Positions 1-64,000 of a stretch of DNA of 64,000 bases are shown here, piece after piece. The DNA is from Candidatus Moraniibacteriota bacterium (GTDB lineage: Bacteria > Patescibacteriota > Minisyncoccia > Moranbacterales > GWC2-37-73): the NCBI GenBank assembly GCA_035390125.1, contig DAOOTD010000003.1, positions 20,122-84,121 of the forward strand, in the 5' to 3' direction. Position 1 is the first letter of the stretch, and each line of letters starts with the position of its first letter. A program made the position numbers and the translations under genes. The notes under the pieces were generated by a model. The model was not told where the DNA came from, did not search any database, and saw only the letters and a list, made by a program, of their open reading frames with translations.

Positions 1-706
1 TGATAAGAAAGCCTGTAATTACATAGGCAAATACAGAAATGGTAAGCAGCTTAAGTACTCTTACATAAAGATGATATTGCACAAAAATTTCTAGCAGAGT
101 TATACCCGCCGCAAGCAAAGCAATTATTATATAGTAATTAAAGTTAGTAAACATTCCTATTGCCGCAGCCATAGCTCCAAGATCAGCACCAATATTGGCG
201 ATATTCGCAACTATGAGCAAAATTACAGCACTAAGCACAATTTTCCGATTATAATGAGTTTTTAGAACTCCAGCCAGACCTTTATTAGTAACTACTCCTA
301 TGCGAGCACATGCCTCTTGAATAGCAGTCATTATAGGTAAAAGCCAAGCAGCCATCCATATAATAGATAAACCAAAGGCTGCACCAACTGATGAATATGT
401 GCCAATTCCTGATGGATCATCATCTGAAGCTCCGGTTATAAGTCCAGGACCTAAAGCTTTCACAAAAAGACGGGCTTTATTCAATGGTGTTCCGATGAAT
501 TTTTTAGCAATAGCTACTTCTGGGGCTGTAATGCGCAAAGTTCCATCAAGTGCCTTCACGGCTTCGACCTCTCCCCAAACAATAAGCTTCTTCGCCAAAA
601 TTAAAGGTATGCCCAATTCTTTTCGAAATTCTGAAAGAGTTAGGGTTTTTTCATTATCTTTTTTCTCTAACTGAACAATACTGTTTTTTAAATTATTTTT
701 TTGCAT
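1..706 (-). CDS. NRAMP-family divalent metal cation transporter (MntH-like), partial; C-terminus lies beyond the window start. An N-terminal ~70-aa extension resembles an excisionase/MerR-type HTH_17 domain
   Basis: Manual reverse-complement translation from ATG at 704-706 gives MQKNNLKNSIVQLEKKDNEKTLTLSEFRKELGIPLILAKKLIVWGEVEAVKALDGTLRITAPEVAIAKKFIGTPLNKARLFVKALGPGLITGASDDDPSGIGTYSSVGAAFGLSIIWMAAWLLPIMTAIQEACARIGVVTNKGLAGVLKTHYNRK... The GPG...DDDPSG...QE.A.R.GVVT.KGLA segment matches the NRAMP signature. The ORF has no stop inside the window, so it is absent from the ORF track. An in-frame stop lies just upstream of the ATG (713-715). The start overlaps the stop of the HAD gene by 14 nt. 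Confidence 0.6.
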   Translation of the reverse strand, partial: MQKNNLKNSIVQLEKKDNEKTLTLSEFRKELGIPLILAKKLIVWGEVEAVKALDGTLRITAPEVAIAKKFIGTPLNKARLFVKALGPGLITGASDDDPSGIGTYSSVGAAFGLSIIWMAAWLLPIMTAIQEACARIGVVTNKGLAGVLKTHYNRKIVLSAVILLIVANIANIGADLGAMAAAIGMFTNFNYYIIIALLAAGITLLEIFVQYHLYVRVLKLLTISVFAYVITGFLI

Positions 707-1346
707 TTTCTTTTATTATTTTTAAAACTGTTCTCAAATTATTAGCAGAGAAATCACAATATTTATTTTTTTTGTCTCCATATCTTCCTTCTTTTCTTCT
801 AATTAAAAATGTTTTAGAAAAATGATATTTATTTTTAACTTCTTCTAAAAAACTTACTCTATCATCAATAAAATAGAAACTTTCCCTTGATTTTCCTATT
901 ATTTTTCCAATAGCCCTACTCTTTTCGGCATAAGCAACAACAATAATTTTGTTAAAATATTTTTCTATCCCAGAATTCTTAATTTTTTCCTTTTGAAAAT
1001 TATTTGTTCCAAAAGACAGAATAAAAATATCTTTTTTTCCCATTTTATTAAGAAACTTATCCACGTCTTTGAAAATATATTTTTTTGTATTCTTTACAAG
1101 AACATTAAAATCTTTTTCCAATTGTTTAGTATCTATCTTTATTTTTTTCTTAATTTTTTTAAATTGGAGCGATGGACTATATGAAAACATATTTCCATAA
1201 TTTGTTTTGGAAATTTTATCCTCGCTTTGGTATGTTTCATAAAAAATATTTTTGGATATTCCATGTTTTTGGAAAATTACTTCTATGTCTTCAATAAATT
1301 TTTTTGTGTTAAATAACACATCGTCAAAATCAATAAAAACTTTCAT
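693..1346 (-). CDS. HAD-superfamily hydrolase
   Basis: N-terminal FIDFDDVLFNT (DxD motif I of the HAD fold), 217 aa. It overlaps the start of the downstream YvcK-like gene by 4 nt, suggesting translational coupling. Confidence 0.65.
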   Translation of the reverse strand: MKVFIDFDDVLFNTKKFIEDIEVIFQKHGISKNIFYETYQSEDKISKTNYGNMFSYSPSLQFKKIKKKIKIDTKQLEKDFNVLVKNTKKYIFKDVDKFLNKMGKKDIFILSFGTNNFQKEKIKNSGIEKYFNKIIVVAYAEKSRAIGKIIGKSRESFYFIDDRVSFLEEVKNKYHFSKTFLIRRKEGRYGDKKNKYCDFSANNLRTVLKIIKENAKK

Positions 1347-2344
1347 CGTTTTTTATTTAAAATATTCATTAAAATTTTAGCTAATTTTTCGCTATCATGA
1401 CGTATGAAAGATCTTTTTTTTGCCAAATAATCAGCCTTAGAATACTTCGGTTTTTCAGCGCTTAAAAGATCGGCACAGATTATTTTCTTTTTTTCTTCTG
1501 CATCACAATTGGTTTTTAATTTTATAAGAAGCTGCCTTTGACTAGCATATTTTTTCACTAAATTCTCTCTAGGTTTTTTTGAATTAAAAGTAGCATAATC
1601 AATTCTTTCTTTTCCTATAAACTTATTTAGAGAAGTAATATAATCTTCTAAACTGAAGTTTTCTGTCTGACCTTTTTTATTAACTAAATTACAGTTAAAA
1701 ACAACCTTGGCTTTTGATTTTATAATAGCTTCCGAAATACCTTTTACTAATAAATTAGGTACTATACTGCAATAATAGTTTCCTGGACCAATAACGATCA
1801 TATCGGCTTTTAATATTTTTTGAATGGCTTTTTTGTTGGCTTTGGCTTTGGGGGTAAGATATATTTTTTTTATTCCCTTTTTTTCTATTTCAAAACTATG
1901 ATTTATTTCATTTTCGCCTTTTAATGTCTTACCATTTTTAAGTTGAATAAAAAGATTAACATCTTGATCTGTCACTGGAACCACCTCTCCTTTTACATTT
2001 AATATTTTGGAAGCCGTTTCTATTCCTTTCGAGAATTTGCCATCTATTTTTTCTAGTGCAGAAATAAAAAGATTACCAAAACTGTGCCCCTTAAGTGCTC
2101 CTTTTTCGAAACGATAATTCATTAAATTTCTAAGTTCTTTGGAAGATTCTGAAAGCGCCACTAAGCACTGCCTGACATCTCCTGGCGGCAAAACTCCGAG
2201 TTCATCTCTTAATACCCCCGTCGATCCTCCATCATCCACCATGGAAACTACAGCAGAAATATCTACTGGATATTTTTTCAAACCGTTTAAAAGAGTGAAG
2301 CTGCCAGTTCCTCCTCCGATTGTAACGATCTTTTTCCTTGCCAT
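1343..2344 (-). CDS. YvcK/CofD-family protein (UPF0052; gluconeogenesis-factor / 2-phospho-L-lactate-transferase-like)
   Basis: KKIVTIGGGTGSFTLLNGLK ... DDGGSTG ... LPPGDVRQCLVAL motifs are characteristic of the CofD/YvcK family; 333 aa. Confidence 0.7.
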   Translation of the reverse strand: MARKKIVTIGGGTGSFTLLNGLKKYPVDISAVVSMVDDGGSTGVLRDELGVLPPGDVRQCLVALSESSKELRNLMNYRFEKGALKGHSFGNLFISALEKIDGKFSKGIETASKILNVKGEVVPVTDQDVNLFIQLKNGKTLKGENEINHSFEIEKKGIKKIYLTPKAKANKKAIQKILKADMIVIGPGNYYCSIVPNLLVKGISEAIIKSKAKVVFNCNLVNKKGQTENFSLEDYITSLNKFIGKERIDYATFNSKKPRENLVKKYASQRQLLIKLKTNCDAEEKKKIICADLLSAEKPKYSKADYLAKKRSFIRHDSEKLAKILMNILNKKR

Positions 2345-2346
2345 AG

Positions 2347-3027
2347 CTAAATAAATTTATCTATAACTTCTTCGGCTTTCTTTATGTCTTCGGGATAACC
2401 AACTGGCAACCATTGCAAAGCCTGCAAAATCTTTACTGGATAATCTTGCGCCATTTTGGCCAAAGTTTGAGGAAGACCAAATTCAGTTTCACTAATGGGA
2501 ACCAGGTCATAATCAAAAAATTTCTCATTTAATACAAAGGCGTTTGTACTAATTAAAGCTTTTTCTTTTAATTGAGGCTTTTCTATTATTTCAATCAGAT
2601 GACCACTTTCATCAGTTTTTAAAACACCAAATCTCGTTGAATCTTCAACTTCGAAAGCTAAAATTGCCAATTCATAATTCAGAAGATCCTTTAGATCTTC
2701 TTTATAATAAAGATCGTCTCCCATAACCACCATAAACTTGCCTTTTAATAAATCTTTGCAGGTATGCACTGCCCCGCCGGTGCCGTTTAATTTTTCCTGC
2801 ACAACATATTTGATTTTTCGTCCATTGAACTCATCTCCGAAATATTTCTGAATCTGGTCACCAAGATGATTAATAACAATAATAACTTCGTCAACAATTT
2901 CTGGCAAAAAATTTATAGTATACTCCAAAATTGGTTTTTCCTTAACTAAAAGCATCGCCTTGGGAATATCATACGTTAATGGTTGCATCCGTGTTCCCTT
3001 TCCAGCGGCTAAAATCACTGCTTGCAT
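2347..3027 (-). CDS. Sugar-phosphate nucleotidyltransferase (NTP_transferase family)
   Basis: MQAVILAAGKGTRMQPLT...PK.ML motif (G-x-G-T-R-M nucleotide-binding loop of the RmlA/GlmU-type fold); 226 aa. Confidence 0.7.
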   Translation of the reverse strand: MQAVILAAGKGTRMQPLTYDIPKAMLLVKEKPILEYTINFLPEIVDEVIIVINHLGDQIQKYFGDEFNGRKIKYVVQEKLNGTGGAVHTCKDLLKGKFMVVMGDDLYYKEDLKDLLNYELAILAFEVEDSTRFGVLKTDESGHLIEIIEKPQLKEKALISTNAFVLNEKFFDYDLVPISETEFGLPQTLAKMAQDYPVKILQALQWLPVGYPEDIKKAEEVIDKFI

Positions 3028-3039
3028 AATTTTTTATTT

Positions 3040-5472
3040 TTAACTGATTACGATATTTATTAGTCTGCCAGCAACAAAAATTATTTTCTTTATTTCTTTG
3101 CCTTCAATAAATGACTTTATCTTCTCCCTTTCCAAGGCTGTTTCTTTGGCTTCGTCTTCCGTCACGTCTGGTGCCACAAAAATTTTGTCACGTAATTTTC
3201 CATTTACCTGTACAACCATCTCTATTTCTTCTTCTTTGAGATATTTTTCGTCAGCCTCTGGCCATTTTTCTTTAAATATTGATTCTTTATTACCCAATTG
3301 TGACCAAAGCTCTTCAGTTATATGTGGAGCAAAAGGGCTAAGAACAGTCAGGAATAATTTATATTCAGAAGCCATTAAAACCTTTTCTTTTTCCATGGCA
3401 TTTACTAAAATCATCATTTGTGAAATTGCAGTATTAAATCTAAAGTTTTCAATATCTTCTGTAACTTTCTTTATAGTTTTATTGAGCAATATTTGAACAT
3501 TATTATCTGCTATGTTTTGATCGCTGATTTTTGATTGTAAATTCCAAACTTTTTCTAAAAATCTCACGATACCAATTATTCCCTTTGTATTCCATGGTTT
3601 CATAGCTTCTAGTGGACCCATAAACATTTCGAACATCCTAAGTGCATCAGCGCCATATTCATCCACAACTTTGTCCGGGTTAATGACATTGCCGAAAGAC
3701 TTAGACATTTTACGACTGTCTTCAGCTAAAATTATGCCTTGGTGTCTTAGCTTTAAAAATGGTTCATCAAAGTTAACATAGCCTAAGTTATGCAAAACCT
3801 TGGTAAAAAATCTGGCATAAAGCAGGTGTAAAACTGAATGTTCCGCTCCTCCGACATACAAATCAACCGGCAACCATTGCTTCAGCATTTCCAGACTAGC
3901 AAATTCTTTGTCATTTTTTGGATCACTATAACGCAGATAATACCAAGATGAACAAACAAATGTGTCCATAGTATCTGATTCTCTTCTGGCTTTTTCGCCA
4001 CAATTAGGACATTTAACATCATGGAATTTTTTAGATTTCACTAATGGTGATTCGCCTGTCGGCATGAAGTCAACATCATCCGAAAGCAGAACCGGCAGAT
4101 TTTTTTCCAGTGCTGGAACTTCACCGCATTTATCACAATAAATTATTGGAATTGGAGCACCCCAATATCTTTGACGCGAAACTAACCAGTCCCGCAATTT
4201 GTAGTTTACAGTTCCATGACCAATTCCCTCTTTTTCCAGCCACTGGGTTAGTTTTTTACGGGCTTCTTCTGATGTTAAATCATTATACTCGCCAGAATTT
4301 ACTAAAATACCATCTTCCGTATAAGCCCTTTTTTCAATTGATGATTCTCCTTCTCTGCTTTTTATGACTTCTTCTATTTTTAAATTAAACTTCTTGGCAA
4401 ATTCATAATCTCTTTCATCATGAGCCGGCACAGCCATGACTGCGCCTGTGCCATAGTGCGCTAATACAAAATCAGATACAAAAAGCGGAATTTCTTCTTT
4501 CGTAAATGGATTAATAACTTTCATTCCCTTTAATTCAATGCCTGTTTTTTCCTTAGTTTCTGAAATTCTTTGCAGTTCCGATTTTTTCTTAGCTTCAGCA
4601 ACGTATTTTTTAACTTCTTTCCAATTCAAGATCTGAGATTTAAGATCTGAAATTACTTTATGTTCAGGAGCAATCAGGGCAAAAGTCATACCAAAAACTG
4701 TATCTAAGCGTGTGGTAAAAACTTCCAGATATTTATCTGTGTCGATAATCTGCATTTTAAACTGTGCGCCTTCTGATTTGTTTATCCAATTTTTCTGCGC
4801 TAATTTTGTTGACTCCGGCCAGTCAACTTTATCCAATCCATTAATAAGTCCGGATGTTTTTCCTTTATCTTCAACAAAATCAGTAATCTTAAAAAACCAC
4901 TGTTCCATATCTTTCTGAATAACTTGATTCTTACATCTTTCACAGATTCCACTTTCTGCTTGTTCATTAGCTAAAACCGTCTGACAAGATTCACACCAGT
5001 TTACCTTGGCTTTTTTCTTATAAGCTAATCCGTTTTTATAAAGCAGAAGAAAAAACCACTGCGTCCATTTATAATATTCCGGATCAGCTGAACAAATTTC
5101 TCGCGACCAATCATAAGAAAAACCCATTCTGTTCATTTGTCCCTTGAAAGTCGCAATGGCTTTTCTAGTTGTTTCTAATGGATGAATTTTTGTTTTAATT
5201 GCGTAGTTTTCTGCCGGCAATCCAAAAGCGTCCCAGCCTTGAGGATGCAGAACATTTAGGCCTTTCATCCTTGAATATCTGGAAAGAATATCGGTCGCCG
5301 TATAACTTTCCACATGTCCGACATGCAAACCATCTCCTGATGGATATGGAAACATATCTAAAATATATTTTTTTTCTTTTTTTGAATCATTTTCAGCAAA
5401 ATATAGCTCTGGGTTTTTCCCCCAGTAATCTTGCCATTTTTGTTCAATTTTTTTATGATCGTATTTTTTCAT
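3040..5472 (-). CDS. leuS: Leucyl-tRNA synthetase
   Basis: HVGHVESYTATDILSRYSRMKGLNVLHPQGWDAFGLPAENYAIK (HIGH region) and a KMSKS motif; 810 aa. Confidence 0.95.
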   Translation of the reverse strand: MKKYDHKKIEQKWQDYWGKNPELYFAENDSKKEKKYILDMFPYPSGDGLHVGHVESYTATDILSRYSRMKGLNVLHPQGWDAFGLPAENYAIKTKIHPLETTRKAIATFKGQMNRMGFSYDWSREICSADPEYYKWTQWFFLLLYKNGLAYKKKAKVNWCESCQTVLANEQAESGICERCKNQVIQKDMEQWFFKITDFVEDKGKTSGLINGLDKVDWPESTKLAQKNWINKSEGAQFKMQIIDTDKYLEVFTTRLDTVFGMTFALIAPEHKVISDLKSQILNWKEVKKYVAEAKKKSELQRISETKEKTGIELKGMKVINPFTKEEIPLFVSDFVLAHYGTGAVMAVPAHDERDYEFAKKFNLKIEEVIKSREGESSIEKRAYTEDGILVNSGEYNDLTSEEARKKLTQWLEKEGIGHGTVNYKLRDWLVSRQRYWGAPIPIIYCDKCGEVPALEKNLPVLLSDDVDFMPTGESPLVKSKKFHDVKCPNCGEKARRESDTMDTFVCSSWYYLRYSDPKNDKEFASLEMLKQWLPVDLYVGGAEHSVLHLLYARFFTKVLHNLGYVNFDEPFLKLRHQGIILAEDSRKMSKSFGNVINPDKVVDEYGADALRMFEMFMGPLEAMKPWNTKGIIGIVRFLEKVWNLQSKISDQNIADNNVQILLNKTIKKVTEDIENFRFNTAISQMMILVNAMEKEKVLMASEYKLFLTVLSPFAPHITEELWSQLGNKESIFKEKWPEADEKYLKEEEIEMVVQVNGKLRDKIFVAPDVTEDEAKETALEREKIKSFIEGKEIKKIIFVAGRLINIVIS

Positions 5473-5503
5473 GTGTTTATACTACCATAAATAAAGACTT
5501 TTA

Positions 5504-6322
5504 TCAATTATTTTCCTTTTGTTGAGCCTTAAAAGCCAAATATACGTTTTCCAAAAGACAGGCAATTGTGACAGGGCCTACTCCTCCTGGAACAGGAGAC
5601 AAAAAACCATTTTTTTCTTCTACTGAAGCAAAATCAACATCTCCTATAACTTTCCCATTAAATTTTTCAATTCCACCATCAATTACAATGGCTTTGTCTT
5701 TAAGCATTTCTCCTTTTAATAATCCACAATGTCCAACAGCGCTTATTACAATATCAGCTTTTCTGATTTTATTCATATTTTCAGACATATTTTTTGCAAT
5801 AAGATATTCTGTTTGAATGTTATTTTTTAAAAGCATTTTTGCCATAGTCTGTCCAAATTCATCAGAATTAGCAATAACTATTGCTTTTTTTCTTTCTAAA
5901 TTTTCTCCGCTGCTTTCCAGCAATAATAAAATTGCCTGAGGAAAAACAGGACTGAGTGCACTTTTACCGGAAAAGCCGTCGGCATCTTTTCTCGGATCGA
6001 TATTGGATATTATTTTTTTAGCATTAAGAATTCTTGGCAAAGGCATTTGTACAATCATTCCGTGAATGTTCTTATCATTATTTATTTTTTGTATAAGATC
6101 TATAACTTTATTTTCAGAAATATTTTCTTCCAAATCAAATCTTTGAAAATTTATGCCTATTTCCCTGGCTTTTTTTTCTTTAAGCGAAACATAAAGATGC
6201 GAAGCCTCGTCTTTTCCAACCAGAATAACAGCCATCCCTGGTTTTTTGTTGCTCATTGAAATATCGCTTTTTAAGCGATTCAGAATTTTATCGGCAATTG
6301 GTTTTCCATATAACAATATCAT
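5504..6322 (-). CDS. folD: Bifunctional methylenetetrahydrofolate dehydrogenase/cyclohydrolase
   Basis: AVILVGKDEASHLYVSLKEKKAREIGI and PVPGGVGPVTIA motifs; 272 aa. Confidence 0.9.
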   Translation of the reverse strand: MILLYGKPIADKILNRLKSDISMSNKKPGMAVILVGKDEASHLYVSLKEKKAREIGINFQRFDLEENISENKVIDLIQKINNDKNIHGMIVQMPLPRILNAKKIISNIDPRKDADGFSGKSALSPVFPQAILLLLESSGENLERKKAIVIANSDEFGQTMAKMLLKNNIQTEYLIAKNMSENMNKIRKADIVISAVGHCGLLKGEMLKDKAIVIDGGIEKFNGKVIGDVDFASVEEKNGFLSPVPGGVGPVTIACLLENVYLAFKAQQKENN

Positions 6323-6446
6323 TTTTTAGTTTATGGCTATATTTATTATTTTTTAATTATACCCTTTAAAAACAAAAAGGGGCAAATGTTTTTTATTTTT
6401 TTAAAACATAAAAAATAGCAAAGAAAAATTTAACACAAAAATAGAG

Positions 6447-6476
6447 AAAAATCGGTATTGATACCGATTTTTCAAC
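6447..6476 (-). terminator. Rho-independent terminator downstream of tgt
   Basis: Inverted repeat aaaaATCGGTAT-tg-ATACCGATtttt (8-12 bp stem), followed on the minus strand by TTTTTCTCTATTTTTG. Confidence 0.5.
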
Positions 6477-6497
6477 TTACCAAAACATTAACACTCC

Positions 6498-7604
6498 TTA
6501 CTGTAACTTTTTCATTAATTCCAGATAAAAATTTAGGTTATGCAATGAAGCTAATTTCAAAAAAAGAGGATCCTTTGATTTAATTAAGTGATTAAGGTAA
6601 GCTTTAGTATAATTTTGGCAAGCATAGCAATTGCAATTTTTATCAATAGGTGTAAAATCATTCCTGAATTTTTCATTTCTGATATTTATTGTTTTATAAA
6701 AATCCTTTTTTTGTATGTCTTCTTTTTTCCAAATAAATAACCTACCGTGCCTTCCTTCCCTTGTTGGAATAACACAGTCAAACATATCCCATCCCATATG
6801 CACACATTTAACAATATCTTCTGGAGTTCCTACACCTAAGGCAAATCGCAATGATTTTTCAGGAATAAGATCAGCAGTAAATTCCAAAACGTCTTTTAAA
6901 AATTTTCCTCCACTGTCAACGTGCCTAGCTCCAAATCCATAACCGTCAAATCCTATTTTTATAAGATTTTCTGTACAATATTTCCTTAAATCCTTATATT
7001 CCCCTCCTTGAATAACCCCAAAAAGAAGTGGTCGATTTTTTTGTTTTATTTTTCTTTTTTCAATCTGTTTTCCATATTCAACTTTACATCTTTTGGCCCA
7101 AGAAATTGTCCTTTCTACTGATTTTTTTATTTTTTCTTTGCTGTAATTATTTGGCGGTGGGTCATCCAAGCAAACCATCATATCTACCCCTAAATCAAAC
7201 TGTATTTGCATGGCTTTCTCTGGCGTTAATTCATGCCTTAATCCATCCAAGGGCGATTTAAAAATAACCTTTTTATCAGTAATTTTGCCCATTTTTGGAT
7301 TTTTATGAATAAGGGAAAAAACCTGGTAACCTCCACTATCTGATAGAAGTGGATTATTCCAATTCATGAATTTATGGATACCACCCGACTTAGTTATAGT
7401 TTTAATCCCAGGCTGAAGGTATAAATGATAGGTATTTACAACCATAGGACCCATGCCAATTTTTTTTAAATCATTCTCGGAAAGAGACCTAACAAAACCC
7501 CTGGTTGCGTCAGGCATAAAAAACGGGGTTTTAATAACTCCGTTTTTAGTATATAAAATACCCTTGCGATGCTTTTTTTGTTGCGATAATAATTTAATTC
7601 CCAT
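6498..7604 (-). CDS. tgt: Queuine tRNA-ribosyltransferase
   Basis: TPFFMPDATRGFVRSL...NTYHLYLQPG and the zinc-binding CNCYAC...H motif; 368 aa. Confidence 0.9.
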   Translation of the reverse strand: MGIKLLSQQKKHRKGILYTKNGVIKTPFFMPDATRGFVRSLSENDLKKIGMGPMVVNTYHLYLQPGIKTITKSGGIHKFMNWNNPLLSDSGGYQVFSLIHKNPKMGKITDKKVIFKSPLDGLRHELTPEKAMQIQFDLGVDMMVCLDDPPPNNYSKEKIKKSVERTISWAKRCKVEYGKQIEKRKIKQKNRPLLFGVIQGGEYKDLRKYCTENLIKIGFDGYGFGARHVDSGGKFLKDVLEFTADLIPEKSLRFALGVGTPEDIVKCVHMGWDMFDCVIPTREGRHGRLFIWKKEDIQKKDFYKTINIRNEKFRNDFTPIDKNCNCYACQNYTKAYLNHLIKSKDPLFLKLASLHNLNFYLELMKKLQ

Positions 7605-7659
7605 GAGATAACATCATAATCAATACGTTAGAACGTATAGAATAAATTTAATTATTAGA

Positions 7660-9570
7660 TTACTTGATGACCTTACCGGCATACCCTACCTTGGGATCTT
7701 CTGAAAGCTGAGTATTTTTTTTCTCTTTTTTTATGTTTATATTTTGTCCTGTAAAACTATCGGTTGCGCTTAAAACAGATTCATTGAGAAGTGTAATGAA
7801 CTGACCAAATTGGTTTAGCTGTGGAGTTATTTCAACTTGAAATGCAACTTCTCGTTTAGGCTTTAAAACTCCCGTCGCCGCATTTATATCACCAGCATCC
7901 CAAATAACCTCGTTAGTTCTTTCATTGTATGAAATTTTCTCACCTTCTGGATATACTTTTCCGGTCCAGCGTACTCCCGATGGCAATGATGATATTATTT
8001 TTGTATTAGAAATATCATTGGAAATATTATCAACCAACCAATGCAAAGAGAAAGTAGTTGGTGATCCCACCTTGATAGGCATAGGACCCGTATTTGAAAT
8101 CTTTGAATCATTATAAAATCCTTGGACATTAAAAAGTACTTTTGATGAAAGTTTCAGCTTTAAAACATCACTGCCTATGATCTTATTCGCATTATTGGTC
8201 ACTGGAATATCTGGGCTATCTATTTTTGCAACAGAAGAAACTATAAAGTTTTTGTCAGATTCTTTTTCTACAGGAATCATTATTTTTACAGGGATTGAAA
8301 AGCCAACTGATCCTGATGCCTGAGGACTAATATTTTTTAGCTCTGGAATTTCTGATGCTTTCCAGGTTATTAACCCTGTTTGTTCGGAATAAGATCCTCT
8401 GTCTACTTTTATTTTTGAAAAATCAAGAATATTTCCCTTAATTTGAGCGGTTATAATAGCATCACGAAGACCCACAGAACCAGTATTTACATACTGGATT
8501 ACATAAGAAAGTTTTTCTCCAGCATAAATAAAGTTTGAATCTTTTTTATATAAAGATTGATTTATTGTAAGAATAGGAGAAATTATGTTAGTTTTATATT
8601 CTTGTTTATCAAAAATTGAAAAATTTCCATCCTCTCCAATGTGCCCGAGTGAGACAGAAATAGTTTCTTGATCTCCACTTTTGCCTTCAAGCTGACCATG
8701 AATTATTATTTTTCCGCTTTGCCCTGCTTCTAGGCTCAGTATATACCAATATGCATTTTTTTCAGATGGGTTTGGTTGCGCATCATTAAATTCAAATCCC
8801 TGAGGAAAATCAACCCTGATTTGTAAATCACTTATATTTTTTATATCATTGTTTTTATACTCAATCACATACTCAACTTCATTTCCACTAACTATTTCTT
8901 GCGGAGCCATTATATTAATTGAAATTGGTGAACCAGCTATTCTTACGCTAATTTCACTTTCCGTTGAAAGACTTTCTGAAGAATTAGCTGGAGTAAAAAT
9001 AAGAGATGCATGCATATTAGCAGGAAAATCTTTGGGGGCATAAAAATTTCCCTTGAAATCAACCGTTCCTTCATTTTTTGGTTCTATAGTGCCTATATTT
9101 ATCAGACTTGAACCAAGGCTTAGGTATTTAACATTTACATTGTCAGATGATGGCTGAAAATTTTCAGTATAAGTTAATTTAATCTCAACATTTTTCAAGG
9201 CAATACGATTATCATTTTTATAATGTATTGTGTACTTAGTGGGTGCAGTGCTATCAACTTCCCTAGGTCCGTCAATATACACCGAAACCCGATCTTGATT
9301 AAATGCACTTTTTTTCCACCAATTATAAGTAAAATATCCAGCTAAAGAAATAATAAACAATAAAATGACTGATGAAATTATCAATATCATTTTTTTTTGT
9401 TCAGGCGAAAGGCCTTTTTTGGGCCTGCTCCAGTTTTGTTGTTCGTCAAAAGGACTAGGTTGTTCGGGAAGAGATTTGTTGGGATTATATTCGTTCCTTT
9501 CCTGGATGCGCTCAGGAACTACATTTGAATCATATTTATACAGTTCTTTATTGAGATCATTTAGAGACAT
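7660..9570 (-). CDS. Membrane-anchored protein with a large extracytoplasmic beta-rich domain (DUF11/CARDB-like 'conserved repeat domain' segments)
   Basis: ~60-aa cytoplasmic N-terminus, one TM helix (MILIISSVILLFIISLAGYFTYNWW), then a 550-aa domain with repeated L.Y.I.Y.N.G...A.I.A motifs (GEKLSYVIQYVNTGSVGLRDAIITAQI). Confidence 0.55.
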   Translation of the reverse strand: MSLNDLNKELYKYDSNVVPERIQERNEYNPNKSLPEQPSPFDEQQNWSRPKKGLSPEQKKMILIISSVILLFIISLAGYFTYNWWKKSAFNQDRVSVYIDGPREVDSTAPTKYTIHYKNDNRIALKNVEIKLTYTENFQPSSDNVNVKYLSLGSSLINIGTIEPKNEGTVDFKGNFYAPKDFPANMHASLIFTPANSSESLSTESEISVRIAGSPISINIMAPQEIVSGNEVEYVIEYKNNDIKNISDLQIRVDFPQGFEFNDAQPNPSEKNAYWYILSLEAGQSGKIIIHGQLEGKSGDQETISVSLGHIGEDGNFSIFDKQEYKTNIISPILTINQSLYKKDSNFIYAGEKLSYVIQYVNTGSVGLRDAIITAQIKGNILDFSKIKVDRGSYSEQTGLITWKASEIPELKNISPQASGSVGFSIPVKIMIPVEKESDKNFIVSSVAKIDSPDIPVTNNANKIIGSDVLKLKLSSKVLFNVQGFYNDSKISNTGPMPIKVGSPTTFSLHWLVDNISNDISNTKIISSLPSGVRWTGKVYPEGEKISYNERTNEVIWDAGDINAATGVLKPKREVAFQVEITPQLNQFGQFITLLNESVLSATDSFTGQNINIKKEKKNTQLSEDPKVGYAGKVIK

Positions 9571-9636
9571 AATTTTTTGTATATTTTTTTATTTTATACC
9601 TGTTTTTATAATACCATAAAATGAGTGTTTTTCAAG

Positions 9637-10356
9637 TTAATTGTTCCACCTCAAAAACTCATTAACTACCAAAAGAGTGCTGTCACAATCTTCTTTAGTA
9701 GCCTGTATTTTTGCCAAAGTATTCATTTTATTTTGTAAAAACAATCGTATCATTTTTATAGCATTGGCACGTACAATAATTGCCGCATCTTGGTTTTTTT
9801 CAGCACAAGAAAAACACAATGTTCCCCCATGTTTTGCATTAAATATGGGTGAACTCTCGGAAAGTTTTTTACTGCAAACAACACATGAATTTACTTCTAT
9901 GGTATACCCAAGTTCGGACAATAGTTTGACGATGAAGCCTAATTTTAGCAGAACATGCTTTTTCTTGTCTTTATTAACAGCACAAATATTAACAGTTTCT
10001 AAATAATTTTTAAGAAGTTCAAAAATAAAACGATCCGGATTTTCAAAATCAACCAATTTCTCAAATAAACCCAACGCAGAAAAAACTTCCAGAATTGCTT
10101 CACTTTCACTTTTTACGGCTGTGAAATTATTTTCAACAATAGATCCAGTAATTTTTCCAATTCCTTTGGTTTTAATGATAGTTATGTCTGCCAAAGTTAT
10201 ATTTTCAAGCATAGAAGCTAATTTGGCATTAGATTTTCTAACTCCTTTAGCCAGGGATTTTATTTTCCCACCTTCAAGAGTATAAATCGTATATGTACGA
10301 TCAGTTTCCCCTACATCACGTTTATTCAAAATAATTCCAGTATATTTATATTCCAT
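9637..10356 (-). CDS. recO: DNA repair protein RecO
   Basis: N-terminal OB-fold pattern (GIILNKRDVGETDRTYTIYTLEGGKIKSLAKGVRK) and a C-terminal Cys4 zinc motif (CVVCSKK...CFSC); 239 aa. Confidence 0.8.
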   Translation of the reverse strand: MEYKYTGIILNKRDVGETDRTYTIYTLEGGKIKSLAKGVRKSNAKLASMLENITLADITIIKTKGIGKITGSIVENNFTAVKSESEAILEVFSALGLFEKLVDFENPDRFIFELLKNYLETVNICAVNKDKKKHVLLKLGFIVKLLSELGYTIEVNSCVVCSKKLSESSPIFNAKHGGTLCFSCAEKNQDAAIIVRANAIKMIRLFLQNKMNTLAKIQATKEDCDSTLLVVNEFLRWNN

Positions 10357-10424
10357 ATCTTAATTATAAGCATAAAATTATGTTTAGGCCAAAGAAAAAG
10401 GCCTTGTTTTGCAAGACCTTATAC

Positions 10425-10601
10425 TTAATCAAATAAGCGACCAATAAACTTAAATGGCAAACCGAGCACACAAGAAGCTGCGAGAGCAATTAAAAGTATT
10501 ACGGCAAAAATCCATAAAACAGGATTTCTACCACAGCTTTTCGTCCAATCTTCTATGGCGCTCATGAAAGTTTCCCATTCTTCTTCGAGAATTTTTTTCA
10601 T
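10425..10601 (-). CDS. Small (58-aa) membrane protein, hypothetical
   Basis: ATG at 10599-10601 preceded by a perfect AGGAGG Shine-Dalgarno (10604-10609 on the minus strand). It encodes MKKILEEEWETFMSAIEDWTKSCGRNPVLWIFAVILLIALAASCVLGLPFKFIGRLFD with one TM helix. It is below the ORF-track length cut-off. Confidence 0.4.
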   Translation of the reverse strand: MKKILEEEWETFMSAIEDWTKSCGRNPVLWIFAVILLIALAASCVLGLPFKFIGRLFD

Positions 10602-10614
10602 GTATCCTCCTTTT

Positions 10615-13560
10615 TTAGGCTTTCTTTATTTGCAATTTTATTTTTTCATCATCAATTTTAGCCTCTTTTTCGAGATCAAAATTGCTTAATTCTTCTGACT
10701 TTATATCTTTGGCTAAAACTTCTTTGGCTATTAAATTCTTAAATTTTTTAAAGACCTGAAACATTCCAGTATAGCCCAAAAATATGCGATTGTCAACCTC
10801 GTAACCTGCTTCTTTGCGCATTTCTTGGATAAAACGAATGATTTCCCTGGCTTGACCTTCCAGTTTTAAATCTTCAGTGATTTCAGTATTTAATTCCAAA
10901 TTTTCTTTAATACTTTTGTCAAAAGAAGCATTTTTTACATTAACTTCTTCTTTTATAATTTCTATAAGCTCTTTTCTTATATCGTGATTTTTAAATTTTA
11001 AATCAAGAAGCGGCTGTCTTACTTTTATTCCTGCTCTAGCACGAAGCTGCAGGGCTTCCGTGATTATATTTCTTGTTTTTTCCATTTCTCCATTCAGCCC
11101 TTCATCGATTAAATTTTTATCTGCAATTGGAAACTCTGCTAGATGCACAGACTCTTCTACGGTTAAATTCCTATAAATTTCTTCCGAAATAAACGGACAA
11201 AATGGCGCCATTAATTTAGATAACTCTACTAGTACATAATGCAGGGTCTGATAAGCCTGGTTTTTGTCATCATCATCCTCTGATTTCCAAAATCTTTTGC
11301 GACTCCTGCGTATATACCAATTGGAAAGATTATCAATGAATTTTTCAATTGCATAAGCTGAATTGTACATATCGTAATCTCCTAGCTTTTTATCAACATT
11401 CTCAATAAGAATATTAAGCTCGGAAATTATCCATTTATCTAATAGATTGGTAACTTTTGCATTATTTTTTACAGAAGGTTCGAACTTGTCGATATTCGCA
11501 TACATCACAAAAAAGGAATAGGAATTCCAAAGCATGCGGAAAACCCTGTTCATTATGTCTCTTAAGTTTTTAACATCAAATTTTTTAGTCATTCCTGGCT
11601 GATTGACGGTATAAAGGAAATACCTCAGCATATCAGCTGAAAATTCATCCATAATTTTCATCGGATCCACAATATTACCTTTGGACTTGCTCATTTTTTT
11701 ACCTTTTGCATCAACAATGTGCCCTAGGCAAATAACATTTTTGAAAGCTCTGCCTTCTGGAACTTTGCCGGCTTTCCATAAAAGATTAGCAATGGCATGT
11801 AGCGTGTAAAACCAGCCACGAGTTTGGTCGATTGCTTCAGAAATAAAATCAGCTGGAAAATATTTTCCATTTTCAATTTTTTTCTTATCTTCATCATTGG
11901 CACCATTAGGATAATGAAATTGTGCCAATGGCATTGATCCACTGTCAAACCAAACGTCCAGCACTTCTGACGTTCTTATCATTTCCTTACCGCAAGAACA
12001 TTTTATTTTTATGTCATCAATAAAAGGCTTATGTAAATCTTCTATTTTTATGCCAGATGCGCTTTCCAATTCTTTCTGGGATTCAATCACTTTTATTTCC
12101 CCGCATTCACATTGCCAAAGTGGTAGCGGTGTTCCCCAATAACGTTCGCGAGAAATAGCCCAGTCCTTAACACCACGCAACCATTCGCCAAATCGCCCCT
12201 CTTTAATATATTCAGGAATCCAGTTTATATTTTCGTTATTTTTTACTAAATCATCAGATAATTCGCTCATACGAATAAACCAAGATGGTTTTGCATAGTA
12301 AATAAGCGGGGTGTCACAGCGCCAACAGAAAGGATATTCATGTTCATACAGCTCTTCTTGTAAAAATAATCCTCTTTTTTTCAAATCTTCAACAATCAAT
12401 TCATCGACTTCAAATTTTCCGACAACATTTTTCTTTTTTACTGGAATTCCTTCTCCAGGAACATCAAAACCGACTATTATTTTTCCTTCTTCGTCAACAG
12501 TCAGCACTGTAGGCAAGTTATTTTCCCTGCCCACATTAGCATCATCTTCTCCGAAAGCTGGAGCGATATGAACTACTCCTGTTCCATCTGTTGTGGAAAC
12601 AAAATCACCATGGATTATTTTATAAGCATTTTTTTCTTTAGATACACTGTAAAGTGGTTCATATTTCAGATCTAATAAATCCTTTCCTGAAATATCCTTG
12701 ATTATTTCATATTTTGAATTTTTTAATACTTCTTCTATCCTGTTTTTGGCCAAAATAAAAAAATTATTTTTATCAATTTTTACTTTGCAATAAGTTACAC
12801 CAGTATTTATTGCTAATGCCACGTTGCTTGGCAATGTCCAAGGTGTTGTTGTCCAGGCTAAAACATAGGTGTCTTTTTCTTCTGTAAGCTTAAATTTTAT
12901 ATAAACAGAATTATCTTTAATCGTCTGGTAGCCCTGGGCAACTTCATGTGAAGAAAGTGCAGTTCCACAGCGGTAGCAATAGGGTATGACTTTATGCCCT
13001 TTATATACAAGACTTTCTCCTTTTTTGTTTTTGGCCTTAAAAATCTGCGCAATTACCCACCAGACCGATTCAATATATTTATTTTCATAAGTTATATATG
13101 GGTTTTTCATATCCACCCAATAACCCATGCGCCTTGTTAATTTTTCCCACAGATCTTTATATTCCCAGACTGATTCTTTGCATTTTTTATTAAATTCAAT
13201 AATGCTCTGCCTTTTGTCTCCTGGTACTATATTCTCAATATCTTGTTTATTTTTGAGACCTAAAGCTTTTTCCACTTGCAGTTCAACTGGTAATCCGTGC
13301 GTATCCCAGCCAGCTTTTCTTTCCACCCTGAAACCTTTCATGGTTTTATACCTTGGCACAACATCTTTGAATGCCCGCGCTAAAACGTGATGAAGACCAG
13401 GAGTTCCATTAGCTGTCGGAGGACCTTCATAGAAAATAAAAGATTTCTCGGGAGAATTTTTTTCTACTGACTTTTCAAATATTTTATTTTCCTCCCAAAA
13501 CTTCAGGATTTCTTCTTCCATTTTTGGAAAACTTTGTTTGGCATCAACTTTTTTAAACAT
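10615..13560 (-). CDS. ileS: Isoleucyl-tRNA synthetase
   Basis: PPTANGTPGLHHVLARAFKDVVPRYKTMKGFRVERKAGWDTHGLPVE and KMSKSKGN motifs; 981 aa. Confidence 0.95.
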   Translation of the reverse strand: MFKKVDAKQSFPKMEEEILKFWEENKIFEKSVEKNSPEKSFIFYEGPPTANGTPGLHHVLARAFKDVVPRYKTMKGFRVERKAGWDTHGLPVELQVEKALGLKNKQDIENIVPGDKRQSIIEFNKKCKESVWEYKDLWEKLTRRMGYWVDMKNPYITYENKYIESVWWVIAQIFKAKNKKGESLVYKGHKVIPYCYRCGTALSSHEVAQGYQTIKDNSVYIKFKLTEEKDTYVLAWTTTPWTLPSNVALAINTGVTYCKVKIDKNNFFILAKNRIEEVLKNSKYEIIKDISGKDLLDLKYEPLYSVSKEKNAYKIIHGDFVSTTDGTGVVHIAPAFGEDDANVGRENNLPTVLTVDEEGKIIVGFDVPGEGIPVKKKNVVGKFEVDELIVEDLKKRGLFLQEELYEHEYPFCWRCDTPLIYYAKPSWFIRMSELSDDLVKNNENINWIPEYIKEGRFGEWLRGVKDWAISRERYWGTPLPLWQCECGEIKVIESQKELESASGIKIEDLHKPFIDDIKIKCSCGKEMIRTSEVLDVWFDSGSMPLAQFHYPNGANDEDKKKIENGKYFPADFISEAIDQTRGWFYTLHAIANLLWKAGKVPEGRAFKNVICLGHIVDAKGKKMSKSKGNIVDPMKIMDEFSADMLRYFLYTVNQPGMTKKFDVKNLRDIMNRVFRMLWNSYSFFVMYANIDKFEPSVKNNAKVTNLLDKWIISELNILIENVDKKLGDYDMYNSAYAIEKFIDNLSNWYIRRSRKRFWKSEDDDDKNQAYQTLHYVLVELSKLMAPFCPFISEEIYRNLTVEESVHLAEFPIADKNLIDEGLNGEMEKTRNIITEALQLRARAGIKVRQPLLDLKFKNHDIRKELIEIIKEEVNVKNASFDKSIKENLELNTEITEDLKLEGQAREIIRFIQEMRKEAGYEVDNRIFLGYTGMFQVFKKFKNLIAKEVLAKDIKSEELSNFDLEKEAKIDDEKIKLQIKKA

Positions 13561-13591
13561 AAAATTAAATAAAAAATAAGTTATATTTATT

Positions 13592-14710
13592 TTAGCCTGC
13601 CCAATACCAATTTACAAATAAATAAGTGTTCATAGCCATTAGCATTGCTGAAACTATTATCCAAGAGTATTTTAGTATTTCGCTCTTGATAGAACCTCCT
13701 AAAATATAAATAGGAAATAATATTAAAATATACCTTCCTATACTCATTAATGTCCCCGTAGCAAAAGCAACTAATATTGTACTAGCCATATATATTGCAT
13801 AGGGATATTTTTTTATTTTTAAAAGATATAACGATACTCCTAAACTGAAAATTGAATATATAATATCTAGATAAAAATTTGATAGAGAAGCGTTGGATAA
13901 AAATACAAAATGATCTTTGTTAAAAGTAAATGACCTTCCCCATGCATTTTCAATCTTAAAAAATAAAAGTGGATCTCCAAAAAATACCCAGTGATATGCA
14001 AAAAACAATAATAACCCTGTCGGTATAAGCAGTAGCGGTAATGACTTTTTCAATCCTTGCAAATTTATTCCTTCATTTATAAGAACTTGAACGACGAGTG
14101 GCAAAAAAATTAATATTCCTGTCACCCTGGTAAGTGAAGCTAAAAAACCTATAATGCCTGCCAAAAAATATTTCTTCTTAAAGGTAAAATAAAAAGCTCC
14201 CAATGAAAGGAATAAGAATAGTGATTCTGTATATACCGCATTCAAGAAAAAAGCTGTTGGGAAAATAAGTAGCAAAAAAACGGAAAATAATGGATCTGAT
14301 TCTTTGTGAAATTCTCTTATCATCTTAGCCATGAGCATGCAAGATAAAACAAGGAAAATGCTACTAACTATCCATCCAGCAAAAGCAATGTTACCCAAGC
14401 TAAACATAGATATTATCTTAACAAGTAGCGGATACAATGGTAAAAAAACTAAATTAGAAAGAGTATCGTCCGCTTTTCTCTCATATCCGTTCTCAATTAA
14501 ATTTATATACCAATTAGAATCCCAGCGTGAATGAATATTAATAATGTTCCATGACTTGTGCTGGTTATATCTTTCTGCACTAATCCAAGAATAAGCATCG
14601 TCTGCTTTTAGATTTAGCCTATTTACTGCCAATAAGCCAGCGGCATTTACAACAATCAGCCAGATTATGGATAATAGCAAAATATTATTTTTCATCATTA
14701 TTTTAAACAT
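13592..14710 (-). CDS. Polytopic membrane protein, GT-C-fold glycosyltransferase-like (PIG-V/DUF2029-like)
   Basis: About 10 predicted TM helices and an FLPLYPLL motif reminiscent of mannosyltransferase-type GT-C enzymes; 372 aa. Neighbours are a GT4 glycosyltransferase and a NUDIX hydrolase. Confidence 0.5.
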   Translation of the reverse strand: MFKIMMKNNILLLSIIWLIVVNAAGLLAVNRLNLKADDAYSWISAERYNQHKSWNIINIHSRWDSNWYINLIENGYERKADDTLSNLVFLPLYPLLVKIISMFSLGNIAFAGWIVSSIFLVLSCMLMAKMIREFHKESDPLFSVFLLLIFPTAFFLNAVYTESLFLFLSLGAFYFTFKKKYFLAGIIGFLASLTRVTGILIFLPLVVQVLINEGINLQGLKKSLPLLLIPTGLLLFFAYHWVFFGDPLLFFKIENAWGRSFTFNKDHFVFLSNASLSNFYLDIIYSIFSLGVSLYLLKIKKYPYAIYMASTILVAFATGTLMSIGRYILILFPIYILGGSIKSEILKYSWIIVSAMLMAMNTYLFVNWYWAG

Positions 14711-14744
14711 ACTTTGTTGTTAAATAAAAAACATCCTTAAAAAG

Positions 14745-14935
14745 TTATAAGGACGCTTCTGCGTGGTACCACCTTATTTTTCCCATCAAAAATATAACGG
14801 GACTTAATTTGTGCTATTACGGGCTTACCCGATGAGTTCTACTTGCCGCTCAAAGCCTTTAGCTAGGACGGATTTCTTCTCACAGCTGCCTTATTTTACG
14901 GCAATAGAGTGATGTCTCTATTATGGCTTTTATAC
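14745..14935. ncRNA. Candidate structured non-coding RNA (GC-rich intergenic island); strand and family undetermined
   Basis: The ~190-nt segment is ~45% GC and flanked by <25% GC intergenic DNA. It has no ORF and contains local hairpins (ACGC-ttct-GCGT; CGGGCTTACCCG). It has no T-loop or CCA features of tRNA or tmRNA. Confidence 0.25.
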
Positions 14936-14979
14936 GCTTATTATAACTAAAAAAAATAAAAAATCAAACCCAGAATCAT

Positions 14980-15459
14980 TCATGTTCTATACACATGTTT
15001 ACACTTATCATAAGATTCCCAACTGGTTCTTATTTCATCCTGTATCCCGTTTATGAAATCAACATCATTTAAATTATCCAGTGACTGCCACTTCCATTGT
15101 GAAAATTCTTTAGGATTTATTTGTGGCCCTTTCCCATTCACATATTTGTCAAAAAAACAGACAAATCTCACTCCTGGAATCTTTTTTTGTTCTAATTGCG
15201 GAGTTTCAATTTCATATATTCCAGAAACAATAGTTTTATCTACAACAACTCCAAGTTCATCAGCTATTTGTCTTTTGACTGCTTCTTCGAAGTTTTCCCC
15301 TGGAAAGACTTGCCCTCCCCCACATTCCCATTTCCCAGGATAAAGTTCCCGATCATTATTCCTTTTAGCAATCAAGATTTCTATATTATTTTTAGTTTCC
15401 CTAAAACACATCCCGGCTACATGAACTTCAATTAGATGTCTCTTTTCTTCCCGCGACAT
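14980..15459 (-). CDS. NUDIX hydrolase
   Basis: Nudix box GGGQVFPGENFEEAVKRQIADELGV (G-x5-E-x7-REUxEExGU); 159 aa; TGA stop. Confidence 0.8.
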   Translation of the reverse strand: MSREEKRHLIEVHVAGMCFRETKNNIEILIAKRNNDRELYPGKWECGGGQVFPGENFEEAVKRQIADELGVVVDKTIVSGIYEIETPQLEQKKIPGVRFVCFFDKYVNGKGPQINPKEFSQWKWQSLDNLNDVDFINGIQDEIRTSWESYDKCKHVYRT

Positions 15460-15511
15460 AAAATTATTTTTTTAAAAATAAAAATAGCAAAAATTGTTTT
15501 CTCGCTATTTT

Positions 15512-16681
15512 TTAATTTTTATTAAAACTTTTATAGATTTTTAATGTTTCCAAAGCTGTTTTATCCCAATTATATTTCTTTGCCTGTTCAAGCCCTTTTG
15601 CACGATATTGTCCACGAAGACTTTCATCACCCGCAAAAAGAGTTATGGCTTCAGCCAATTCTTCTGTATTAAGTGGATTAATAAAATATGAGGCATCACC
15701 AGCTAATTCTGGGAGAGATGCCACTTTCGAGATAATTGCTGGCGTTTGAGTTGCAAAGGCTTCTAGCACTGTCATGCCAAATCCTTCATAAAGCGAGGGC
15801 ATAACGAAAAATTCAGCTCCATGAAACAATGGTACCAATTCATCGCCAACCACATATCCAGTAAATATAACATCCTTAGCCAGTCCTAAATCTTTGATTA
15901 TCTGCTGATATTCTTGCGATAACCATCCGCGTTTTCCTGCTAAAACTAACTGATAATCGAATTTATTAGATTTTTTCTGTTTCTGTTTACGCTTAAAAAT
16001 AGAGAAAGCTTCCAGTAAGCGTGAGATATTTTTTGAAGGCTCAAGGGTTCCTAAAAAAAGTATGTATTTTTTATTGATTCCATATTTTCCTAAAACTTTA
16101 TTTTCATCCATATTCGGCTGGGTGAAGAATCTTTCATCCAAACCGCTATAAATAACGGATATTTTTTCATCACTTACATTTAAAAATTTTTTAACATCAT
16201 TTTTTAAAGATTCAGAAACCGCAATAATTTTATCGGCTTTGCGAGCCATAAGTTTATTTATAACCCTATCTCGCGCTCTTTTTACTGCTGGTATATATTG
16301 AGGGATATTGAAGATTGCCATGTCGTGAAATGTTACAACTGTTTTACCTGAATAACTCATTGGGATCCTATTATAAGAAGACGTGGTATGTAAAACATCT
16401 AGCTTTTCTTTTTGCAGAGTAGCTGTGCCTAAAATTTCATTATAGGCCCCTGGCAGATATTTTTTATAATCAGAAAAGGGATAGAATTTTATCTGGACAT
16501 TTGGTTTTGTGAACTTCTTAACATCTTTTTCACGCACACGAAAATCAAAGAAAATTACATACTCATTTTCTGTATCATTTTTCAGCAAGTGACGGATGAG
16601 CTGGTACGTATAATGTCCGATACCTATAGCATCCCCTTTTTCGGGATTTAATATGGATCTAGCATCAATTCCTATTCGCAT
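15512..16681 (-). CDS. Glycosyltransferase family 4 (GT1_like/GT4 fold)
   Basis: MRIGIDARSIL...GIGHYTYQL at the N-terminus and EGFGMTVLEAFA...P (the E-x7-E region) near the C-terminus. The ORF-track start at 16720 is a GTG overlapping argS; the ATG at 16679-16681 (MRIGIDAR) is the more plausible start. Confidence 0.8.
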   Translation of the reverse strand: MRIGIDARSILNPEKGDAIGIGHYTYQLIRHLLKNDTENEYVIFFDFRVREKDVKKFTKPNVQIKFYPFSDYKKYLPGAYNEILGTATLQKEKLDVLHTTSSYNRIPMSYSGKTVVTFHDMAIFNIPQYIPAVKRARDRVINKLMARKADKIIAVSESLKNDVKKFLNVSDEKISVIYSGLDERFFTQPNMDENKVLGKYGINKKYILFLGTLEPSKNISRLLEAFSIFKRKQKQKKSNKFDYQLVLAGKRGWLSQEYQQIIKDLGLAKDVIFTGYVVGDELVPLFHGAEFFVMPSLYEGFGMTVLEAFATQTPAIISKVASLPELAGDASYFINPLNTEELAEAITLFAGDESLRGQYRAKGLEQAKKYNWDKTALETLKIYKSFNKN

Positions 16682-16694
16682 ATATTTGTTATTT

Positions 16695-18278
16695 TTACAT
16701 TTTAGTCGGCGCACTGACACCTATCAAATTCAGGACTTCTGATAATACAATTCTAACAGAATTCACCAATAAAAGTCTACTCTTTGTTAATTCATAATTT
16801 TCTTCATCAATAACTCTGCACGCATCATAGAAAGAATGAAATCTATCAGCTAAATTAATTGCATAATGCGGTAATTTATGAACTTCATAGCTGAAAGAAA
16901 TTTCTTCAACTAATTCCGGGAACTTATTCAATTCTTTTATAAGACCTATCTCTTTTTCGTGCGTTAATAAGGATAAATCTGCTTTATCCTGAATTTTAGA
17001 TTTATTTAAAATACTACATATTCTGGCATGAGCATATTGCACATAAAATACAGGGTTTTTTTGGGAACGTTCTTTAGCTAAGCTTAAGTCAAAATTCATA
17101 TGTGTGTCTGGAGAATATAAAAGAAAGAAAAATCTAGTAACATCATGGCCTATTTCTTCAATAAGATCATCAATATACACGACATTGCCAGCGCGTTTGC
17201 TCATTCTGGCTTCTTGACCATCTTTTATAAGGCGCACCATCTGAGATATAATGACACGGAAATCACCAATAAAACCAAGCGTTTTAGCTAAAGCGCGAAG
17301 ACGAGTAATATATCCATGATGATCAGCTCCGAGTCCTATAATAATTTTCTTGAAACCTCTTTCGATCTTATTCAGCATATATCCGGCATCACCTGCTAAA
17401 TAGGCTTTTTGCCCATTACTTTTTATTAAAACTCTATCCTTTTCGTCACCAAACTCAGTTGTTTTAAGCCAAACAGCCCCCTCTGATTCATAAGTTAAAT
17501 TTTTGTCTTTCAAAAGTTCAATTGCCCTTTCAATATATTTTTTTTCTTGAATTTCTTTTTCATTCATCCATATATCAAAAGAAATGTGCATTTTTTCAGA
17601 TGTTGTTTTTTTGATTTTTTTTAAAATTTGATCAGCAGCTTTTTCTCCTGCCTCTCTTATATTGGAAATATTTCCGTATGTTTTATTTAATTCATCAATA
17701 TATTCTCCAACATAAGTAGCTTCTCCGTCTTTTAGCACGCTATGGCCCAACTTCTCAATTTGCTCTCCGGCATCGTTTACGTAATATTCATTAATAACCT
17801 CGAAGCCAGCTTTTTTAAGGACCCTTGAAATAGAATCGCCATAAAAACCACCTCGGCCATTGCCCAAATGCAGTGGCCCCGTCGGATTAGCAGAGATAAA
17901 CTCATTGTTTACTTTAACCCCATTGCCATCTTTTGAATTTCCAAAATTATTTTTTTCACTATTTATTTTCCTGACAACTTCTTGCAAATATTTTTTTGAT
18001 AGATGAAAATTTATGTATCCCGGAACTGCAATCTCTATTTTATCAAAATGTTCTATTCTATTTTTTATAATTTTTTGCTTGATTTGTTCTGCTATTTCTA
18101 GCGGATTTTTTTTATTTTTTTTACCTAAAATCATGCATATATTTGAAGTATAATCTCCAAATTTTTCATTTTTAGGATAATCAATAATAATATCAGAAAT
18201 ATTAAAATCAAGATAAACTTGATCTTCTTTCATGCTTAAAATAGCGTCTTTTATAATTCTTTTGATGTTTTTCTTCAT
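16695..18278 (-). CDS. argS: Arginyl-tRNA synthetase
   Basis: FISANPTGPLHLGNGRGGFYGDSISRVLK (HIGH-class I) and the C-terminal DALR anticodon-binding region; 527 aa. Confidence 0.95.
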   Translation of the reverse strand: MKKNIKRIIKDAILSMKEDQVYLDFNISDIIIDYPKNEKFGDYTSNICMILGKKNKKNPLEIAEQIKQKIIKNRIEHFDKIEIAVPGYINFHLSKKYLQEVVRKINSEKNNFGNSKDGNGVKVNNEFISANPTGPLHLGNGRGGFYGDSISRVLKKAGFEVINEYYVNDAGEQIEKLGHSVLKDGEATYVGEYIDELNKTYGNISNIREAGEKAADQILKKIKKTTSEKMHISFDIWMNEKEIQEKKYIERAIELLKDKNLTYESEGAVWLKTTEFGDEKDRVLIKSNGQKAYLAGDAGYMLNKIERGFKKIIIGLGADHHGYITRLRALAKTLGFIGDFRVIISQMVRLIKDGQEARMSKRAGNVVYIDDLIEEIGHDVTRFFFLLYSPDTHMNFDLSLAKERSQKNPVFYVQYAHARICSILNKSKIQDKADLSLLTHEKEIGLIKELNKFPELVEEISFSYEVHKLPHYAINLADRFHSFYDACRVIDEENYELTKSRLLLVNSVRIVLSEVLNLIGVSAPTKM

Positions 18279-18357
18279 ATACTAATTATACATGGTCAGG
18301 CTTTTTGGGCAATAGAAAAATGCCCCAACTGGTAGGGGCATTTTTTATAAATTCTAT

Positions 18358-19503
18358 TTATTCTTCCGTCCAAATACCTGGGCCTACTGGGCCGGAACAT
18401 TTCTTGGTTCCATAGGCGTTAGAAATACATCCATTATCGCAAGTTTTGCCTTTGCAGGTGTTTTTTTCACAACCATTTGAGACACAGCAGGCACCGTCAG
18501 TTTTGACGCCATCCATAAGCTTGCAGCCATTATTGCATTGCTTGCCTTGGCAGGTTCTTTGCTCGCAGTTATCTGCCTGACAGCAGCTCTGGTTGGTATA
18601 GGAACCATTTAAGCTTCCATCCGTGCATTGTCTAGTTTCTTTGACACACTCTGATCCATAAGGTGCATAGCTGTCTTTATAGGCGTCGACTGAACTGCCG
18701 CTAGCTACAGTTGTGCCCCAAGGCGTGGTGCAGGGACAAGGTGCTACGCTGCAGTTTTGGTTGGTGGCTGTTCCGCTCAAGACTCCATTGGTGCAGGTTC
18801 TATTTTGTTTGACACTATCACAGGATGATCCGCAGGCTACTGAACTTGAGGAGTAGGCATCAACTGATTGACCATTATCTATTGTTCCCCCCCAAGGCAG
18901 AGTACAAGTAGGATAAACAGTAGGACCAGTTGAGCTACCACTGAAATTAATCCACCCTAACTCATCTGACCAAGCATACCCACTCAGTTTTCCATCTGAT
19001 GCAACTAATACTCCATATTTAGACCCGTTTTGGGCTGTACCATTTAGTTTTATCCAACCTAGCCATCCTCCTGAATTACCAACTTTATAGGCATCTGCAA
19101 TGCTCACTATCCTTGCCCAGCCTTGCAAAGTGTTATCAGCAACACGTTTTGACACACAATTACCATCAGGACAGCCACTGAGATATCCGCCAGAATTATC
19201 AAAGGCAATATACCCCAAATTTTCGCTCCAGGCATATCCGCTCAAATCACCTCCAGAAGAAGAAGTTGGTATATTTAAGCCATAAGAAACACTACCTCCT
19301 GCCCCTGAATTTATATTATTAGCGCTAATCCAGCCAACACCCGTCTTATTCCCAGCTCCGTCATCGCTTCCTCCCCAAAGCCAACCTGATCCGTTTTCTG
19401 ATGTTCCGGCATTTACTTTTAAAATGCTTGCTACAGCAAAAATCATGCAAAAAACAATTGCTGCTATTCCATATTTGATTAAAAATTTTTTTTGTTTTGA
19501 CAT
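18358..19503 (-). CDS. Secreted repeat protein with ~20-aa aromatic (cell-wall-binding-like) repeats and a Cys-rich C-terminal half
   Basis: Signal peptide MSKQKKFLIKYGIAAIVFCMIFAVASILKVNA. Repeats LSGYAWSENLGYIAFDN / GGWLGWIKLNG / LSGYAWSDELGWINFSG. Two ~45-aa Cys modules (C.LPWGGTI..G.SVDAY......CGS.C.SV.Q.RTCTNG.L.G..TNQ.C) are followed by CQADNCEQRTCQGKQCNNGC... Confidence 0.7.
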   Translation of the reverse strand: MSKQKKFLIKYGIAAIVFCMIFAVASILKVNAGTSENGSGWLWGGSDDGAGNKTGVGWISANNINSGAGGSVSYGLNIPTSSSGGDLSGYAWSENLGYIAFDNSGGYLSGCPDGNCVSKRVADNTLQGWARIVSIADAYKVGNSGGWLGWIKLNGTAQNGSKYGVLVASDGKLSGYAWSDELGWINFSGSSTGPTVYPTCTLPWGGTIDNGQSVDAYSSSSVACGSSCDSVKQNRTCTNGVLSGTATNQNCSVAPCPCTTPWGTTVASGSSVDAYKDSYAPYGSECVKETRQCTDGSLNGSYTNQSCCQADNCEQRTCQGKQCNNGCKLMDGVKTDGACCVSNGCEKNTCKGKTCDNGCISNAYGTKKCSGPVGPGIWTEE

Positions 19504-19584
19504 AAGTTAAAATTAATAAATATTTTAAAAATTAATTTTTAATAAAAAGTATAATCCGGAATATTTAATTTAATTTTTTATTAT

Positions 19585-20532
19585 TTAATAACATCCTCTT
19601 TCAGTAATAGTTGCTGTGCAAGTTGAAGTATCATATGCCGAACATGTATAATCAAACCAATAATTTATGTATCTATAATTATCGACTTTGCATGTTTCCG
19701 CAGAAGCATTACTGAATACATGACTACCAGTAGTGCAAGAAACGGCTGGACATTTTGAAACATTATTAGTTGTTCCATTACAAGTTTTTACAGTAGTAGT
19801 TGAATAATTTTTATATGATGACCATCCACTTGGACAACTGCTTTGAGAAAATTTACAAAAATTCTTATCTCCATCACTCACCAAGATTCCACCTGCACTA
19901 GTACAATCATCAGTAGAATGATATGTTCCATAAAGAAATATTCTCCCTGAATTGTTTGTGCAACGAATATAAGCTGTCACGTCTGTACAACCTATATTCA
20001 TACATTGCCATCCATTTTCTCCAATGGGCCTGCCCCCATAACCAGAAGAGTCACTATCATCGCATACATCTCTTCCCCAGCAACCGCCACCTACCATCGT
20101 ATCACCGCTAAAGCAATATATAGGATCAGTGGTTTTAACTTCTCTAGTATAGAGAGGTCCTATGGTAGTACCCGCGTTTCCACTGATACTCATTTCGCTC
20201 AACCACTTACCAGTACTTCTCAAATAAACATCGTTAACGTCTATGTTTCCGCTAGCGCCTTTATCTGGATTTGGGGTTTGTGTCCCAACTCCCACATTAC
20301 CATGAACAAAAAGACTGTTTAAAACATCTAAAAATGCTCCGCTAACACCCAAGCTTCCTGCCTTGTTTTGGAGAATATCACTTGTATTTATTGGGGCGCC
20401 AACATTGCCATCTGGAGCTGTTGCAGTCGGTTCAGTCCAAGCTTTGGCAAATTGAATGACACAACCAAGAGTTATTCCGATTATAGCTACGCTTACCCAA
20501 TATGAGATACCCTTCGTTGTTTTTAATTTCAT
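19585..20532 (-). CDS. Secreted Gly/Cys-rich protein, paralog of the next gene at its N-terminus
   Basis: Signal peptide ...VIQFAKA|WTEPTATAPDGNVGAPINT is near-identical to the N-terminus of the 20555-22255 product. The C-terminal 180 aa is Cys-rich (about 24 Cys). Confidence 0.7.
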   Translation of the reverse strand: MKLKTTKGISYWVSVAIIGITLGCVIQFAKAWTEPTATAPDGNVGAPINTSDILQNKAGSLGVSGAFLDVLNSLFVHGNVGVGTQTPNPDKGASGNIDVNDVYLRSTGKWLSEMSISGNAGTTIGPLYTREVKTTDPIYCFSGDTMVGGGCWGRDVCDDSDSSGYGGRPIGENGWQCMNIGCTDVTAYIRCTNNSGRIFLYGTYHSTDDCTSAGGILVSDGDKNFCKFSQSSCPSGWSSYKNYSTTTVKTCNGTTNNVSKCPAVSCTTGSHVFSNASAETCKVDNYRYINYWFDYTCSAYDTSTCTATITERGCY

Positions 20533-20554
20533 AATTTATATTTTATTCAAAAAA

Positions 20555-22255
20555 TTACTGTAAAAGTTCTGAATGCCATGTATTATTACTATTTACATAT
20601 TGATAACTACTACAACCTGCTGGTGCTGATGTTTGACAAACTCCGTCTCCTGAAGTCAGATAGAAGTTAGGTATAGCCGTACTTGCTATAACACCATTAA
20701 CGCACTTTACAGCAAATGTTATAGCTCCTTCGACACTACCCTCATTATCCCCAAAACAAGTACATCTCCAACCACTCCAAGCACATGACCCGCCTGCGGA
20801 CTGCCATGAAGCTAATCCACTAGCGTCAGAAGTCAACACCTTACCTGCACCTTGGGTTCCGTCAGTGATTTTAACCTTGCCACTAATGTCCAGTTTAGCA
20901 GTAGGACTGGTTGTACCGATACCGACATTGCCGGCAAAATAACTCTTAGGTCCAGCTCCGTAAAAATCATGACCAGTAGATGTTCCTTTTCCATAAATAC
21001 CTATAATTCCAGTACCAACAACACCATAGTTGCCTCCGTTAGCAACGACGGCATATCCTCCACCAGTAGCATAAACTCCATAATCACTACCCCAAGCATT
21101 AACACCAGTAACACCTTCTCCGCGGATACCGGTTGGTCCATAACCATAAATACCATAAGTACTGCCATTTCCGTATACACCGTATATACCGCCTTGACCA
21201 ACAACGCCAACAGCATCAGAACCAACGTTTCCGTAACCATAAACACCCCTAGAACCCTCGCCTCTAACACCGAGTCCATAAGAAGCACTGTTTTTCCCAT
21301 AGACACCAGCTCCGTTTTGATTGCCAGCAGTGCTATAACCTTCAACGCCATAAGTTCCTGTACCATATATGGCAGCATTACTATCTCCACCGCTTCCCAC
21401 GGAAAGTTTAGATAAAGGACTAGTTGTGCCAACTCCAACATTGCCATTATTATAATAAATCGATGTTCCATTTGTTACCCATTGACTTGAACCGCCACCA
21501 GCTGCTGGCGTTTGCCACGAAGCTAAACCATTGGCATCGGAAGTCAACACCTTGCCTGCACCCTGGGTTCCGTCAGTAATTTTAACCTTGCCGCTAATAT
21601 CCAGTTTAGCAGTAGGACTGGTTGTGCCAACTCCAACATTGCCGGCGCTATTCAATGTCATGTAAGGCGAAGTGTAGGATGGGCCAATATAATAATAATT
21701 TAAGGAATCAGCTGCACCAAAGACCCCAAAACCTCCTCTATTTGTGTTTGAGCTGCCTCTAAAAAAATAACCCATATTCCATCCACCAGTATCACCTTTT
21801 ATACTAATACTTCCAACATTATTGCCAGTAGGACTAAATATTATAGGCCTAGGTCCATTAACCGTTACAATACCATTATTTCCTAAAATCAAGGGTGAAA
21901 TTCCAGTTGTTCTGTCAAAAAAAGAAATATTCCCATCATCCCCTCCGCTAGGATATATTTCCCATTGATGTCCTCCGCTGTAATAGGTCGTATCGGTATT
22001 TCTGAAAACTACGCGGTTTGAACCGCCATAATTACCATCTACAAGCACCGTTCCCTTAACTTGCAATGCACCTGTTACGCCTAAAGATCCATTTTTAACT
22101 TGAGGAGCCGTACCAGTATTTATTGGCGCGCCAACATTACCATTTGGCGCTGTTGCAGTCGGTTCAGTCCAAGCTCTGGCAAACTGAACGGTACAGCCAA
22201 CAATTGTCGCAATTATAGCTATACTTGCCCAGTATGTAATATTTTTTGTTTTCAT
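20555..22255 (-). CDS. Secreted Gly-rich fibre-like protein with phage-tail-fibre-type repeats (NVGIGTTSPTAKLDISGKVKITDGTQGAGKVLTSD..GLASWQ) and a Gly-Tyr-rich central region
   Basis: Signal peptide ...VQFARA|WTEPTATAPNGNVGAPINTG. The 46-aa tail-fibre-like module occurs twice almost identically. A GVYGYGNVG...GIYGYG Gly/Tyr tract lies between the copies. The short C-terminus contains Cys residues. Confidence 0.7.
   Translation of the reverse strand: MKTKNITYWASIAIIATIVGCTVQFARAWTEPTATAPNGNVGAPINTGTAPQVKNGSLGVTGALQVKGTVLVDGNYGGSNRVVFRNTDTTYYSGGHQWEIYPSGGDDGNISFFDRTTGISPLILGNNGIVTVNGPRPIIFSPTGNNVGSISIKGDTGGWNMGYFFRGSSNTNRGGFGVFGAADSLNYYYIGPSYTSPYMTLNSAGNVGVGTTSPTAKLDISGKVKITDGTQGAGKVLTSDANGLASWQTPAAGGGSSQWVTNGTSIYYNNGNVGVGTTSPLSKLSVGSGGDSNAAIYGTGTYGVEGYSTAGNQNGAGVYGKNSASYGLGVRGEGSRGVYGYGNVGSDAVGVVGQGGIYGVYGNGSTYGIYGYGPTGIRGEGVTGVNAWGSDYGVYATGGGYAVVANGGNYGVVGTGIIGIYGKGTSTGHDFYGAGPKSYFAGNVGIGTTSPTAKLDISGKVKITDGTQGAGKVLTSDASGLASWQSAGGSCAWSGWRCTCFGDNEGSVEGAITFAVKCVNGVIASTAIPNFYLTSGDGVCQTSAPAGCSSYQYVNSNNTWHSELLQ
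20800..20940. repeat. Intragenic direct repeat, copy A (~140 bp, ~90% identical to 21510-21650)
   Basis: ...gtcaacaccttacctgcaccttgggttccgtcagtgattttaaccttgccactaatgtccagtttagcagtaggactggttgtaccgataccgacattgccggc... recurs at 21510-21650 with a few substitutions. Confidence 0.8.
21510..21650. repeat. Intragenic direct repeat, copy B
   Basis: See copy A. It encodes the second NVGIGTTSPTAKLDISGKVKITDGTQGAGKVLTSD module. Confidence 0.8.
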
Positions 22256-22285
22256 TTATTTATTTTTTATTTAATTATTATTGTT

Positions 22286-22936
22286 TTATTTTATGGTATT
22301 AGCAATAGATGTTACATCCACATTGGCATCGGTTACTATACTAGGAATTTCTTGTGCATCTATCTGAATAGCTATAAATTCTTTTTTATTCTTTATGTTT
22401 TCATTAGCCATAACTGTGATATTTTGATTTTCCTTAAGCTCTGATAATTTTATCTCTTTATTTTCAAAAGGACTTGGAGACAATGGTATATTTTCTATTT
22501 GAGAAGGATCGTTTTTAACCTGTAGCTGTTTCATTTTTTCATCAAAAGCATCCATTTCCTTCTTAAATTGAGCTGGATCTTTTTCAAAAACTAAATTTAT
22601 TTTGGTGTTTGAATCAACTGTAACTGTCCTAATGTCTGCTTTTGAATCTGATAAATAATTGGCTGAACTAATTTTAAATGTCAATTTATTGCCGTCTATT
22701 TTTTGAATTGTACCACTGACAATTTTTGTTTCTTTATCAGACAGCAAGTTTGATGGCTGATTAATGGCATTGCCATTGATCCTATTTACTCCATAATTAG
22801 CAGAAGAGAGACACGATGTTTGACTGGAAATTTTTAATCCAACCATAATTCCTAATGAAAAAATTATCACAATTATCAAAACTCCAATTATTCCAATCAA
22901 AATTTTATTTGAAATGTTTTCGTATTTATTTGACAT
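22286..22936 (-). CDS. Membrane-anchored hypothetical protein (N-terminal TM, extracytoplasmic domain)
   Basis: ILIGIIGVLIIVIIFSLGIMVGL TM helix, then a 170-aa polar domain with no recognisable motifs. Confidence 0.55.
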   Translation of the reverse strand: MSNKYENISNKILIGIIGVLIIVIIFSLGIMVGLKISSQTSCLSSANYGVNRINGNAINQPSNLLSDKETKIVSGTIQKIDGNKLTFKISSANYLSDSKADIRTVTVDSNTKINLVFEKDPAQFKKEMDAFDEKMKQLQVKNDPSQIENIPLSPSPFENKEIKLSELKENQNITVMANENIKNKKEFIAIQIDAQEIPSIVTDANVDVTSIANTIK

Positions 22937-23040
22937 TTTTTTATATTTAAATTATTTATTTTTTAATTACTTTAATAAATATTCAAGTTATTCTGTTTTT
23001 GGCAATTTTTTACATTTTTTATAAAAATTGTCTTAAAAGA

Positions 23041-23367
23041 TTATAATTCTTTTAATTTTTCATTAATTTCCTCTTCTGTTTGGACATCTTGCTTTATGTC
23101 TGATTTCTCGCGGATATTATCCAATTCTTTTATTTGTTTTTCCACTTCTTCCTGTGTTGGAGCAGAAACTCCCTGTTGCTTTCTCAACTCATCCATTTCC
23201 TGAAGTTGCTGCTGGGTTTTTAAATCAATCGCTGAAGTTTGGTTTTCATTTTGAACTTGCGAATTTGTTTCTTTTTCACTATATGCATTTAAAAGAATTA
23301 CACCTACAATAATAAGGGTTATGACTGCTATACCAATTAGTATAGCCATTTGTTGTTTTTTGTTCAT
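23041..23367 (-). CDS. Small membrane-anchored coiled-coil protein, hypothetical
   Basis: MNKKQQMAILIGIAVITLIIVGVILL TM helix followed by a Q/E-rich helical tail; 108 aa. Confidence 0.5.
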   Translation of the reverse strand: MNKKQQMAILIGIAVITLIIVGVILLNAYSEKETNSQVQNENQTSAIDLKTQQQLQEMDELRKQQGVSAPTQEEVEKQIKELDNIREKSDIKQDVQTEEEINEKLKEL

Positions 23368-23477
23368 TTTTTATTTTTTAATTTTATTTAAAAAGAGTCT
23401 TTTATATTAAAATTATACCACTTCAATCGAAAATAATAAAATATAGAAAAAGTTTAGTTATGCACAGTTTAATTATA

Positions 23478-23503
23478 AAAAACATGCCCCTGCTATTGGC
23501 ATG
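23478..23503 (-). terminator. Rho-independent terminator of rsmI
   Basis: CATGCC-cctgctatt-GGCATG hairpin, followed on the minus strand by TTTTTTAT. Confidence 0.5.
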
Positions 23504-23527
23504 CTTATAAAATAAATTTGATATTAT

Positions 23528-24196
23528 TTAATATATAATAATTGTAAATTCTCCCTTTAGTTTACTCGGATTTTTTGTAAAATATTCAGAAACTTCAGCA
23601 AAATTCCCGCGTATAATTTCTTCGAATAGCTTGGTCATTTCGCGTCCTATTATTATATGCTTATTCAAGCCATTTTTTTTCAATAATTCAATATTTTTTA
23701 AAATTCGATGCGGAGAATCATAATACACAGCAGGATATTTAGTTTCAGATAATAATTTAAAAAATTTCTCTCTTCCCTTTTTATGAGGAGGAAAGCCTAA
23801 AAAAACAAACTGCTGCATATCTACCCCGGCTATACTTATGAGAGTAGTCATGGCTGCTACTCCGGGAATTGGTATGACATCAATATCTTCCGCAATGGCT
23901 GCGGCTACAAGTTTATTGCCTGGATCAGAAATTCCTGGAGTTCCAGCATCACTAGCGTAAGCTATATTCTTTCCGGCATTAAGTTCCGATATAATTCTAT
24001 CAAATCTAATCTTTCCACTGTGTTGATGCAAGGAAACAAGAGGTTTGGATATGTTATAATGAGAAAGCAATTTACTTGTCACTCTGGTATCTTCGCACGC
24101 AATCAGATCAGACTCTTTTAAAGTACTAAGAGCTCTCAGTGTAATATCTTCCAGATTGCCAATAGGAGTGGCTATAATATGTAAAATTCCTTTCAT
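23528..24196 (-). CDS. rsmI: 16S rRNA (cytidine1402-2'-O)-methyltransferase
   Basis: LHIIATPIGNLEDITLRALSTLKESDLIACEDTRVTSKLL, the tetrapyrrole-methylase fold signature of RsmI; 222 aa. Confidence 0.85.
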   Translation of the reverse strand: MKGILHIIATPIGNLEDITLRALSTLKESDLIACEDTRVTSKLLSHYNISKPLVSLHQHSGKIRFDRIISELNAGKNIAYASDAGTPGISDPGNKLVAAAIAEDIDVIPIPGVAAMTTLISIAGVDMQQFVFLGFPPHKKGREKFFKLLSETKYPAVYYDSPHRILKNIELLKKNGLNKHIIIGREMTKLFEEIIRGNFAEVSEYFTKNPSKLKGEFTIIIY

Positions 24197-24216
24197 AATT
24201 CTATAAAAACAATAAT

Positions 24217-24684
24217 ATGATATTAACTACTCATGCTTTGATCGGAGCTGCCTTGGGTAAAAATATTCCGAATCCATGGATCATAGTTACCATTGTTATT
24301 CCGCTTCATTTTCTAATGGATCATTTTAGACACGGAGAATATATTGAATCACCTCATAAAAAAACGAGTATTAAAAATATTTGGTGGAAAGCTTTATTAG
24401 ATTTCAGTATTGGAATGTTATTCCTTTTTTGTTTTATAAATTATAAAAATTTTGACTATACAGCCATACGCAATATAATTTTAGGAACATTTTTTTCATT
24501 ATTTCCTGATATGCTGACAGTGCTGTACTGGATTCTTCGCTGGCCTTTTCTTAAAAAAATTCACGATTTTCATGTTTGGTGCCACAAGTATCCACCTTTT
24601 TCCAGTGAAAGACAATGGAATTTAAGAAATGCACTTAATGATATTACTTTCTCAGTGTTAGCTTTGTTATTGCTTCTTTTTTAA
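24217..24684 (+). CDS. YdjM-like (DUF457) membrane-bound metal-dependent hydrolase
   Basis: THALIGAAL...DHFRHGEY...SLFPDMLTVLYWILRWPF resembles the H/D metal-ligand and ADMLTP..PLLWP motifs of E. coli YdjM; 155 aa, about 4 TM helices. Confidence 0.5.
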   Translation: MILTTHALIGAALGKNIPNPWIIVTIVIPLHFLMDHFRHGEYIESPHKKTSIKNIWWKALLDFSIGMLFLFCFINYKNFDYTAIRNIILGTFFSLFPDMLTVLYWILRWPFLKKIHDFHVWCHKYPPFSSERQWNLRNALNDITFSVLALLLLLF

Positions 24685-24703
24685 ATTTTATAATTACAAT
24701 CTT

Positions 24704-27499
24704 TTAAAGATATTTTGCCGTCCAGCTTTTCTTATCTTTTTTGAGCTTGTCAGGAGTACCTTCAAATGTAATATACCCCCCAGATTCTCCACCATCAGGA
24801 CCGAGTTCAATAACCCAATCTGCGTCTTTTATCACATCCAGGTTGTGTTCAACCACAATAACTGTATTCCCTTTATCCACTAATGCATTCAAAACTGATA
24901 ATAACTTCTTTATGTCTTCAAAATGAAGCCCGGCAGTAGGTTCATCTAAAATATACAAGGTGTTGCCAGTTGATTTACGTGCTAATTCTGTAGCTAACTT
25001 TATGCGTTGCGCTTCCCCGCCAGAAAGGTTAGTGGCGCTTTGGCCAAGTTTCAAATATCCCAAGCCCACATCTTCCATTGTTTTTAATTTTTCTGAAATT
25101 AAGGGATTGCGAGTAAAAAATTTGAGAGCTAATCTTACATCCATGTCTAAAATCTGCGCAATATTAAATCCTTTGTATTCTATCTCTAGTGTTTTTTTAC
25201 TAAATCTTGTGCCATCGCAAGCTTCACATTTTACATATACATCAGGAAGCAGATGCATTTCGATTTTTTTAAGTCCTTCCCCTTGGCAAACTTCGCAGCG
25301 TCCACCTTTCATATTAAAGCTGAATCGGCTAGCAGTGTACCCTCTATTTTTTGCTTCCTCCGTTTCAGCAAACAAATCACGTATATGTGAAAACACTCCT
25401 GTATATGTAGCCGCATTTGAACGCGGAGTTCTTCCGATAGGAGCTTGATTTATACTGATAACTTTTTTAATATTCTCAAAGCCTTTTATTTTTTTATGTT
25501 TGCCAGGAAGTTCCTTAGTTCCGTAAAAATGGCGGGAAAGAGCTTTGGATAGAATATCTTTCACCAGAGTAGACTTTCCACTACCTGAAACTCCGCAAAT
25601 TGAAACTAATTTCTGAAGTGGGATCTTTATGTCTATTTTTTTAAGATTATGCTCCTCTGCATCTAGAATTTCTATAAATTTTCCACTGCCATTCCGGTAT
25701 TTATTTTTATTGGAAACTTTTTTCTTTTTAGATAGGTACTGAGCTGTAATATTATTAGAATTCAAAAGTTTTTTATAATTACCTTCAAAAACAACGACTC
25801 CGCCTTCTTCTCCTGCTCCAGGTCCCATATCAATAATCCAGTCTGCTGATTTTATTATGCTTTCATCGTGTTCTACAACAATAATTGAATTTCCCACACT
25901 TTGAAGTTTTTTCATGGTATCTATAAGTTTTTCAGTATCACGATTATGAAGTCCTATAGATGGTTCATCTAAAACATACACTATGCCCATCAACTGAGAA
26001 TTGAGTTGTGCTGCTAGTCTTATGCGTTGCGCTTCTCCGCCGGAAATAGTTTGAGCGCTTCTTCCAAGATTCAAGTATTCCAATCCTACATTTTTGAGTG
26101 ATGCGAGCCTACCAATAATTTCACGTATTATAGAACGACTTATCTCTTTTTCTTGGCTGTTTTGATCCCATTTTTCCCAGTTTTTAAAAAATTCATCCAA
26201 ACAATCAATACTCATCAAAACTAAATCATTAATATTTTTTCCTTGAACTTCAACAGCCAAAAATTCTCTTTTCAGTCTTTTGCCACCACAGGCTTCACAT
26301 ACATGTTCGGTCATATATTTTTCAATTTCAGCACGTACATAATCAGATTTTGTTTCAAAATATTTATTTTCAAGCATCGGTATAACTCCACTGAATTCTT
26401 CATCTCCGTAAAGAACTACTCTCAGTTGCTGTTCTGAGAGTTTTTTAACAGGAACATTCATTGAAAATTTATATTTCTTCGAAACATCTTTCAATATCAT
26501 CAGCTGGGAATTCTGTCCGCTAATTTTTCCGCCTGATTTACTCCATGGTTGTATCGCACCTTCCATAAGAGAAAGGTTTTTATTAGGAATAACCAATTCC
26601 TCATTAACTTTTAATATATAACCTAAACCACTGCACACACTGCATGCTCCTTCTGGACTATTGAAAGAAAAGTGTCTGGGGGTTATTTCTTTTATTTTAA
26701 TTCCACAATTGCTGCAGAAAAAATCCTGGTTATAATTGCTTTCTTTAGAATTATCAAAAAGTACTTTCATTGAATTCCCCCCTATTTTCATAGCTGTTTC
26801 TATTGAATCAGCTATTCTTTCAATATCTGGATTCTTTTTATCCAAAACAATCCTGTCGATGACCACTTCTATTTCTGCGTTGTTATATTCATCAATCGAC
26901 ATTAGAGCTTCAGCAACAGGAATAATTTTCTCTTTTATTCTAATTCTTGCATATCCCATTTGCTGAATATGTTTTAAGGCATCTCTGCTGTTCATGCTAT
27001 CTTTTGGTTTCGACAGAATAGCAATTTGGGTATTATGAGAAAATGACAAAATTTCATCTAAAATTTCTTTATTAGAACGTTTTTGCATAGATGTTCCACA
27101 TTGCGGACAATGAGGTATTCCGACTTTGGCAAATAAAATTCTTAGATAATCATAGATTTCTGTAAGAGTTCCGACTGTTGAGCGAGGTGAACGAGAAATG
27201 CTTTTTTGGTCAATAGATATTGGCGGACTCAAATTCTCAATTTTATCTACATCTGGCTTTATTGATGGATCAAGAAAATTCCTGGCATATGAAGAGAGGC
27301 TTTCCATATAACGACGATTGCCTTCGGCGTAGATCGTATCAAAAGCTAAAGAGGACTTTCCTGATCCAGAAAGTCCAGTAATTACAACAAATTTGTCACG
27401 CGGGATATCAACATCTATATTTTTAAGATTATTTACGCGTGCACCCTTGATAATGATGTCGCCTGTATTCTTTCTCGTAGAAGATTTTTTTGAAGACAT
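24704..27499 (-). CDS. uvrA: Excinuclease ABC subunit A (copy 1)
   Basis: [35 protein letters not shown], zinc-finger CPQCG..., a second Walker [12 protein letters not shown], and ABC signatures LSGGEAQR (twice); 931 aa. Confidence 0.95.
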
Positions 27500-27534
27500 A
27501 TTTTATATAAGCATTAAATACTCGCTAATTAAAA

Positions 27535-27565
27535 ATGATACCAGAAAAAACGATAATTGTAAACC
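27535..27565 (-). promoter_or_regulatory. Candidate sigma70-type promoter of uvrA copy 1, with a conserved spacer element shared with the uvrB promoter
   Basis: Gene-strand sequence GGTTTACAATTATCGTTTTTTCTGGTATCAT: -35 TTTACA, 17-nt spacer, -10 TATCAT; about 35 nt upstream of the ATG. It is 26/31 identical to the element upstream of uvrB. Confidence 0.5.
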
Positions 27566-27599
27566 CCTAAACTATTGCACTAGAAAGTCTTTTTTATTT

Positions 27600-28862
27600 T
27601 TAAATTAAAGCATTCTTTTTTCTTATTTTTCTATGAAAATTAATAGCGAAACGATGTGCTTCATCCATTATGCCTTTTATTAAGTTTTTATCATCTAAAA
27701 TTTCTTCGATTTCATTTGAAATTTGAGAATTTAAAATTGATTTATCATTGGAAATTTTTATTTTGACATTTTTTCTCATTGGCCCCTTGGCTACCGCTGC
27801 AATCGATACAGCAAGACCCATTTTTTTATGCAACAGCCTATCAGCCATATTGAGATGCCCAATCCCTCCATCCAGAAGAATAAGGTCAGGCATGGGCCAT
27901 TCATTATTGAATCTCCTAATTAAAATTTCCCGCATCATTTTCACATCATCTATCCCAGCCACAGTTTTTATCCTGAATTTCCTATATTGTGATTTGTCAG
28001 GCTTATTGTTTGAAAAAACAACCATGCTGCCAACTGCATTTGTTCCTGAAATATTTGAGATATCATAAGCTTCGATTCTAAAAATTCTTGGTTCGTGGTT
28101 CGTGGTTCGCGTATTTTCTTCAAAATCTTTTGTGATTAGAGCAATATCGCGGATATGTTGCAAGGCGAAAATTTTATTGCGAAGCTCCGCTGCTTTTTCA
28201 AATTCATGTTTTTTGGCTTCCGTTTGCATTTCTTTTTCTAAGGTATTAATCAATCCTTTCTTTTTGCCAGCCAAGATCATCCTTATATTGCGAATATTAG
28301 CCATATAATCTTTTCCAGAAATAGCGCCTGCATAGGGTCCGGGACAAAGTCCTATCTGGAAGTCTAGACAGCCATTTTCGGATTGTTGTTTATTCAAATG
28401 AAAAGGAAATATATGGCGTATTATTTTAAGCGCAATTTCCATCTGCTTTTTGGAAGTATAAGGGCCGAATGTATATCTGGTAATATTTTTATTTTTACCC
28501 AAATCAGTTTTGCGCAATATGATAACCCTGGGAAATTTTTCTTTCGTAATCACAAAATAAGAAAATGATTTGCCGTCTTTAAGGTCTATATTGTATTTTG
28601 GCTGGTGTTTTTTAATCAGATTGCTTTCCAATATCAAAGCTTCCAAAACTGAGTCTGTTTGTTGGGTTTTTATATCCGCAACCTGCCTGACCATGGAAAG
28701 GATTCTTTCGCCTCTTACGTCCCGTCCCTGGAAATATGATTTGACCCGGCTGCGCAAACTGGTAGCTTTGCCGATATAAAGGATTTTTCCAAATTTATCT
28801 TTAAAGATATACACTCCGGGTTCAGTTGGCAGTTTATTTATTTTTTCTTTAATTTTTGACAT
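27600..28862 (-). CDS. uvrC: Excinuclease ABC subunit C, short form (GIY-YIG + UvrBC-interaction + RNase-H-like endonuclease domains; no C-terminal (HhH)2)
   Basis: GIY-YIG: [29 protein letters not shown]. UvrB-interacting [18 protein letters not shown]-terminal endonuclease domain [21 protein letters not shown]...YRKFRIK...[14 protein letters not shown]. Length 420 aa versus about 600 aa for canonical UvrC. Confidence 0.85.
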
Positions 28863-28972
28863 TTTTCTAAAAATATATAAAATTCAAAATTGTAGTCCTT
28901 TAAAAGTTATGTAGCCAAATAATATTACAATTAAACATATAAAAATACAATGTAAAGGGGAGGAATGTGATT

Positions 28973-29383
28973 ATGTGTATGATGTATGCAGTAACAATGA
29001 AAAAGGAAATTGTATCGTCTAAACCATGTGTTAAAAATGGAAGCTCGAAAGTTATAAATTATCTGTTAGACAAATTTGGGGCGCAAAATCTATTTTTTTG
29101 CCGCCCAGGAGACAAATGCATGTTCGTTTGTCCAAGAGAAAATGTACCCTTTGAGGTGCATGAAACAATTGAGTTTTTTGAAAATTTCGGAGGATTCATG
29201 AAAGGAATTATTGATCCTGGAATTTACAGGATTAGCCTGCATGACCAAAGAGAAACTTCGCATTATCTGATTTTGGAAAAATACGAGAATCAGAAATGGA
29301 AAGAATTTGCCGGACTTTGCGGGGGATGGACTAATGGACTTATGATTGACTGGCGCGGCATTCGTCCGGTTCAAATTAATTAA
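28973..29383 (+). CDS. Hypothetical Cys-containing protein (136 aa), opposite strand to the surrounding NER genes
   Basis: GGAGG RBS 9 nt upstream of ATG 28973 (the track ORF begins at GTG 28967). Product MCMMYAVTMKKEIVSSKPCVKNGSSKV...FFCRPGDKCMFVCPRENVPFEVHE... shows no recognisable family. It is followed by its own hairpin terminator. Confidence 0.5.
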   Translation: MCMMYAVTMKKEIVSSKPCVKNGSSKVINYLLDKFGAQNLFFCRPGDKCMFVCPRENVPFEVHETIEFFENFGGFMKGIIDPGIYRISLHDQRETSHYLILEKYENQKWKEFAGLCGGWTNGLMIDWRGIRPVQIN

Positions 29384-29408
29384 GGGAAATTCTATCACCA
29401 ATTATCCT

Positions 29409-29448
29409 ATAGCGCAGCGCTTATCCAAGCTCTGCGCTATTTTATTTT
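29409..29448 (+). terminator. Rho-independent terminator of the 28973-29383 ORF (possibly bidirectional, since uvrA copy 2 ends 27 nt away)
   Basis: ATAGCGCAG-(14-nt loop)-CTGCGCTAT 9-bp stem, followed by TTTATTTT. Confidence 0.55.
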
Positions 29449-29474
29449 CAAAAAAGCTTCTGATATAAATTACT

Positions 29475-32369
29475 TTATTTTTTCTTCAGCACGTCCTTCA
29501 GATATTTTGCCGTATAGCTTTCTTTATGGTATTTGGCAATTTCTTCCGGCGGACCTGTAACAACAATTCGCCCGCCATTGTCGCCTCCTTCCGGACCCAT
29601 ATCAATGATCCAATCGGCTGTTTTGATGACATCCATATTATGTTCGATTACGACAACGCTGTTTCCCGCATCAACCAAGCGGTTCAAAACATTAAGTAAT
29701 TTTTTTATGTCCTCAAAATGCAACCCGGTTGTCGGCTCATCTAAAATATACAAAGTATCTCCGGTCGCGCGCCGCGAAAGTTCCGCCGCCAGTTTTATCC
29801 TTTGCGCTTCCCCGCCAGAAAGAGTGGTCGCGCTCTGTCCTAGTTCAATATAGCCCAATCCCACTTCCTCCAACACTGCAAGTGGATCGTGTATTTTAGG
29901 GAAAGCTTCAAAAAATTTAACGCCTTCAGAAACTGTCATTTTCAAAACTTCAGCAATATTTTTCCCTTTATATTTAACTTGCAAAGTTTCCCTATTATAT
30001 CTTTTCCCATTGCAAACATCGCAGGGCAAATAGACATCTGGCATAAACTGCATTTCTATTTTCAAAAATCCTTCACCGTTGCAATTATCACATCGCCCGC
30101 CGTGAATGTTGAACGAAAATCTTCCCGGACCATAACCGCGCATTTTGGCATCTTTCGTCTGAGCAAACAGTTCGCGTATCGGCGTAAAAAGTCCCGTATA
30201 TGTCGCCGGATTGGAACGCGGAGTTCTTCCAATTGGCGACTGATCGATCATAATCACTTTGTCTATATTTTCAATGCCAATTATTTCTTTGTGCCTGCCC
30301 GGCGCATCCAATGAGCGGTGCAATTTATTGGCCAATGCCCTATATAATGTTTCTTCAACCAAGGTTGATTTTCCGGATCCTGAAACTCCGGTCACGCAAG
30401 TAAAAACTTTCAGTGGAAATTCCGCCACAATATTTTTTAAATTATGTTCTCCGGCTCCGCGAACTACAATTCTTTTTTTCTTATTTGCATCTCTTCGAAA
30501 TTTTGGAATTTCTATTTCCAGTTCTCCCCGCAAATATTTTCCGGTCAAAGACTTTAGATTATTAATAACTTCCTCAGGCGTTCCTTCGGCCACAATTTCC
30601 CCGCCATGTTTTCCGGCTCCTGGTCCGATATCCACCAGCCAATCAGCCGAGCGCATCATTTCCTCATCGTGTTCAATGACAATCAAAGTATTTCCTATTT
30701 TTTGAAGTTGACGGAGCGTTTCGATGAGTTTCGCGTTATCGCGCGCGTGGAGACCAATTGATGGTTCATCCAAAATATACAAAACCCCGACCAATTGCGA
30801 ACCTATTTGCGAAGCCAGACGAATTCTTTGTGATTCTCCTCCTGACAATGAATAGGCAGCCCGATGCAATGTCAGATAATCCAATCCGACATTATTGAGA
30901 AAAACCAACCGTGCAATAATTTCCTTTAGAATTCTGCCGGCAATCAATTCTTCGCGATGCGTTAATTTTAAATTCTGAAAAAAATTCAAACATTCGCGGA
31001 TACTCATGATTGATGCTTCATATATGTTTTTGTTTCCTACTGTAACAAATAAAACTTCTTTCTTATATCTGGCGCCTTTACAGGTTGAGCATGGTTTCTG
31101 CGACATATATTTTTCAATCCCTTCGCGAACTGCATCGGATTCGGTTTTAAAATAACGATCCTGCAGGAAACCAACTATTCCCCGCCACTGCATATAGAAC
31201 TTCCAGTTAGTGCCGGTTTTGGCGCGAATTGTTATTGGGATTTCTTCCGCTTTTTCCTCAGAAACCATGCTTTCATGATCAGCTGTTCCATAAAGAAGCA
31301 GATCTAGCTTTCTTTTAGGCATGTCGCGCAATCTGGCATTGTCAGGAATATTGAAATATCTGACTACTGACAAAATAACGCCGCCGTAGTAATTATTTTT
31401 TTTGAAATTCCAGGGTGCCAAACCGCCTTCAGCGATTGTCTTATTTGTGTCAGGCATGACTCTTTCAATATCTATCTCTTTTTTAAACCCCAGCCCCTCG
31501 CAAGCTGGACAGGCACCATATGGAGAATTGAACGAGAACAGCCTCGGCTCCATTTCAGGAAATTCTACATCGTGCAAAGGACAAGATAACTTTTGATTAA
31601 AAACAACTTCGTTTTTTGCTTGTTTGCTGTTTTTTGTTTCCTGATTACTGATTTTTACCAATCCTTCGGACATTTTCAGTGCTTTTTCAACACCCTCAAA
31701 TATTCGGCTTAAATTTTCAGCCTTTACTTCGATTCTGTCGACAATAAGATCGATGTTATGTTTCTTGTATCGTTCCAGTTTTATCTCTTTGAAATTTTCC
31801 AGTTTATATAATTTTCCATTAACAATAGCTTCAGAAAAACCTCGTTTCCACATGTCATCAAGCAAGGTTAAATATTCACCTTTTCTTTCGCGCACAATTG
31901 GAGAAATAATTTCGATTAAGCGTGTTTCATTTTTATCGCCCATTTCCAAGATACGATCAACAATTTCATCGGTTGAAATTTTTGAAATTTCCTGTCCGCA
32001 AACAGGGCAATGCGGAATTCCGATTTTAGCATAAAGAAGACGCAGATAGTCATGGATTTCTGTCACCGTTCCGACTGTGGAACGCGGATTATGCGAAGCA
32101 GACTTTTGATCAATTGAAATAGCCGGCGACAGACCTTCAATATAGTCCACGTCCGGTTTATCCATTTGGCCCAAAAACTGGCGAGCATAACTGGAAAGGC
32201 TTTCCAGATATCTCCTCTGCCCCTCGGCAAAAATGGTATCAAAAGCCAGCGTAGATTTTCCTGAACCGGAAATTCCCGTAAATACAATGAATTTATTGCG
32301 TGGGAGCTCTAGATCAATGTTTTTCAAATTATGTTCGCGCGCACCTTTTATTATAATTTTGTCTTCCAT
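29475..32369 (-). CDS. uvrA: Excinuclease ABC subunit A paralog (copy 2), full length
   Basis: [40 protein letters not shown] zinc finger, second Walker [17 protein letters not shown] signatures twice; 964 aa. Its 3' half (29475 to ~30700) reaches 55-65% GC. Confidence 0.9.
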
Positions 32370-32397
32370 AAACTATTATTATTAAACATGGCAAATT

Positions 32398-34356
<1,959 letters not shown>

Positions 34357-34402
34357 ATATCATTTTATTATCCTTGCATACTATATATCTTGCTAAATAT
34401 GA

Positions 34403-34433
34403 ATAATATAAGAAAAAATGATTATTGTAAACC
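34403..34433 (-). promoter_or_regulatory. Candidate sigma70-type promoter of the uvrB-uvrA2 operon, carrying the same conserved element as the uvrA copy 1 promoter
   Basis: Gene-strand GGTTTACAATAATCATTTTTTCTTATATTAT: -35 TTTACA, 17-nt spacer, -10 TATTAT; about 45 nt upstream of the ATG. Confidence 0.5.
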
Positions 34434-34527
34434 TAATTATTTATTGATTGATATAAAATCAGGCACTGCTGATAAGCAGTGCCTGATTAAAGAATAAACA
34501 TTCTAAAAGGTTTTGGGAGATTTTATT

Positions 34528-36504
34528 TTAGGCTCTTTTTCTTCTCATCCGCAACCAATTTACTATAAGAATAAATATTACAACACCCAAGAAAGCGTAC
34601 CACCAAAATTGTCCTGATGATTTTGGTTTTTCTTCTGTTTCGCTAGAAACAGTATTTTTGGACTCAGTTCCCAAAACTTCACCTACATCTTCATTTTTAT
34701 TATTTATTTCTGCCGCCAAAACTTGTTTTGTGTTACTGTTCAGGCTATTTGCATTTTCTCCGATAACAATGTCTTCGGACAATATTTCAGTGCCTTCATC
34801 GTTTATAATAATATCTGACCCCGTTTCTGTTGGAATTTCTATAGAGATAACCTTTGCATCACTATTGTTCCCGACTTCATCCAGACTAACAAATTTATAA
34901 TAATATTTCTCTCCTCTCTTCACGTTTTGATCAGTATAGTTTTCATCATTTTTTTCATTTTTAGCAATCCGCGAGTTATTATCAATTTTAAAATCCTTGC
35001 TCTTCCCTTTGTATATATAAACCATATCTATATCAGAGTCATCAGCATTCCAACTAAGATTTACAAAAACATTTTCACTATCATATTTTGCATCCAAATC
35101 ACTGATTTCATTAGGATCTTCTGCATCCACTTTGATTTCTTTTTCACCTATAAAGCTGTAATTTGAAGCTTTGTCTATACTTCTGTAATAAAGTTTCCAT
35201 GTTCCGTTATCTATAGTAATTGGATCAGTATAATTTAGCCATGTTCCTGAGTTACTATTTAATTGATATTCTATTCCTTCTACATCATAATTATCGCTTG
35301 CAGTCAGAGTTATTTTTGGTTTGCTTTTATACCACCCATTATTACCATCGTTTTCTGCAGGATAAATTGACGCAAATACTTCGGGCTTAGTCATATCATA
35401 AACTATATTAATAGAATAGGAGTTTGATGTGCTGTAATCATTATAAACAGCCTTAGAATAAACCCCATAAATTCCTTCAGGAATTGTTACTGGAATTTTA
35501 TAATTCCAAGCTCCTTTTCCATTAGCATGAACTGCTGTTTCGCCTTCCTGCCAATTTGTCCCATTCCAATAGTTAATTTCTTCTGAACCGAAAGATTTGT
35601 GCGATATTTTTAGTTCAATATATTTAACGCCAGAAGCCTTCTCTATCGCAATGCCAGAAATTGACCCATCCCAAACATTAGTAGCTATTAAGCCTTTATC
35701 ACCAAGATTAAAGGTCGTTATATAATTGCCAATCAAACCTAAACTCATCTTAAATGTATGGCTATGGTCTTCTAACATGGTGTTGCCTGCATTGTCTTTG
35801 GCTTTAGAAACATATATTGAATTGATTCCGTTCTTCAGGTTATCATAAGGACAATCAAAACAAAAAGTTCTGGCATCACTATCGCCACAATTGTCTACAT
35901 CCTGAGTATGTGAAAGCAAAAAAACAGAAGACCTGACAGACACTTCTGGAATATTGTCTATACCTTCATTAAAAGTAATTTTTATGGTCGGTATAGTTGA
36001 ACCCAAATAGGAAAACTGATCATAAGTTTTGCCATCTGAACTGATATTTTTTATTGAAGGCCTAACGGTATCCACATTAAATGTGTGTGTATTATCTTCA
36101 GCCATTTTATTTTCTATATCATCCTGGGCTTCAGAAATATATATAACCTTCTTTTCTTGAGTTGAAGAGGGTACATTATATTTAAAACAAAAAGTCTTGC
36201 TATCACCATCATCACAATCATTAACATTTTGTGCGAATATGGGACTGTAAATGTAAGCCGGAGATGGTATTGGAGATATTGGAAGAAAAAGAGAAGGTGA
36301 TGATATTACTGATATTCTCGGTTTATTAATTATATCTTCATCAAAATCAACTCTGACAACTGGGTCATCTGAATCCAAATTATAAGTTTCACCATCTGAA
36401 CTGACGTTTACAACTGAAGGCCCAGATACAGCTTCGGCTGCTTTAAAAAAAATGAAAATTCCAAAAACAATAACCACAAATAAGATTGCTTTTTTATTTT
36501 TCAT
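34528..36504 (-). CDS. Cell-surface protein with signal peptide, Ig-like/beta-sandwich domains, a C-terminal CHB_HEX_C-like + FN3-like module, and a C-terminal TM anchor with basic tail
   Basis: Signal peptide MKNKKAILFVVIVFGIFIFFKAAEA|V. Residues ~370-560 align with the C-terminal module of the 2211-aa protein (WY.SKP..TL.A.D....IEYQ..S.SGTW..Y..P..ID.G...YYR..D.A.N.S.IGEK.IKVD..DP.E..DL.A.Y...ADDSDI..VYIY.G...DFK). The C-terminus is KPKSSGQFWWYAFLGVVIFILIVNWLRMRRKRA. Confidence 0.7.
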   Translation of the reverse strand: MKNKKAILFVVIVFGIFIFFKAAEAVSGPSVVNVSSDGETYNLDSDDPVVRVDFDEDIINKPRISVISSPSLFLPISPIPSPAYIYSPIFAQNVNDCDDGDSKTFCFKYNVPSSTQEKKVIYISEAQDDIENKMAEDNTHTFNVDTVRPSIKNISSDGKTYDQFSYLGSTIPTIKITFNEGIDNIPEVSVRSSVFLLSHTQDVDNCGDSDARTFCFDCPYDNLKNGINSIYVSKAKDNAGNTMLEDHSHTFKMSLGLIGNYITTFNLGDKGLIATNVWDGSISGIAIEKASGVKYIELKISHKSFGSEEINYWNGTNWQEGETAVHANGKGAWNYKIPVTIPEGIYGVYSKAVYNDYSTSNSYSINIVYDMTKPEVFASIYPAENDGNNGWYKSKPKITLTASDNYDVEGIEYQLNSNSGTWLNYTDPITIDNGTWKLYYRSIDKASNYSFIGEKEIKVDAEDPNEISDLDAKYDSENVFVNLSWNADDSDIDMVYIYKGKSKDFKIDNNSRIAKNEKNDENYTDQNVKRGEKYYYKFVSLDEVGNNSDAKVISIEIPTETGSDIIINDEGTEILSEDIVIGENANSLNSNTKQVLAAEINNKNEDVGEVLGTESKNTVSSETEEKPKSSGQFWWYAFLGVVIFILIVNWLRMRRKRA

Positions 36505-36622
36505 ATTATTTATATAGTCTGATCCCGCATTAAATGATTTTTTATGCAGAATTTAACAATTTTATTCTTCCTATATTATATCACAGAAAACACAAAAAAT
36601 ACATCCGGCTAAAACTGGCTCT

Positions 36623-36660
36623 TGCAAAACAAAAAAGTTGAGGTTTCAGAACCTCAACTT
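36623..36660 (-). terminator. Rho-independent terminator of the giant surface-protein gene
   Basis: Perfect 11-bp stem AAGTTGAGGTT-tcag-AACCTCAACTT, followed on the minus strand by TTTTTTGTTTTG. Confidence 0.7.
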
Positions 36661-36692
36661 TTCATAATCCTTGTTACAAGAAAATCTTATTC

Positions 36693-39600
36693 TTATTCAT
36701 CCTTTCTTTTTAATATCAGCCACAAAACTCCTCCAACTAATACGGCTACTCCTAGCGTAAACCATAGATACCACCAGTTTTGCGATGAAGATGCGGGTTT
36801 TGTTTCTGCAATACTTTTCTTTTTTTGCTGAGATTCTGATCCTAGAGGTTGACCACCTTGATCACTTCCGCTCGGCGTCGTGATTTCATTATTATCTCCA
36901 ATAGGTTCCCTCTCGACTACCGCATCAGCTGGCAATGCTTCTGTGCCTTCATAGACTACAGTGGCTTGCCCACCTGCTTTTGGAATTTCAATAGAAATCT
37001 TCTCTACTTCGCTTTTGTTGCCAGCATCATCCAGCGCAACGAGTTTATAATAATATTTTACCCCTCTTTCAATATCATAATCGGTAAAATCTTCGTCACT
37101 ATGGTCGTTTTTAGCAACACGCGAAGAGCTGTTAACTTTGAAATCGCTAGTCGTGCCTCGGTATATATAAACATCTTTTATATCCGAGTCATCAGCATCC
37201 CATTCTAATTTTACCCCATTGGTATCTTCCTTGTATGTCGCCTGCAAATCTTCAACTTCATCAGGATCATGCGTATCCACTTTTATATGCTTTTCCCCTA
37301 TTGGGCTAACATTACCCGCCAAGTCCAGTGCCCTATAGTAAAACATATATTCACCATCATCAATCTCTACAGGAGATGGATAGGTTGTCCATGTTCCTGA
37401 AGTTGAATCAATCTGATATTCTATCCTGTCTAAGTTCAAATCAACTGCACTCAATGTCACATCTGGTTTGGAAACATACCAGTGATTGTCTCCATCTGGA
37501 TGGCTAGGATCAATTTCAAGAGTAACTACTGGAGGAGTTGTGTCCCAAATAAGAGTGAACTCATCATAAGCTGAATTACCCACATTGTCAGTCACTGTAA
37601 GTCTAGCCACATATGTTCCGTCAGTATCAGCAGATATGTCAGTATCTTCAGCATTTGGAGATACAAAAGTTATAGTTCCGGGACCTGAAGTTTGTGTCCA
37701 AGAGTAAGTTGCTATTCCACTGCCATCATCAGAAGCTGTGGCATCTTGAGTAAATAAGGCGTTAACAACTTTGTCCGTCCCGGCATCTACGCTTGGAGGA
37801 TTTCCATCCACTATCCTGGTTATGTGATTCATTCCTCCACCACCCCAATGTTCTACGCTGTCGCGTCCGCGCATCGCAAAATCATATGATACACCATCAC
37901 TTAGAAGTCCGCTGAGGTCTGCGATGCAGTTTGATCCATCCCAAGTAGCACTAGACCAACTTGCTGGCCATGCATCTCCAGTTACTCTAAATCTGTATTC
38001 ACAAGCAACGATTGGTGAAACTGAATCTGAAATTGTTCCAGTAAGTGTTGGATTTGCGTTGGTATATGTGCCATCATCCGGACTTATTGTTATTGAATCA
38101 GTAGTTGGATTTGCAGAATCGACTGTGTAAGTTGCTGGTGTTCCTGTTCCTTGATTGCCAACCATGTCATTGACTCTTACGTTTACCGTGTATACTGTTC
38201 CATCCGCAATAGTTGGACTGATGTCTGCTATGCAACGTCCAGTTCCTGAATTGTAAGATCCAGAATACCAATTGGCTCCATCATCCAGGGTGTATTCACA
38301 AGTGGTGATGTCCAATCCGGAAGCTGCATCTGAAACGTCGGCAATAATACGAAATGTGTCATCACCTCTTACATATGGAGTATAGTTTGTCCATGGAGAA
38401 GTTCTTACTATTCGAACATTGCTTACTATTGGTGCAGCTGCATCCACTGTTCTAGTTATATTATTTTCCCCGCCTCCGCCATTATGACCTAATGTGTCCG
38501 TTGCGCGGGTTGAAAAATCATACGAAACTCCGTCAGAAAGACCACTAATACTTCCTGTGCATGTTCCAGTTCTTGGATCGCCTGACGGTGTCCATGTTCC
38601 ACTCATCCAAGTTGTCCATCCTCCGCTTCCGGAACCAGTCACCCTGTATCTGTATTCACAACTGGTGATTGGTGAAACTGTATCACTAAGCGTACCGGTT
38701 ATTGTCGGATCAGCACTGGTATAAATACCATCAGGATCAGGACTAATCGCTATTGAGTCAGTATGTGGTCCTTCGGAATCAACTGTATATACAACAGCGC
38801 TTCCTTCTCCTATATTGCCAACAAGATCAGAGACTCTAATGTTTATTGTAAAAACATCGCCATCCGTAAGGGTTGCTGGGATACTAGCTATGCAACGTCC
38901 AGTTCCGACATTGTAAGATCCGGCATACCAGTTAGCTCCGTTATCCAGTGTGTATTCGCAAGTGGTAGTATCTAATCCTGAAGCTGCATCTGAAACGTCG
39001 GCACGGATACGGGTTGTTACGTTTCCATTGATATATGGATAGAAATCGGTTCCACTGCTTTGAACCACAGCTTGAACATTGGTTACGCTTGGCGCAACTG
39101 TATCTTTAGTGAAAGTCCTGGAATCAGTGCCTATATTTCCAGCTGCATCAGTATCACGAACATTCAAAGTAAAGCTTGTTTCGCCAAGTCCGGCAAAATC
39201 TGAAAGCATAGAAAATGTATCACCAGATGCGCATGATTCCCATGCTCCACCATCTATATTACATTCTTGGGTACCAGGTTCTGAACTTGAGAATGTAAAA
39301 ACTGATGTTCCACTGGCATAAGCTGAAACAGCAGGAGTTAAAATTGTTACGGTAGAAGGCACTACGTCTTTAGCGGCTGTATCAAGTCTAGGAGTAGCTG
39401 TGTTTCCAGCTACATCTGAAACTGAACATACAACACCTATTGCTCCATCATTCAAACCTAATAAGGAACCTGAAGAGATGGTTGCAGTATTGCCAGATAT
39501 TAGCCCTGACACAGGAATATATGTAAAAGTATCGCTTATTAAACATGCAACTGATTGGCCGTCTTCTACGCCGGTTGTAACTACGTCTATATCAACTCCC

Positions 39601-42600
39601 GAAGTTGCATCTGCTAAGTTCACGTACTCATCGGAACCTAAAGCTACGCTTGATATTGTCGGTACGCCGGTGTCTTTTGTAGCAATATCAATTTCTGGAT
39701 TAGCCGGATTGCCAGCTATGTCGGAAACATTGCAAGTAGAAGTTAATATTCCATCAGCCAAAGAAGTCAACGCTCCGGTAGCTATTGTTACCGCATTACC
39801 AGATATAGTTCCACTTACAGGACCAACCGATCCAGTGCCTGTATCAGTTATGGTGCAGTCAACTTGTTGGCCGTCTTCTGCTCCATTTGTAACTACATCT
39901 ATATCCACTCCCGAGACTGCTTCAGTTGCGTTTACATATCCATCTGCACCGAAGTGTGCAAATGAAAATGTCGGAACGACCGTGTCTTTAGAGGCAGTAT
40001 CTGTTCCATCAACGGCTGGATTTCCGGCCGCATCTGAAACTGAACATGTAGCTGTCAATAATCCATCGCTCAAAGAAGTTAGATCTCCTGTAGCTATGGT
40101 GGCTGCATTGCCAGATATAGTTCCGCTTACAGGACCAACCGATCCAGTGCCTGTATCAGTTATGGTGCAGTCAACTTGTTGGCCGTCTTCTACGCCGGTT
40201 GTAACTACATCTATATTAACGCTTGATGTAGCTTCCGCTAAGTTTATGTATTCATCCGAATCCAGAGCTACGCTTGTAAAAGTCGGGGCACTTGTATCTA
40301 CCGTGATACCTCTCGTTCCATCTACAGCATTAGGATTGCCAGCATTATCTGTAGCAACTGCTGTTAATGTTTCAGCTCCTTCTCCGAAAGCGGTAATTGC
40401 TGCTGCATCTAAAACATAAGACCAAGTGGTTGAGGTAACAATTGTTGTAGGATTTCCATTTAGGGTAACCGTTGAACCGTCTTCATTTCCGCCAGTCACA
40501 GTTACCGTTGCTGTTTGTTCGGCAGCATTGATAATATCATCAGTAGCAACTACATCGATAGTTGGAGTTGCTGGAGGAGTTGAATCATAAGTGAATGTCA
40601 ATGTATCGGAAGCTGAATTTCCTGAATTATCCAAAACAGACAGCTGCAAAGTATAATCTCCATCAACTGAAACTCCGGTAGCATTTGGATCTTCAATGGT
40701 TGGATCGTCAAAAGTTACTGTCCCAGGTCCGGCAGTTTGAGACCATGCATAAGAAGCGACACCAGCGATTGAAGCATCAACTGTAGCATCAAGTGTGACT
40801 GGAAGATCAGCAGCGGCAGCTACAACATCTGCTCCGGCATCAACAGTTGGTGAACTGTTATCAACCGTTATCGCTGATGAACTTGTTCCGGTAGTTTGAA
40901 AAAGTCCGACATTGTCTCCAACACCCAAAGTAGGTGCGGATCCATCCGAAACAACTATATAATAAGTCCCTTCTCCAGCTGAAGGATTAGGTACGGTTAC
41001 AGAACCAGAACAATCTGTTCCCAGATCGCCAAGATCAACATCTCCTCCATCAGCTGCGGTGTCTGTTGACCAATAAGCGTGACATGAAGCTATTCCCGAT
41101 CCAGTTTCCGTAAGTGTGGTTGTCACCACGATTGATGCTCCGTCTTTTACTACATTGTCGTCTAAAGCTACGGAAAAGCCTGAAGGATTGGTATTATCTC
41201 GATGTATGGTTAGTGTTGAAGTTGCTGTATTTCCTGCTGCGTCATAGCAAGTTATCGTGGAGCTTCCATCATATGAATCTAAAGCGCTCCAGGCATAAAG
41301 ACTGCTATAAGGTCCGGGGTTAGCAACATCGCCTCCACCGGCTATATCGCCAGTAGCGGGAAAGTTGACTTTCTGAATTCCTGAACCGCTATCTGTTGCA
41401 GCTTCACTAACTGTAAAATCTCCGGTTCCGGAAATGTTAGTTGTATAATATATAACATTTCCAACTGCATATTGTTCGTTGGGGTTTGTGCCTTCAGCAA
41501 TCGTTGGCTCTGGGCATGTCGGATTGGTAAAGTCAGTTTCAACAGCAGAACCATCACCAATGTTAGCTTTGGTTACAGTTGTTGCATTGTTTCCTGCAGC
41601 ATCAGTTGAAACTAATGTAAAATCAAGTCCTGCACCTTCAGTTTCTGAAGCATCCAAAACACGTGTAAGTGTTGCCGTTGTTCCGACTACTGTATTTGTA
41701 GTTGTCGCCTGACCTCCAATAGTACCGGTTACAGTAGTTCCCGCATCTACCGTCGCAGTAACCGTAACAGTATCACCTGATTTAGCTAAAGTTGTTGTAG
41801 CATTGTTTGAGGCAATATGAATACTGGATGGTGTTGTCGGTGCAGCAACATCTTTAGTAGCTGTATCTGTTCCATTAACAGCTGGGTTTCCGGCCGCATC
41901 TGAAACTGAACAAGTGGCTGTCAATAATCCATCGGCTAAAGAAGTTAGGACTCCGGTAGCTATTGTTACCGCATTGCCAGATATAGTTCCGGTTACTGGA
42001 CCAACTGATCCGGCGACTGTATCCGTTATGGTGCAGGAAACTTGTCTGCCATCTTCTACGCCGGTTGTAGTTACATTTATGTTAACCCCGGAAGTTGCTT
42101 CCGCTGAATTTACATATTCATCAGAGCCCAAAGCTACGCTTGCAAAAGTTGGAGCATTTGCATCAACCGCTAACGTATTACTGTCGTTAAAGTCTGCAAC
42201 TGTAAGATTATTAGTTCCTCCATCTGTCAAATAACAACTTATTGGTAAAGTCCCAGAAGCTCGGTCTGTATCACCAGAGCCAACTACATATGTAAGTGTA
42301 TATGTATAAGGACCGCTACCGCCTGGGCCTGCGAATGTGCCTGCAACATTTTTGCTATTCACAGTGCAAGCACCAACAGTCAAGGTATTTAAAGTTGATG
42401 ATAGCGTAATAGTTAGCGTATCTCCGATTTTTGCAGTTCCTGATGAAGGAGAAACTGATGCAGAAACAGAACCAGTGTTAACTGGAGCCATATAGAAAAT
42501 AGTAAAGTGATCAATGCCATTCGCCTCAATTGTGTCTTCTTTCACATCAATCTTGTCTTCATCAATCACTTTCAAATCCTCTGGTTCGACTTCTTCCAGT

Positions 42601-43328
42601 TCATCAGCTGATTTTTCTGTGTAAGCAATCTGCACGTCTACATTCTCAGGTTTAGGCAGTGTTAAATCGTATTTGAAAGTTCCATTTTCCATCGATGAGG
42701 TGATGTCATAAGCTTTGTTGGAAAGCGCACCAAGTGAAGCCATTTCTTCGTCCGTCAAAGTAATTTCTTCAATTTTCAAGTTTCCAGGATTGTCAGGCAA
42801 TTTAGTAAAAGTAACCGTTACATCTTCATTTTGGGGAGCTTTATAAGTAACGCCCTTTTCAACCGGTCCGATTTCCGCAGTCTTTCCGTCGTCACTTACA
42901 TTCCATTCCGGCTTTTCATCAGAAGCCTCTTCGGTAGAAATGTTTTCTTCATCAGATGCTTCGTCTGATTCTTCTTCCTCAACTATTTCGTTGTCTGATG
43001 GCTGGTCTGTCAGAGATGGAACATTTTCTGCGGCAGGTTCTTCAGCAACAACTGTTTCTTCGGAAGTTGAATCTTTTTCATCATCAACTGTTGTTTCTTC
43101 TTTGTCGGAATCTGAATTAACTTCATCTTCAGAAACAGATCCTGCCTCATCGGCGCTGGCAGATGGTTCATTATCTGCTCCGGCATACATCATGCCCATT
43201 GTCAAAAGATTGATTGAAGACATCTGAATAACAAACATCGGAACCATTATGATTGCCATAATTTTCTTTGCGACCTTCATTTCACTTTTGTTCAGCCTGA
43301 GCTGAAACATTTTTACGATTTTTTTCAT
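36693..43328 (-). CDS. Giant (2211-aa) Thr/Gly/Ser/Asp-rich cell-surface protein with tandem Ig-like repeats, C-terminal beta-sandwich/FN3 module and C-terminal TM anchor
   Basis: N-terminal signal/anchor (MKVAKKIMAIIMVPMFVIQ...AGA|D). A ~100-aa strongly acidic low-complexity segment follows. It has at least 4 copies of a ~104-aa repeat (APTF.SVALGSDEYVN.AEATSGV.I.V.TTGVEDG.QV.CTITDT..GSVGPV.GTISGN..TIATG.LTSL.DG.LTATCSVSD.AGNPA) and two copies of a ~220-aa module (...ADVSDAASGLD.TTCEYTLD.GANWY.GSYN.GTGRCIA.I...). The C-terminus is KPASSSQNWWYLWFTLGVAVLVGGVLWLILKRKDE. The signal peptide suggests the true start may be the MKVAKK Met at 43280. Confidence 0.8.
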   Translation of the reverse strand: MKKIVKMFQLRLNKSEMKVAKKIMAIIMVPMFVIQMSSINLLTMGMMYAGADNEPSASADEAGSVSEDEVNSDSDKEETTVDDEKDSTSEETVVAEEPAAENVPSLTDQPSDNEIVEEEESDEASDEENISTEEASDEKPEWNVSDDGKTAEIGPVEKGVTYKAPQNEDVTVTFTKLPDNPGNLKIEEITLTDEEMASLGALSNKAYDITSSMENGTFKYDLTLPKPENVDVQIAYTEKSADELEEVEPEDLKVIDEDKIDVKEDTIEANGIDHFTIFYMAPVNTGSVSASVSPSSGTAKIGDTLTITLSSTLNTLTVGACTVNSKNVAGTFAGPGGSGPYTYTLTYVVGSGDTDRASGTLPISCYLTDGGTNNLTVADFNDSNTLAVDANAPTFASVALGSDEYVNSAEATSGVNINVTTTGVEDGRQVSCTITDTVAGSVGPVTGTISGNAVTIATGVLTSLADGLLTATCSVSDAAGNPAVNGTDTATKDVAAPTTPSSIHIASNNATTTLAKSGDTVTVTATVDAGTTVTGTIGGQATTTNTVVGTTATLTRVLDASETEGAGLDFTLVSTDAAGNNATTVTKANIGDGSAVETDFTNPTCPEPTIAEGTNPNEQYAVGNVIYYTTNISGTGDFTVSEAATDSGSGIQKVNFPATGDIAGGGDVANPGPYSSLYAWSALDSYDGSSTITCYDAAGNTATSTLTIHRDNTNPSGFSVALDDNVVKDGASIVVTTTLTETGSGIASCHAYWSTDTAADGGDVDLGDLGTDCSGSVTVPNPSAGEGTYYIVVSDGSAPTLGVGDNVGLFQTTGTSSSAITVDNSSPTVDAGADVVAAAADLPVTLDATVDASIAGVASYAWSQTAGPGTVTFDDPTIEDPNATGVSVDGDYTLQLSVLDNSGNSASDTLTFTYDSTPPATPTIDVVATDDIINAAEQTATVTVTGGNEDGSTVTLNGNPTTIVTSTTWSYVLDAAAITAFGEGAETLTAVATDNAGNPNAVDGTRGITVDTSAPTFTSVALDSDEYINLAEATSSVNIDVVTTGVEDGQQVDCTITDTGTGSVGPVSGTISGNAATIATGDLTSLSDGLLTATCSVSDAAGNPAVDGTDTASKDTVVPTFSFAHFGADGYVNATEAVSGVDIDVVTNGAEDGQQVDCTITDTGTGSVGPVSGTISGNAVTIATGALTSLADGILTSTCNVSDIAGNPANPEIDIATKDTGVPTISSVALGSDEYVNLADATSGVDIDVVTTGVEDGQSVACLISDTFTYIPVSGLISGNTATISSGSLLGLNDGAIGVVCSVSDVAGNTATPRLDTAAKDVVPSTVTILTPAVSAYASGTSVFTFSSSEPGTQECNIDGGAWESCASGDTFSMLSDFAGLGETSFTLNVRDTDAAGNIGTDSRTFTKDTVAPSVTNVQAVVQSSGTDFYPYINGNVTTRIRADVSDAASGLDTTTCEYTLDNGANWYAGSYNVGTGRCIASIPATLTDGDVFTINIRVSDLVGNIGEGSAVVYTVDSEGPHTDSIAISPDPDGIYTSADPTITGTLSDTVSPITSCEYRYRVTGSGSGGWTTWMSGTWTPSGDPRTGTCTGSISGLSDGVSYDFSTRATDTLGHNGGGGENNITRTVDAAAPIVSNVRIVRTSPWTNYTPYVRGDDTFRIIADVSDAASGLDITTCEYTLDDGANWYSGSYNSGTGRCIADISPTIADGTVYTVNVRVNDMVGNQGTGTPATYTVDSANPTTDSITISPDDGTYTNANPTLTGTISDSVSPIVACEYRFRVTGDAWPASWSSATWDGSNCIADLSGLLSDGVSYDFAMRGRDSVEHWGGGGMNHITRIVDGNPPSVDAGTDKVVNALFTQDATASDDGSGIATYSWTQTSGPGTITFVSPNAEDTDISADTDGTYVARLTVTDNVGNSAYDEFTLIWDTTPPVVTLEIDPSHPDGDNHWYVSKPDVTLSAVDLNLDRIEYQIDSTSGTWTTYPSPVEIDDGEYMFYYRALDLAGNVSPIGEKHIKVDTHDPDEVEDLQATYKEDTNGVKLEWDADDSDIKDVYIYRGTTSDFKVNSSSRVAKNDHSDEDFTDYDIERGVKYYYKLVALDDAGNKSEVEKISIEIPKAGGQATVVYEGTEALPADAVVEREPIGDNNEITTPSGSDQGGQPLGSESQQKKKSIAETKPASSSQNWWYLWFTLGVAVLVGGVLWLILKRKDE
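37900..39220. repeat. Intragenic ~660-bp tandem duplication in the giant gene (encodes two copies of the ~220-aa ...CEYTLD.GANWY... module)
   Basis: For example, 38250-38345 (gtaagatccagaataccaattggctccatcatccagggtgtattcacaagtggtgatgtccaatccggaagctgcatctgaaacgtcggc) is repeated at 38910-39005 with ~85% identity. Confidence 0.7.
39490..40430. repeat. Intragenic ~311-bp tandem repeats (3 contiguous copies; copies 2 and 3 are >95% identical over >90 bp), with a further copy at 41880-42200
   Basis: ttgccagatatagttccacttacaggaccaaccgatccagtgcctgtatcagttatggtgcagtcaacttgttggccgtcttct at ~39796 recurs at ~40108 (one or two substitutions) and in diverged form at ~39491 and ~41975. The landmark spacings are 305, 312 and 1867 (= 6 x 311) bp. 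Confidence 0.8.
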
Positions 43329-43378
43329 ATTATTTTATATTTTTTAAACTTATTTAATTATTTTTTGAATTTAAAAAA

Positions 43379-43425
43379 CAAGCTAACTAAGACAGACGCT
43401 AAACGCACCTGCTTAAGTTAGCTTG
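43379..43425 (-). promoter_or_regulatory. Terminator-like hairpin plus U-tract in the 5' leader of the giant gene (candidate attenuator or insulating terminator)
   Basis: Inverted repeat CAAGCTAAC-TAAG ... CTTAAGTTAGCTTG (13 bp with one bulge, 20-nt loop). It is immediately followed on the gene strand by TTTTTT and lies 50-100 nt upstream of the start codon. Confidence 0.45.
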
Positions 43426-43478
43426 CTTAAAAAAATTGCGTGAAAAAATATTCACTTTTTTGTTATTTTATGTATTGA

Positions 43479-43503
43479 TTTTATTATAAATAAGCCACTT
43501 TGT
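43479..43503. repeat. 25-bp direct repeat in the upstream region of the giant gene, copy 1 (TTTTATTATAAATAAGCCACTTTGT)
   Basis: 21/25 identical to copy 2, 70 bp away; both lie in the AT-rich putative promoter region. Confidence 0.6.
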
Positions 43504-43548
43504 CAAAAAAGCACTTATACACACAGCTAATGTGCAATATTACTTTTA

Positions 43549-43573
43549 TAATTTTATCATAAATAAGCCGAAT
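43549..43573. repeat. 25-bp direct repeat, copy 2 (TTTTATCATAAATAAGCCGAATTGT)
   Basis: See copy 1. On the gene strand each copy reads ...GGCTTATTTAT(A/G)ATAAAA, a possible duplicated -10-like element or regulator-binding site. Confidence 0.6.
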
Positions 43574-43633
43574 TGTAAAGAATTACTCCTTTAAAATTTC
43601 GGCATTTTACAATATTTTAAAAATTTAAAACAT

Positions 43634-43658
43634 AACAAAAAAAGAAGCCTTAGGCCTC
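43634..43658 (-). terminator. Rho-independent terminator of the thioredoxin-like gene
   Basis: GAGGCC-taa-GGCTTC stem (one G-U pair), followed on the minus strand by TTTTTTTGTT. Confidence 0.5.
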
Positions 43659-43686
43659 TTTTTTTGTTATCAGAAATTTATTGGCA

Positions 43687-44754
43687 TTAGTTGCAGCTTC
43701 CTCCTTGAGTTGCAGTCTGATCTGAAGTTGAGGCTCCCTTGACGGCTGCCAGTTTTTTGGAACATTCTGCTGGAGCAACATTGAAAGAATTGCATATTTC
43801 CTGCTTATATGACTCTGGGTCTCCGTACTTATAAATTGCTTTTGAACTAACCCCATTGATTTTCATTGTTGGTGATCCGGTAGCATTGGCTCCTTTTGAT
43901 GCTTCTTCGTTTGACTTCATCAATCCCAAACCTTCTGCAGCAACACAAGAAGATATTTTAGAAGAATTTAAACTCAGTGTTTTGGCTCCTGCTTCCCAAC
44001 AGGACCCATCACTTCCGCATTTAGCATTAACATAGGATACGAAACTAAACCATTTGTCTTTTCCGTAATCCTTGAGGACGCAAGCTTCCCTTTCATTTTG
44101 GACTACTTCTTTTTCGCCATGCAACGATTCAACGGTGTCGCCGTTTACAGATACAATGTAGTGGAAATTGAAATCAACTTTATTTTTAAGCAAATCATAA
44201 ACCGGTTTCAGGGTGTCTTCTGCTTTGTTGCCGTAAGGGCAAAAACTCATAACAAATAAATCTACTACTGGCTTGTCTGCTTTAGGAATTGGCTTATTAT
44301 TTTCTTCCGACTGCTTCTTGGCTAATTCGTTTTGTTTTGCTATTTCATCAAGTGAAATCAGAGAACCGCTGACAAGTTTATTGCCGTCTTTGGTTAAATA
44401 AACTGGTTGTTCTTGGCCATTAACATTTACCATCAACTTATATAAACCGTTTTCTTTGGTCACTTCTTTAATTTCTACTTTTACTCCAGTAGCCGTATTG
44501 GCATTTAAAAATGTCTGGAATTTTTCCTTGATCATTTTTGGACCTATATCAACTTTTTCCCGATAATTCTTAAACGCAAAAACTCCTGCGATAATAATAA
44601 ACAAAACTATGGCTACAATAATTAATGTTTTGTTATTCTGCCATATTGTACAGATTTTTCCTTTGCAATTGCATTTTACCCCGCATTTGCATTTTTCTTC
44701 ATTTGACATTTGAGCAGAAGAATTTTGTTCCTCTATTTTCTTTTCATCTTCCAT
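43687..44754 (-). CDS. Membrane-anchored thioredoxin-fold (DsbA-like) protein with an N-terminal cytoplasmic Cys-rich (CKCGVKCNCKGKIC) motif
   Basis: N-terminal Cys cluster, TM helix LIIVAIVLFIIIAGVFAF, then a thioredoxin-like domain with FVMSFCPYGNKAED (active-site-like CPYG) and further Cys; 355 aa. Confidence 0.55.
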   Translation of the reverse strand: MEDEKKIEEQNSSAQMSNEEKCKCGVKCNCKGKICTIWQNNKTLIIVAIVLFIIIAGVFAFKNYREKVDIGPKMIKEKFQTFLNANTATGVKVEIKEVTKENGLYKLMVNVNGQEQPVYLTKDGNKLVSGSLISLDEIAKQNELAKKQSEENNKPIPKADKPVVDLFVMSFCPYGNKAEDTLKPVYDLLKNKVDFNFHYIVSVNGDTVESLHGEKEVVQNEREACVLKDYGKDKWFSFVSYVNAKCGSDGSCWEAGAKTLSLNSSKISSCVAAEGLGLMKSNEEASKGANATGSPTMKINGVSSKAIYKYGDPESYKQEICNSFNVAPAECSKKLAAVKGASTSDQTATQGGSCN

Positions 44755-44829
44755 AATATTTTTTTAATTAATTATTTTAAGTCCTTAGTTATTGTATAGA
44801 ACATTGAAAAATTTTACAAGTAATGTTGC

Positions 44830-44858
44830 TTGCCATTTTTTTTATTGTCTGATATAAT
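44830..44858 (+). promoter_or_regulatory. Candidate sigma70 promoter of the rpsF-ssb-rpsR operon
   Basis: TTGCCA-17 nt-TATAAT, about 155 nt upstream of the rpsF ATG. The implied 5'UTR is GC-enriched and contains a hairpin plus T-run (CTACAGGAGAGGACTTTCTTTGGGTGTAGTTTTTTT) about 55 nt before the ATG. Confidence 0.45.
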
Positions 44859-45014
44859 CATTGCACAATCAAGAAAGGCCTTATTTGATCCGCCATTGAG
44901 CCAAAAATGGATAGATCAAAAAAATCTGCACTACAGGAGAGGACTTTCTTTGGGTGTAGTTTTTTTATTCTAAAAAGAAACTTTTACATAATAATTAAAT
45001 AATTTAAGAAAAAT

Positions 45015-45542
45015 ATGCAGTACGAATTGTTTTATTTAGTCGGAGAACGCCAAGAGGCAAATCTTGATAAAATAAAAGGAGATATAAATTCCCTCCTTGT
45101 TTCAGTAAAAGCCAGCCTGCTTGAACCAGAACTTTTTGAAAAAAGAAAATTGGCCTATGAAATCAAGCATCAAAATAAAGGCATCTATATTACTCGGCGT
45201 TTCGAGCTTCCTGAAATTGAAAATACCGATGAAACGAATAGGGCAGATTTCGGAATAGAAGCAATAACAAAAAAACTTAATCTTTATAGTGATATACTGC
45301 GTTTTATGATAGTAAAAACCGAAGATCTTCCTGATCTCGGCGCTAAAGAAAGAAGAAAAGCTCAAGAAATGACCAATCAAAAACAAGCCCTTGGCCGTCC
45401 TCAACAGCGTCCTGCCAAACAAGACAATCAGACTCAAGAACCAGCTATAAAGCAGATTTCATCAGAAATTGAACAACCACAAATTACCAAAGAAGACACA
45501 AAAAATATCGACGAGCAGCTTGATAAACTTTTAGATATATAA
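45015..45542 (+). CDS. rpsF: 30S ribosomal protein S6 (with a C-terminal acidic/polar extension)
   Basis: MQYELFYLVGERQE...KRKLAYEIKHQNKGIYITRRF matches the S6 fold signature; classic rpsF-ssb-rpsR gene order. Confidence 0.85.
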   Translation: MQYELFYLVGERQEANLDKIKGDINSLLVSVKASLLEPELFEKRKLAYEIKHQNKGIYITRRFELPEIENTDETNRADFGIEAITKKLNLYSDILRFMIVKTEDLPDLGAKERRKAQEMTNQKQALGRPQQRPAKQDNQTQEPAIKQISSEIEQPQITKEDTKNIDEQLDKLLDI

Positions 45543-45592
45543 AAAATGGATATTGGTGAATATAAAAATTCACAATTATTCATGAAAAAATT

Positions 45593-46078
45593 ATGAATTT
45601 AAACAAAGTTCAGCTCATAGGGCGTTTAACACGCGATCCAGAAATACGCAATACTCCATCTGGACAAACTGTAGCCACAGTAAGTATTGCAACTAATAGA
45701 ACATGGAAAGACAAAAGCGGACAAAAGCAAGAAAAAACTGATTTCCACAATATTGTCATGTGGGGGCGAACCGCTGAAATTGCCGGCCAATATTTAACAA
45801 AGGGACAAGAAGCTTATTTTGAAGGCAGGCTTGAAACGCGTTCTTATACAGGTAAAGACGGCATAGAAAGACGAACCACTGAAATAATAGTAGAAAATAT
45901 GCAAATGGGATCCAGACCACAAGGAAGCAGCAATTATTCAGGAGCCGCAACAGCGGCTGCAGCCGCCATGGGAGCAGGAGCTGTTGCCAGCCAAAAAACA
46001 CCTGTTGCCGAAGAGATTCCTACCATCAATCTAGATGAGGAGCAGGATGAAGTAAAAATTGAAGATGTGCCTTTTTAA
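45593..46078 (+). CDS. ssb: Single-stranded DNA-binding protein
   Basis: OB-fold MNLNKVQLIGRLTRDPEIRNTPSGQTVATVSIATNR...FHNIVMWGR and the acidic C-terminal tail ...EEQDEVKIEDVPF; 161 aa. Confidence 0.9.
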   Translation: MNLNKVQLIGRLTRDPEIRNTPSGQTVATVSIATNRTWKDKSGQKQEKTDFHNIVMWGRTAEIAGQYLTKGQEAYFEGRLETRSYTGKDGIERRTTEIIVENMQMGSRPQGSSNYSGAATAAAAAMGAGAVASQKTPVAEEIPTINLDEEQDEVKIEDVPF

Positions 46079-46101
46079 ATTATTTAATATTCAATATAAC
46101 T

Positions 46102-46308
46102 ATGGAGAAAAAGACTTGCTATTTCTGTGATCAAAAAATGGATAAAATAGATTACAAAGATGCTTATCTCATAAGACGTTTCATGAATTCACAGGGAAAA
46201 ATTTATCCGCCAAAAAGACACGGCATCTGCACAAAACATCAAAGAACACTATCACAAGCTATCAAAAGGGCTCGCGTAATGGCTTTGGCTCCTTTTGTAG
46301 TTAAATAA
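46102..46308 (+). CDS. rpsR: 30S ribosomal protein S18
   Basis: CYFCDQKMDKIDYKDAYLIRRFMNSQGKIYPPKRHGICTKHQRTLSQAIKRARVMALAPF; 68 aa. Confidence 0.9.
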   Translation: MEKKTCYFCDQKMDKIDYKDAYLIRRFMNSQGKIYPPKRHGICTKHQRTLSQAIKRARVMALAPFVVK

Positions 46309-46370
46309 ATAATAAACTAAGACGGATATAGAATTCGAATCAATTCGAATAATAATTCGCGATTACCCAC

Positions 46371-46928
46371 ATGCTAGGAATCACAGAAATAAAATCTGGG
46401 AAAAATATACTTTGGGAAGGATCTCCCTATGTAGTCATGAATGCAGAACATTCAAAAACAGGACGCGCTGGAGCAGTTTTGAGAACTAAATTGAAAAATC
46501 TTTTAACCGGCAATGTTTTAGAAAAGACTTTCAATGGTTCAGATAAAGTTGATGAGGCAGATATGTCCAAAACTAAAGCTCAGTATCTGTATCCAGAACA
46601 TGACGGCTTCGTTTTTATGGACACCAGCTCTTATGATCAGTTTTCTCTTCCGAAAGATGTCGTCGGTGAAGCTAATTTATATTTGCTTGAGGGAACAGAA
46701 GTAACAGTTTTAAATTTCAACGATACCCCGGTAAACATAGAATTGCCGATAAAAGTAACCTTGACAGTGGTTGAAGCTCCACCAGGAATAAAAGGCGATA
46801 CTGCAGGCACGGGAGGTAAAGTCGTAAAAATGGAAACAGGACTTAAGGTTTCTGTTCCCTTGTTTATAAATGAGGGTGACAAACTTATCATCAATACTGA
46901 AAAAGGAGAGTATGTTTCAAGAGCATAA
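46371..46928 (+). CDS. efp: Elongation factor P
   Basis: EIKSGKNILWEGSPYVVMNAEHSKTGRAGAVLRTKLKNLLTGNVLEKTF (the KPG-loop region with KTGRAGA); 185 aa. Confidence 0.9.
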   Translation: MLGITEIKSGKNILWEGSPYVVMNAEHSKTGRAGAVLRTKLKNLLTGNVLEKTFNGSDKVDEADMSKTKAQYLYPEHDGFVFMDTSSYDQFSLPKDVVGEANLYLLEGTEVTVLNFNDTPVNIELPIKVTLTVVEAPPGIKGDTAGTGGKVVKMETGLKVSVPLFINEGDKLIINTEKGEYVSRA

Positions 46929-46970
46929 GCCTTATTAGTGTTTAAATTTCATAGAACATCAGACAAAACA

Positions 46971-46999
46971 AAAAAACACCCCGAAAGAGGTGGTTTTTT
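46971..46999. terminator. Possible bidirectional terminator between efp (+) and the 47013-47729 gene (-)
   Basis: AAAAAA-CACC-ccgaaaga-GGTG-GTTTTTTT; the stem is short (4 bp), so this is weak. Confidence 0.35.
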
Positions 47000-47012
47000 T
47001 ATAATTTTATTT

Positions 47013-47729
47013 TTATTTGCAGTGATAGATCCTTTCAACAAAAGATGTCTCTGAAATTAATACGCCATCTAGCCCATTCTCGATACAAAAAGATTTTGAT
47101 GGATCACTGCAGAGATTTCTATGAACGGCATATTTTGTTCCATCTGGTGATATATCAATCTTGATCTTAGTATCGCAAATTTTTCCCAGACTGCTCAATA
47201 CATTTACATCTAATGAATAATCCTTATATGTCTTATTTTTTTCAAAATATATTTTTAAGCTGGATGCCACCTCTGGCATATTTTTTTTAACCGCTTCGTC
47301 ATATTTCTCCTGTGCAGATTGATTTTGTGCATTTGATGATTCAGAACTTGTTGGAATATTTTGAGTAACAGCAGATTGTTGTCCATTTCTAACAGATGTT
47401 TTTTGATCTTCAACAAAAATTATATCTTGCTGTCCTTTATTTTTGTTAATACTTCTTGATATAAACCATATTAAAATTCCTATCATTATAATAGAGATAA
47501 TTGCTATAATAATTATTATTATTTTAGGATTGATTTTTTTGTCTGAAATACTTCTAACATATGATTTTGCAGGATTAATCTCTTTGTTCTGATTTTTGGC
47601 CAATAGCAATCCGTTTTTTATATCAGATTCTGGCCAGCCCTGATAAAGAAGATTTTTTATTATTGCTTCTTCCGGAGTATTTAAAATTAAAGATTGTTTT
47701 ATATAATTAACCAATTCCTGTGTAACCAT
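47013..47729 (-). CDS. Membrane-anchored hypothetical protein (cytoplasmic N-domain, one TM, extracytoplasmic C-domain)
   Basis: TM helix IIIIIIAIISIIMIGILIWFI; no recognisable family; 238 aa. Confidence 0.5.
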   Translation of the reverse strand: MVTQELVNYIKQSLILNTPEEAIIKNLLYQGWPESDIKNGLLLAKNQNKEINPAKSYVRSISDKKINPKIIIIIIAIISIIMIGILIWFISRSINKNKGQQDIIFVEDQKTSVRNGQQSAVTQNIPTSSESSNAQNQSAQEKYDEAVKKNMPEVASSLKIYFEKNKTYKDYSLDVNVLSSLGKICDTKIKIDISPDGTKYAVHRNLCSDPSKSFCIENGLDGVLISETSFVERIYHCK

Positions 47730-47780
47730 ATTTTTATTTTTTAAAAATTCACATACTCAATTATAGTATATATTTGGCAT

Positions 47781-47809
47781 AAAACAAAAATCCCGAGCTT
47801 TCGGGATTT
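47781..47809 (-). terminator. Rho-independent terminator (follows the small CPC-motif ORF)
   Basis: AAATCCCGA-gctt-TCGGGATTT 9-bp stem, followed on the minus strand by TTTTGTTTTAT. Confidence 0.55.
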
Positions 47810-47834
47810 ATATTTGTATTTGTGTTGGGTTTTT

Positions 47835-47987
47835 TAGAATAATCCTAATTGTCCAAAAAATGTAAAGACCAAAAGTGGAACCATGGCTATAAGAACAGCC
47901 AAATTAAACTCTTCTGAGCTTTGTTCTTCTTTTTTTCTCCTTGCGCAAACAGGACATGGGCATGGACTTTTTGATTTTTTTTCCATA
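47835..47987 (-). CDS. Possible small (50-aa) protein with a CPCPVC motif and one TM helix
   Basis: The minus-strand ORF encodes MEKKSKSPCPCPVCARRKKEEQSSEEFNLAVLIAMVPLLVFTFFGQLGLF. It is followed by the 47781-47809 terminator and is below the ORF-track cut-off; coordinates are approximate to within 1 nt. Confidence 0.3.
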
Positions 47988-48061
47988 TTTTTTTGCCAAG
48001 CTATAGTTTTAACTTAAGCATCGGCTGAATTTAAGATTAATTAATAAACAAAATATTTTTA

Positions 48062-48090
48062 AGACAAAAACGGGCATTAGCACCCGTTTT
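48062..48090 (-). terminator. Rho-independent terminator of recA
   Basis: AAACGGG-cattagca-CCCGTTT hairpin, followed on the minus strand by TTTTTGTCTT. Confidence 0.55.
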
Positions 48091-48182
48091 TTACCTTTAT
48101 GTTTCAATTATACTCCATTTTTCATCCTTTGTCAATGTCTTGATTAATTATAACATGGAATAATTTATAAAATACGGGTCGA

Positions 48183-49220
48183 TTATGGCATTAATTTAGC
48201 TTTATTTATTATTTCTCTAAAAATCCTATTGATAATTTTTGGATTTTCTTTCAAAAATGTTTTAGCGCTTTCCCTCCCCGCTCCCAGTTTTTCATCTTCA
48301 AATGAAAGTGCATTGCCAGATTTTTTAATTACTTCATATTTAACTCCCGCATCTATAATATCCCCGGCAAGCGAGATGCCTTCGTTATACATGATATCGA
48401 ATTCTGCAGTTTTAAATGGGGGCGCAACTTTATTTTTAACAATTTTAACTTTAGTACGGTTGCCAACTATTTCTTCACCTTTTTTTATTTGTGCGCTTCG
48501 ACGAACTTCAATACGCACTGAGGAATAAAATTTTAGAGCCTGCCCTCCTGTGGTTGTTTCGGGATTGCCAAACATTACCCCTATCTTCATACGAATCTGA
48601 TTAATAAAGATAACTGTAGCATTTGAACGCGCTATTATTGCAGTAAGTTTCCTAAGAGCTTGCGACATGAGTCTTGCTTGGCGACCGACATGCTGATCAC
48701 CCATATCACCTTCTATTTCGGCTTTAGGAACTAGAGCAGCAACTGAGTCGACTACAATAACATCGACAACTCCACTGCGTACTAAAGTCTCCACTATATC
48801 TAAAGCTTGTTCTCCTGTGTCAGGCTGAGAAATGAGTAATTCATTTATTTTAACACCTATTTTTTTAGCATATTCTGGATCTAAGGCATGTTCAGCATCG
48901 ACAAATGCAGCTGTTCCGCCCAATTTTTGTGAATTAGCCACAATATGAAGAGCCAGGGTAGTTTTACCTGAAGATTCCGGACCATAAACTTCAATGATTC
49001 TGCCGCGCGGAACTCCTCCTATTCCTAAGGCTATATCAAGAGAAATAGAACCTGTCGGAATAGATTCTACATCGACTTTTCTCACGTCGCCCAATTTCAT
49101 AATCATACCTTCGCCATATTTTTCCTGAATATCTTCAACCAGCTTGTCCACATCTTTTTTTTCTACATTTTGCATTTTTTCAACTAACTCCTTGGGATCT
49201 TTTTTTATTTTGCTACGCAT
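48183..49220 (-). CDS. recA: Recombinase RecA
   Basis: [49 protein letters not shown] (Walker A and L1 region); 345 aa. Confidence 0.95.
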
Positions 49221-49248
49221 ATTTTTTATTTTTATTACTTTAGTAATT

Positions 49249-50247
49249 TTAATTAATTTTACCTTTAAAATTATACTCTATACTTCTTACTACTCCCGGA
49301 ATATCACTCAAAATACCCATATCATTGCCATTTATTTTTATAAATGTCTGATTTCCCTTGCCAGAAGTCACGCTTATTTTATTTTTTACATTAAAAGACT
49401 TAATAGATTGAGGTAAGAGCACTCCGCTATATTTAAGATCACCATCTACTTCTATATATAACCACGTCGGGCTGGGATTTACATATATTTCAGCATAAAA
49501 TTCGTCTGATTTTTCTAATTGTTCTGACATGTTCTGTTCTGGTATTTTATCAGATCCCTGTTGTGAAGAATCATGAAAATTTGCATTGACTGAGAATGTT
49601 TGTGAGTTTTCTTTATCGAATTTATTGCGTACCTTTACGGTTATAATATTCAAATTCGGTTTTAATCCAACATCCTCACCAAATTCTCCATTTTCATTAA
49701 CCATAACAGGCTGATCATTTATAAATACTAATGCATCTTTTTCGGCAATACCCGTGACATGTATTGAGTTTCCCTCCACAGATGAACCATCACTAGGTTT
49801 TATAACAACTAAGCGTGGAGTTGAAATAAAACTGTTAACCTCCTTATAAAGATATGCAAGAATAGCTACGGCCACTAATATAATTGCACTTATAATAATA
49901 ATTTTAGGAGTAATGATAAAACTTGAAAATTTTATCGGAATATTATTTTTGTCATCATCAGAAATTTTTTTTATATTTTTATGGATTCCTTTTTCACGTT
50001 GATATTGTTTAATAAGACCTATATCATCCAAACCCATAAAAGTCGCATAACTTTTGATAAATCCTTTGACATATACATCAGCAGGAAGTTTCATATATTC
50101 TCCTTCTTCTAGATATTCCAGATATTTAGATTGTATTTTTGTACTCTTTGAAATCTCAGCCAGACTTAACCTGCGTTCATTTCTGATTTTTTTCATACGC
50201 TCGCCTAGCGTCAGGGAATCAATTTTTTTAGTGGTGAATCTAACCAT
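49249..50247 (-). CDS. RodZ-like protein (N-terminal XRE-type HTH, TM helix, C-terminal DUF4115-like domain)
   Basis: [38 protein letters not shown] (HTH_25-like), [20 protein letters not shown], and a beta-rich C-terminal domain; 332 aa. Confidence 0.65.
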
Positions 50248-50347
50248 ATTGAAAGCAAAAAATATAGAGTGTAAAACTTTAAAATTAAATTATTTTCTGT
50301 TTTTTTGTTTTTGTTTTACGCCTTATATTTAGGCTTTCATACTTTAA

Positions 50348-52690
50348 CTACATTTGCCATTTATCTCTAACTATCTGATCTTCCATAGAGCTTTCATAGG
50401 ATGTTTGATTTTCATTTCCAAGCAAAATTTCACGCGGCTTTGCTCCATCTGCCGGACCTATAATCCCGCGCTCTTCCAATATATCTATGAGACGCGCAGC
50501 ACGTGAATATCCAATTTTCATGCGCCTTTGTAAAAGAGAAGAAGAAGCTTTTTTTGCCTGCAAAACAATTCCCTTAGCTTCTTCGTAGCGCTGATCTTCC
50601 ATCCCATCATTTTCAGGAATTGAGGAAAAGTCTATCTTATCTCTATCATATACAGTGTTTACTTCTCCATTATTATTGCCAAGCTCCTTATGTTCTTCAA
50701 TATTTATTTCATTGTCAATATTGTCTTCTATTTTTTCAAATTTCTGATTTTTTATAAATTTGACAACTCGCTTAACCTCCTCTTCAGAAATGAAAACTCC
50801 CTGTATACGTCTTAAGTCTACTGATTCGGCTGCAGAAAAAAGCATATCTCCATTGCCAAGAAGTTTTTCGGCACCACTTGCATCGAGTATGGTACGAGAA
50901 TCCATAAGCGCCGGAACTCTGAAAGCTATACGAGTAGGAATATTTGACTTAATAAGGCTAGTAATCACTGTAACAATAGGTTTTTGTGTACTCAGTATAA
51001 GATGTATGCCAACTGCTCGTGCCATTTGAGCCAAACGTATTACCGCACCTTCTACTTCTTTGCCATGTGATGCCATTAAGTCAGCTAGTTCATCTATAAT
51101 AATTACTATATACGGTATTTTTTCTATTTTTTCTTCTACAATTTCACCTGTTTCATTATTTATGCGATTTAATGTTCCACCTTTAGCAGCTTTTTCATTG
51201 AATGACATAATATCCTTAGCACCAGCATCTTGCATTAATTTATATCTTTGTTCCATTTGTCCGATAGACCACTTTAGAGCATTGATTACTTTGCCATTTT
51301 CTACAATTACATCTGAAAGAAGATGAGGAATTCCATTATAAGGCGTGAGCTCAACCCTTTTTGGATCAATTAAAATAAGTTTTAAATCTTGCGGAGAATT
51401 CTGATAAAGTAAAGATAATATTATGGTGTTTATACAGACACTTTTACCACTGCCTGTGGAACCAGCAATCAATAGGTGTGGCATTTTTTTAAGATCACTA
51501 AAAATATAGTTTCCGCTGACATCTTTACCTAATGCTAACAATAGATTTGATTTTCTGTTTTCAAATTCAAGCGCCTGTAATAACTCCGGGAGTCTTATCA
51601 ATGCTGTTTTCTTATTAGGAACCTCAACTCCAACAAGCGATCTTCCTGGAATCGGCGCTTCGATTCTAACTTGGCGAGCAGCCAATCTAAGAGCTAAATC
51701 GTTGCTTAATGCTGTTATTCTGCTTAATTTTACGCCTACTGCCGGACGAAAACTGTATTGAGTAACTGTAGGCCCTGTTTTTATTTCTCCTAATTCAACT
51801 TCTATACCAAAGTTTCTTAGAGTATCCTGAATTATTTTAGCATTTTTATCTACATCTCCACCCTGAGCTTTTTCAATAGTATTATCCAATAAATCAATTG
51901 GGGGTAATTCCCAATCGATGTTCTGATCTGAAATTATTTTTTTATTCTTTCCGCTCGGCATCCAAGCTGCTGCTTTTTTAAGAATTTTTTTCATTCGCAT
52001 TTCTTCCTCACTTTCATTGTTGATTTCTTCTACAAATTCTGTCTTTTTTTCTTTTTCTTCTTTACTTTCTGGTATTGGTTCTTCTTCTCTCTCATCAGCA
52101 ATATATTCTTCATTTTCTTTTTCACTATTTTCATCTGATTTTTTATGGATAAATTTATCGATTAATTTCACTATTGAAAAATTAAAAGCCACAATTATTC
52201 CAATTAATAAAAGAGCGATAAGAATAACTGACCCTCCGATTTTTCCAGCGAGCTTTAAAAAAATAAAAGCGAATATGTAGCCTAGAAAACCCCCGCCGGT
52301 TCCATCCTGGGCTGCTTGGAGAAGTTTATCTACATCATATGAAAGAATATGTATAAGTCCTAAAAGTCCTATAAAGGCTGTGAATACTCCTAGCAATTTC
52401 GAAACATAAAATAATGTTTCTTTGCGAAAAAGCAAAATTATTCCTGCTACAATAAGTACGAAAGGAGAGACATATTTCCCAACCCCAAATATCCAGCTAG
52501 CAGCTGAATTAAGGAATTTGCCTAAAATACCAGCATCAACTATTTTTGCTTCAGAAAGAAAACCTAGAATAAAAAGAACTGCCAAAACAAAAAGCGTTAT
52601 GGCAACTATACTGCGTTTTATATCACCAGATATTACCGGAATTCTTTCATTTTCTTCTATTTCCTGATTATGTTTTTTTTGTCTTCCCAT
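50348..52690 (-). CDS. ftsK: DNA translocase FtsK/SpoIIIE
   Basis: N-terminal TM helices, a Walker A in HLLIAGSTGSGKSVCINTIILSLLY, and the C-terminal gamma (winged-helix) domain; 780 aa. Confidence 0.9.
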   Translation of the reverse strand: MGRQKKHNQEIEENERIPVISGDIKRSIVAITLFVLAVLFILGFLSEAKIVDAGILGKFLNSAASWIFGVGKYVSPFVLIVAGIILLFRKETLFYVSKLLGVFTAFIGLLGLIHILSYDVDKLLQAAQDGTGGGFLGYIFAFIFLKLAGKIGGSVILIALLLIGIIVAFNFSIVKLIDKFIHKKSDENSEKENEEYIADEREEEPIPESKEEKEKKTEFVEEINNESEEEMRMKKILKKAAAWMPSGKNKKIISDQNIDWELPPIDLLDNTIEKAQGGDVDKNAKIIQDTLRNFGIEVELGEIKTGPTVTQYSFRPAVGVKLSRITALSNDLALRLAARQVRIEAPIPGRSLVGVEVPNKKTALIRLPELLQALEFENRKSNLLLALGKDVSGNYIFSDLKKMPHLLIAGSTGSGKSVCINTIILSLLYQNSPQDLKLILIDPKRVELTPYNGIPHLLSDVIVENGKVINALKWSIGQMEQRYKLMQDAGAKDIMSFNEKAAKGGTLNRINNETGEIVEEKIEKIPYIVIIIDELADLMASHGKEVEGAVIRLAQMARAVGIHLILSTQKPIVTVITSLIKSNIPTRIAFRVPALMDSRTILDASGAEKLLGNGDMLFSAAESVDLRRIQGVFISEEEVKRVVKFIKNQKFEKIEDNIDNEINIEEHKELGNNNGEVNTVYDRDKIDFSSIPENDGMEDQRYEEAKGIVLQAKKASSSLLQRRMKIGYSRAARLIDILEERGIIGPADGAKPREILLGNENQTSYESSMEDQIVRDKWQM

Positions 52691-52798
52691 GATTTAATCT
52701 GCCCACTGAGGCAAGCAATTACTTAAATTTGTTTAATAACTTAATTTTAACACAAAGATAGTTTTTTTTCTATACTTTATTTTAATGAACTTTTTTAT

Positions 52799-53467
52799 CT
52801 ATAGACTAACAAATTTTACAGGTAAAATCTTATGAAAAATTCCAGCTATAAAAATTACATCCGCTTGTGAAAGATAAATTGGGTGATGGGCGTCATTAGT
52901 GGAGTTAGGAAACAAGCCAATCACACCTTTGCCCATATTTTTATAACGTTTGATAGTGGCCATACCATTGATTACCGCCACTACTATTTTATCTTCAAAC
53001 TCATTTTGCGCTTCAGTTTTTTCAAAAATCACATAATCTCCATCACTGATTCCGTCTTTATTCATTGAATCTCCCAGAGCTTTGACAGCGAATAATTTTT
53101 CAGGTTGTTTTTTGTGAAAAAGATTTTTAGAAATTTGTAAAAAATCATCTGCCACACCGTCATCGGCATAGGCCAGTGCTTCCCCGCAAGATGCTAGCCC
53201 ATAAAGAGGAATAGAAAAAATATTCTGCGCATCTCCATAATTCTCATTTTCTACCAGATAAATTTTTTTATTTTCATCACGAGTAATTAATTCTTTTTTC
53301 TCCAAAGATTCGATAACTTGCATGACAGATTTCATGCTTTCATTCATACCTTTAGAAAGCAGATGTTTATGCAGGCGATAGCTGGTTGGTTTTTCTCCAT
53401 TTTGCATTGTAAGTTCACGGATATATTCAAGGATATTTTTTTGTTTAGCTGTGAGTTTTTGTTCCAT
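52799..53467 (-). CDS. lexA: LexA-like SOS repressor (wHTH + S24 peptidase)
   Basis: MEQKLTAKQKNILEYIRELT aligns with the E. coli LexA N-terminus (MKALTARQQEVFDLI). It has a candidate Ala-Gly-type cleavage region ASCGEA and the Ser/Lys dyad KALGDSM ... TIKRY. The track ORF extends to GTG 53518, which has an AGGAGG 7 nt upstream, so the start is ambiguous. Confidence 0.8.
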   Translation of the reverse strand: MEQKLTAKQKNILEYIRELTMQNGEKPTSYRLHKHLLSKGMNESMKSVMQVIESLEKKELITRDENKKIYLVENENYGDAQNIFSIPLYGLASCGEALAYADDGVADDFLQISKNLFHKKQPEKLFAVKALGDSMNKDGISDGDYVIFEKTEAQNEFEDKIVVAVINGMATIKRYKNMGKGVIGLFPNSTNDAHHPIYLSQADVIFIAGIFHKILPVKFVSL

Positions 53468-53488
53468 ATTTTTATTTAAATTATTTAT

Positions 53489-53505
53489 AGTGTTATTATA
53501 ACACT
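53489..53505. promoter_or_regulatory. Perfect 17-bp palindrome AGTGTTAT-T-ATAACACT overlapping the -10 box of the lexA promoter (candidate LexA operator / SOS box)
   Basis: Gene-strand: TTGCAG (53518-53523)-17 nt-TATAAT (53495-53500); the TATAAT sits at the centre of the palindrome. Confidence 0.45.
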
Positions 53506-53609
53506 GTATTAATATCACTGCAATACCCTCCTGTGGATAACTCTTGCCTTTGATTTATTCAAAAGTGCTTGTCTTATAAAAAATTATTTTTTTAAGAGAA
53601 ATACTCTTT

Positions 53610-53638
53610 ATTGACAATATTTTTTTATTATAATATAC
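53610..53638 (+). promoter_or_regulatory. Candidate sigma70 promoter of the L,D-transpeptidase gene
   Basis: TTGACA-17 nt-TATACT; RBS GAAGGAGGAAG 6 nt before ATG 53686. Confidence 0.5.
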
Positions 53639-53685
53639 TGGCTTATTACTTTAAAAATTAAATAAATATAGAAGGAGGAAGCAAA

Positions 53686-54312
53686 ATGCGGAAGGTTGTT
53701 TTTTTTATCATTTTTTTAATTAATTTTTGTTTATTTTTTTCGGAATTTTCTTTTGCTGAAATTTTTTTTGCACCTGAAGGATTTTCAACTTATCAAGTTA
53801 AAAAAGGAGATGTTCTAGGCAAAATCGCTCCCTGCGAGCATTGGGACCTGATTAAAAGAGTTAATAGAGTTGATGAAAGTCATTTGCCTGCTGGCAAAAG
53901 TATTTTTATTCCAATCAACCCTGAGAAGGCAAACCGTTTTATACCAATTCCTAAAACAATAGAGAAAGCAAAAAATCAAAAACGTATTCTCTATATTTTT
54001 TTGGATAGGCAATATTTTGGTGCTTATGAAAATGGTCATCTGTCTTTCTGGGGGCCAATTTCTTCTGGTAAAAAAGGATTAGACACGCCAGTTGGAAATT
54101 TTTCTGTAAAGTGGAAGACTGGTTTATACAAATCAAAAAAATATGATGCGGAAATGCCTTTTGCAATCAACATTTCTGATGCTGGATTTTTTATTCATCA
54201 ACAGTCTCTTCCGGGGAAACCAGCATCCCACGGCTGCATCCGCCTTCTAAAGGAAGATGCGCAAAAAATGTATAATTGGATCAAAAAAAATGATCCGGTT
54301 GTAATTAAATAA
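53686..54312 (+). CDS. L,D-transpeptidase (YkuD domain) with N-terminal LysM domain and signal peptide
   Basis: LysM: YQVKKGDVLGKIAP. Catalytic motif ...HQQSLPGKPASHGCIRL (H-x-SHGC[IV]R); 208 aa. Confidence 0.8.
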   Translation: MRKVVFFIIFLINFCLFFSEFSFAEIFFAPEGFSTYQVKKGDVLGKIAPCEHWDLIKRVNRVDESHLPAGKSIFIPINPEKANRFIPIPKTIEKAKNQKRILYIFLDRQYFGAYENGHLSFWGPISSGKKGLDTPVGNFSVKWKTGLYKSKKYDAEMPFAINISDAGFFIHQQSLPGKPASHGCIRLLKEDAQKMYNWIKKNDPVVIK

Positions 54313-54384
54313 AAATTACAGCAGCAACAGCTCCTCTGAAAGGGAGCTGTTTTTTTATAAAATACAAATATATACACAGCGAAC

Positions 54385-54420
54385 TCAAACAACAAAAATC
54401 CCGATATAAATCGGGATTTT
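54385..54420. terminator. Bidirectional rho-independent terminator (ldt on +, rpoC on -)
   Basis: AAATCCCGAT-ataa-ATCGGGATTT 10-bp stem; TTTTG follows on the + strand and TTTTGTTGTTTG on the minus strand. Confidence 0.7.
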
Positions 54421-54456
54421 GCGGTTTCCATACTCGCCTAATGGCGAACTAATAAG

Positions 54457-57400
54457 CTATTTTTTGAATTCCCGGTATCCTGTTCCGGCTGGAATTAAAC
54501 GGCCAATGATAACATTTTCTTTGAGACCTCGCAGGCGATCATCTTTTCCGGTAACGGCCGCATTGATAAGTACACGGGCAGTTTCCTGAAAAGATGCGGC
54601 TGAAAGAAATGATTCTGTTGAAAGAGCTACTTTAGTAATGCCCATAATGAGTTGCTCTCCCGTAGCCTTTTCTTTTTTAGCTTTTTTAGCTAATTCATTT
54701 TCTTCTAAAAATTGATCTTTTTCAACAACATCTCCCGGCAAAAGATCTGTGTCACCGGCATCAATAACTTTTATGCGACTTAGCATCTGGCGAATAATGA
54801 CTTCGACATGCTTATCATTAATTCCTTCACCTTGGGCTGCATATATTTCCTGAATTTCACTGATAATGTATCGTTGGACAGCCTCTTGACCCATGGTAGC
54901 ATATAATTTTTTGAGATCAACATGACCTTCATTAAGCTGGGCTCCTTTGCCAATCAATTGCCCTTTGGAAACAATTAGCGTTGACTCTGATGGAGCTTGA
55001 TATTCTTTAATCTCTTTTTCTAAAGTTTCAATCTTGATAGTCACGGTCTTTCTGTTTTCACTCACAATTTCCACGACCTTACCATCAACATCGGCAATAA
55101 TAGATTCTCCTTTTGGAGGACGTGCCTCAAAAATTTCTTCAACACGAGGAAGACCTTGAGTAATATCTGTTCCTGCAACACCACCGGTATGGAAAGTACG
55201 CATAGTTAATTGAGTACCTGGTTCGCCGATAGCTTGGGCAGCTACTATACCGACAGCTTGTCCAATTGCTACTAAATTACTGCGCCCAAGATCCAAACCA
55301 TAACATGTGCGACAAATACCTCTTTTACTTTTGCAGGTAATGACATTTCTAATCTTAACCTTATCAATCTGGGCTTTTTCTATAGCCTGACCATCTTCCT
55401 TTGTTGCTAGTGTTCCTTTTTTAATGAGTATTTTTTTATTTTTTGGATCAATTACATCTTCAGCCACGACACGGCCTTCGACCCTATTTGCAAAACTTTG
55501 CCCGATTTTATCTGAATCTTCTTTATATATATATGCACCTTCCTTATCACCACAATCTTCTTCACGGACAATTATGTCTTGAGCCACATCAACTAAGCGG
55601 CGGGTTAGGTAGCCAGCAGTAGCTGTTCTTAAGGCTGTATCCGCCATACCTTTTCGGGCACCATGAGTTGAAATGAAATATTCAAGAACGTTAAAACCTT
55701 CTTTGAAAGAACTCTTTACTGGCAATTCAATAGTTTCTCCAGTTGGTCCAGCTACTAATCCTTTCATGCCCATCATTTGAACTACAACAGATTCAGAACC
55801 ACGAGCTTTAGAATGAACCATGGTGTAAACACTGCCTTCATGGTCAAGAGAACCCTTAACTGCATCTGCAATAATATTTTTTGTGCGATTCCATATTTCA
55901 ATAACACGATTCTTTCTTTCTTCTTCGGTCAAAAGACCCATGGAGTATTGCTGGTTAATTGTAGCGACTTCTTCTTCAGCTTTTCTCATCGCTGGTTCCT
56001 TTTCTGCTGGTACGCTAAGATCATCCATTCCCCAACTAATCCCGCTACAAGATGCCATTTTAAATCCAAGCTGTTTAATGCGGTCTATAAAAGCTGAAGT
56101 TTCTTCTTGTCCTTTTAGTGTTAAGATTTTTGCAACTAATTGCTTAATCTCTTTCTGTGTAAGTTCTTCGTTTATAAACCTTAGACTTTCAGGCAATATA
56201 TCATTAAACAAAATCCTCCCAACTGATGTCTCCAGAATTTTACCTTTAATATCAACTTTTATCTTTGCATTTACAGCAATGAACCCCAGTTGATAAGCTA
56301 GTATTGCTTCCTCATGAGTTGCAAAAATTTTTCCCTCACCTTTAACGCCTTCCTTAACATGAGTTATATAGTATGCTCCCAAAATAATATCTTTTGATGG
56401 AACAACAATTGGCTCTCCTGAAGCTGGTTTAAGCAAGTTCTTTGAAGAAAGCATAATATTGGCACTTTCATCGCGAGCCTGATCGGTCAACGGAACATGC
56501 ACCGCCATTTGGTCTCCATCAAAGTCGGCATTGAAAGCCGCACAAACCATTGGATGTATCTGAATAGCTTTACCTTCAATAAGCACTGGCTGGAAAGCTT
56601 GGATAGATAAGCGATGAAGCGTTGGGGCACGATTTAAAAGCACGTAATGATGCTCGATGATTTCATCTAGAATTTCATAAGCTTCCTCGGTTTCTGCATC
56701 AACCATACGTCCAGCTGTCCTTACATTATGGGCGTATTCTTTTTCTATAAGATTATTTATAATGAAAGGCTTAAAAAGTTCAAGAGCCATTTTCTTTGGA
56801 AGTCCTGCCTGATGTAACTTAAGCTGTGGGCCAACAACAATTACTGAACGTCCTGAATAGTCAACTCTTTTTCCAAGCAAATTTTGTCTGAACCTTCCCT
56901 GCTTTCCCTTGAGAGCATCAGCCAATGATCTCAATGGCCGCCTTTGCCCAGTCGAAGCAGCTACAGATGATTGACCCTTGCGGGCGCTATTATCAAAAAG
57001 CGCATCTACTGCTTCCTGCAACATTCTTTTTTCATTTCTGGTAATAACCTCAGGTGCTCCTAAATCAATCAATTTTTTCAAACGATTATTCCTATTAATG
57101 ATGCGCCTGTATAAATCATTAAGGTCGGAAGTTGCGAAACGTCCTCCATCTAAAGCCACCATTGGACGTAGATCAGGCGGAATGACTGGAATGACCGTGG
57201 GCAACATCCATTCTAGTTTAAGTCCGGCTTTCTTAAAGCCCTGGAAAAGTTTCATACGTTTGAATAATTTTTTCTTATCAGATGTTTCCTCATTGTCTAA
57301 TTCCTTTTTTATACGCTTAATCATCTTATCAATATCCATATCTTCTAAAATTTCACGTACCGCTTCAGCTCCGATTCCAGCCGAAAAAACCTGTCCAAAT

Positions 57401-58041
57401 CTGGATGATAAGTTAAAATATTCAAGTTCTGAAAGAATCTGCATCGGTTTTAGATTTTTGATATCTTCTTTTACCCCCTTAAATTGTTCTTTTAATTCTT
57501 CCAACATTGCATCGGTTCCGCGTTCATTTTCTGTCTTGCCTGATTTAACTTCTTTCTGTTTTTGTTTATATTCGTGCTCAAGTTGTTCTATAACTCGGTT
57601 ACGGACATCTTCATTTACGTTTTTAATAATATAGGCAGCAAAGTATATGACCTTTTCAAGATCTTGTACTCCTATTCCTAAAGCTAAACCAATTTTTGAT
57701 GGAACGCCCCTGAGAAACCAGATATGCGAAACAGGAACGGCTAATTTTATATGTCCTATTCTTTCACGCCTAACAATTGAACGGGTAACTTCTACTCCGC
57801 ATTTATCGCAAACAATTCCTTTATATCTTATGCGCTTATATTTTCCGCAATAACACTCCCAATCCTTTGAGGGACCAAATATTTTTTCGCAAAATAAACC
57901 ATCTTTTTCATACCGCTGAGTTCGATAGTTTATTGTTTCTGGTTTTGTCACCTCGCCATGCGACCAATTCATTATGCTTTCTGGACTAGAGAGCCTGAGA
58001 CGGACACTATTGAAGTCACTGACTTTAGTAATATTTTCCAT
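54457..58041 (-). CDS. rpoC: DNA-directed RNA polymerase subunit beta'
   Basis: Zn-binding CYCGKYKRIRYKGIVCDKCGVEV, NADFDGDQMAVHVPL (catalytic Mg2+ motif); 1194 aa. Confidence 0.97.
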   Translation of the reverse strand: MENITKVSDFNSVRLRLSSPESIMNWSHGEVTKPETINYRTQRYEKDGLFCEKIFGPSKDWECYCGKYKRIRYKGIVCDKCGVEVTRSIVRRERIGHIKLAVPVSHIWFLRGVPSKIGLALGIGVQDLEKVIYFAAYIIKNVNEDVRNRVIEQLEHEYKQKQKEVKSGKTENERGTDAMLEELKEQFKGVKEDIKNLKPMQILSELEYFNLSSRFGQVFSAGIGAEAVREILEDMDIDKMIKRIKKELDNEETSDKKKLFKRMKLFQGFKKAGLKLEWMLPTVIPVIPPDLRPMVALDGGRFATSDLNDLYRRIINRNNRLKKLIDLGAPEVITRNEKRMLQEAVDALFDNSARKGQSSVAASTGQRRPLRSLADALKGKQGRFRQNLLGKRVDYSGRSVIVVGPQLKLHQAGLPKKMALELFKPFIINNLIEKEYAHNVRTAGRMVDAETEEAYEILDEIIEHHYVLLNRAPTLHRLSIQAFQPVLIEGKAIQIHPMVCAAFNADFDGDQMAVHVPLTDQARDESANIMLSSKNLLKPASGEPIVVPSKDIILGAYYITHVKEGVKGEGKIFATHEEAILAYQLGFIAVNAKIKVDIKGKILETSVGRILFNDILPESLRFINEELTQKEIKQLVAKILTLKGQEETSAFIDRIKQLGFKMASCSGISWGMDDLSVPAEKEPAMRKAEEEVATINQQYSMGLLTEEERKNRVIEIWNRTKNIIADAVKGSLDHEGSVYTMVHSKARGSESVVVQMMGMKGLVAGPTGETIELPVKSSFKEGFNVLEYFISTHGARKGMADTALRTATAGYLTRRLVDVAQDIIVREEDCGDKEGAYIYKEDSDKIGQSFANRVEGRVVAEDVIDPKNKKILIKKGTLATKEDGQAIEKAQIDKVKIRNVITCKSKRGICRTCYGLDLGRSNLVAIGQAVGIVAAQAIGEPGTQLTMRTFHTGGVAGTDITQGLPRVEEIFEARPPKGESIIADVDGKVVEIVSENRKTVTIKIETLEKEIKEYQAPSESTLIVSKGQLIGKGAQLNEGHVDLKKLYATMGQEAVQRYIISEIQEIYAAQGEGINDKHVEVIIRQMLSRIKVIDAGDTDLLPGDVVEKDQFLEENELAKKAKKEKATGEQLIMGITKVALSTESFLSAASFQETARVLINAAVTGKDDRLRGLKENVIIGRLIPAGTGYREFKK

Positions 58042-58072
58042 AATTTTATTTGAAATTTTTTACAAAGGTTAA

Positions 58073-61000
58073 TTAAATTTGATCGATGTCTTCTTCTGTT
58101 TTTTCATATTCTCCCAACTCATCTTCTTGCAAATCGTCATCTTTAAGTTTGGAATCAATAAGTTCGACATCTAAACATAAGCCTTTTAGTTCATTCACTA
58201 AAACATGGAAAGAGGCTGGTATGTTCGGACTTTTGATTTTTTCACCTTTAATTATAGATTCATATGCTTTTGATCTCCCAAGAACATCATCTGATTTGAT
58301 TGTAAGCATTTCTTGCAAAGTATAGGCTGCTCCATATCCTTCCAGCGCCCATACTTCCATTTCTCCGAAACGCTGTCCTCCAAATTGTGCTTTACCTCCA
58401 AGTGGTTGTTGAGTTATCAATGAATATGGTCCGATTGAGCGCATGTGCAGTTTATCCTCAACCAAGTGATTTAGTTTCATAACATACATAACGCCTACTG
58501 TTGTTTCGTTATCAAAAAATTCACCGGTTTTCCCATCAATCAATCTTACTTTTCCGCTTTCGGGGAGTCCAGCTTTTTTAAGTTCCTCCTTTATATCTTC
58601 TTCTGCAATTCCGTCCAGTGCAGGAGTTGCAACTTTATAACCAAGTTTAAAAGCTGCCCATCCGAGATGAGTTTCCAAAATCTGTCCGATATTCATACGG
58701 GACACAACTCCTAATGGATTAAGTATTACATCAATAGGAGTTCCGTCTGGCAAATATGGCATATCTTCAACTGGTGCGATTCTGGAAATAACTCCTTTGT
58801 TCCCGTGTCGTCCTGCTAATTTATCCCCAACAGAAACTTTGCGCAACTGTGCAACTGAAATTTGTATTTGCTTGATAACTCCAGTTGAAAGTTTGTCACC
58901 TTGTTCTCTAGAAAGTATTTTTATATCAACAATTTTACCATGTTCTCCGTGAGGCAGATAAAGTGAGGAATCTTTTACGTCTTTTGATTTTTCACCGAAT
59001 ATAGCTCTTAATAGCCTTTCTTCGGGTGTTAAATCACCTTCGCCTTTTGGAGTAATCTTGCCTACTAATATATCTCCCGAAGAAACTTCCGCACCTATTC
59101 GGATTATTCCTGTTTCATCCAGATTCTTCAGTCTTTCCTCACCAATATTCGGGATGTCTCTAGTCACAATTTCTGGCCCGAGTTTTGTATCACGAACATC
59201 AATTGAAAAATCTTCAATATGAATAGAACTGTACCAGTCTTCTCTTAAAAGCCTCTCTGAAAGTATGATAGCATCTTCATAGTTATAACCATCCCAAGGA
59301 ATAAAAGCTACTAATGGATTCTGCCCTAAAGCTAATTCTCCATTTTCAGTTGCGGCACCATCAGCCAAAAGCTGACCCTTGGTCACAGCTTGTCCTTTTT
59401 CAACTCGAGGCAATTGGCTCATACTAGTAAAGGCATTGGATTTCTGGAAAGATTGAAGTTTATATTCTCGTTTAAAATTATCTTTTTTAGCTCCGACTGG
59501 GGCTTTTTCTTTAATGACAATATGATTAGCGTCAACTTCAATAACTTCTCCGTCATTAACTGCTAAAACAACCTGTCCTGAATCAGATGCGGCCTTATCT
59601 TCAATACCAGTTCCAACCAATGGAGCTTGCGGGACAATACATGGCACAGCCTGGCGTTGCATATTTGAACCCATGAGAGCACGATTAGCATCATCATGTT
59701 CCAAAAATGGAATAAGGGAAGTTGCAATAGATATGCATTGTTTAGCAGACACATCTATGTAGTCCAATTTATCAGCTTCAATCATTTCAGGACTACCTTT
59801 AACACGAGCTTCTACTATTTCTTCTATTATATTGCGATTTTCATCCGTTTTAACACGTGCATGTGTAATAACGTGTCTGTCTTCAACTGTAGCATTTATA
59901 TACTCTATTTCATCTGAAATATATGGTTTAATTTTAATATTCTTTTTGCTGCATTTATAAATTTTGTTGGCAATTTCTTCAGTAATTTTATCTCCTGATT
60001 TTGCAATGCCTTCAATATCTTCATTTAGAACTCTGCTTATTAGATTTTCTGTTTTATTTTCTACTTCCTTGTGTAATTTTATGTAAGGAGTTTCTAAAAA
60101 TCCAAAATCATTTATGCGAGCATAAGAAGCCATATGCCCCACCAACCCAATATTCGGACCTTCTGGAGTTTCGATCGGACAAATGCGTCCATAATGTGAA
60201 TGATGTACATCTCTGACTTCAAAACCTGCTCTTTCACGGGTTAACCCTCCTGGTCCCATAGCAGATAAGCGTCTTTTGTGTTCAAGTTCAGCCAAAGGAT
60301 TGACTTGATCCATAAACTGGGAAAGCTGCGAACTTGAAAAAAACTCCTTAATGGCAGCAGCTACTGGCCTAGAGTTGATAAGTTGTCCTGGTACAACGGT
60401 TTCAACATCGCAGGTGCTCATACGATCTTTTATATTTCTAGCCATTCTTGCCATGCCGATGCGCAATTTATTCTGTACCAATTCTCCTACTCCCCTGACG
60501 CGTCGGTTGCCTAAGTGATCGATATCGTCGGCAATAGCGTGCGGGTCATTATTGAGACGTATAATTTCCTTAATAATCAAAACCAGATCATCAACTAATA
60601 AAATTCTATTTTCTTCATTATCTTCGCGATTAACATTAAGTCGCTGATTCAAACGGTAACGTCCGACTGAGCCAAAATCATATTTTTCAAAATTGAAAAA
60701 CATTGAATCGATTAATTGTTTTGCGTTTTCAACCGTTGCTAAATCTCCCGGCCTTATTCTTTTATAAATTTCTTTATATCCTTCTGCTTGATCTTTAGTC
60801 GTGTCTTTAGCTAAAGTTTCTTCAATAAAATTAAGATCACCATTATCGACATCCTTAAAAATTTTAATAATAGATTCATTTTTTTGCATCCCAAAAGCAC
60901 GTAAAAGCGCTGTGATAGGAATTTTTCTCTTGCGGTCAATACGGACATTTAACACTCCATCAAGCCCTGTATCAATTTCCAGCCAAGCACCTCTATTAGG

Positions 61001-61528
61001 AATGAGTTTAGCACCAAAAAGTTTTTTGCCTTTTTGATATTCCATAGTGAAAAAAACACCGCTTGACCTAATCAATTGGCTAACCACAACACGTTCAACA
61101 CCGTTAATGACAAAGGTTCCGCGATCAGTCATTACCGGAAAGTCACCTAAATATATTTCTTGTTCTTTGATTTCTCCAGTTTTCTTAATCACTAAACGCG
61201 CTTTGGCTCTAAGAGGCGCTTCATAAGAAATGTTTTTATTTTTTGCAGTAATTTCGTCAGTTTTGGGTTCGTCTAAATAATAATCAGTGAGTGAAAGTTC
61301 AAGATCCTTTCCTGTAAAATCATTGATGGGGTTGATTTCGTCTAAAAGTTCCCGCAGTCCTTTTTCCAAAAACCATTGATAGGCATCGCTTTGAGCTTCA
61401 ATAAGATTTGGAAGCGAAACTACCAGCTGCTTGTGGAAAAATTTTCTACGTGACAGTGATGAAGATGCACCATAGGACTCCTTAACCTTCAAGGCTTTTT
61501 TTTCTTTGACCATAAAAACAACTCTCAC
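58073..61528 (-). CDS. rpoB: DNA-directed RNA polymerase subunit beta
   Basis: [30 protein letters not shown] (rifampicin-cluster region) and [22 protein letters not shown]; 1151 aa. Confidence 0.97.
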   Translation of the reverse strand: [1151 protein letters not shown]

Positions 61529-61712
61529 CAGTTCTTCGTGTCTTCGATTAATGTCTAAGAAGCGCGAAGCTCAGTAGCGAGTTTAAATTAAGTCTATTAA
61601 ATTATTTAGTTGTGTCTGTCATTCCCCTCTTGACAAAAAGATTGTGCCCTGTTTTCACCCAAAAACAGAGCAAAAAATAGAAGTACTTTCCTAAATCATG
61701 TATGTGCACACA

Positions 61713-61741
61713 AAAATATCATATATGTAAAATGTTGTCAA
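61713..61741 (-). promoter_or_regulatory. Weak candidate promoter for rpoBC, implying a ~180-nt structured leader
   Basis: Gene-strand TTGACA-17 nt-TATTTT. The leader contains CTGTTTT-tgggtg-AAAACAG. Confidence 0.3.
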
Positions 61742-61786
61742 CTGCGCCTATAAACCAGAAACCTTTTTATATAAAATAATTATATA

Positions 61787-61812
61787 AAAACCGCTTTTAC
61801 AAGCGGTTTTTT
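61787..61812 (-). terminator. Rho-independent terminator (bidirectional in form) after the 61831-62088 gene
   Basis: AAAACCGCTT-ttac-AAGCGGTTTT 10-bp stem with flanking T-runs. Confidence 0.65.
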
Positions 61813-61830
61813 AACAAGAAGATTGTTTTT

Positions 61831-62088
61831 TTATTTTTTCTTCTTTTTTGAGACTGCAACTATTAAACCGGTAATTGCTGCTCCAAGGGCTGCTCCTATC
61901 CCAGCAGAAATTGCAGCCGCTTTTTTAGGATTTTTTTTGATGTAGTTTCCAACTTTTTTTACAGCTACATCCATTTCCTTTTTAATTTTTTCATATTCCT
62001 TCATTGCAATTTTCTCAAGATCCGCACCTTTTTTTTGAGCAATTAAAATGTTCTTATTAATTGCTTTTTTTACTTTTCTTGTATTCAT
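61831..62088 (-). CDS. Small membrane-anchored protein (YqjD/ElaB-like architecture: helical N-terminus, C-terminal Gly-zipper TM)
   Basis: ...KKAAAISAGIGAALGAAITGLIVAVSKKKKK C-terminus; 85 aa. Confidence 0.45.
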   Translation of the reverse strand: MNTRKVKKAINKNILIAQKKGADLEKIAMKEYEKIKKEMDVAVKKVGNYIKKNPKKAAAISAGIGAALGAAITGLIVAVSKKKKK

Positions 62089-62152
62089 GTTTTATTTAAT
62101 TAAATTATTTAAAGTAGGATTTTAGCCTACAAAACTAACGGTTACTAAAATT

Positions 62153-62449
62153 TCAATCTTTAGACAATATATAACCAAATATAATAACAACAAAGCCTAC
62201 TAAACTCCAGCCAACCCATTGCAATTCATCACTTAAAAAAGTATTAACCATTATAGCAATACTTGTCAGAAAAAAAATAGCTCCAATCAACAATAAAATA
62301 GCTCCAATTGTACGTCTTTTCAGTTGATTTATAAATAGAGCAATTTTTTTAGATATATTGTTGCCAAAACGTTCAAGTATGTTACTTGCAAATCCTTGCA
62401 GAATTTTTTTCAGCTCGTTTTTATCTTCTTTTTTGTTTTTATTTTTCAT
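62153..62449 (-). CDS. Small two-TM membrane protein (holin-like topology), hypothetical
   Basis: Charged N-terminus then two hydrophobic helices (IGAILLLIGAIFFLTSIAIMV ; VGWSLVGFVVIIFGYIL); 98 aa. Confidence 0.45.
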   Translation of the reverse strand: MKNKNKKEDKNELKKILQGFASNILERFGNNISKKIALFINQLKRRTIGAILLLIGAIFFLTSIAIMVNTFLSDELQWVGWSLVGFVVIIFGYILSKD

Positions 62450-62523
62450 TTCTATTGCTGATTAATTTTAATAAATTTTATATCCGCCTTATGTCATAGT
62501 AATTATAACAGGTTTTTATTTTT

Positions 62524-62781
62524 TCACCTAATATTCCAGGCCTTAACAATTGACTGCACAATCCTTGTGGAAGTCACCCCTGATATTTCACTGACTTTGG
62601 GAATTATTCTTTCCACTTTTTCTTTCGGAATCTTATTTTTTCTAAGCAATTCATTGATTTTTGGCAAAAGTTGTTCACTCAAAGAATACTCTCCTTGCCA
62701 AGCATGTTCTGCAATTATTTTGCGTCCTGATTTTATTGATAATTTTATATTATTACCGTCTAAAAAAATATATAGAATCAT
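62524..62781 (-). CDS. Short ORF resembling only the N-terminal half of TsaB/YeaZ
   Basis: MILYIFLDGNNIKLSIKSGRKIIAEHAWQ...LLPKINELL...SGVTSTRIVQSIVKAW loosely aligns with TsaB residues 1-90 (LLP.I...L; GSFTGVRIG). No room exists downstream for the remainder; 85 aa. Confidence 0.3.
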   Translation of the reverse strand: MILYIFLDGNNIKLSIKSGRKIIAEHAWQGEYSLSEQLLPKINELLRKNKIPKEKVERIIPKVSEISGVTSTRIVQSIVKAWNIR

Positions 62782-62813
62782 AAGCTGTATAATTTTAAAT
62801 TATAAATTCCAGA

Positions 62814-63551
62814 TTATTTATCAATCTTGTCCCAATCTATATTCCACGGATCAGTTTTTCTTCCTGGCGCAATATCATTATGGCCTAGAACATATTTTAT
62901 TTGGTACTGTTTTTTAAGCAAATCTATCAGCCAATTCAGTGAATCGTATTGATTATCAGTAAATTTTCCTTCCTTAATATTTATCATCTCAATTCCGACA
63001 GAAAAGTTGTTTACATCAGTACGTCCATCTGGCATTTTACTGGTTCCGGCATGATAAGCAATATCCTGGTCTGCAACAAGACGATAAATTTTCCCGCCAC
63101 GATCAATGAGATAATGAGGAGAAACTCCATATTGTTTATACTCCGCAATAACGCCCTCAACACTATACGGATCGTTACCTATGGCATCGTATGCTGAATG
63201 TACTATTATTGTATCTATTTTCCTGTTACTGGAAATTTTAAATCCCCACGAAACAAGTCTGCTTATAATTTTATCTTCTTTATTTTCTCTGCTACTTGTC
63301 GTTTGTTCTTTGTCAATTGTTGTTTGTTGTTTATCATTTATAACTACTTCTTGAATACTATTTCCTGTTTCTTGATTCCCATTTTCTGATTTCTGATTAC
63401 TGTTTTCTGCCTCCTGCCCATTGTTTATCGCCTGTTGACTCTGAACTGAAATTTGTATAGTTTTTTTCTGACGAAAAAGTATAAACCCGAAAATTACCAA
63501 TAAAATTATGGCGATAAAAATAATAATTGATATGATAATTCTCTTTTGCAT
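62814..63551 (-). CDS. N-acetylmuramoyl-L-alanine amidase (Amidase_2/PGRP family) with N-terminal signal-anchor
   Basis: TIIVHSAYDAIG...SPHYLIDRGGKIYRLV...AYHAG...NNFSVGIEM...VLGHNDIAPGRKTDP (Zn-ligand pattern of Amidase_2). The N-terminal TM IISIIIFIAIILLVIFGFILF is followed by a Q/N/E-rich linker; 245 aa. Confidence 0.8.
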   Translation of the reverse strand: MQKRIIISIIIFIAIILLVIFGFILFRQKKTIQISVQSQQAINNGQEAENSNQKSENGNQETGNSIQEVVINDKQQTTIDKEQTTSSRENKEDKIISRLVSWGFKISSNRKIDTIIVHSAYDAIGNDPYSVEGVIAEYKQYGVSPHYLIDRGGKIYRLVADQDIAYHAGTSKMPDGRTDVNNFSVGIEMINIKEGKFTDNQYDSLNWLIDLLKKQYQIKYVLGHNDIAPGRKTDPWNIDWDKIDK

Positions 63552-63571
63552 ATCTTAAATTTAATAAAAAT

Positions 63572-64000
63572 TTAATCGTCCTCTTCATCTTCCTCGTCCT
63601 CATCCTTTCCTTTTTGGTTTTTGAACTGATCTAACCATTGGTTAAACATAGGATCGGTGGGATCAGGCATAGCGATATTCATAAACTTTCCTGAATCATC
63701 TTTGCCGTAACCATATTCCAGTTTTATGCTGACCTTATCTGAATCTGTTTTTTTTGCCTTATCTTCTGATATTTTTTTGCCAGACTTATTATTATAATAA
63801 ACAATTCTGGCAGTTATGCCAGCTATCTGTTCTTTGTCTTTTACAACTTCATAAGGCACAAACTCTTCATTAGATTTATTGGCTAAAACCCGAATCATAA
63901 AATCATTCCAAATTGGAGCTGCCACGTAAACTCCGTCTGAACCGATTTTCATGGCGTGATTGTCATTGTTGCCTGCCCATACTCCAACAGCCAAGGAAGG
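63572..64000 (-). CDS. Penicillin-binding protein 1A-like, C-terminal end only (gene continues beyond the window)
   Basis: ...VGVWAGNNDNHAMKIGSDGVYVAAPIWNDFM... is the conserved C-terminal transpeptidase segment of class A PBPs, followed by an acidic tail. The reading frame is open to the window edge. Confidence 0.7.
   Translation of the reverse strand, partial: PSLAVGVWAGNNDNHAMKIGSDGVYVAAPIWNDFMIRVLANKSNEEFVPYEVVKDKEQIAGITARIVYYNNKSGKKISEDKAKKTDSDKVSIKLEYGYGKDDSGKFMNIAMPDPTDPMFNQWLDQFKNQKGKDEDEEDEEDD

Follow-up and report, generated by a model that had tools for sequence, protein, structure and literature searches.

A conserved five-gene cassette of Patescibacteria with a protein shaft related to the mosaic adhesive trimers of Bdellovibrio as a probable source of cell-surface adhesin fibres

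The mosaic adhesive trimers (MATs) of Bdellovibrio are surface-displayed trimeric adhesin fibres with conserved N-termini and swapped tips, and one MAT binds prey glycans (Caulton et al. 2024, PMC10769870). The MAT structures in the PDB comprise the tips only; the N-terminal domain of ~130 aa is not among them. Here we report a co-oriented cassette of five genes from a Candidatus Moraniibacteriota genome, located on the minus strand at positions 18358-23367 of the window (the whole stretch of 64,000 nt that was analysed), with genes A, B and C as its core. We put the probability that this cassette, which is conserved across Patescibacteria (Candidate Phyla Radiation, CPR), builds cell-surface adhesin fibres at roughly 60%, and we infer adhesion, trimerisation and anchoring from homology and gene context.

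The original prediction had described three co-oriented genes for secreted proteins occurring nowhere else in the window and had interpreted them as an adhesin or host-recognition fibre system; both the description and the interpretation held in part. The three open reading frames are present, all on the minus strand. Gene A (18358..19503, 381 aa) encodes a predicted secreted protein with a beta-barrel and Cys modules, the cassette partner of the putative fibres. Gene C (20555..22255, 566 aa) encodes the long fibre protein, in which a signal peptide and the CPR N-terminal module are followed by a MAT/tail-fibre-like shaft and finally a small 6-Cys tip, and gene B (19585..20532, 315 aa) its short fibre paralogue with a 16-Cys head. 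HMM searches of all open reading frames of the window found the leader and the A domain only here. Two cassette members lie outside the range considered originally, a 216-aa single-pass membrane protein of the TM6/TM8 family (22286..22936, minus strand) without a Pfam match and a protein of 108 aa (23041..23367, minus strand) that has a TM helix at its N-terminus and Q/E/L-rich repeats in tandem. The cassette is flanked by housekeeping genes in a synteny that is kept between genomes (rsmI/uvrA/argS, clpP/tig/rny, M50/rpsL), and the local GC content is raised (0.43 vs about 0.33) because of the Gly-rich coding.

The fibre interpretation is carried by the shaft of C. As a single sequence, C matched the MAT Bd2133 (8ond) at E 1e-6 in phmmer; the C family profile matched it at E 2e-19 and additionally matched the MAT structures 8oml, 8ojn, 8on4 and 8ol4 as well as MyRF (E 2.5e-5). 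These matches place the C shaft, at the level of sequence comparison, as homologous to the Bdellovibrio MAT/S74 tail-fibre superfamily. There are at least 2,858 homologues of C, many of them with PF13884 (Peptidase_S74) and annotated as 'tail fiber domain-containing', and the Pfam search of C itself returned neither an S74 domain nor any other match. The near-identical module noted twice in C as a unit of 46 aa was recovered at ~50 aa, with 43/50 residues identical between repeat 1 (aa 203-252, 21500..21649, minus strand, beginning SAGNVGVGTTSPTAKLDISGKVKITDGTQGAGKVLTSDANGLASWQ) and repeat 2 (aa 440-489, 20789..20938, minus strand). At the DNA level the two copies (21513-21646 and 20802-20935) share 88% identity across 134 nt. 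A partial third motif, NVGVGTTSP, begins at aa 272. Repeat 1 aligns with the beta-helix capping region AGNVGIGATAPTAKLEVAG of Bd2133, while the best-scoring part of C against this protein is repeat 2 (query 441-490). The Gly-Tyr-rich tract is likewise present, at about aa 290-440 (20936..21388, minus strand) with repeats of the G-x-Y-G type, and resembling tracts were detected by blastp in other family members. The tip (aa 486-566, 20558..20800, minus strand) is a unique small disulfide-bonded domain of 81 aa with 6 Cys; among all fetched proteins and open reading frames its sole match was the 99%-identical orthologue P0001.

B and C have the leader in common and nothing else. Their N-termini are identical in 41 of 62 residues at an offset of 3, and the mature 20-mer AWTEPTATAP(D/N)GNVGAPINT differs at one residue, as had been proposed. 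The similarity of their 5′ DNA is also real, but the two stretches (20384-20529 and 22116-22261) share 79% identity over 146 nt and are not near-identical as claimed. The mature module of C (aa 29-58, 22082..22171, minus strand, WTEPTATAPNGNVGAPINTGTAPQVKNGSL) belongs to a proline-rich family of ~30 aa with the consensus W-T-E-P-x4-P-x2-N-V-x-A-P-I-N-x5-Q-x-K-x-G, with almost no variation at W, T, E, P, P, N, A, P, N, Q, K and G; neither Pfam nor NCBIfam contains a model of the module. A profile of the leader retrieved 7,593 protein cluster representatives, with the module always N-terminal. The corresponding DNA pattern occurs in 103 stretches of GTDB species genomes, nearly all from Patescibacteria, to which the module is almost confined. 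Most leader proteins are small, with a median length of about 240 aa, and rich in Cys. A clear shaft motif is absent in 114/182 leader proteins; many may therefore be globular secreted proteins rather than fibres. The tips are hypervariable, and many loci contain leader paralogues in tandem whose tips are unrelated, with multiple paralogues per locus and per genome.

A, B and C each start with a K-rich n-region followed by a hydrophobic stretch of ~20 aa and small residues at -3 and -1. The signal peptide of C (aa 1-28, 22172..22255, minus strand, MKTKNITYWASIAIIATIVGCTVQFARA) has its predicted cut before W29. Across the leader family, conservation exceeds 90% for Ala at -1 and for Trp at +1, and the small residue at -3 is kept as well. 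The single Cys within the C signal peptide would be removed upon cleavage, leaving an even number in mature C. Mature Cys counts are even in 160/171 leader proteins (11 odd, p 5e-35) and in 106/111 A-family proteins (p 1e-25). Signal-peptide features and even Cys counts together are the basis for the predicted export and cleavage: they support export of B and C through Sec, and signal peptidase I probably cuts both just before the invariant Trp. A gene for a GILT/DsbA-like thiol oxidoreductase is present in the same window and was counted as support for export and disulfides.

B combines a C-like signal peptide (aa 1-31) and N-terminal module (aa 32-61; together 20350..20532, minus strand) with one degenerate stalk unit (GNVGVGTQTP...GNIDVNDVYLRSTGKW) and a head of about 190 aa (aa 125-315, 19588..20160, minus strand). 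The head contains 16 Cys, probably forming 8 disulfides. AlphaFold modelled aa 200-315 at a pLDDT of about 90, while monomer confidence was low for leader and stalk; the head had no structural relative among solved structures in the PDB or predicted viral structures in BFVD. Most of the 64 homologues of B resemble it only over the N-terminal ~27%, and a B-type head rides on a longer stalk in one leader protein (L002) and has no stalk in another (L001). All three proteins had been described as ending in Cys-dense modules; the last 180 aa of B contain 16 Cys instead of about 24, and the C tip is only modestly Cys-rich (6/81 aa).

The product of gene A has a 100%-identical counterpart in NCBI, a MAG protein of Candidatus Moranbacteria, and 472 homologues. 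It had no Pfam match at E<=1, and its barrel had no profile match to any PDB sequence. The N-terminal domain (about aa 36-192, 18928..19398, minus strand) is, according to the AlphaFold model, a closed 8-stranded beta-barrel made of four aromatic hairpins: GWLWGGS..GVGWIS, LSGYAWSENLGYIAF (aa 87), LQGWARI..GGWLGWIKL and LSGYAWSDELGWINF (aa 173). The aromatic repeats reported earlier were seen at aa 87 and aa 173. Their proposed resemblance to choline- or cell-wall-binding repeats was not upheld, given the Pfam result and the modelled barrel, which is not a choline-binding solenoid. The twice-repeated Cys module was confirmed at ~50 aa per copy (aa 200-252 and 258-308, together 18580..18906, minus strand), with the pattern C.(L/T)PWG...G.SVDAY...C...R.C(T)(N/D)G.L.G...NQ.C. 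Two 32-aa CC modules follow (aa 307-370, 18394..18585, minus strand), identical at 12/32 positions with the Cys in register and modelled at pLDDT <50. The figure of 24 Cys mentioned for B fits mature A. The protein ends with W-T-E-E (18361..18372, minus strand), a local variant of the motif W-x-E-(V/T/I)-x-P that lies at or <=3 residues from the C-terminus in 113/158 A-family proteins; some family members have an extra hydrophobic tail of ~17 aa.

Genes A, B and C form a real functional unit, and the linkage of A to leader genes is conserved across Patescibacteria. Of 105 leader loci, 40 carry an A-family gene, which is adjacent to leader genes and co-oriented with them in all 40. Reciprocally, 4/4 independently chosen A-family genes had a leader gene within 2.3 kb. 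In most cases the linked genes are accompanied by genes for small membrane proteins. The clusters 6 and 8 of the TM6/TM8 family, which are homologous (hhalign 97.8%, E 1e-12), adjoin leader genes in 8/10 and 8/8 loci, and the cluster of the 108-aa protein (cluster 3) does so in 14 of its 16 loci. A small TM protein is encoded immediately upstream of the leader array in 39/101 loci, or 53/101 if TM6/8 proteins are included. We found no entry for the N-terminal module, the A family, either of the tips or the cassette as a whole in Pfam, NCBIfam, the PDB or the literature searched. The statement that this is not a described family thus applies to these parts; the C shaft, by contrast, belongs to a described superfamily.

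Taken together, signal peptidase cleavage would expose the conserved N-terminal module of B and C. Mature C would run into a trimeric shaft of the beta-helical type and then into its unique tip, while B would be a rudimentary stalk with a different head. The shared module would hold the fibres at the cell surface and the variable C-terminal tips would bind ligands on other cells, probably hosts, with duplication and swapping of tips and stalks diversifying the binding specificity. A and the two small single-pass membrane proteins would be the best candidates for a base/anchor or a co-adhesin; A may serve as the anchor. We know of no cultured representative of the Moranbacteria, and B and C are good candidates for host-cell recognition by these ultrasmall bacteria, a role suggested by relatives and context.

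Two other readings appear unlikely, to a similar degree. Leader proteins might be soluble effectors secreted into the medium, e.g. Cys-rich toxins, lectins, bacteriocin-like or host-manipulating proteins, and the N-terminal module would then be a signal for export, processing or maturation and not a surface dock. The small size, Cys-richness and missing shaft motif of most leader proteins and their hypervariable tips would fit, as would the absence of LPXTG, a lipobox or any other recognisable anchor and the unusual conservation of the hydrophobic part of the leader in one subfamily, a hint of a dedicated pathway. However, C and many relatives have long MAT-type shafts, i.e. structural fibres, the conserved module falls into the mature part past the predicted cut, an assembled surface structure better fits the linkage with the A family and with small proteins anchored in the membrane, and domain and profile searches found no toxin, peptidase or immunity domains. 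Alternatively, the proteins could be structural parts of the envelope without a role in cell recognition, such as wall or S-layer fibres, spacers or phage decoys, whose tips vary under pressure from phages or predators and not through host binding. This would agree with a cassette widespread across the phylum and placed in conserved synteny among housekeeping genes, and with tips in which no lectin or other binding fold was recognisable; yet the characterised homologous system, the MATs, consists of adhesins that vary their tips in the same manner (PMC10769870), and multiple unrelated-tip paralogues per locus and genome are typical of recognition proteins, not of scaffolds.

Tip adhesins associated with type IV pili (PilV/minor pilin-like) and shown on a host-contact pilus are very improbable. 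Among attachment organelles of Patescibacteria, such pili alone have experimental support (PMC11665869), the leader proteins L107 (358 aa) and P0151 match Shufflon_N, the PilV constant region (E 1.9e-6), and about 6 loci contain pilD or pilT. But there is no class III (prepilin) signal and no G|F/M-x-x-x-E motif, the hydrophobic helix lies before, not after, the cleavage site, the window has no pilus genes near the cassette, and the proximity to pilD/pilT is limited to few lineages, with pilT close or co-oriented in 0/6 loci. We assign even less weight to a phage origin of A, B and C as tail fibre (receptor-binding protein) genes, whether in a cryptic prophage or recently domesticated. The weak PHROG matches (tail fibre phrog_9942, E 7e-5; phrog_28668, E 7.6e-7), the tail fiber and Peptidase_S74 annotations of many homologues and the raised GC content could point this way, but the latter is accounted for by Gly-rich coding. 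The proteins have Sec signal peptides, tblastn of C and B against 50,697 phage records found nothing, BFVD gave no fold match, the leader pattern had 0 matches in 2.9 million viral contigs vs 103 in cellular genomes, and the housekeeping neighbourhood with its kept synteny contains no phage structural or integrase genes near the cassette. The suggested derivation from a phage receptor-binding protein was thus not borne out as a recent event; the phage link exists only at the deep S74/tail-fibre superfamily level, as seen in the PHROG (E 7e-5), MyRF and MAT matches.

The cell-surface fibre reading can be compared with several known systems. The barrel domains of TbpB/HpuA/NHBA/fHbp, the avidins and OmpA-like barrels resemble A at the fold level only, as 8-stranded meander beta-barrels of surface proteins and ligand binders; A is 2-13% identical to them, forms its barrel with four aromatic G-[YW]-A-W-S...G-W-I-x-F hairpins and continues into disulfide modules and the conserved family C-terminal W-x-E-V-x-P. 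Phage tail fibres and tailspikes with the intramolecular chaperone Peptidase_S74 (K1F endosialidase, T5 pb1) and eukaryotic MyRF belong to the same deep superfamily as the C shaft, whereas B and C carry Sec signal peptides, lack an S74 domain and have neither phage context nor detectable similarity to phage genome records. The PilV shufflon adhesins of IncI plasmid thin pili (Shufflon_N) likewise combine a constant N-terminus with C-terminal tips that can be exchanged; Shufflon_N matches a few leader proteins but not B and C, which have no prepilin signal and no inverted repeats or recombinase for DNA shuffling. The nearest MATs for C are those of the Bdellovibrio bacteriovorus non-S74 subgroup, e.g. 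Bd2133 and Bd1334. In contrast to these, the CPR N-terminus is a Patescibacteria-specific proline-rich module of ~30 aa instead of ~130 beta-rich residues, and being short and unlike that of MATs, it may anchor differently or not at all. B and C are also much shorter (315 and 566 aa vs about 1,000), their tips are Cys-rich and unrelated to known MAT tips, the organism is presumed monoderm and thus without an outer membrane, and the association with A-family and small membrane proteins is not reported for MATs. Common to both are the signal peptide with a family-conserved N-terminus, in C the shaft units with the capping-loop motif (N)VGIGTxxPxxKLxV, a variable non-S74 C-terminal tip and, if episymbiosis of Moranbacteria is assumed, a life on other bacteria. 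Like the paralogous MATs of this subgroup, B and C follow the design of a shared base with swapped tips.

Three open reading frames on the minus strand were confirmed at the positions of the original prediction: C (20555-22255, 566 aa), the long putative fibre, B (19585-20532, 315 aa), its short paralogue, and A (18358-19503, 381 aa), which combines a predicted barrel with Cys modules. C and B are separated by 22 bp and B and A by 81 bp; on the downstream side of A, argS comes after a gap of 79 bp. A weak terminator-like site is located directly after A (18337-18323); a promoter/terminator scan of the window yielded barely more than the shuffled background. The window is AT-rich (GC ~0.33), almost all of its genes (1-64000) are on the minus strand and its GC skew is steadily negative. 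The genes of the window match Candidatus Moranbacteria, and NCBI holds a protein with 100% identity to A from a metagenome-assembled genome (MAG) of that group. Scans of the 64-kb window with Rfam (gathering threshold) and for tRNAs found none.

Sequence comparison indicates that protein C is very probably a fibre related to the mosaic adhesive trimers (MATs) of Bdellovibrio. Each MAT has a signal peptide, a conserved N-terminal domain, a beta-helical shaft with capping loops and a variable tip of one of two types, an S74 chaperone/protease or an adhesive domain other than S74, and the fibre is an obligate trimer over its full length. The predator presents these fibres on its surface, prey glycans are bound by one of them, and their paralogues have common shafts and swapped tips (Caulton et al. 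2024, PMC10769870). With C as single sequence, phmmer matched PDB entry 8ond (Bd2133) at E 1e-6, and a profile built from C and 40 homologues matched Bd2133 at E 2e-19. With E values from 7e-9 to 1e-5, this profile also matched 8oml, 8ojn, 8on4 and 8ol4, Bdellovibrio entries that are annotated as 'cell wall surface anchor family'; all five entries are MAT fibres of the cited study (PMC10769870). MyRF was matched at E 2.5e-5. In addition to this homology to solved shafts, C has the capping-loop pattern of MAT shafts (V-G-G/N-small-x-x-P-x-x-x-L) in three copies of the motif NVG[VI]GTTSP..KL. Two of these belong to the duplicated module that had been predicted, which was found as two copies of ~50 aa with 43/50 identical residues (88% at the DNA level), while the third motif is partial; the Gly/Tyr tract noted previously is also present.

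There was no match for C in Pfam or NCBIfam, and PF13884 (Peptidase_S74) was not detected in B or C at E ≤ 1. Among the at least 2,858 homologues of C, many carry Peptidase_S74 and are annotated as 'tail fiber domain-containing'. The 81-aa tip of C with its 6 Cys found a single match among all fetched sequences, a 99%-identical orthologue. Since the S74 domain is lacking and the tip is matched by this orthologue alone, C appears as a short, non-S74, MAT-like fibre. Variable, non-S74 C-terminal tips occur in both B and C, as is typical of one class of MATs.

Protein B is composed of the leader, one degenerate stalk unit (GNVGVGTQTP...GNIDVNDVYLRSTGKW), which is conserved in a subfamily, and a head of 190 aa with 16 Cys. 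Its stalk thus has a single degenerate capping-motif unit, compared with the three motifs in C. The ~24 Cys claimed for the last 180 residues of B proved to be 16, and the tip of C, to which a Cys-dense end had also been ascribed, has only 6. A monomeric AlphaFold model gave a pLDDT of ~90 for the head (aa 200-315) and 50-65 for leader and stalk, where a poor result is expected from modelling an oligomeric stalk as a monomer. The tip belongs to a small family that is carried on different stalks: in a relative with 52% identity in locus L002 (P0123), the stalk that bears the head is longer and has an additional NVGIGT unit, and in L001 (P0127) the head follows straight after the leader. This is direct evidence of modular stalk/tip shuffling. 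A search for shufflon-like inverted repeats returned AT-rich chance pairs alone, and a fold search of BFVD with B gave no match. To seek tip hypervariability, the near-identical contig L106 was aligned to the window; B differs at 19667-19966 (95.9% identity, 6 gap positions), a difference we consider uninformative because the L106 assembly has 1.9x coverage and indels in uvrA too.

For protein A, 472 homologues were found, most of which have the N-terminal half in common with it, none with a Pfam annotation there, and the family profile had no match among PDB sequences. AlphaFold predicts a closed 8-stranded barrel, with a pLDDT of ~89-97 over aa 71-190. The two aromatic repeats LSGYAWS..LG[WY]I.F noted earlier are present, but their likeness to choline-binding repeats is not borne out: no Pfam match of any kind, including the choline- or cell-wall-binding repeats (CW_binding_1), was obtained at E ≤ 1, and the model is a closed barrel rather than an open solenoid. 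In that model, the aromatic repeats of A are the four barrel hairpins. The twice-repeated Cys module was recovered as two modules of ~50 aa, accompanied by two 32-aa CC modules.

The A family has a C-terminal motif, [LF]P.P.W-[KRIV]-E-[VIT]-x-P(-N), in 113/158 members (~70%), and in some lineages it is followed by a hydrophobic or amphipathic tail of ~17 aa. The A protein of the window ends in WTEE (18361-18372) in place of the full motif, which was also noted in the collected proteins P0188-P0304 and in the loci L062, L071, L065, L015, L031 and L077. The motif looks as if it could be a docking or sorting signal. Known sorting signals (LPXTG, PEP-CTERM, GlyGly-CTERM and others) were not matched by NCBIfam in A or six tail-bearing relatives, and a layout of motif, transmembrane (TM) helix and basic tail is at odds with most members, which end at the motif without a TM helix. 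There is a superficial likeness between its W-x-E-V-x-P core and W-T-E-P, with which the mature fibres begin. Whether A is the anchor is doubtful.

The N-terminus common to B and C defines a module of its own. The claimed duplication held at the protein level, with 41/62 identical residues and a mature start AWTEPTATAP(D/N)GNVGAPINT that differs in one position, but the 5′ DNA is not near-identical (79% over 146 nt). Most of the 64 homologues of B match it over the first ~27% alone, where A31, W32, T33, E34, P35, P40, N43, A46, P47, N49, Q55, K57 and G59 are near-invariant. A hydrophobic signal segment and a small-x-Ala site precede W-T-E-P-x4-P-x2-N-V-x-A-P-I-N-x5-Q-x-K-x-G; the mature N-terminal peptides of the fibres are WTEPTATAPNGNVGAPINT. 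Among the shaft homologues of C the module is confined to Patescibacteria-type sequences; in Bacteroidota relatives the NVGIGT shaft starts straight after the signal peptide, without the module.

The suggested search of other genomes, performed with a degenerate DNA pattern of the module, returned 103 stretches among 185,579 GTDB species genomes, nearly all from Moran-, Falkow-, Nealson-, Kuenen-, Nomura- or Wildermuthbacteria or Paceibacterota/Parcubacteria. A leader profile matched 7,593 of 1.84 billion cluster representatives (clusters at 50% identity) at E ≤ 1e-3 and 1,975 at E ≤ 1e-10, and the match sits at the N-terminus in all of the best 150 of the 7,593. In a set of 182 leader proteins, the median length is ~235 aa and the median number of mature Cys 8, and 68 of them have one shaft motif or more. 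As far as these sequences tell, the module is distinct and largely confined to Patescibacteria. Some MAGs with leader genes bear the labels Gammaproteobacteria, Bdellovibrionales or Omnitrophota (L017, 1-5162, minus strand; L007, L039, L053, L071), which may be placeholders or result from mis-binning; one such gene encodes 1,720 aa on a contig with 53% GC, and the synteny of L071 is that of a typical cassette of the Candidate Phyla Radiation (CPR). Very different domains are grafted onto the one N-terminal module, e.g. DUF2341 in a leader protein of 727 aa in L062.

The genes belong to a conserved cassette. Leader and A-barrel HMMs, run on all ORFs of 105 loci, detected 127 leader proteins and an A-domain gene in 37-40 loci; in 40/40 cases the latter lies on the same strand as a leader gene and at most 2.5 kb away. 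The true co-occurrence is higher, since many of the loci are fragments of 8 kb that break off close to the match. Reciprocally, four A-family genes were picked solely for their homology to A, from contigs of 119-360 kb, and all four have a same-strand leader gene within 2.3 kb. Two kinds of membrane protein recur: small proteins of 65-135 aa that have a TM helix at the N-terminus and in many cases short tandem repeats after it (in the window 23041-23367), and single-pass membrane proteins of ~160-260 aa (22286-22936). Clusters 6 and 8 of the single-pass family are homologous (hhalign 97.8%), and Pfam gave noise alone for the two upstream membrane proteins. A small TM, single-pass membrane or A gene is located immediately upstream of the leader array in 60/101 cases, and the gene order differs between loci. 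With the recurrent upstream membrane genes, the cassette of the window spans 18358-23367, beyond the original finding. Across the loci, the flanks are housekeeping genes, namely rsmI/uvrA/argS (window, L002, L107), clpP/tig/rny or M50/rpsL. In the window, 2 kb separate two uvrA paralogues of 931 and 964 aa (24704-27499 and 29475-32369, both minus strand), and uvrC-like and uvrB-like genes are nearby.

Secretion of all three proteins, as predicted, is consistent with their sequence features, by which signal peptides were judged heuristically: each has a K-rich n-region, a hydrophobic core of ~20 aa and A/V/T/I at position -3, and Ala at -1 of the B/C leader is >90% conserved. The mature Cys count is even in 160/171 leader proteins (p 5e-35) and 106/111 A-family proteins (p 1e-25), a parity seen only when the leader is excluded. 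Each signal segment contributes one extra Cys, giving totals of 25, 17 and 7 and mature counts of 24, 16 and 6 for A, B and C, respectively. The even mature counts together with the lone signal-segment Cys argue for extracytoplasmic disulfides and for cleavage or topological separation at the predicted site. Sec/SPI cleavage would be expected at AKA|W, ARA|W and VNA|G. A membrane protein of 355 aa with 13 Cys (43687-44754, minus strand) has a GILT/DsbA-like thiol reductase domain (PF03227), matched at E 2e-7 and thereby above the curated cut-off, and is a candidate extracytoplasmic disulfide oxidoreductase that could act on the Cys-rich secreted proteins of the cassette.

Further secreted or candidate surface proteins are encoded in the window. 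A giant secreted one of 2,211 aa with PKD-like and Big_13 Ig-like domains (36693-43328, minus strand) probably belongs to the surface as well, and its gene is located where the GC content of the window is highest (0.44); it adjoins a gene for a secreted protein of 658 aa without Pfam match (34528-36504). A Cys-free protein of 636 aa with DUF11 and DUF7619 repeats (7660-9570, minus strand) is likely another surface or envelope protein.

The analysis established MAT shaft homology, export signals, a disulfide signature, a common base with differing tips and a conserved cassette. We interpret the cassette as encoding host-adhesion surface fibres, with a probability of roughly 0.6. The fibres would trimerise, the conserved N-terminal module would fix them to the cell surface, probably via cassette partners, the tips would bind the surfaces of other (host) cells, and duplication and tip swapping would diversify specificity. 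Unlikely readings are that the leader proteins are soluble secreted effectors, or that the fibres are purely structural or decoy parts of the envelope.

The phage derivation originally proposed found little backing. PHROGs returned weak tail-fibre matches, and otherwise neither PHROGs nor Pfam or NCBIfam yielded anything usable for A, B and C; tblastn of phage records with C and B gave no match, a scan of viral contigs with the B leader found nothing, and the DNA pattern of the module had 0 stretches in 2.9 million viral contigs. With housekeeping neighbours in conserved synteny, a phage or prophage tail fibre was rejected, and that the genes are phage remnants is highly improbable. Pilus-tip adhesins are scarcely more plausible. 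Class III signals have a short basic leader, a G|F/M cleavage site and Glu5, followed by the hydrophobic helix. In B and C the helix precedes the A-x-A|W site, and neither G-F-x-x-x-E nor a Pfam N_methyl match was found, and a type IV pilin or minor pilin was rejected. A leader gene in L107 (3676-4752, plus strand) and the protein P0151 match Shufflon_N, the PilV constant region, at E 1.9e-6, just above the cut-off.

A wider and speculative extension of the host-adhesion reading, improbable as a whole, is a phylum-wide, undescribed surface apparatus of Patescibacteria, in which W-T-E-P fibres dock in a base of A-family barrels and small membrane anchors and the tips set host range. MAT-like trimeric fibres and mini-fibres would plug in via their free N-terminal W-T-E-P peptide, in a peptide-in-barrel dock loosely like the Strep-tag in streptavidin, and the W-x-E-V-x-P tail of the A family might be a related docking or sorting signal. 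Interchangeable disulfide-rich tips would then be the main host-range determinants of non-Saccharibacteria CPR.

So far, a part in host contact of Patescibacteria has been ascribed to type IV pili and unnamed 'predicted adhesins' alone (PMC11665869, PMC12206443). A very large unannotated family, its homology link to prey-binding Bdellovibrio fibres and a conserved cassette are now defined, and the N-terminal W-T-E-P module and the C-terminal W-x-E-V-x-P of the A family provide sequence signatures with which any genome can be screened. Together, these results supply concrete candidate host-range determinants that can be expressed, used as probes for the hosts of uncultured lineages and targeted in tractable species.

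No link of MAT-type fibres or the leader to Patescibacteria was found in the literature searched, and the MATs of other organisms that the MAT paper lists in its supplement include none from Patescibacteria. The statement that the proteins represent no described family thus needs division: the shaft is known, as a member of the MAT/S74 tail-fibre superfamily, and the new elements are the cassette, the tips of B and C, the N-terminal module and the A family including its C-terminal motif, none of which is in Pfam, NCBIfam, the PDB sequences or the literature searched. MATs have a beta-rich N-terminal domain of ~130 aa after the signal peptide, whereas B and C have a Pro-rich module of ~30 aa there; the MAT domain is probably not common to B and C, with the PDB covering MAT tip fragments alone. 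The results also show that the MAT/tail-fibre shaft was taken up, on another base module, by a second bacterial lineage living on other bacteria.

Follow-up and report, generated by a model that had tools for sequence, protein, structure and literature searches.

CPR/Patescibacteria genomes are about 1 Mb in size and have lost many pathways. The presence of two full-length uvrA genes within a single excision-repair gene cluster of a Candidatus Moranbacteria (Patescibacteria/CPR) genome raises the question of where the second copy came from and what it does. An earlier note on this DNA, made from the sequence alone, had described a consolidated nucleotide excision repair (NER) cluster whose second uvrA is compositionally foreign. 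We analysed the same stretch of 64 kb (hereafter, the window) and conclude that this is the native excision-repair locus of the lineage, with two ancient and conserved UvrAs. In our reading, which we regard as probable as a whole, both are class-I damage sensors, one of them (A1, encoded by uvrA1) has been subfunctionalised, and the GC3 excess around the other (A2, encoded by uvrA2) arose within the clade.

The cluster consists of two minus-strand modules, uvrB-uvrA2 and uvrC-uvrA1, with one small plus-strand gene between them (Table 1). All ORF coordinates and lengths previously given for positions 24217-34433 were confirmed. The 28-nt gap between uvrB and uvrA2 was also recovered; it contains no terminator-like site, consistent with co-transcription. 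This tight spacing is not kept in relatives, the two genes being 243 nt apart in the closest relative (L001) and separated by three small genes in L003.

Table 1. Features of the excision-repair cluster, with positions counted from the first nucleotide of the window.
Feature	Position	Strand	Description
Predicted membrane protein ORF	24217..24684	+	155 aa
uvrA1 (A1, copy 1)	24704..27499	-	931 aa, class-I UvrA
Promoter-like element, uvrA1	27524..27565	-	upstream of uvrA1
uvrC, short form	27600..28862	-	420 aa
Small Cys-rich ORF	28967..29383	+	138 aa from GTG; 133 aa in source annotation
uvrA2 (A2, copy 2)	29475..32369	-	964 aa, class-I UvrA
uvrB-uvrA2 spacer	32370..32397	-	28 nt; without terminator-like site
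uvrB	32398..34356	-	652 aa, full-length
Promoter-like element, uvrB	34392..34433	-	upstream of uvrB

Both UvrAs are intact proteins of class I and evolve under strong purifying selection (dN/dS of 0.05 for A2; dN of 0.074 with saturated dS for A1, deposited as HOW60843.1/HRZ33966.1). Pfam detects in each of them the UvrB-interaction domain PF17760 (residues 142-247 in A1, E 2.9e-18; 132-243 in A2) and the insertion/DNA-binding domain PF17755 (residues 300-394 in A1 and 300-420 in A2). Both exceed the cutoff of 1147 bits of the NCBIfam UvrA equivalog model NF001503 (1273.8 bits for A1 and 1471.9 bits for A2), and A1 also scores 1224.1 bits against TIGR00630 (cutoff 729.8). The two proteins are 48% identical over their full length. 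The UvrB-contact residues R216/E222 (E. coli numbering), both ATPase sites and the zinc-module cysteines are intact in both of them, and the equivalents of R216, E222, K37, K646 and R712 are 100% conserved in the A1 and A2 families. In A1, the ATPase motifs (Walker A lysines, signature motifs, Walker B and H-loops) are all present and at least 95% conserved among 119 family members, and the Cys pairs of the three zinc modules are all invariant. Each of the two proteins matches 2r6f in one alignment spanning its full length, and 2r6f is the top PDB entry for A2 (1200 bits, residues 3-963), in which the equivalents of R216/E222, K37/K646 and G502 are all conserved. The motifs and Cys pairs thus bear out the two ABC modules and zinc fingers attributed to both copies and, together with Pfam and NCBIfam, support the description of a consolidated cluster with two genuine class-I paralogs. 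Both share the full architecture of the canonical class-I UvrA (E. coli; G. stearothermophilus 2R6F/3UWX): two ABC ATPase modules, three zinc modules, a UvrB-binding domain, an insertion domain and DNA-binding arginines. The neighbouring UvrB is complete, with ResIII, UvrB_inter, Helicase_C, UvrB and UVR domains in Pfam, a score of 1008.7 bits against NCBIfam NF003673 (cutoff 743), and 91% identity to its L001 ortholog at a dN/dS of 0.04.

Class II UvrAs (D. radiodurans UvrA2, 2VF7; DrrC; Ecm16, 7SH1) are likewise encoded by a second UvrA-family gene beside a canonical uvrA, but they lack the UvrB-binding domain, and those of class IIa also lack the first zinc finger (PMC9328131). Neither window protein proved to be without PF17760; since the UvrB-binding domain and the zinc-module cysteines are present in both, neither copy belongs to class II (DrrC/Ecm16/DrUvrA2 type), and their sequence and structure scores to 2VF7 and 7SH1 are far below those to class-I structures. 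A second full-length class-I copy is indeed unusual with respect to the literature, which pictures extra UvrAs as class II (PMC9328131). Model organisms have one class-I UvrA, whereas here two diverged copies are kept across an order-level CPR lineage; in the literature that we searched, we found no earlier account of Moranbacteria or other CPR bacteria with two class-I UvrAs.

Each of the two UvrAs has its own ortholog family, distributed throughout Moranbacteria. The closest relatives of A2 (73-92% identity) are all from Moranbacteria and lie in conserved synteny beside uvrB. For A1, the best matches (66-88%) come from MAGs of Moranbacteria or Patescibacteria, and the A1 family is Moranbacteria-wide (59-88%); in a GTDB scan, A1 orthologs (59-82%) were found only in Moranbacteria, every other match being at most 54% identical. 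The nearest relatives of both copies thus come from the same lineage. At least seven other assemblies (L001, L006, L009, L010, L011, L014 and L087, the last with an A2-type protein 65% identical and an A1-type protein 52% identical) share the order uvrA2-uvrC-uvrA1, which is older than the radiation of the group. On a 921-kb contig (Ga0451577_0000003, 921,850 bp), the uvr modules are separated, each still intact. Both copies being ancient and conserved, the second one is not a recent foreign import.

The split between A1 and A2 is ancient. Our UvrA trees were all built by neighbour joining (NJ), one of them with 163 sequences. In these trees, the A1 and A2 clades are each monophyletic and never sisters (0/200 and 0/100 bootstraps), and A1 groups weakly with Paceibacterota UvrAs; one copy could therefore be an ancient xenolog. 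A weakly supported hint suggests that A2, not A1, may be the copy less like other Paceibacterota UvrAs at great depth; such an event would be ancient and leave no trace in present-day GC. It is possible, if doubtful, that A1 is the vertically inherited, Paceibacterota-type gene, whereas the ancestor shared by Moranbacteria and the L087 lineage took up A2, perhaps together with uvrB, from a source beyond Patescibacteria, after which the acquired copy became fixed. In the 163-sequence NJ tree, A1 together with P0363 is sister to a group of 30 Paceibacterota UvrAs under two distance corrections, and A2 has an all-Paceibacterota sister in 0/100 bootstraps; the glycine at the G502 position is missing only in the A1 clade and in those Paceibacterota sequences. 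Moreover, the identity of A2 to UvrAs of Actinomycetota, Chloroflexota and others is 53-57%, compared with only 44-47% to L027, P0377 and P0363. However, the sister grouping of A1 with Paceibacterota has a bootstrap of 46/100 and its members are all long branches, so that long-branch attraction could produce it, and the sister of A2 is unstable, with no identifiable donor clade.

Tentatively, the pair could instead descend from an ancient local duplication of uvrA around uvrC in the ancestor of the clade, the accelerated evolution of A1 having erased the sister signal. The most divergent members have one copy on each side of uvrC, within about 5 kb, and A1 evolves about 1.4 times faster than A2 (mean distance to outgroups 0.81 for A1 and 0.69 for A2), three-taxon distances giving a star with a long A1 branch. 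Against such a duplication, sisterhood of A1 and A2 received no bootstrap at all, and their identity is no higher than that of A1 to UvrAs of other phyla (47-54%). A search for shared-derived residues uniting A1 and A2 gave three columns, the same number as for an unrelated pair of clades, i.e., noise level.

Whatever their origin, the two copies differ in character. A2 is the slower-evolving, bacterial-consensus-like paralog, linked to uvrB. A1 always adjoins a short uvrC lacking the helix-hairpin-helix (HhH) region, and departs from canonical UvrA at two places. Its insertion domain is about 11 residues shorter (96 aa in the window protein, with a family median of 100 versus 111 in E. coli), and the near-invariant glycine at the E. 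coli G502 position is substituted in the window's A1 subclade: the residue is Asn in the window protein and Asn or Lys in the family, Gly being kept in 4 of the 14 A1-clade members of the GTDB sample. In E. coli, mutations at G502 or in the insertion domain hit global repair harder than Mfd-dependent transcription-coupled repair. The replacement of Gly by Asn in A1 makes it uncertain that this protein discriminates damage normally. The E. coli G502D mutation reportedly disrupts damage recognition (PMC3025350).

The uvrC product linked to A1 contains a GIY-YIG domain (PF01541, residues 15-91), a UVR domain (PF02151, residues 203-236) and an RNase-H endonuclease domain (PF08459, residues 258-407), has a very short central linker, and scores 352 bits against TIGR00194 (cutoff 285). 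No HhH match was obtained with Pfam at E <= 0.01, and the chain stops at residue 420, only 13 residues past the RNase-H domain; it therefore has no (HhH)2 domain. UvrC is HhH-less in all eight members of the two-UvrA clade examined (413-449 aa), whereas the UvrCs of other lineages are 546-706 aa long and have a C-terminal IPG(I/V)G HhH motif. It differs from Cho, since it retains the RNase-H 5'-endonuclease domain, and it reaches only 70 bits with the Cho model NF007833 (cutoff 367). An engineered D. radiodurans UvrC-delta(HhH)2 retains 3' incision and is partly impaired in 5' incision (PMC10085695). The window UvrC has kept the same domains as this construct, but the two-UvrA clade as a whole lost (HhH)2 naturally, and this loss has become fixed.

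A promoter-like element is present upstream of uvrB (GGTTTACAATAATCATTTTTTCT..TATTAT..TTTAGC), near-identical to one upstream of uvrA1 (GGTTTACAATTATCGTTTTTTCT..TATCAT..ATTAGC). With up to three mismatches, the 23-mer pattern occurs in the 64 kb only upstream of uvrB and at 27543-27565, with 0 occurrences expected. Its core is kept upstream of the A1 orthologs of L001, L006, L009 and L014, similar -35/-10 pairs precede those of L011, L012, L015 and L087, and uvrB of L001 is preceded by a related element; such an element was never seen upstream of uvrA2 or uvrC in the genomes compared. A search for LexA-type palindromic operators upstream of uvrB, uvrC, uvrA1, recA, the lexA-like gene, ssb and recO revealed none linking the NER promoters, the sole palindrome being a trivial AT-rich TAATT in the recA and recO regions.

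These features suggest a division of labour in which both UvrAs would act as damage sensors handing DNA to the single neighbouring UvrB. A2 would be the general damage sensor, whereas A1, as a second sensor, may be subfunctionalised and differ in the lesions that it covers or in the way it is loaded. A1 could be co-expressed with uvrB through the common promoter-like element, and it appears evolutionarily tied to the UvrC that lost the (HhH)2 DNA-binding domain. A stronger version, in which the A1 clade would be a functionally distinct class-I UvrA forming a dedicated module with the HhH-less UvrC, seems to us rather unlikely. In one form of this idea, A1 would be a sensor with weakened intrinsic damage discrimination, because G502 is substituted and the insertion domain shortened, and it would be loaded by a partner or be one half of an asymmetric A1-A2 heterodimer. 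If such a dedicated module exists, Moranbacteria run a two-sensor NER system undescribed in model bacteria. Overall, the locus is a modest lineage-specific variant of UvrABC. The maintenance of two 2.8-kb class-I uvrA genes under strong purifying selection throughout the lineage implies that the second sensor does something that the first cannot. The natural variation of A1 falls on the insertion domain and the G502 position, elements that mutational work has tied to damage discrimination; combined with the kept UvrB interface and a UvrC without (HhH)2, it offers a ready comparative system for how UvrA specificity and the hand-off from UvrA to UvrB and UvrC can be divided.

Two known arrangements resemble this one in part. 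Porphyromonas gingivalis has two uvrA paralogs with 42% 'homology', one of them in a uvrA-PG1037-pcrA operon, for which a division of labour has been proposed (PMC3747172). These are likewise two diverged genes of one genome in different operon contexts, but in another phylum and with pcrA rather than uvrC as partner. Fused double-length UvrAs of about 1,800 aa (NCBIfam NF001885 type) are known from Planctomycetes (PMC8567305), and at least 92 proteins among the matches listed in our representative search are at least 1,700 aa long. They also provide two UvrA units per genome, but as single polypeptides, whereas here separate genes flank uvrC. We considered them as covalent analogues of A1-A2 and rejected this comparison, their halves having no specific affinity to A1 or A2.

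The composition of the locus gave a different picture from that first reported. The 3' half of copy 2, described as having 55-65% GC, has a mean of 43.1% in 60-nt windows, of which 3 out of 20 reach 55% (maximum 58%); copy 1 has 36.5% in its homologous half instead of about 45%, and the background is 35.6% for the whole 64 kb instead of about 33%. The 'foreign, 55-65% GC' reading stems from eyeballed windows and should not be carried forward. What stands of the compositional distinctness of copy 2 is a modest GC3 excess that it has in common with uvrB: these two genes have the highest GC3 values of the 64 kb (0.377 for uvrA2 and 0.372 for uvrB, versus 0.262 +/- 0.039 for the 36 other ORFs, i.e., +3 SD). 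The excess spans the whole uvrB-uvrA2 block and not just the 3' half of copy 2. It is specific to this genome, with z between -0.7 and +1.5 in other genomes. An explanation intrinsic to uvrA2, such as expression-linked codon bias, was rejected as inconsistent across seven other genomes, and rpoB, rpoC, recA and efp of the window have ordinary GC3. The GC of uvrA2 equals that of its ortholog in L001, relative to which copy 1 and the rest of the window are AT-shifted.

A recent origin of copy 2, and possibly of uvrB, by transfer or gene conversion from a foreign donor of higher GC is in our view very improbable. The genome-specific GC3 excess would fit such an import, as would the synonymous divergence of uvrA2 from L001, the lowest among long genes. 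But the real GC is 40-43%, the nearest relatives all come from Moranbacteria, with the synteny conserved, and GC matches that of the L001 orthologs across the block. Furthermore, with a dS of about 1.0 to L001 and a nucleotide identity that stays at or below 88% in every segment, nothing in uvrB-uvrA2 is recent. Match taxonomy, synteny, GC and dS together rule out recent horizontal transfer of copy 2 and leave, at most, an old allelic replacement within the clade. We infer that the GC3 excess reflects compositional heterogeneity within the clade and is not evidence of foreign origin; most likely, a Moranbacteria relative of slightly higher GC was the source of an old allelic replacement, or the AT drift was slower here than in such a relative.

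We also give very little credence to a UvrB-independent, class II-type role of A1 (e.g., protection against DNA-binding toxins or drugs) in place of an NER sensor function. Second UvrA copies that have been studied are often of this kind (PMC9328131), and A1 has diverged most in its UvrB-binding and insertion domains (27% and 32% identity to A2). However, the AF2 model of A1 (pLDDT 84.5) has a confidently folded UvrB-binding domain (pLDDT 72-89), and the R216/E222 equivalents are 100% conserved across the 119 family members. The model matches the class-I structures 2r6f and 3uwx best (TM 0.82-0.85, with 0.85 on the UvrA chain of the UvrA-UvrB complex 3uwx) and class II structures less well (0.72 and 0.62), in line with the sequence scores (1033 bits for a class-I structure versus 627 and 445 bits for class II); furthermore, uvrA1 is linked to uvrC and not to a biosynthetic cluster. 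Finally, an assembly or binning artefact joining the uvrA genes of two organisms on one contig, to which the compositional step between uvrB-uvrA2 and uvrA1 might point, is extremely unlikely, since the other assemblies with the same arrangement come from different samples and sources (ENA, JGI and NCBI) and six more contigs that encode an identical A2 protein agree in most of the neighbouring genes.

Rfam and tRNA scans of the 64 kb returned no matches. The 155-aa ORF located between uvrA1 and a TP-methylase gene had been called YdjM-like, an assignment that we could not uphold: no Pfam match was obtained even at E <= 5, hhalign against E. coli YdjM gave a probability of 2.8%, and the orthologs score 15.5-16.2 bits with PF04307, whose cutoff is 29. 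In a BLASTP comparison with E. coli YdjM, one 33-residue motif was aligned (E 0.003), and we rejected the homology, all these matches being subthreshold. A tblastn search against plasmids gave no match for this ORF, which is present in L006, L007, L008 and L014 and absent in L001 and L005. The 138-aa ORF between the two modules has no Pfam or NCBIfam match; it is annotated as a gene in the source contig and kept at the same position in L001, with 75% amino acid identity and a dN/dS of 0.16.

The excision-repair (NER) cluster of the window is a lineage-wide variant of UvrABC, with two class-I UvrA sensors (A1 and A2, encoded by uvrA copies 1 and 2) and a UvrC devoid of helix-hairpin-helix (HhH) domain; this variant is modestly interesting and amenable to experiment. 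Pfam and NCBIfam searches confirmed all four NER genes, and the ORF coordinates proposed for the cluster agree exactly with the ORF map. A1 and A2 share 48% identity end to end. Both contain the UvrB-interaction (PF17760) and insertion/DNA-binding (PF17755) domains detected by Pfam, and both exceed the cutoff of the curated NCBIfam UvrA equivalog (1274 bits for A1 and 1472 bits for A2, cutoff 1147). Each produced one full-length alignment with the class-I structure 2r6f from Geobacillus (1033 and 1200 bits, respectively), and their scores to the class-II structures 2vf7 and 7sh1 are far below those to class-I structures. The earlier note was thus correct in describing two class-I copies; its GC figures did not stand, and the foreign origin that it proposed for copy 2 is not supported.

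Features of the NER cluster and of neighbouring regions (window coordinates)
Feature	Position	Strand	Remark
Three consecutive ORFs	18358-22255	-	381, 315 and 566 aa
Small ORF	24217-24684	+	155 aa
uvrA copy 1 (A1)	24704-27499	-	931 aa
Promoter-like element upstream of uvrA1	27524-27565	-	near-identical to that of uvrB
uvrC, short form	27600-28862	-	420 aa
Small ORF between uvrA2 and uvrC	28967-29383	+	Cys-rich protein
uvrA copy 2 (A2)	29475-32369	-	964 aa
uvrB	32398-34356	-	652 aa
Promoter-like element upstream of uvrB	34392-34433	-	near-identical to that of uvrA1
OmpL47-type/Ig-like domain protein	34528-36504	-	658 aa
PKD/Big_13 giant protein	36693-43328	-	2,211 aa
S24-peptidase (LexA-like)	52799-53518	-	

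Most additional UvrA genes in published work belong to class II and have no UvrB-binding domain (PMC9328131). Two uvrA paralogs at 42% are known in P. gingivalis (PMC3747172), and fused double UvrAs in Planctomycetes (PMC8567305). Our literature search found no account of a pair of class-I UvrAs in Moranbacteria or CPR. The representative library contains many fused double UvrAs, which bear no relation to the A1/A2 split: among the best matches listed for A1 (P0241-P0389), 92 are double-length proteins of at least 1,700 aa, some exceeding 2,300 aa, which shows that such architectures are common in metagenomes.

Proteins identical to A1 and to A2 were already in the database under the title 'excinuclease ABC subunit UvrA [Candidatus Moranbacteria bacterium]'. 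The best 120 matches of each (66-88% identity for A1, 73-92% for A2) form two separate families, whose named members all come from Moranbacteria or Patescibacteria MAGs, and at least 14 contigs are apparently common to both lists. In a scan of GTDB species genomes, A1-type orthologs (59-82%) were found in Moranbacteria only; the remaining matches, from other Patescibacteria, Chloroflexota, Actinomycetota and other phyla, do not exceed 54% and resemble A1 no more closely than A2 does.

The closest relative's locus, L001, has the same gene order as the window (uvrB, uvrA2, small opposite-strand ORF, short uvrC, uvrA1, TP-methylase). The order uvrA2-uvrC-uvrA1 is kept in five loci of other assemblies (L006, L009, L010, L011 and L014), a set including the most divergent A1 orthologs (61-66%), and also in L087, where the A2-type copy is 65% and the A1-type copy only 52% identical to those of the window. 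On a 921,850-bp contig, uvrB with uvrA2 nearby and uvrC-uvrA1-TP-methylase form two intact modules at separate places. An identical A2 protein occurs on six further contigs with mostly the same neighbour genes, which argues against a chimeric assembly. The island is therefore ancestral to the lineage and was not recently consolidated.

The 3' half of A2, for which 55-65% GC had been claimed, has a mean GC of only 43.1% and a maximum of 58% in 60-nt windows (at least 55% in 3 of 20), versus 36.5% in the homologous half of A1 and 35.6% in the whole window. A real but modest signal exists at third codon positions: the GC3 values of A2 (0.377) and uvrB (0.372) are the two highest of the window (0.262 +/- 0.039 for the 36 other ORFs), an excess of about +3 SD that extends over the whole uvrB-uvrA2 block in the codon-position analysis. 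This is not a general property of uvrA2, its GC3 z-score being -0.7 to +1.5 among seven other two-paralog genomes wherever the background comprises at least seven ORFs. Compared with L001, GC is equal over uvrB, uvrA2, the small ORF and the 5' part of uvrC, and 5-7 points lower in the window across uvrA1; within L001, GC3 is higher in A1 (0.395) than in A2 (0.367). A recent foreign insertion is contradicted by a nucleotide identity to L001 of at most 88% in every 400-nt segment and a dS of about 1.0 for A2. The GC of clade members ranges from about 33% to 47%, and the compositional signal corresponds to old heterogeneity within the clade.

In a neighbour-joining (NJ) tree of 97 sequences, the A1 and A2 clades are monophyletic (192/200 and 200/200), as they are (100/100 each) in a tree of 163 sequences in which the two copies of L087 join them. 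The outgroup was a second, highly divergent UvrA-like gene of Actinokineospora iranica (L082, about 2031), located ~8 kb from the canonical uvrA and probably a class-II paralog. The A1/A2 split is ancient. A1 is the faster-evolving copy (mean distance to outgroups 0.81 versus 0.69 for A2). A1 and A2 were never recovered as exclusive sisters (0/200 and 0/100 in the two trees), and a rate-independent count of shared-derived residues gave no signal joining them (3 columns, as for an unrelated clade pair). A duplication within the lineage followed by acceleration of A1 may explain the split, and so may an ancient acquisition of A2; both can be proposed only tentatively. When the Paceibacterota UvrA family is densely sampled, it is the sister of A1 under two distance corrections, with a bootstrap of only 46%; A2 is never sister to this family alone. 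If one copy is a xenolog, the trees would mildly favour A2, at a depth beyond the reach of GC.

Both copies are well conserved (versus L001, dN/dS 0.05 for A2; dN 0.074 with saturated dS for A1). Both families conserve the two sets of Walker A/B, signature and H-loop motifs and every zinc-module cysteine. Among positions with experimental support (E. coli numbering; PMC3025350), the UvrB/Mfd-contact residues R216 and E222, as well as K37, K646 and R712, are 100% conserved in both families, and the remaining DNA-binding positions are Arg or Lys in most members. The AlphaFold2 model of A1 (pLDDT 84.5, pTM 0.76), with a confidently folded UvrB-binding domain, gives its best superpositions with class-I UvrAs, among them the UvrA subunit from the UvrA-UvrB complex (TM 0.82-0.85, versus 0.72 and 0.62 for class II). 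Divergence between A1 and A2 is concentrated in the UvrB-binding (27% identity) and insertion (32%) domains, the latter being shorter in A1 (median 100 versus 111 aa). The position of G502, whose G502D mutation reportedly disrupts damage recognition in E. coli (PMC3025350), is occupied by Gly in every A2 sequence and in 72 of 75 other bacteria. In the A1 family it holds Asn (87%) or Lys (13%), with Asn, Lys or His in the subfamily of the window's A1, but Gly persists in 4 of the 14 A1 orthologs sampled from GTDB; Paceibacterota-type UvrAs clustering with A1 have Ser or Tyr. Such sequence differences motivate, short of establishing, a specialised role for A1.

All UvrCs of the two-UvrA clade (window, L005, L006, L009, L010, L011, L014 and L087) are short (413-449 aa), with no C-terminal (HhH)2 domain and only about 20 residues from the UVR motif to the RNase-H domain. 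UvrCs encoded beside uvrA in other lineages, including Saccharibacteria, have 546-706 aa and terminal HhH motifs. The short UvrC is plausibly active, since D. radiodurans UvrC engineered to lack (HhH)2 keeps 3' incision, 5' incision being partly impaired (PMC10085695).

The promoter-like element preceding uvrB and uvrA1 comprises GGTTTACAATWATCRTTTTTTCT plus TAYNAT and TTAGC (about 42 nt), with no other copy in the 64 kb (0 expected). Its core recurs 5' of A1 orthologs in L001, L006, L009 and L014 and of uvrB in L001, and similar -35/-10 pairs lie 5' of A1 orthologs in L011, L012, L015 and L087; it was never found upstream of uvrA2 or uvrC in the window and the relatives compared. Because the element is shared, common control of two transcription units, uvrB-uvrA2 and uvrA1, is suggested, with another promoter-like site preceding uvrC; the element may be a common operator or promoter for NER genes. 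The S24-peptidase gene lies near ftsK, a RodZ-like gene, recA, ssb and recO, and the window is therefore rich in DNA-metabolism genes. In the region upstream of the S24-peptidase gene, a palindromic operator shared with the NER or recA promoters was looked for, without success.

The Cys-rich small ORF is conserved as a gene in L001 (75% identity, dN/dS 0.16), its position being filled by unrelated small ORFs in L006 and L087. As for the 155-aa ORF, it is conserved next to the cluster, but the label YdjM-like is not supported. The genes of the 658-aa and 2,211-aa surface proteins (the latter with 43% GC and GC2 of 0.51) sit between uvrB and the S6-SSB-EFP cluster; they are a lineage-specific insertion, since L001 has three small unrelated genes there. 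Finally, the three consecutive ORFs have no Pfam match and an unusually high second-position GC (0.52-0.55), which produces a 42-43% GC bump at 20-22 kb; they probably encode low-complexity or secreted proteins.

Follow-up and report, generated by a model that had tools for sequence, protein, structure and literature searches.

A predicted sigma-70-type promoter module conserved upstream of uvrA1 and shared with the uvrB-uvrA2 operon in a Moranbacteria genome

The window, a 64,000-nucleotide stretch from a Candidatus Moraniibacteriota genome, contains two closely similar elements, one upstream of uvrA1 and the other upstream of the uvrB-uvrA2 operon, and both are predicted to be sigma-70-type promoters. 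The explanation that we favour, with somewhat more confidence than doubt, is that they form a LexA-independent promoter module, ancestral for uvrA1 and copied to or recruited by uvrB-uvrA2, which would give the two damage-recognition operons matched and probably largely constitutive expression. According to this explanation, a ~45-bp module reaching from about -37 to +10 would be the ancestral uvrA1 promoter of this Moranbacteria group, and it would drive the uvrB-uvrA2 operon as well, both in the window species and in the closest of the sampled relatives. The features common to the two copies would represent polymerase contacts, namely the near-consensus TTTACA, the 17-bp spacer ending in T5-6-C-T(G), which combines a T-tract with the TG of an extended -10, the hexamer TAYYAT, and TTAGCRA at the start-site region. 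We infer that the module works without a dedicated factor, and that uvrB obtained its copy when the uvrA1 promoter was copied or recruited.

Table 1 Features of the uvr promoters, the uvr genes and the lexA promoter, in window positions
Feature	Position	Strand	Remarks
uvrA1 promoter module, 45 bp	27521..27565	-	Contains GG and the parts listed below; conserved in orthologous uvrA1 promoters
uvrA1 module, -35 TTTACA	27563..27558	-	
uvrA1 module, T6	27550..27545	-	In the 17-bp spacer
uvrA1 module, CTG	27544..27542	-	Directly after T6; TG is the extended -10
uvrA1 module, -10 TATCAT	27540..27535	-	
uvrA1 module, TTAGCGAG	27528..27521	-	Near the expected start site
uvrB-uvrA2 promoter module	34389..34433	-	36/45 identical to the uvrA1 module
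uvrB module, -35 TTTACA	34431..34426	-	
uvrB module, T6	34418..34413	-	
uvrB module, -10 TATTAT	34408..34403	-	No TG
uvrB module, TTAGCAAG	34396..34389	-	
Intrinsic-terminator-like hairpin of the upstream 658-aa gene	34457..34488	-	14-bp stem, then UUUUAU
uvrA1	24704..27499	-	931 aa, full-length UvrA; Pfam UvrA_inter, UvrA_DNA-bind, ABC_tran
uvrC	27600..28862	-	420 aa, adjoins the uvrA1 promoter on its 5' side; Pfam
uvrA2	29475..32369	-	964 aa, full length, starts 28 nt past the uvrB stop; Pfam
uvrB	32398..34356	-	652 aa, first gene of the uvrB-uvrA2 operon; Pfam
Candidate LexA box AGTGTTATAATAACACT	53489..53505	-	Upstream of lexA; perfect palindrome, embeds the lexA -10
lexA	52799-53467		Heads the lexA-ftsK-HTH_25-recA gene string

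On the gene strand (minus), the uvrA1 element (27565..27535) reads GGTTTACAATTATCGTTTTTTCTGGTATCAT and the uvrB element (34433..34403) reads GGTTTACAATAATCATTTTTTCTTATATTAT. The two 31-mers differ at five positions (26/31 identical), and both their coordinates and their sequences agree with the preliminary description of this DNA. An independent repeat search of the window extends the pair without gaps to the 45-nt modules listed in Table 1, with 80% identity. In a consensus scan, both sites are among the best sigma-70-like sites of the minus strand, each fitting the consensus at 10 of 12 positions. They share the TTTACA hexamer and a spacer of 17 bp, followed by TATCAT with a preceding TG at uvrA1 and by TATTAT at uvrB. 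Both are intergenic and lie in gene orientation, with 35 nt (uvrA1) and 46 nt (uvrB) between the end of the -10 and the ATG. Together with the retention of the hexamers in orthologues, these features support the earlier proposal that both elements are promoters, at which transcription is predicted to start, with a strength that is likewise a prediction.

The paralogous proteins UvrA1 and UvrA2 are 48% identical. The hairpin preceding the uvrB promoter has a folding energy of -23.8 kcal/mol (z = -7.2), and none of 200 shuffles folds as well; it insulates uvrB, which therefore needs its own promoter. Between the uvrC stop and the uvrA1 promoter, RNA folding reveals no terminator-like structure. 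The 5' UTRs of uvrA1 and uvrB are no more stably folded than shuffled sequences (z +0.2 and +1.7) and Rfam has no match in the uvr 5' regions, so that a cis-regulatory RNA is not indicated there. As for the neighbouring genes, uvrA2 and uvrC are separated by a conserved Cys-rich ORF of ~135 aa, which lies on the plus strand. A TTTACA near uvrC (28960s) is not of the uvrA1 type, and the conserved uvrC promoter is TTGnnn-17/18-TACAAT. A UvrB identical to that of the window is found on 11 contigs from several samples, and the names borne by identical and nearly identical UvrB proteins assign the window to Candidatus Moranbacteria (Patescibacteria).

The similarity between the two modules is sharply bounded. 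The 45-nt global alignment scores 27, compared with -2.7 +/- 3.0 for 2000 shuffles (z ~10). The 60 nt on the 5' side of the two modules show no mutual similarity (p=0.86, shuffle test), and the remaining parts of the two 5' UTRs are only marginally similar (p=0.03, shuffle test). Taken together, these values delimit a block from about -37 to about +10 of the predicted promoter, which would coincide with the polymerase footprint. The conserved positions would correspond to the DNA contacts made by sigma regions 4, 3 and 2 and by the beta-prime zipper. Moreover, the degenerate 23-mer GGTTTACAATWATCRTTTTTTCT has exactly two matches in the window, namely the uvrA1 and uvrB elements, even when up to three mismatches are allowed, and has none in 100 dinucleotide-preserving shuffles of the window at the same tolerance. 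No third sequence resembling the two elements is present in the window. With only two copies there, a block confined to 45 bp and unrelated flanks, the pair does not behave as a dispersed repeat or mobile element.

The uvrA1 promoter was compared with those of ten relatives (among them L007, L008, L009 and L133-L138), which were found via homologues of UvrB and UvrA1 and whose UvrA1 proteins are 67-88% identical. The genes located 3' of uvrA1, encoding a 152-aa membrane protein and a TP_methylase, are kept in the relatives. The upstream neighbour varies: the window, L133 and L135 have uvrC in this place, and the other genomes have a gene for a LysM protein, an HMA ATPase or a hypothetical protein. 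A promoter of the uvrA1 type is located in front of every uvrA1, in 11/11 genomes (the window and the ten relatives), whatever gene adjoins it on the 5' side. The 80% consensus of these promoters is gGggTTTACAa.T...g.TTTTTCTGaTACCATTt.TaatTAGCaa.Tac. It is composed of the -35 TTTACA (TTTACT in L137), often following a G-run, the 3' end of the spacer TTTTTCTG, whose TG forms the extended -10, the -10 TAYCAT, and TTAGCRA 7 bases past the -10. Deviations are confined to individual genomes: TTTTCTG is incomplete or missing in L135, where the T-tract is gone, and in L138, which has TTTTGCTG, and TAGAC is displaced by three bases in L137. L135 and L137 both retain the -35 and -10. In some relatives, the G-run forms the 3' arm of a hairpin.

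The ten orthologues keep the -35 and -10 hexamers while their flanking DNA on the 5' side and the first half of their spacers diverge, and no conservation is detected among the uvrA1 orthologues 5' of about -40. Particularly, the 5' spacer half common to the two window copies (AATWATCR; ATWATC) is conserved in 0/10 of the orthologous uvrA1 promoters. The preliminary description had placed a regulator-binding site within the spacer on the strength of this similarity. The orthologues speak against that placement, as what they preserve instead is the -35, the T-tract/TG, the -10 and the start region. Gene conversion or a recent duplication was considered as the origin of the shared 5' spacer, using the 14 columns that vary among orthologues. 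Here the window uvrB promoter agrees equally well with the window uvrA1 promoter (8/14) and with the uvrB promoter of L133 (8/14), compared with 2-7 for other promoters, which fits copy-by-descent and convergence alike.

The uvrB promoters present a different distribution. The nearest sampled relative, L133 (UvrB 91% and UvrA1 88% identical), is the only one with a counterpart of the window uvrB module, in the form of TTTACAAAGATACATTTTTCTGATACTAT. The uvrB promoters of the window and L133 have only the core TTTACAA...ATTTTTCT.ATA.TAT in common and their flanks are unrelated, which argues that the uvrB core is under selection too. In L006, the uvrB promoter is merely a degenerate look-alike of the module; L007 and L009 have another promoter in common (GACAAATTT...TAGCATA.AGTATC), L008 has yet another distinct one, and L010 carries a LexA box at its uvrB promoter. 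The module copy at uvrB would therefore be much younger than the uvrA1 promoter, with uvrB promoters probably turning over quickly in this group, and the sub-lineage of the window would have uvrB-uvrA2 on a uvrA1-type promoter in place of a LexA-controlled one. The expectation that the element persists at orthologous uvr promoters thus holds for uvrA1 in all ten relatives and fails for uvrB, where the copy is missing from most and present only in L133. The latter outcome weakens the idea of a conserved regulon.

The specificity of the module was examined with a weight matrix built exclusively from the nine uvrA1 orthologues outside the window and run on both strands of 276 kb. This DNA derives from 12 Moranbacteria genomes, comprises ~250 genes, covers only about a quarter of any one of these genomes, and takes in the S6-SSB-S18, EF-P, S16, L10 and L7/L12 loci. 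The window uvrA1 promoter scores 47 bits with the full matrix and 31 bits with its core, and the best core matches outside uvrA1 include the uvrB promoters of L133 (21.8 bits) and of the window (19.6 bits). A giant gene in the window, encoding a 2211-aa protein, has a promoter (43551-43579) that reaches nearly the same core score (19.4 bits) and is identical to the uvrA1 core at 21/30 positions, so a considerable part of the core similarity is generic sigma-70 signal. The module itself is absent from the ~250 other genes in the 276 kb, and no non-uvr site there has a T-tract-CTG block or TTAGC at the right offset. Among 27 intergenic TT[TG]ACA-N17-TAnn[AT]T sites, 11 belong to uvr genes and 16 to others. 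The sequence TTTTCT at about -21..-16, immediately 5' of the extended -10, is present in 9/11 of the uvr sites and 0/16 of the others, which mostly have TTGACA and unrelated spacers. A T-tract-CT block together with TTAGC at fixed spacing is what sets the uvr promoters apart. In line with the preliminary description, the element is not a generic promoter within the 276 kb, where no other carrier is present; elsewhere in these genomes there may be more.

Searches beyond the group put these features into perspective. In genome contigs, the pattern TTTACA-N10-TTTTCT-N2-TA-N2-AT-N7-TAGC has three matches, one in Methanosarcina and two in Clostridium, and none in Patescibacteria. These three matches are unrelated and carry no information on a regulon. 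In metagenomes, GGTTTACA-N8-TTTTTCT-N2-TA-N2-AT yields at least 119 matches. Among the 119 listed, ~85 represent one very abundant, high-GC human-gut promoter, and only L030 and L071 are true uvrA1 orthologue promoters. A match in L111, considered as a third uvrA promoter, was rejected because it lies inside uvrA coding sequence (..GFTASHFSFNI..). Also among the matches listed, GGTTTACA-N8-TTTTTCTGnTAnnAT precedes tRNA genes (L129, L069) and, in another taxon, the gene of a basic S20-like small protein (L019), all in other metagenomic taxa. Since the same architecture is found at tRNA genes and in the gut promoter, the conserved features have the look of a strong sigma-70 promoter. The window itself has no tRNA or rRNA genes.

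The uvr module is separate from the candidate LexA box of the lineage. In a search for AGTGWTATAATAWCACT that covered the window and eleven further Moranbacteria loci, perfect copies are found only at lexA (window and L008), at recA (L010) and at uvrB (L010); allowing up to two mismatches adds only the reverse-strand readings of these four boxes. AGTGWTATAATAWCACT is a sound candidate for the LexA box of the lineage, as judged from its lexA, recA and uvrB sites. The box of the L010 uvrB gene ends at the ATG, and the mRNA is probably leaderless. Neither uvr element contains a site within 4 mismatches of AGTGWTATAATAWCACT, and neither the lexA promoter nor the lexA-ftsK-HTH_25-recA region carries the module. 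These two absences argue that the module is not a LexA site of the lexA-autoregulating type. The difference from the lexA palindrome reported previously is thereby confirmed, and of the two alternatives offered for it, the one that this is not a LexA site is favoured. SOS control in the lineage appears to be confined to the lexA-ftsK-rodZ-like-recA string.

Compared with known systems, the uvr module is best assigned, from its sequence, to the extended -10 sigma-70 promoters with T-rich spacer ends, with which it has TTTACA, the 17-bp spacer and TGn plus TAnnAT in common. It differs from this class in its tightly conserved non-consensus TACCAT and start-site TTAGCRA, in the G-run before the -35, and in its restriction to uvr genes in the sampled DNA. 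The LexA/SOS boxes of uvrA and uvrB likewise provide a common cis element at nucleotide excision repair (NER) genes, and a LexA-type palindrome is indeed present at the L010 uvrB gene; the uvr module, however, has no palindrome and no AGTGWTATAATAWCACT and is absent at the lexA promoter. The LexA box is CTGT-N8-ACAG in E. coli and the Cheo box in Gram-positive bacteria. We know of only one dedicated study of DNA-damage regulation in Patescibacteria, by Sanchez-Osuna, Barbe and Erill (2017; Environ Microbiol 19:3465), which PMC8565304 and PMC7739468 cite and which reportedly describes an SOS network with a LexA motif.

Two LexA-independent systems offer further comparison. The Deinococcus RDRM/DdrO-IrrE system also places a LexA-independent cis motif 5' of uvr and other repair genes; the RDRM is a 17-bp palindrome, whereas the uvr element lacks dyad symmetry. 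The mycobacterial RecA-NDp motif of the PafBC regulon, tTGTCRgtg-N8-TAnnnT, is likewise a LexA-independent, promoter-embedded motif of DNA-repair genes made of a -10 and an upstream block, and is the nearest functional analogy if a regulator is assumed. The uvr module nevertheless is unrelated in sequence, keeps a normal -35, and serves 1-2 operons, whereas the PafBC regulon exceeds 100 genes. The window shows no protein that has a WYL domain or resembles PafBC. Comparison by eye with the consensus sequences gave no match of the module to RDRM or RecA-NDp. In the same way, NrdR was rejected, its box having arms of opposite polarity (ACAC..GTGT vs AGTG..CACT), as was CIRCE (TTAGCACTC-N9-GAGTGCTAA), of which only TTAGCA fits and the right arm is missing.

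The strongest competitor of a plain promoter module is an operator of a LexA-independent regulator, a damage-responsive activator or repressor that would control uvrA1 and uvrB-uvrA2 together by binding to the conserved TTTTTCTG / TACCAT / TTAGCRA block, which overlaps the promoter. The non-consensus -10 TACCAT and TTAGCRA at a fixed N7 are kept more tightly than a plain promoter seems to need, the conserved G-run is equally dispensable for a good sigma-70 promoter, and a bound factor could account for this. The T-tract-CT block, which uvrA1 and uvrB promoters have and the remaining canonical promoters of the 27 lack, and the confinement of the module to NER genes in the 276 kb point in the same direction. 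However, the module consensus contains neither a dyad nor a direct repeat, and L135 and L137 lose or shift parts of the proposed block and yet keep the -35 and -10. The 'regulon' would amount to one operon in most genomes and two here, a high price for a ~1-Mb genome that has few regulators, and the window encodes no transcription factors besides LexA and a RodZ-like HTH_25 protein. The occurrence of the same architecture at tRNA promoters elsewhere also counts against an operator, which we regard as possible and distinctly less probable than the plain module. A more specific version, in which a Moranbacteria factor reads TTTTTCTG-TACCAT-N7-TTAGCRA as a LexA-independent, NER-specific element and uvrB-uvrA2 left SOS and joined this second circuit by taking up the module, is a little more doubtful still; if true, the circuit would be the CPR counterpart of the mycobacterial PafBC/RecA-NDp arrangement. 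Neither the common SOS-type regulator proposed earlier nor a regulator of any other kind could be linked to the element. A plain promoter module remains the simplest account, because the conserved positions are within the RNA polymerase footprint and the block ends with it, and because of the missing symmetry, the single-operon 'regulon' of most genomes and the few transcription factors of the window.

At the opposite end, the module could represent the generic strong-promoter consensus of the genome, standing before many unrelated, highly expressed genes such as those of tRNAs, rRNAs and ribosomal proteins. The tRNA, S20-like and gut promoters of other taxa and the resemblance of the giant-gene promoter lend themselves to such a reading, but the T-tract-CTG and the offset TTAGC are missing from every non-uvr site of the 276 kb, ribosomal-protein loci included, and the other canonical promoters have TTGACA and different spacers, which makes it improbable. 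A second type of LexA (SOS) operator, bound by the LexA of the window, is suggested by the membership of uvrA and uvrB in the classical SOS gene set of E. coli and B. subtilis, and by the LexA-type palindrome on the uvrB promoter of L010. The palindrome at lexA, which is perfect at lexA, recA and uvrB of relatives, nonetheless has no counterpart in the uvr elements; the module lacks dyad symmetry and is missing from the lexA promoter, and no second lexA gene was seen in the window. We therefore consider a LexA operator highly implausible. Chance similarity between two AT-rich promoters deserves hardly any credence: AT-rich intergenic DNA and common -35/-10 hexamers do raise identity, but neither the empty shuffles nor the alignment score fits such an origin, and the similarity lies far beyond chance, as had been claimed earlier. 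Moreover, the uvrB copy fits the consensus derived independently from uvrA1 orthologues, including TTAGCAA at the right offset. The LexA and chance readings are effectively excluded.

The module thus appears real, conserved and neatly bounded, and its novelty is modest. To our knowledge, there is hardly any experimental information on transcription in Candidate Phyla Radiation (CPR) bacteria, and the well-defined, deeply conserved uvrA1 promoter could serve as a model CPR promoter in vitro. The NER genes here are not under the lineage LexA box, while a relative keeps one on uvrB, which indicates that SOS membership of uvrB turns over quickly. In addition, the two modules illustrate the predicted reuse of a promoter by two operons whose UvrA proteins are paralogues. 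If no dedicated factor acts on the module, it would be a clean but ordinary case of promoter conservation and recruitment; if one is found, a minimal genome would possess a second circuit for DNA damage.

The lexA gene of the window is preceded by a perfect palindrome, AGTGWTATAATAWCACT, with a TATAAT -10 element embedded within it. The same palindrome is found at lexA in a second Moranbacteria genome (locus L008), and at recA and uvrB in a third (L010). These positions make AGTGWTATAATAWCACT a candidate for the LexA box in Moranbacteria. The uvrB copy in L010 runs up to the ATG, which implies that the uvrB mRNA there is probably leaderless. Within the window, AGTGWTATAATAWCACT occurs only at lexA, and recA lies downstream in the string lexA-ftsK-HTH_25(RodZ-like)-recA, which may constitute a single SOS operon.

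Coordinates of promoter, palindrome, hairpin and protein features in the window and in loci (L) of Moranbacteria relatives
Feature	Window	Strand	Relatives	Location
Perfect palindrome AGTGWTATAATAWCACT	53489-53505	-	L008 347-363; L010 4995-5011 and 9984-10000	at lexA (window)
Promoter TTGACA-aaGGnnnAAAATGGAGTATAAT	48107-48135	-	L006 4691; L008 6146; L136 5777	directly downstream of recA (window)
Tandem look-alike promoter TTTACAATTCGGCTTATTTATGATAAAAT	43551-43579	-		upstream of 2211-aa surface-protein gene
Tandem look-alike promoter TTGACAAAGTGGCTTATTTATAATAAAAT	43478-43506	-		upstream of 2211-aa surface-protein gene
Hairpin CCCCGTAC(n)GTACGGGG			L134 about 9800-9835; L135 about 9900-9935	adjoining uvrA1 promoter -35
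TAGCAT -10 promoters			L007 about 2190-2270; L009 about 9900-9990; L134 about 7050-7100	uvrB and uvrC
Cys-rich protein, about 135 aa	28967-29383	+	L133 8094-8498; L134 6327-6734; L009 17014-17424	antisense, between uvrA2 and uvrC (window)

The promoter following recA is kept in four genomes, including its spacer. Downstream of this promoter come first a hairpin, AAAACGGG...CCCGTTTTT, and next a small conserved ORF. At about 45 codons, the ORF falls below the 100-aa cut-off of the ORF listing; its product has a CxxC motif as well as a hydrophobic tail. The stretch (48107-48135 and about 47760-48100 in the window) has no match in Rfam.

At the uvrA1 promoter of L134 and L135, the conserved G-run forms the 3' arm of a hairpin, whose T-run supplies the TTT of the -35 element TTTACA. 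Possibly this hairpin is a terminator that overlaps with the promoter. In the window, the uvrA1 promoter has the G-run and no hairpin. In several relatives, the -10 element of the uvrB and uvrC promoters is TAGCAT (TGTAGCAT / TATAGCAT), sometimes just 7-8 nt upstream of the ATG. TAGCA is seen again in the uvrA1 module, at its start-site block. Besides the two copies of this module, the window holds a second case of near-duplicate promoters, the tandem pair at the 2211-aa surface-protein gene, which have the spacer GGCTTATTTATRATAAAAT in common.

The metagenome pattern scan also returned look-alikes. A single high-GC (about 60%) human-gut sequence, TGTCAAGGTTTACAAAGGCGGTTTTTTCTGCTACAAT, accounts for at least about 85 loci (within L015-L132) among the matches listed; it comes with two or three downstream variants, and its abundance in assemblies of gut metagenomes is extreme. 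This sequence, which is unrelated to the uvr promoter finding, probably serves some common gut organism or mobile element as a strong promoter. The minus-strand match GGTTTACAGCTTCTCATTTTTCTTTTAATAT in L111 (at offset 4955, counted from the 5' end of the reverse complement) was rejected as a promoter, as it falls within the coding sequence of a distant uvrA, where it encodes the conserved UvrA motif ..GFTASHFSFNI..; we take its promoter-like appearance as a coincidence of the pattern search.

The two full-length UvrA paralogues of the window (24704-27499 and 29475-32369, minus strand) are 48% identical, both containing the UvrB-interaction and DNA-binding domains. The layout uvrB-(x)-uvrA2-uvrC-(x)-uvrA1 is conserved in five relatives (L007, L008, L009, L133, and L134), while in the relative represented by L010 and L135, on one contig, uvrB-uvrA2 lies about 120 kb from uvrC-uvrA1. 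The antisense ORF between uvrA2 and uvrC is conserved in several Moranbacteria. Its Cys-rich product has no match in Pfam; that it is constantly found with the uvr cluster is suggestive.
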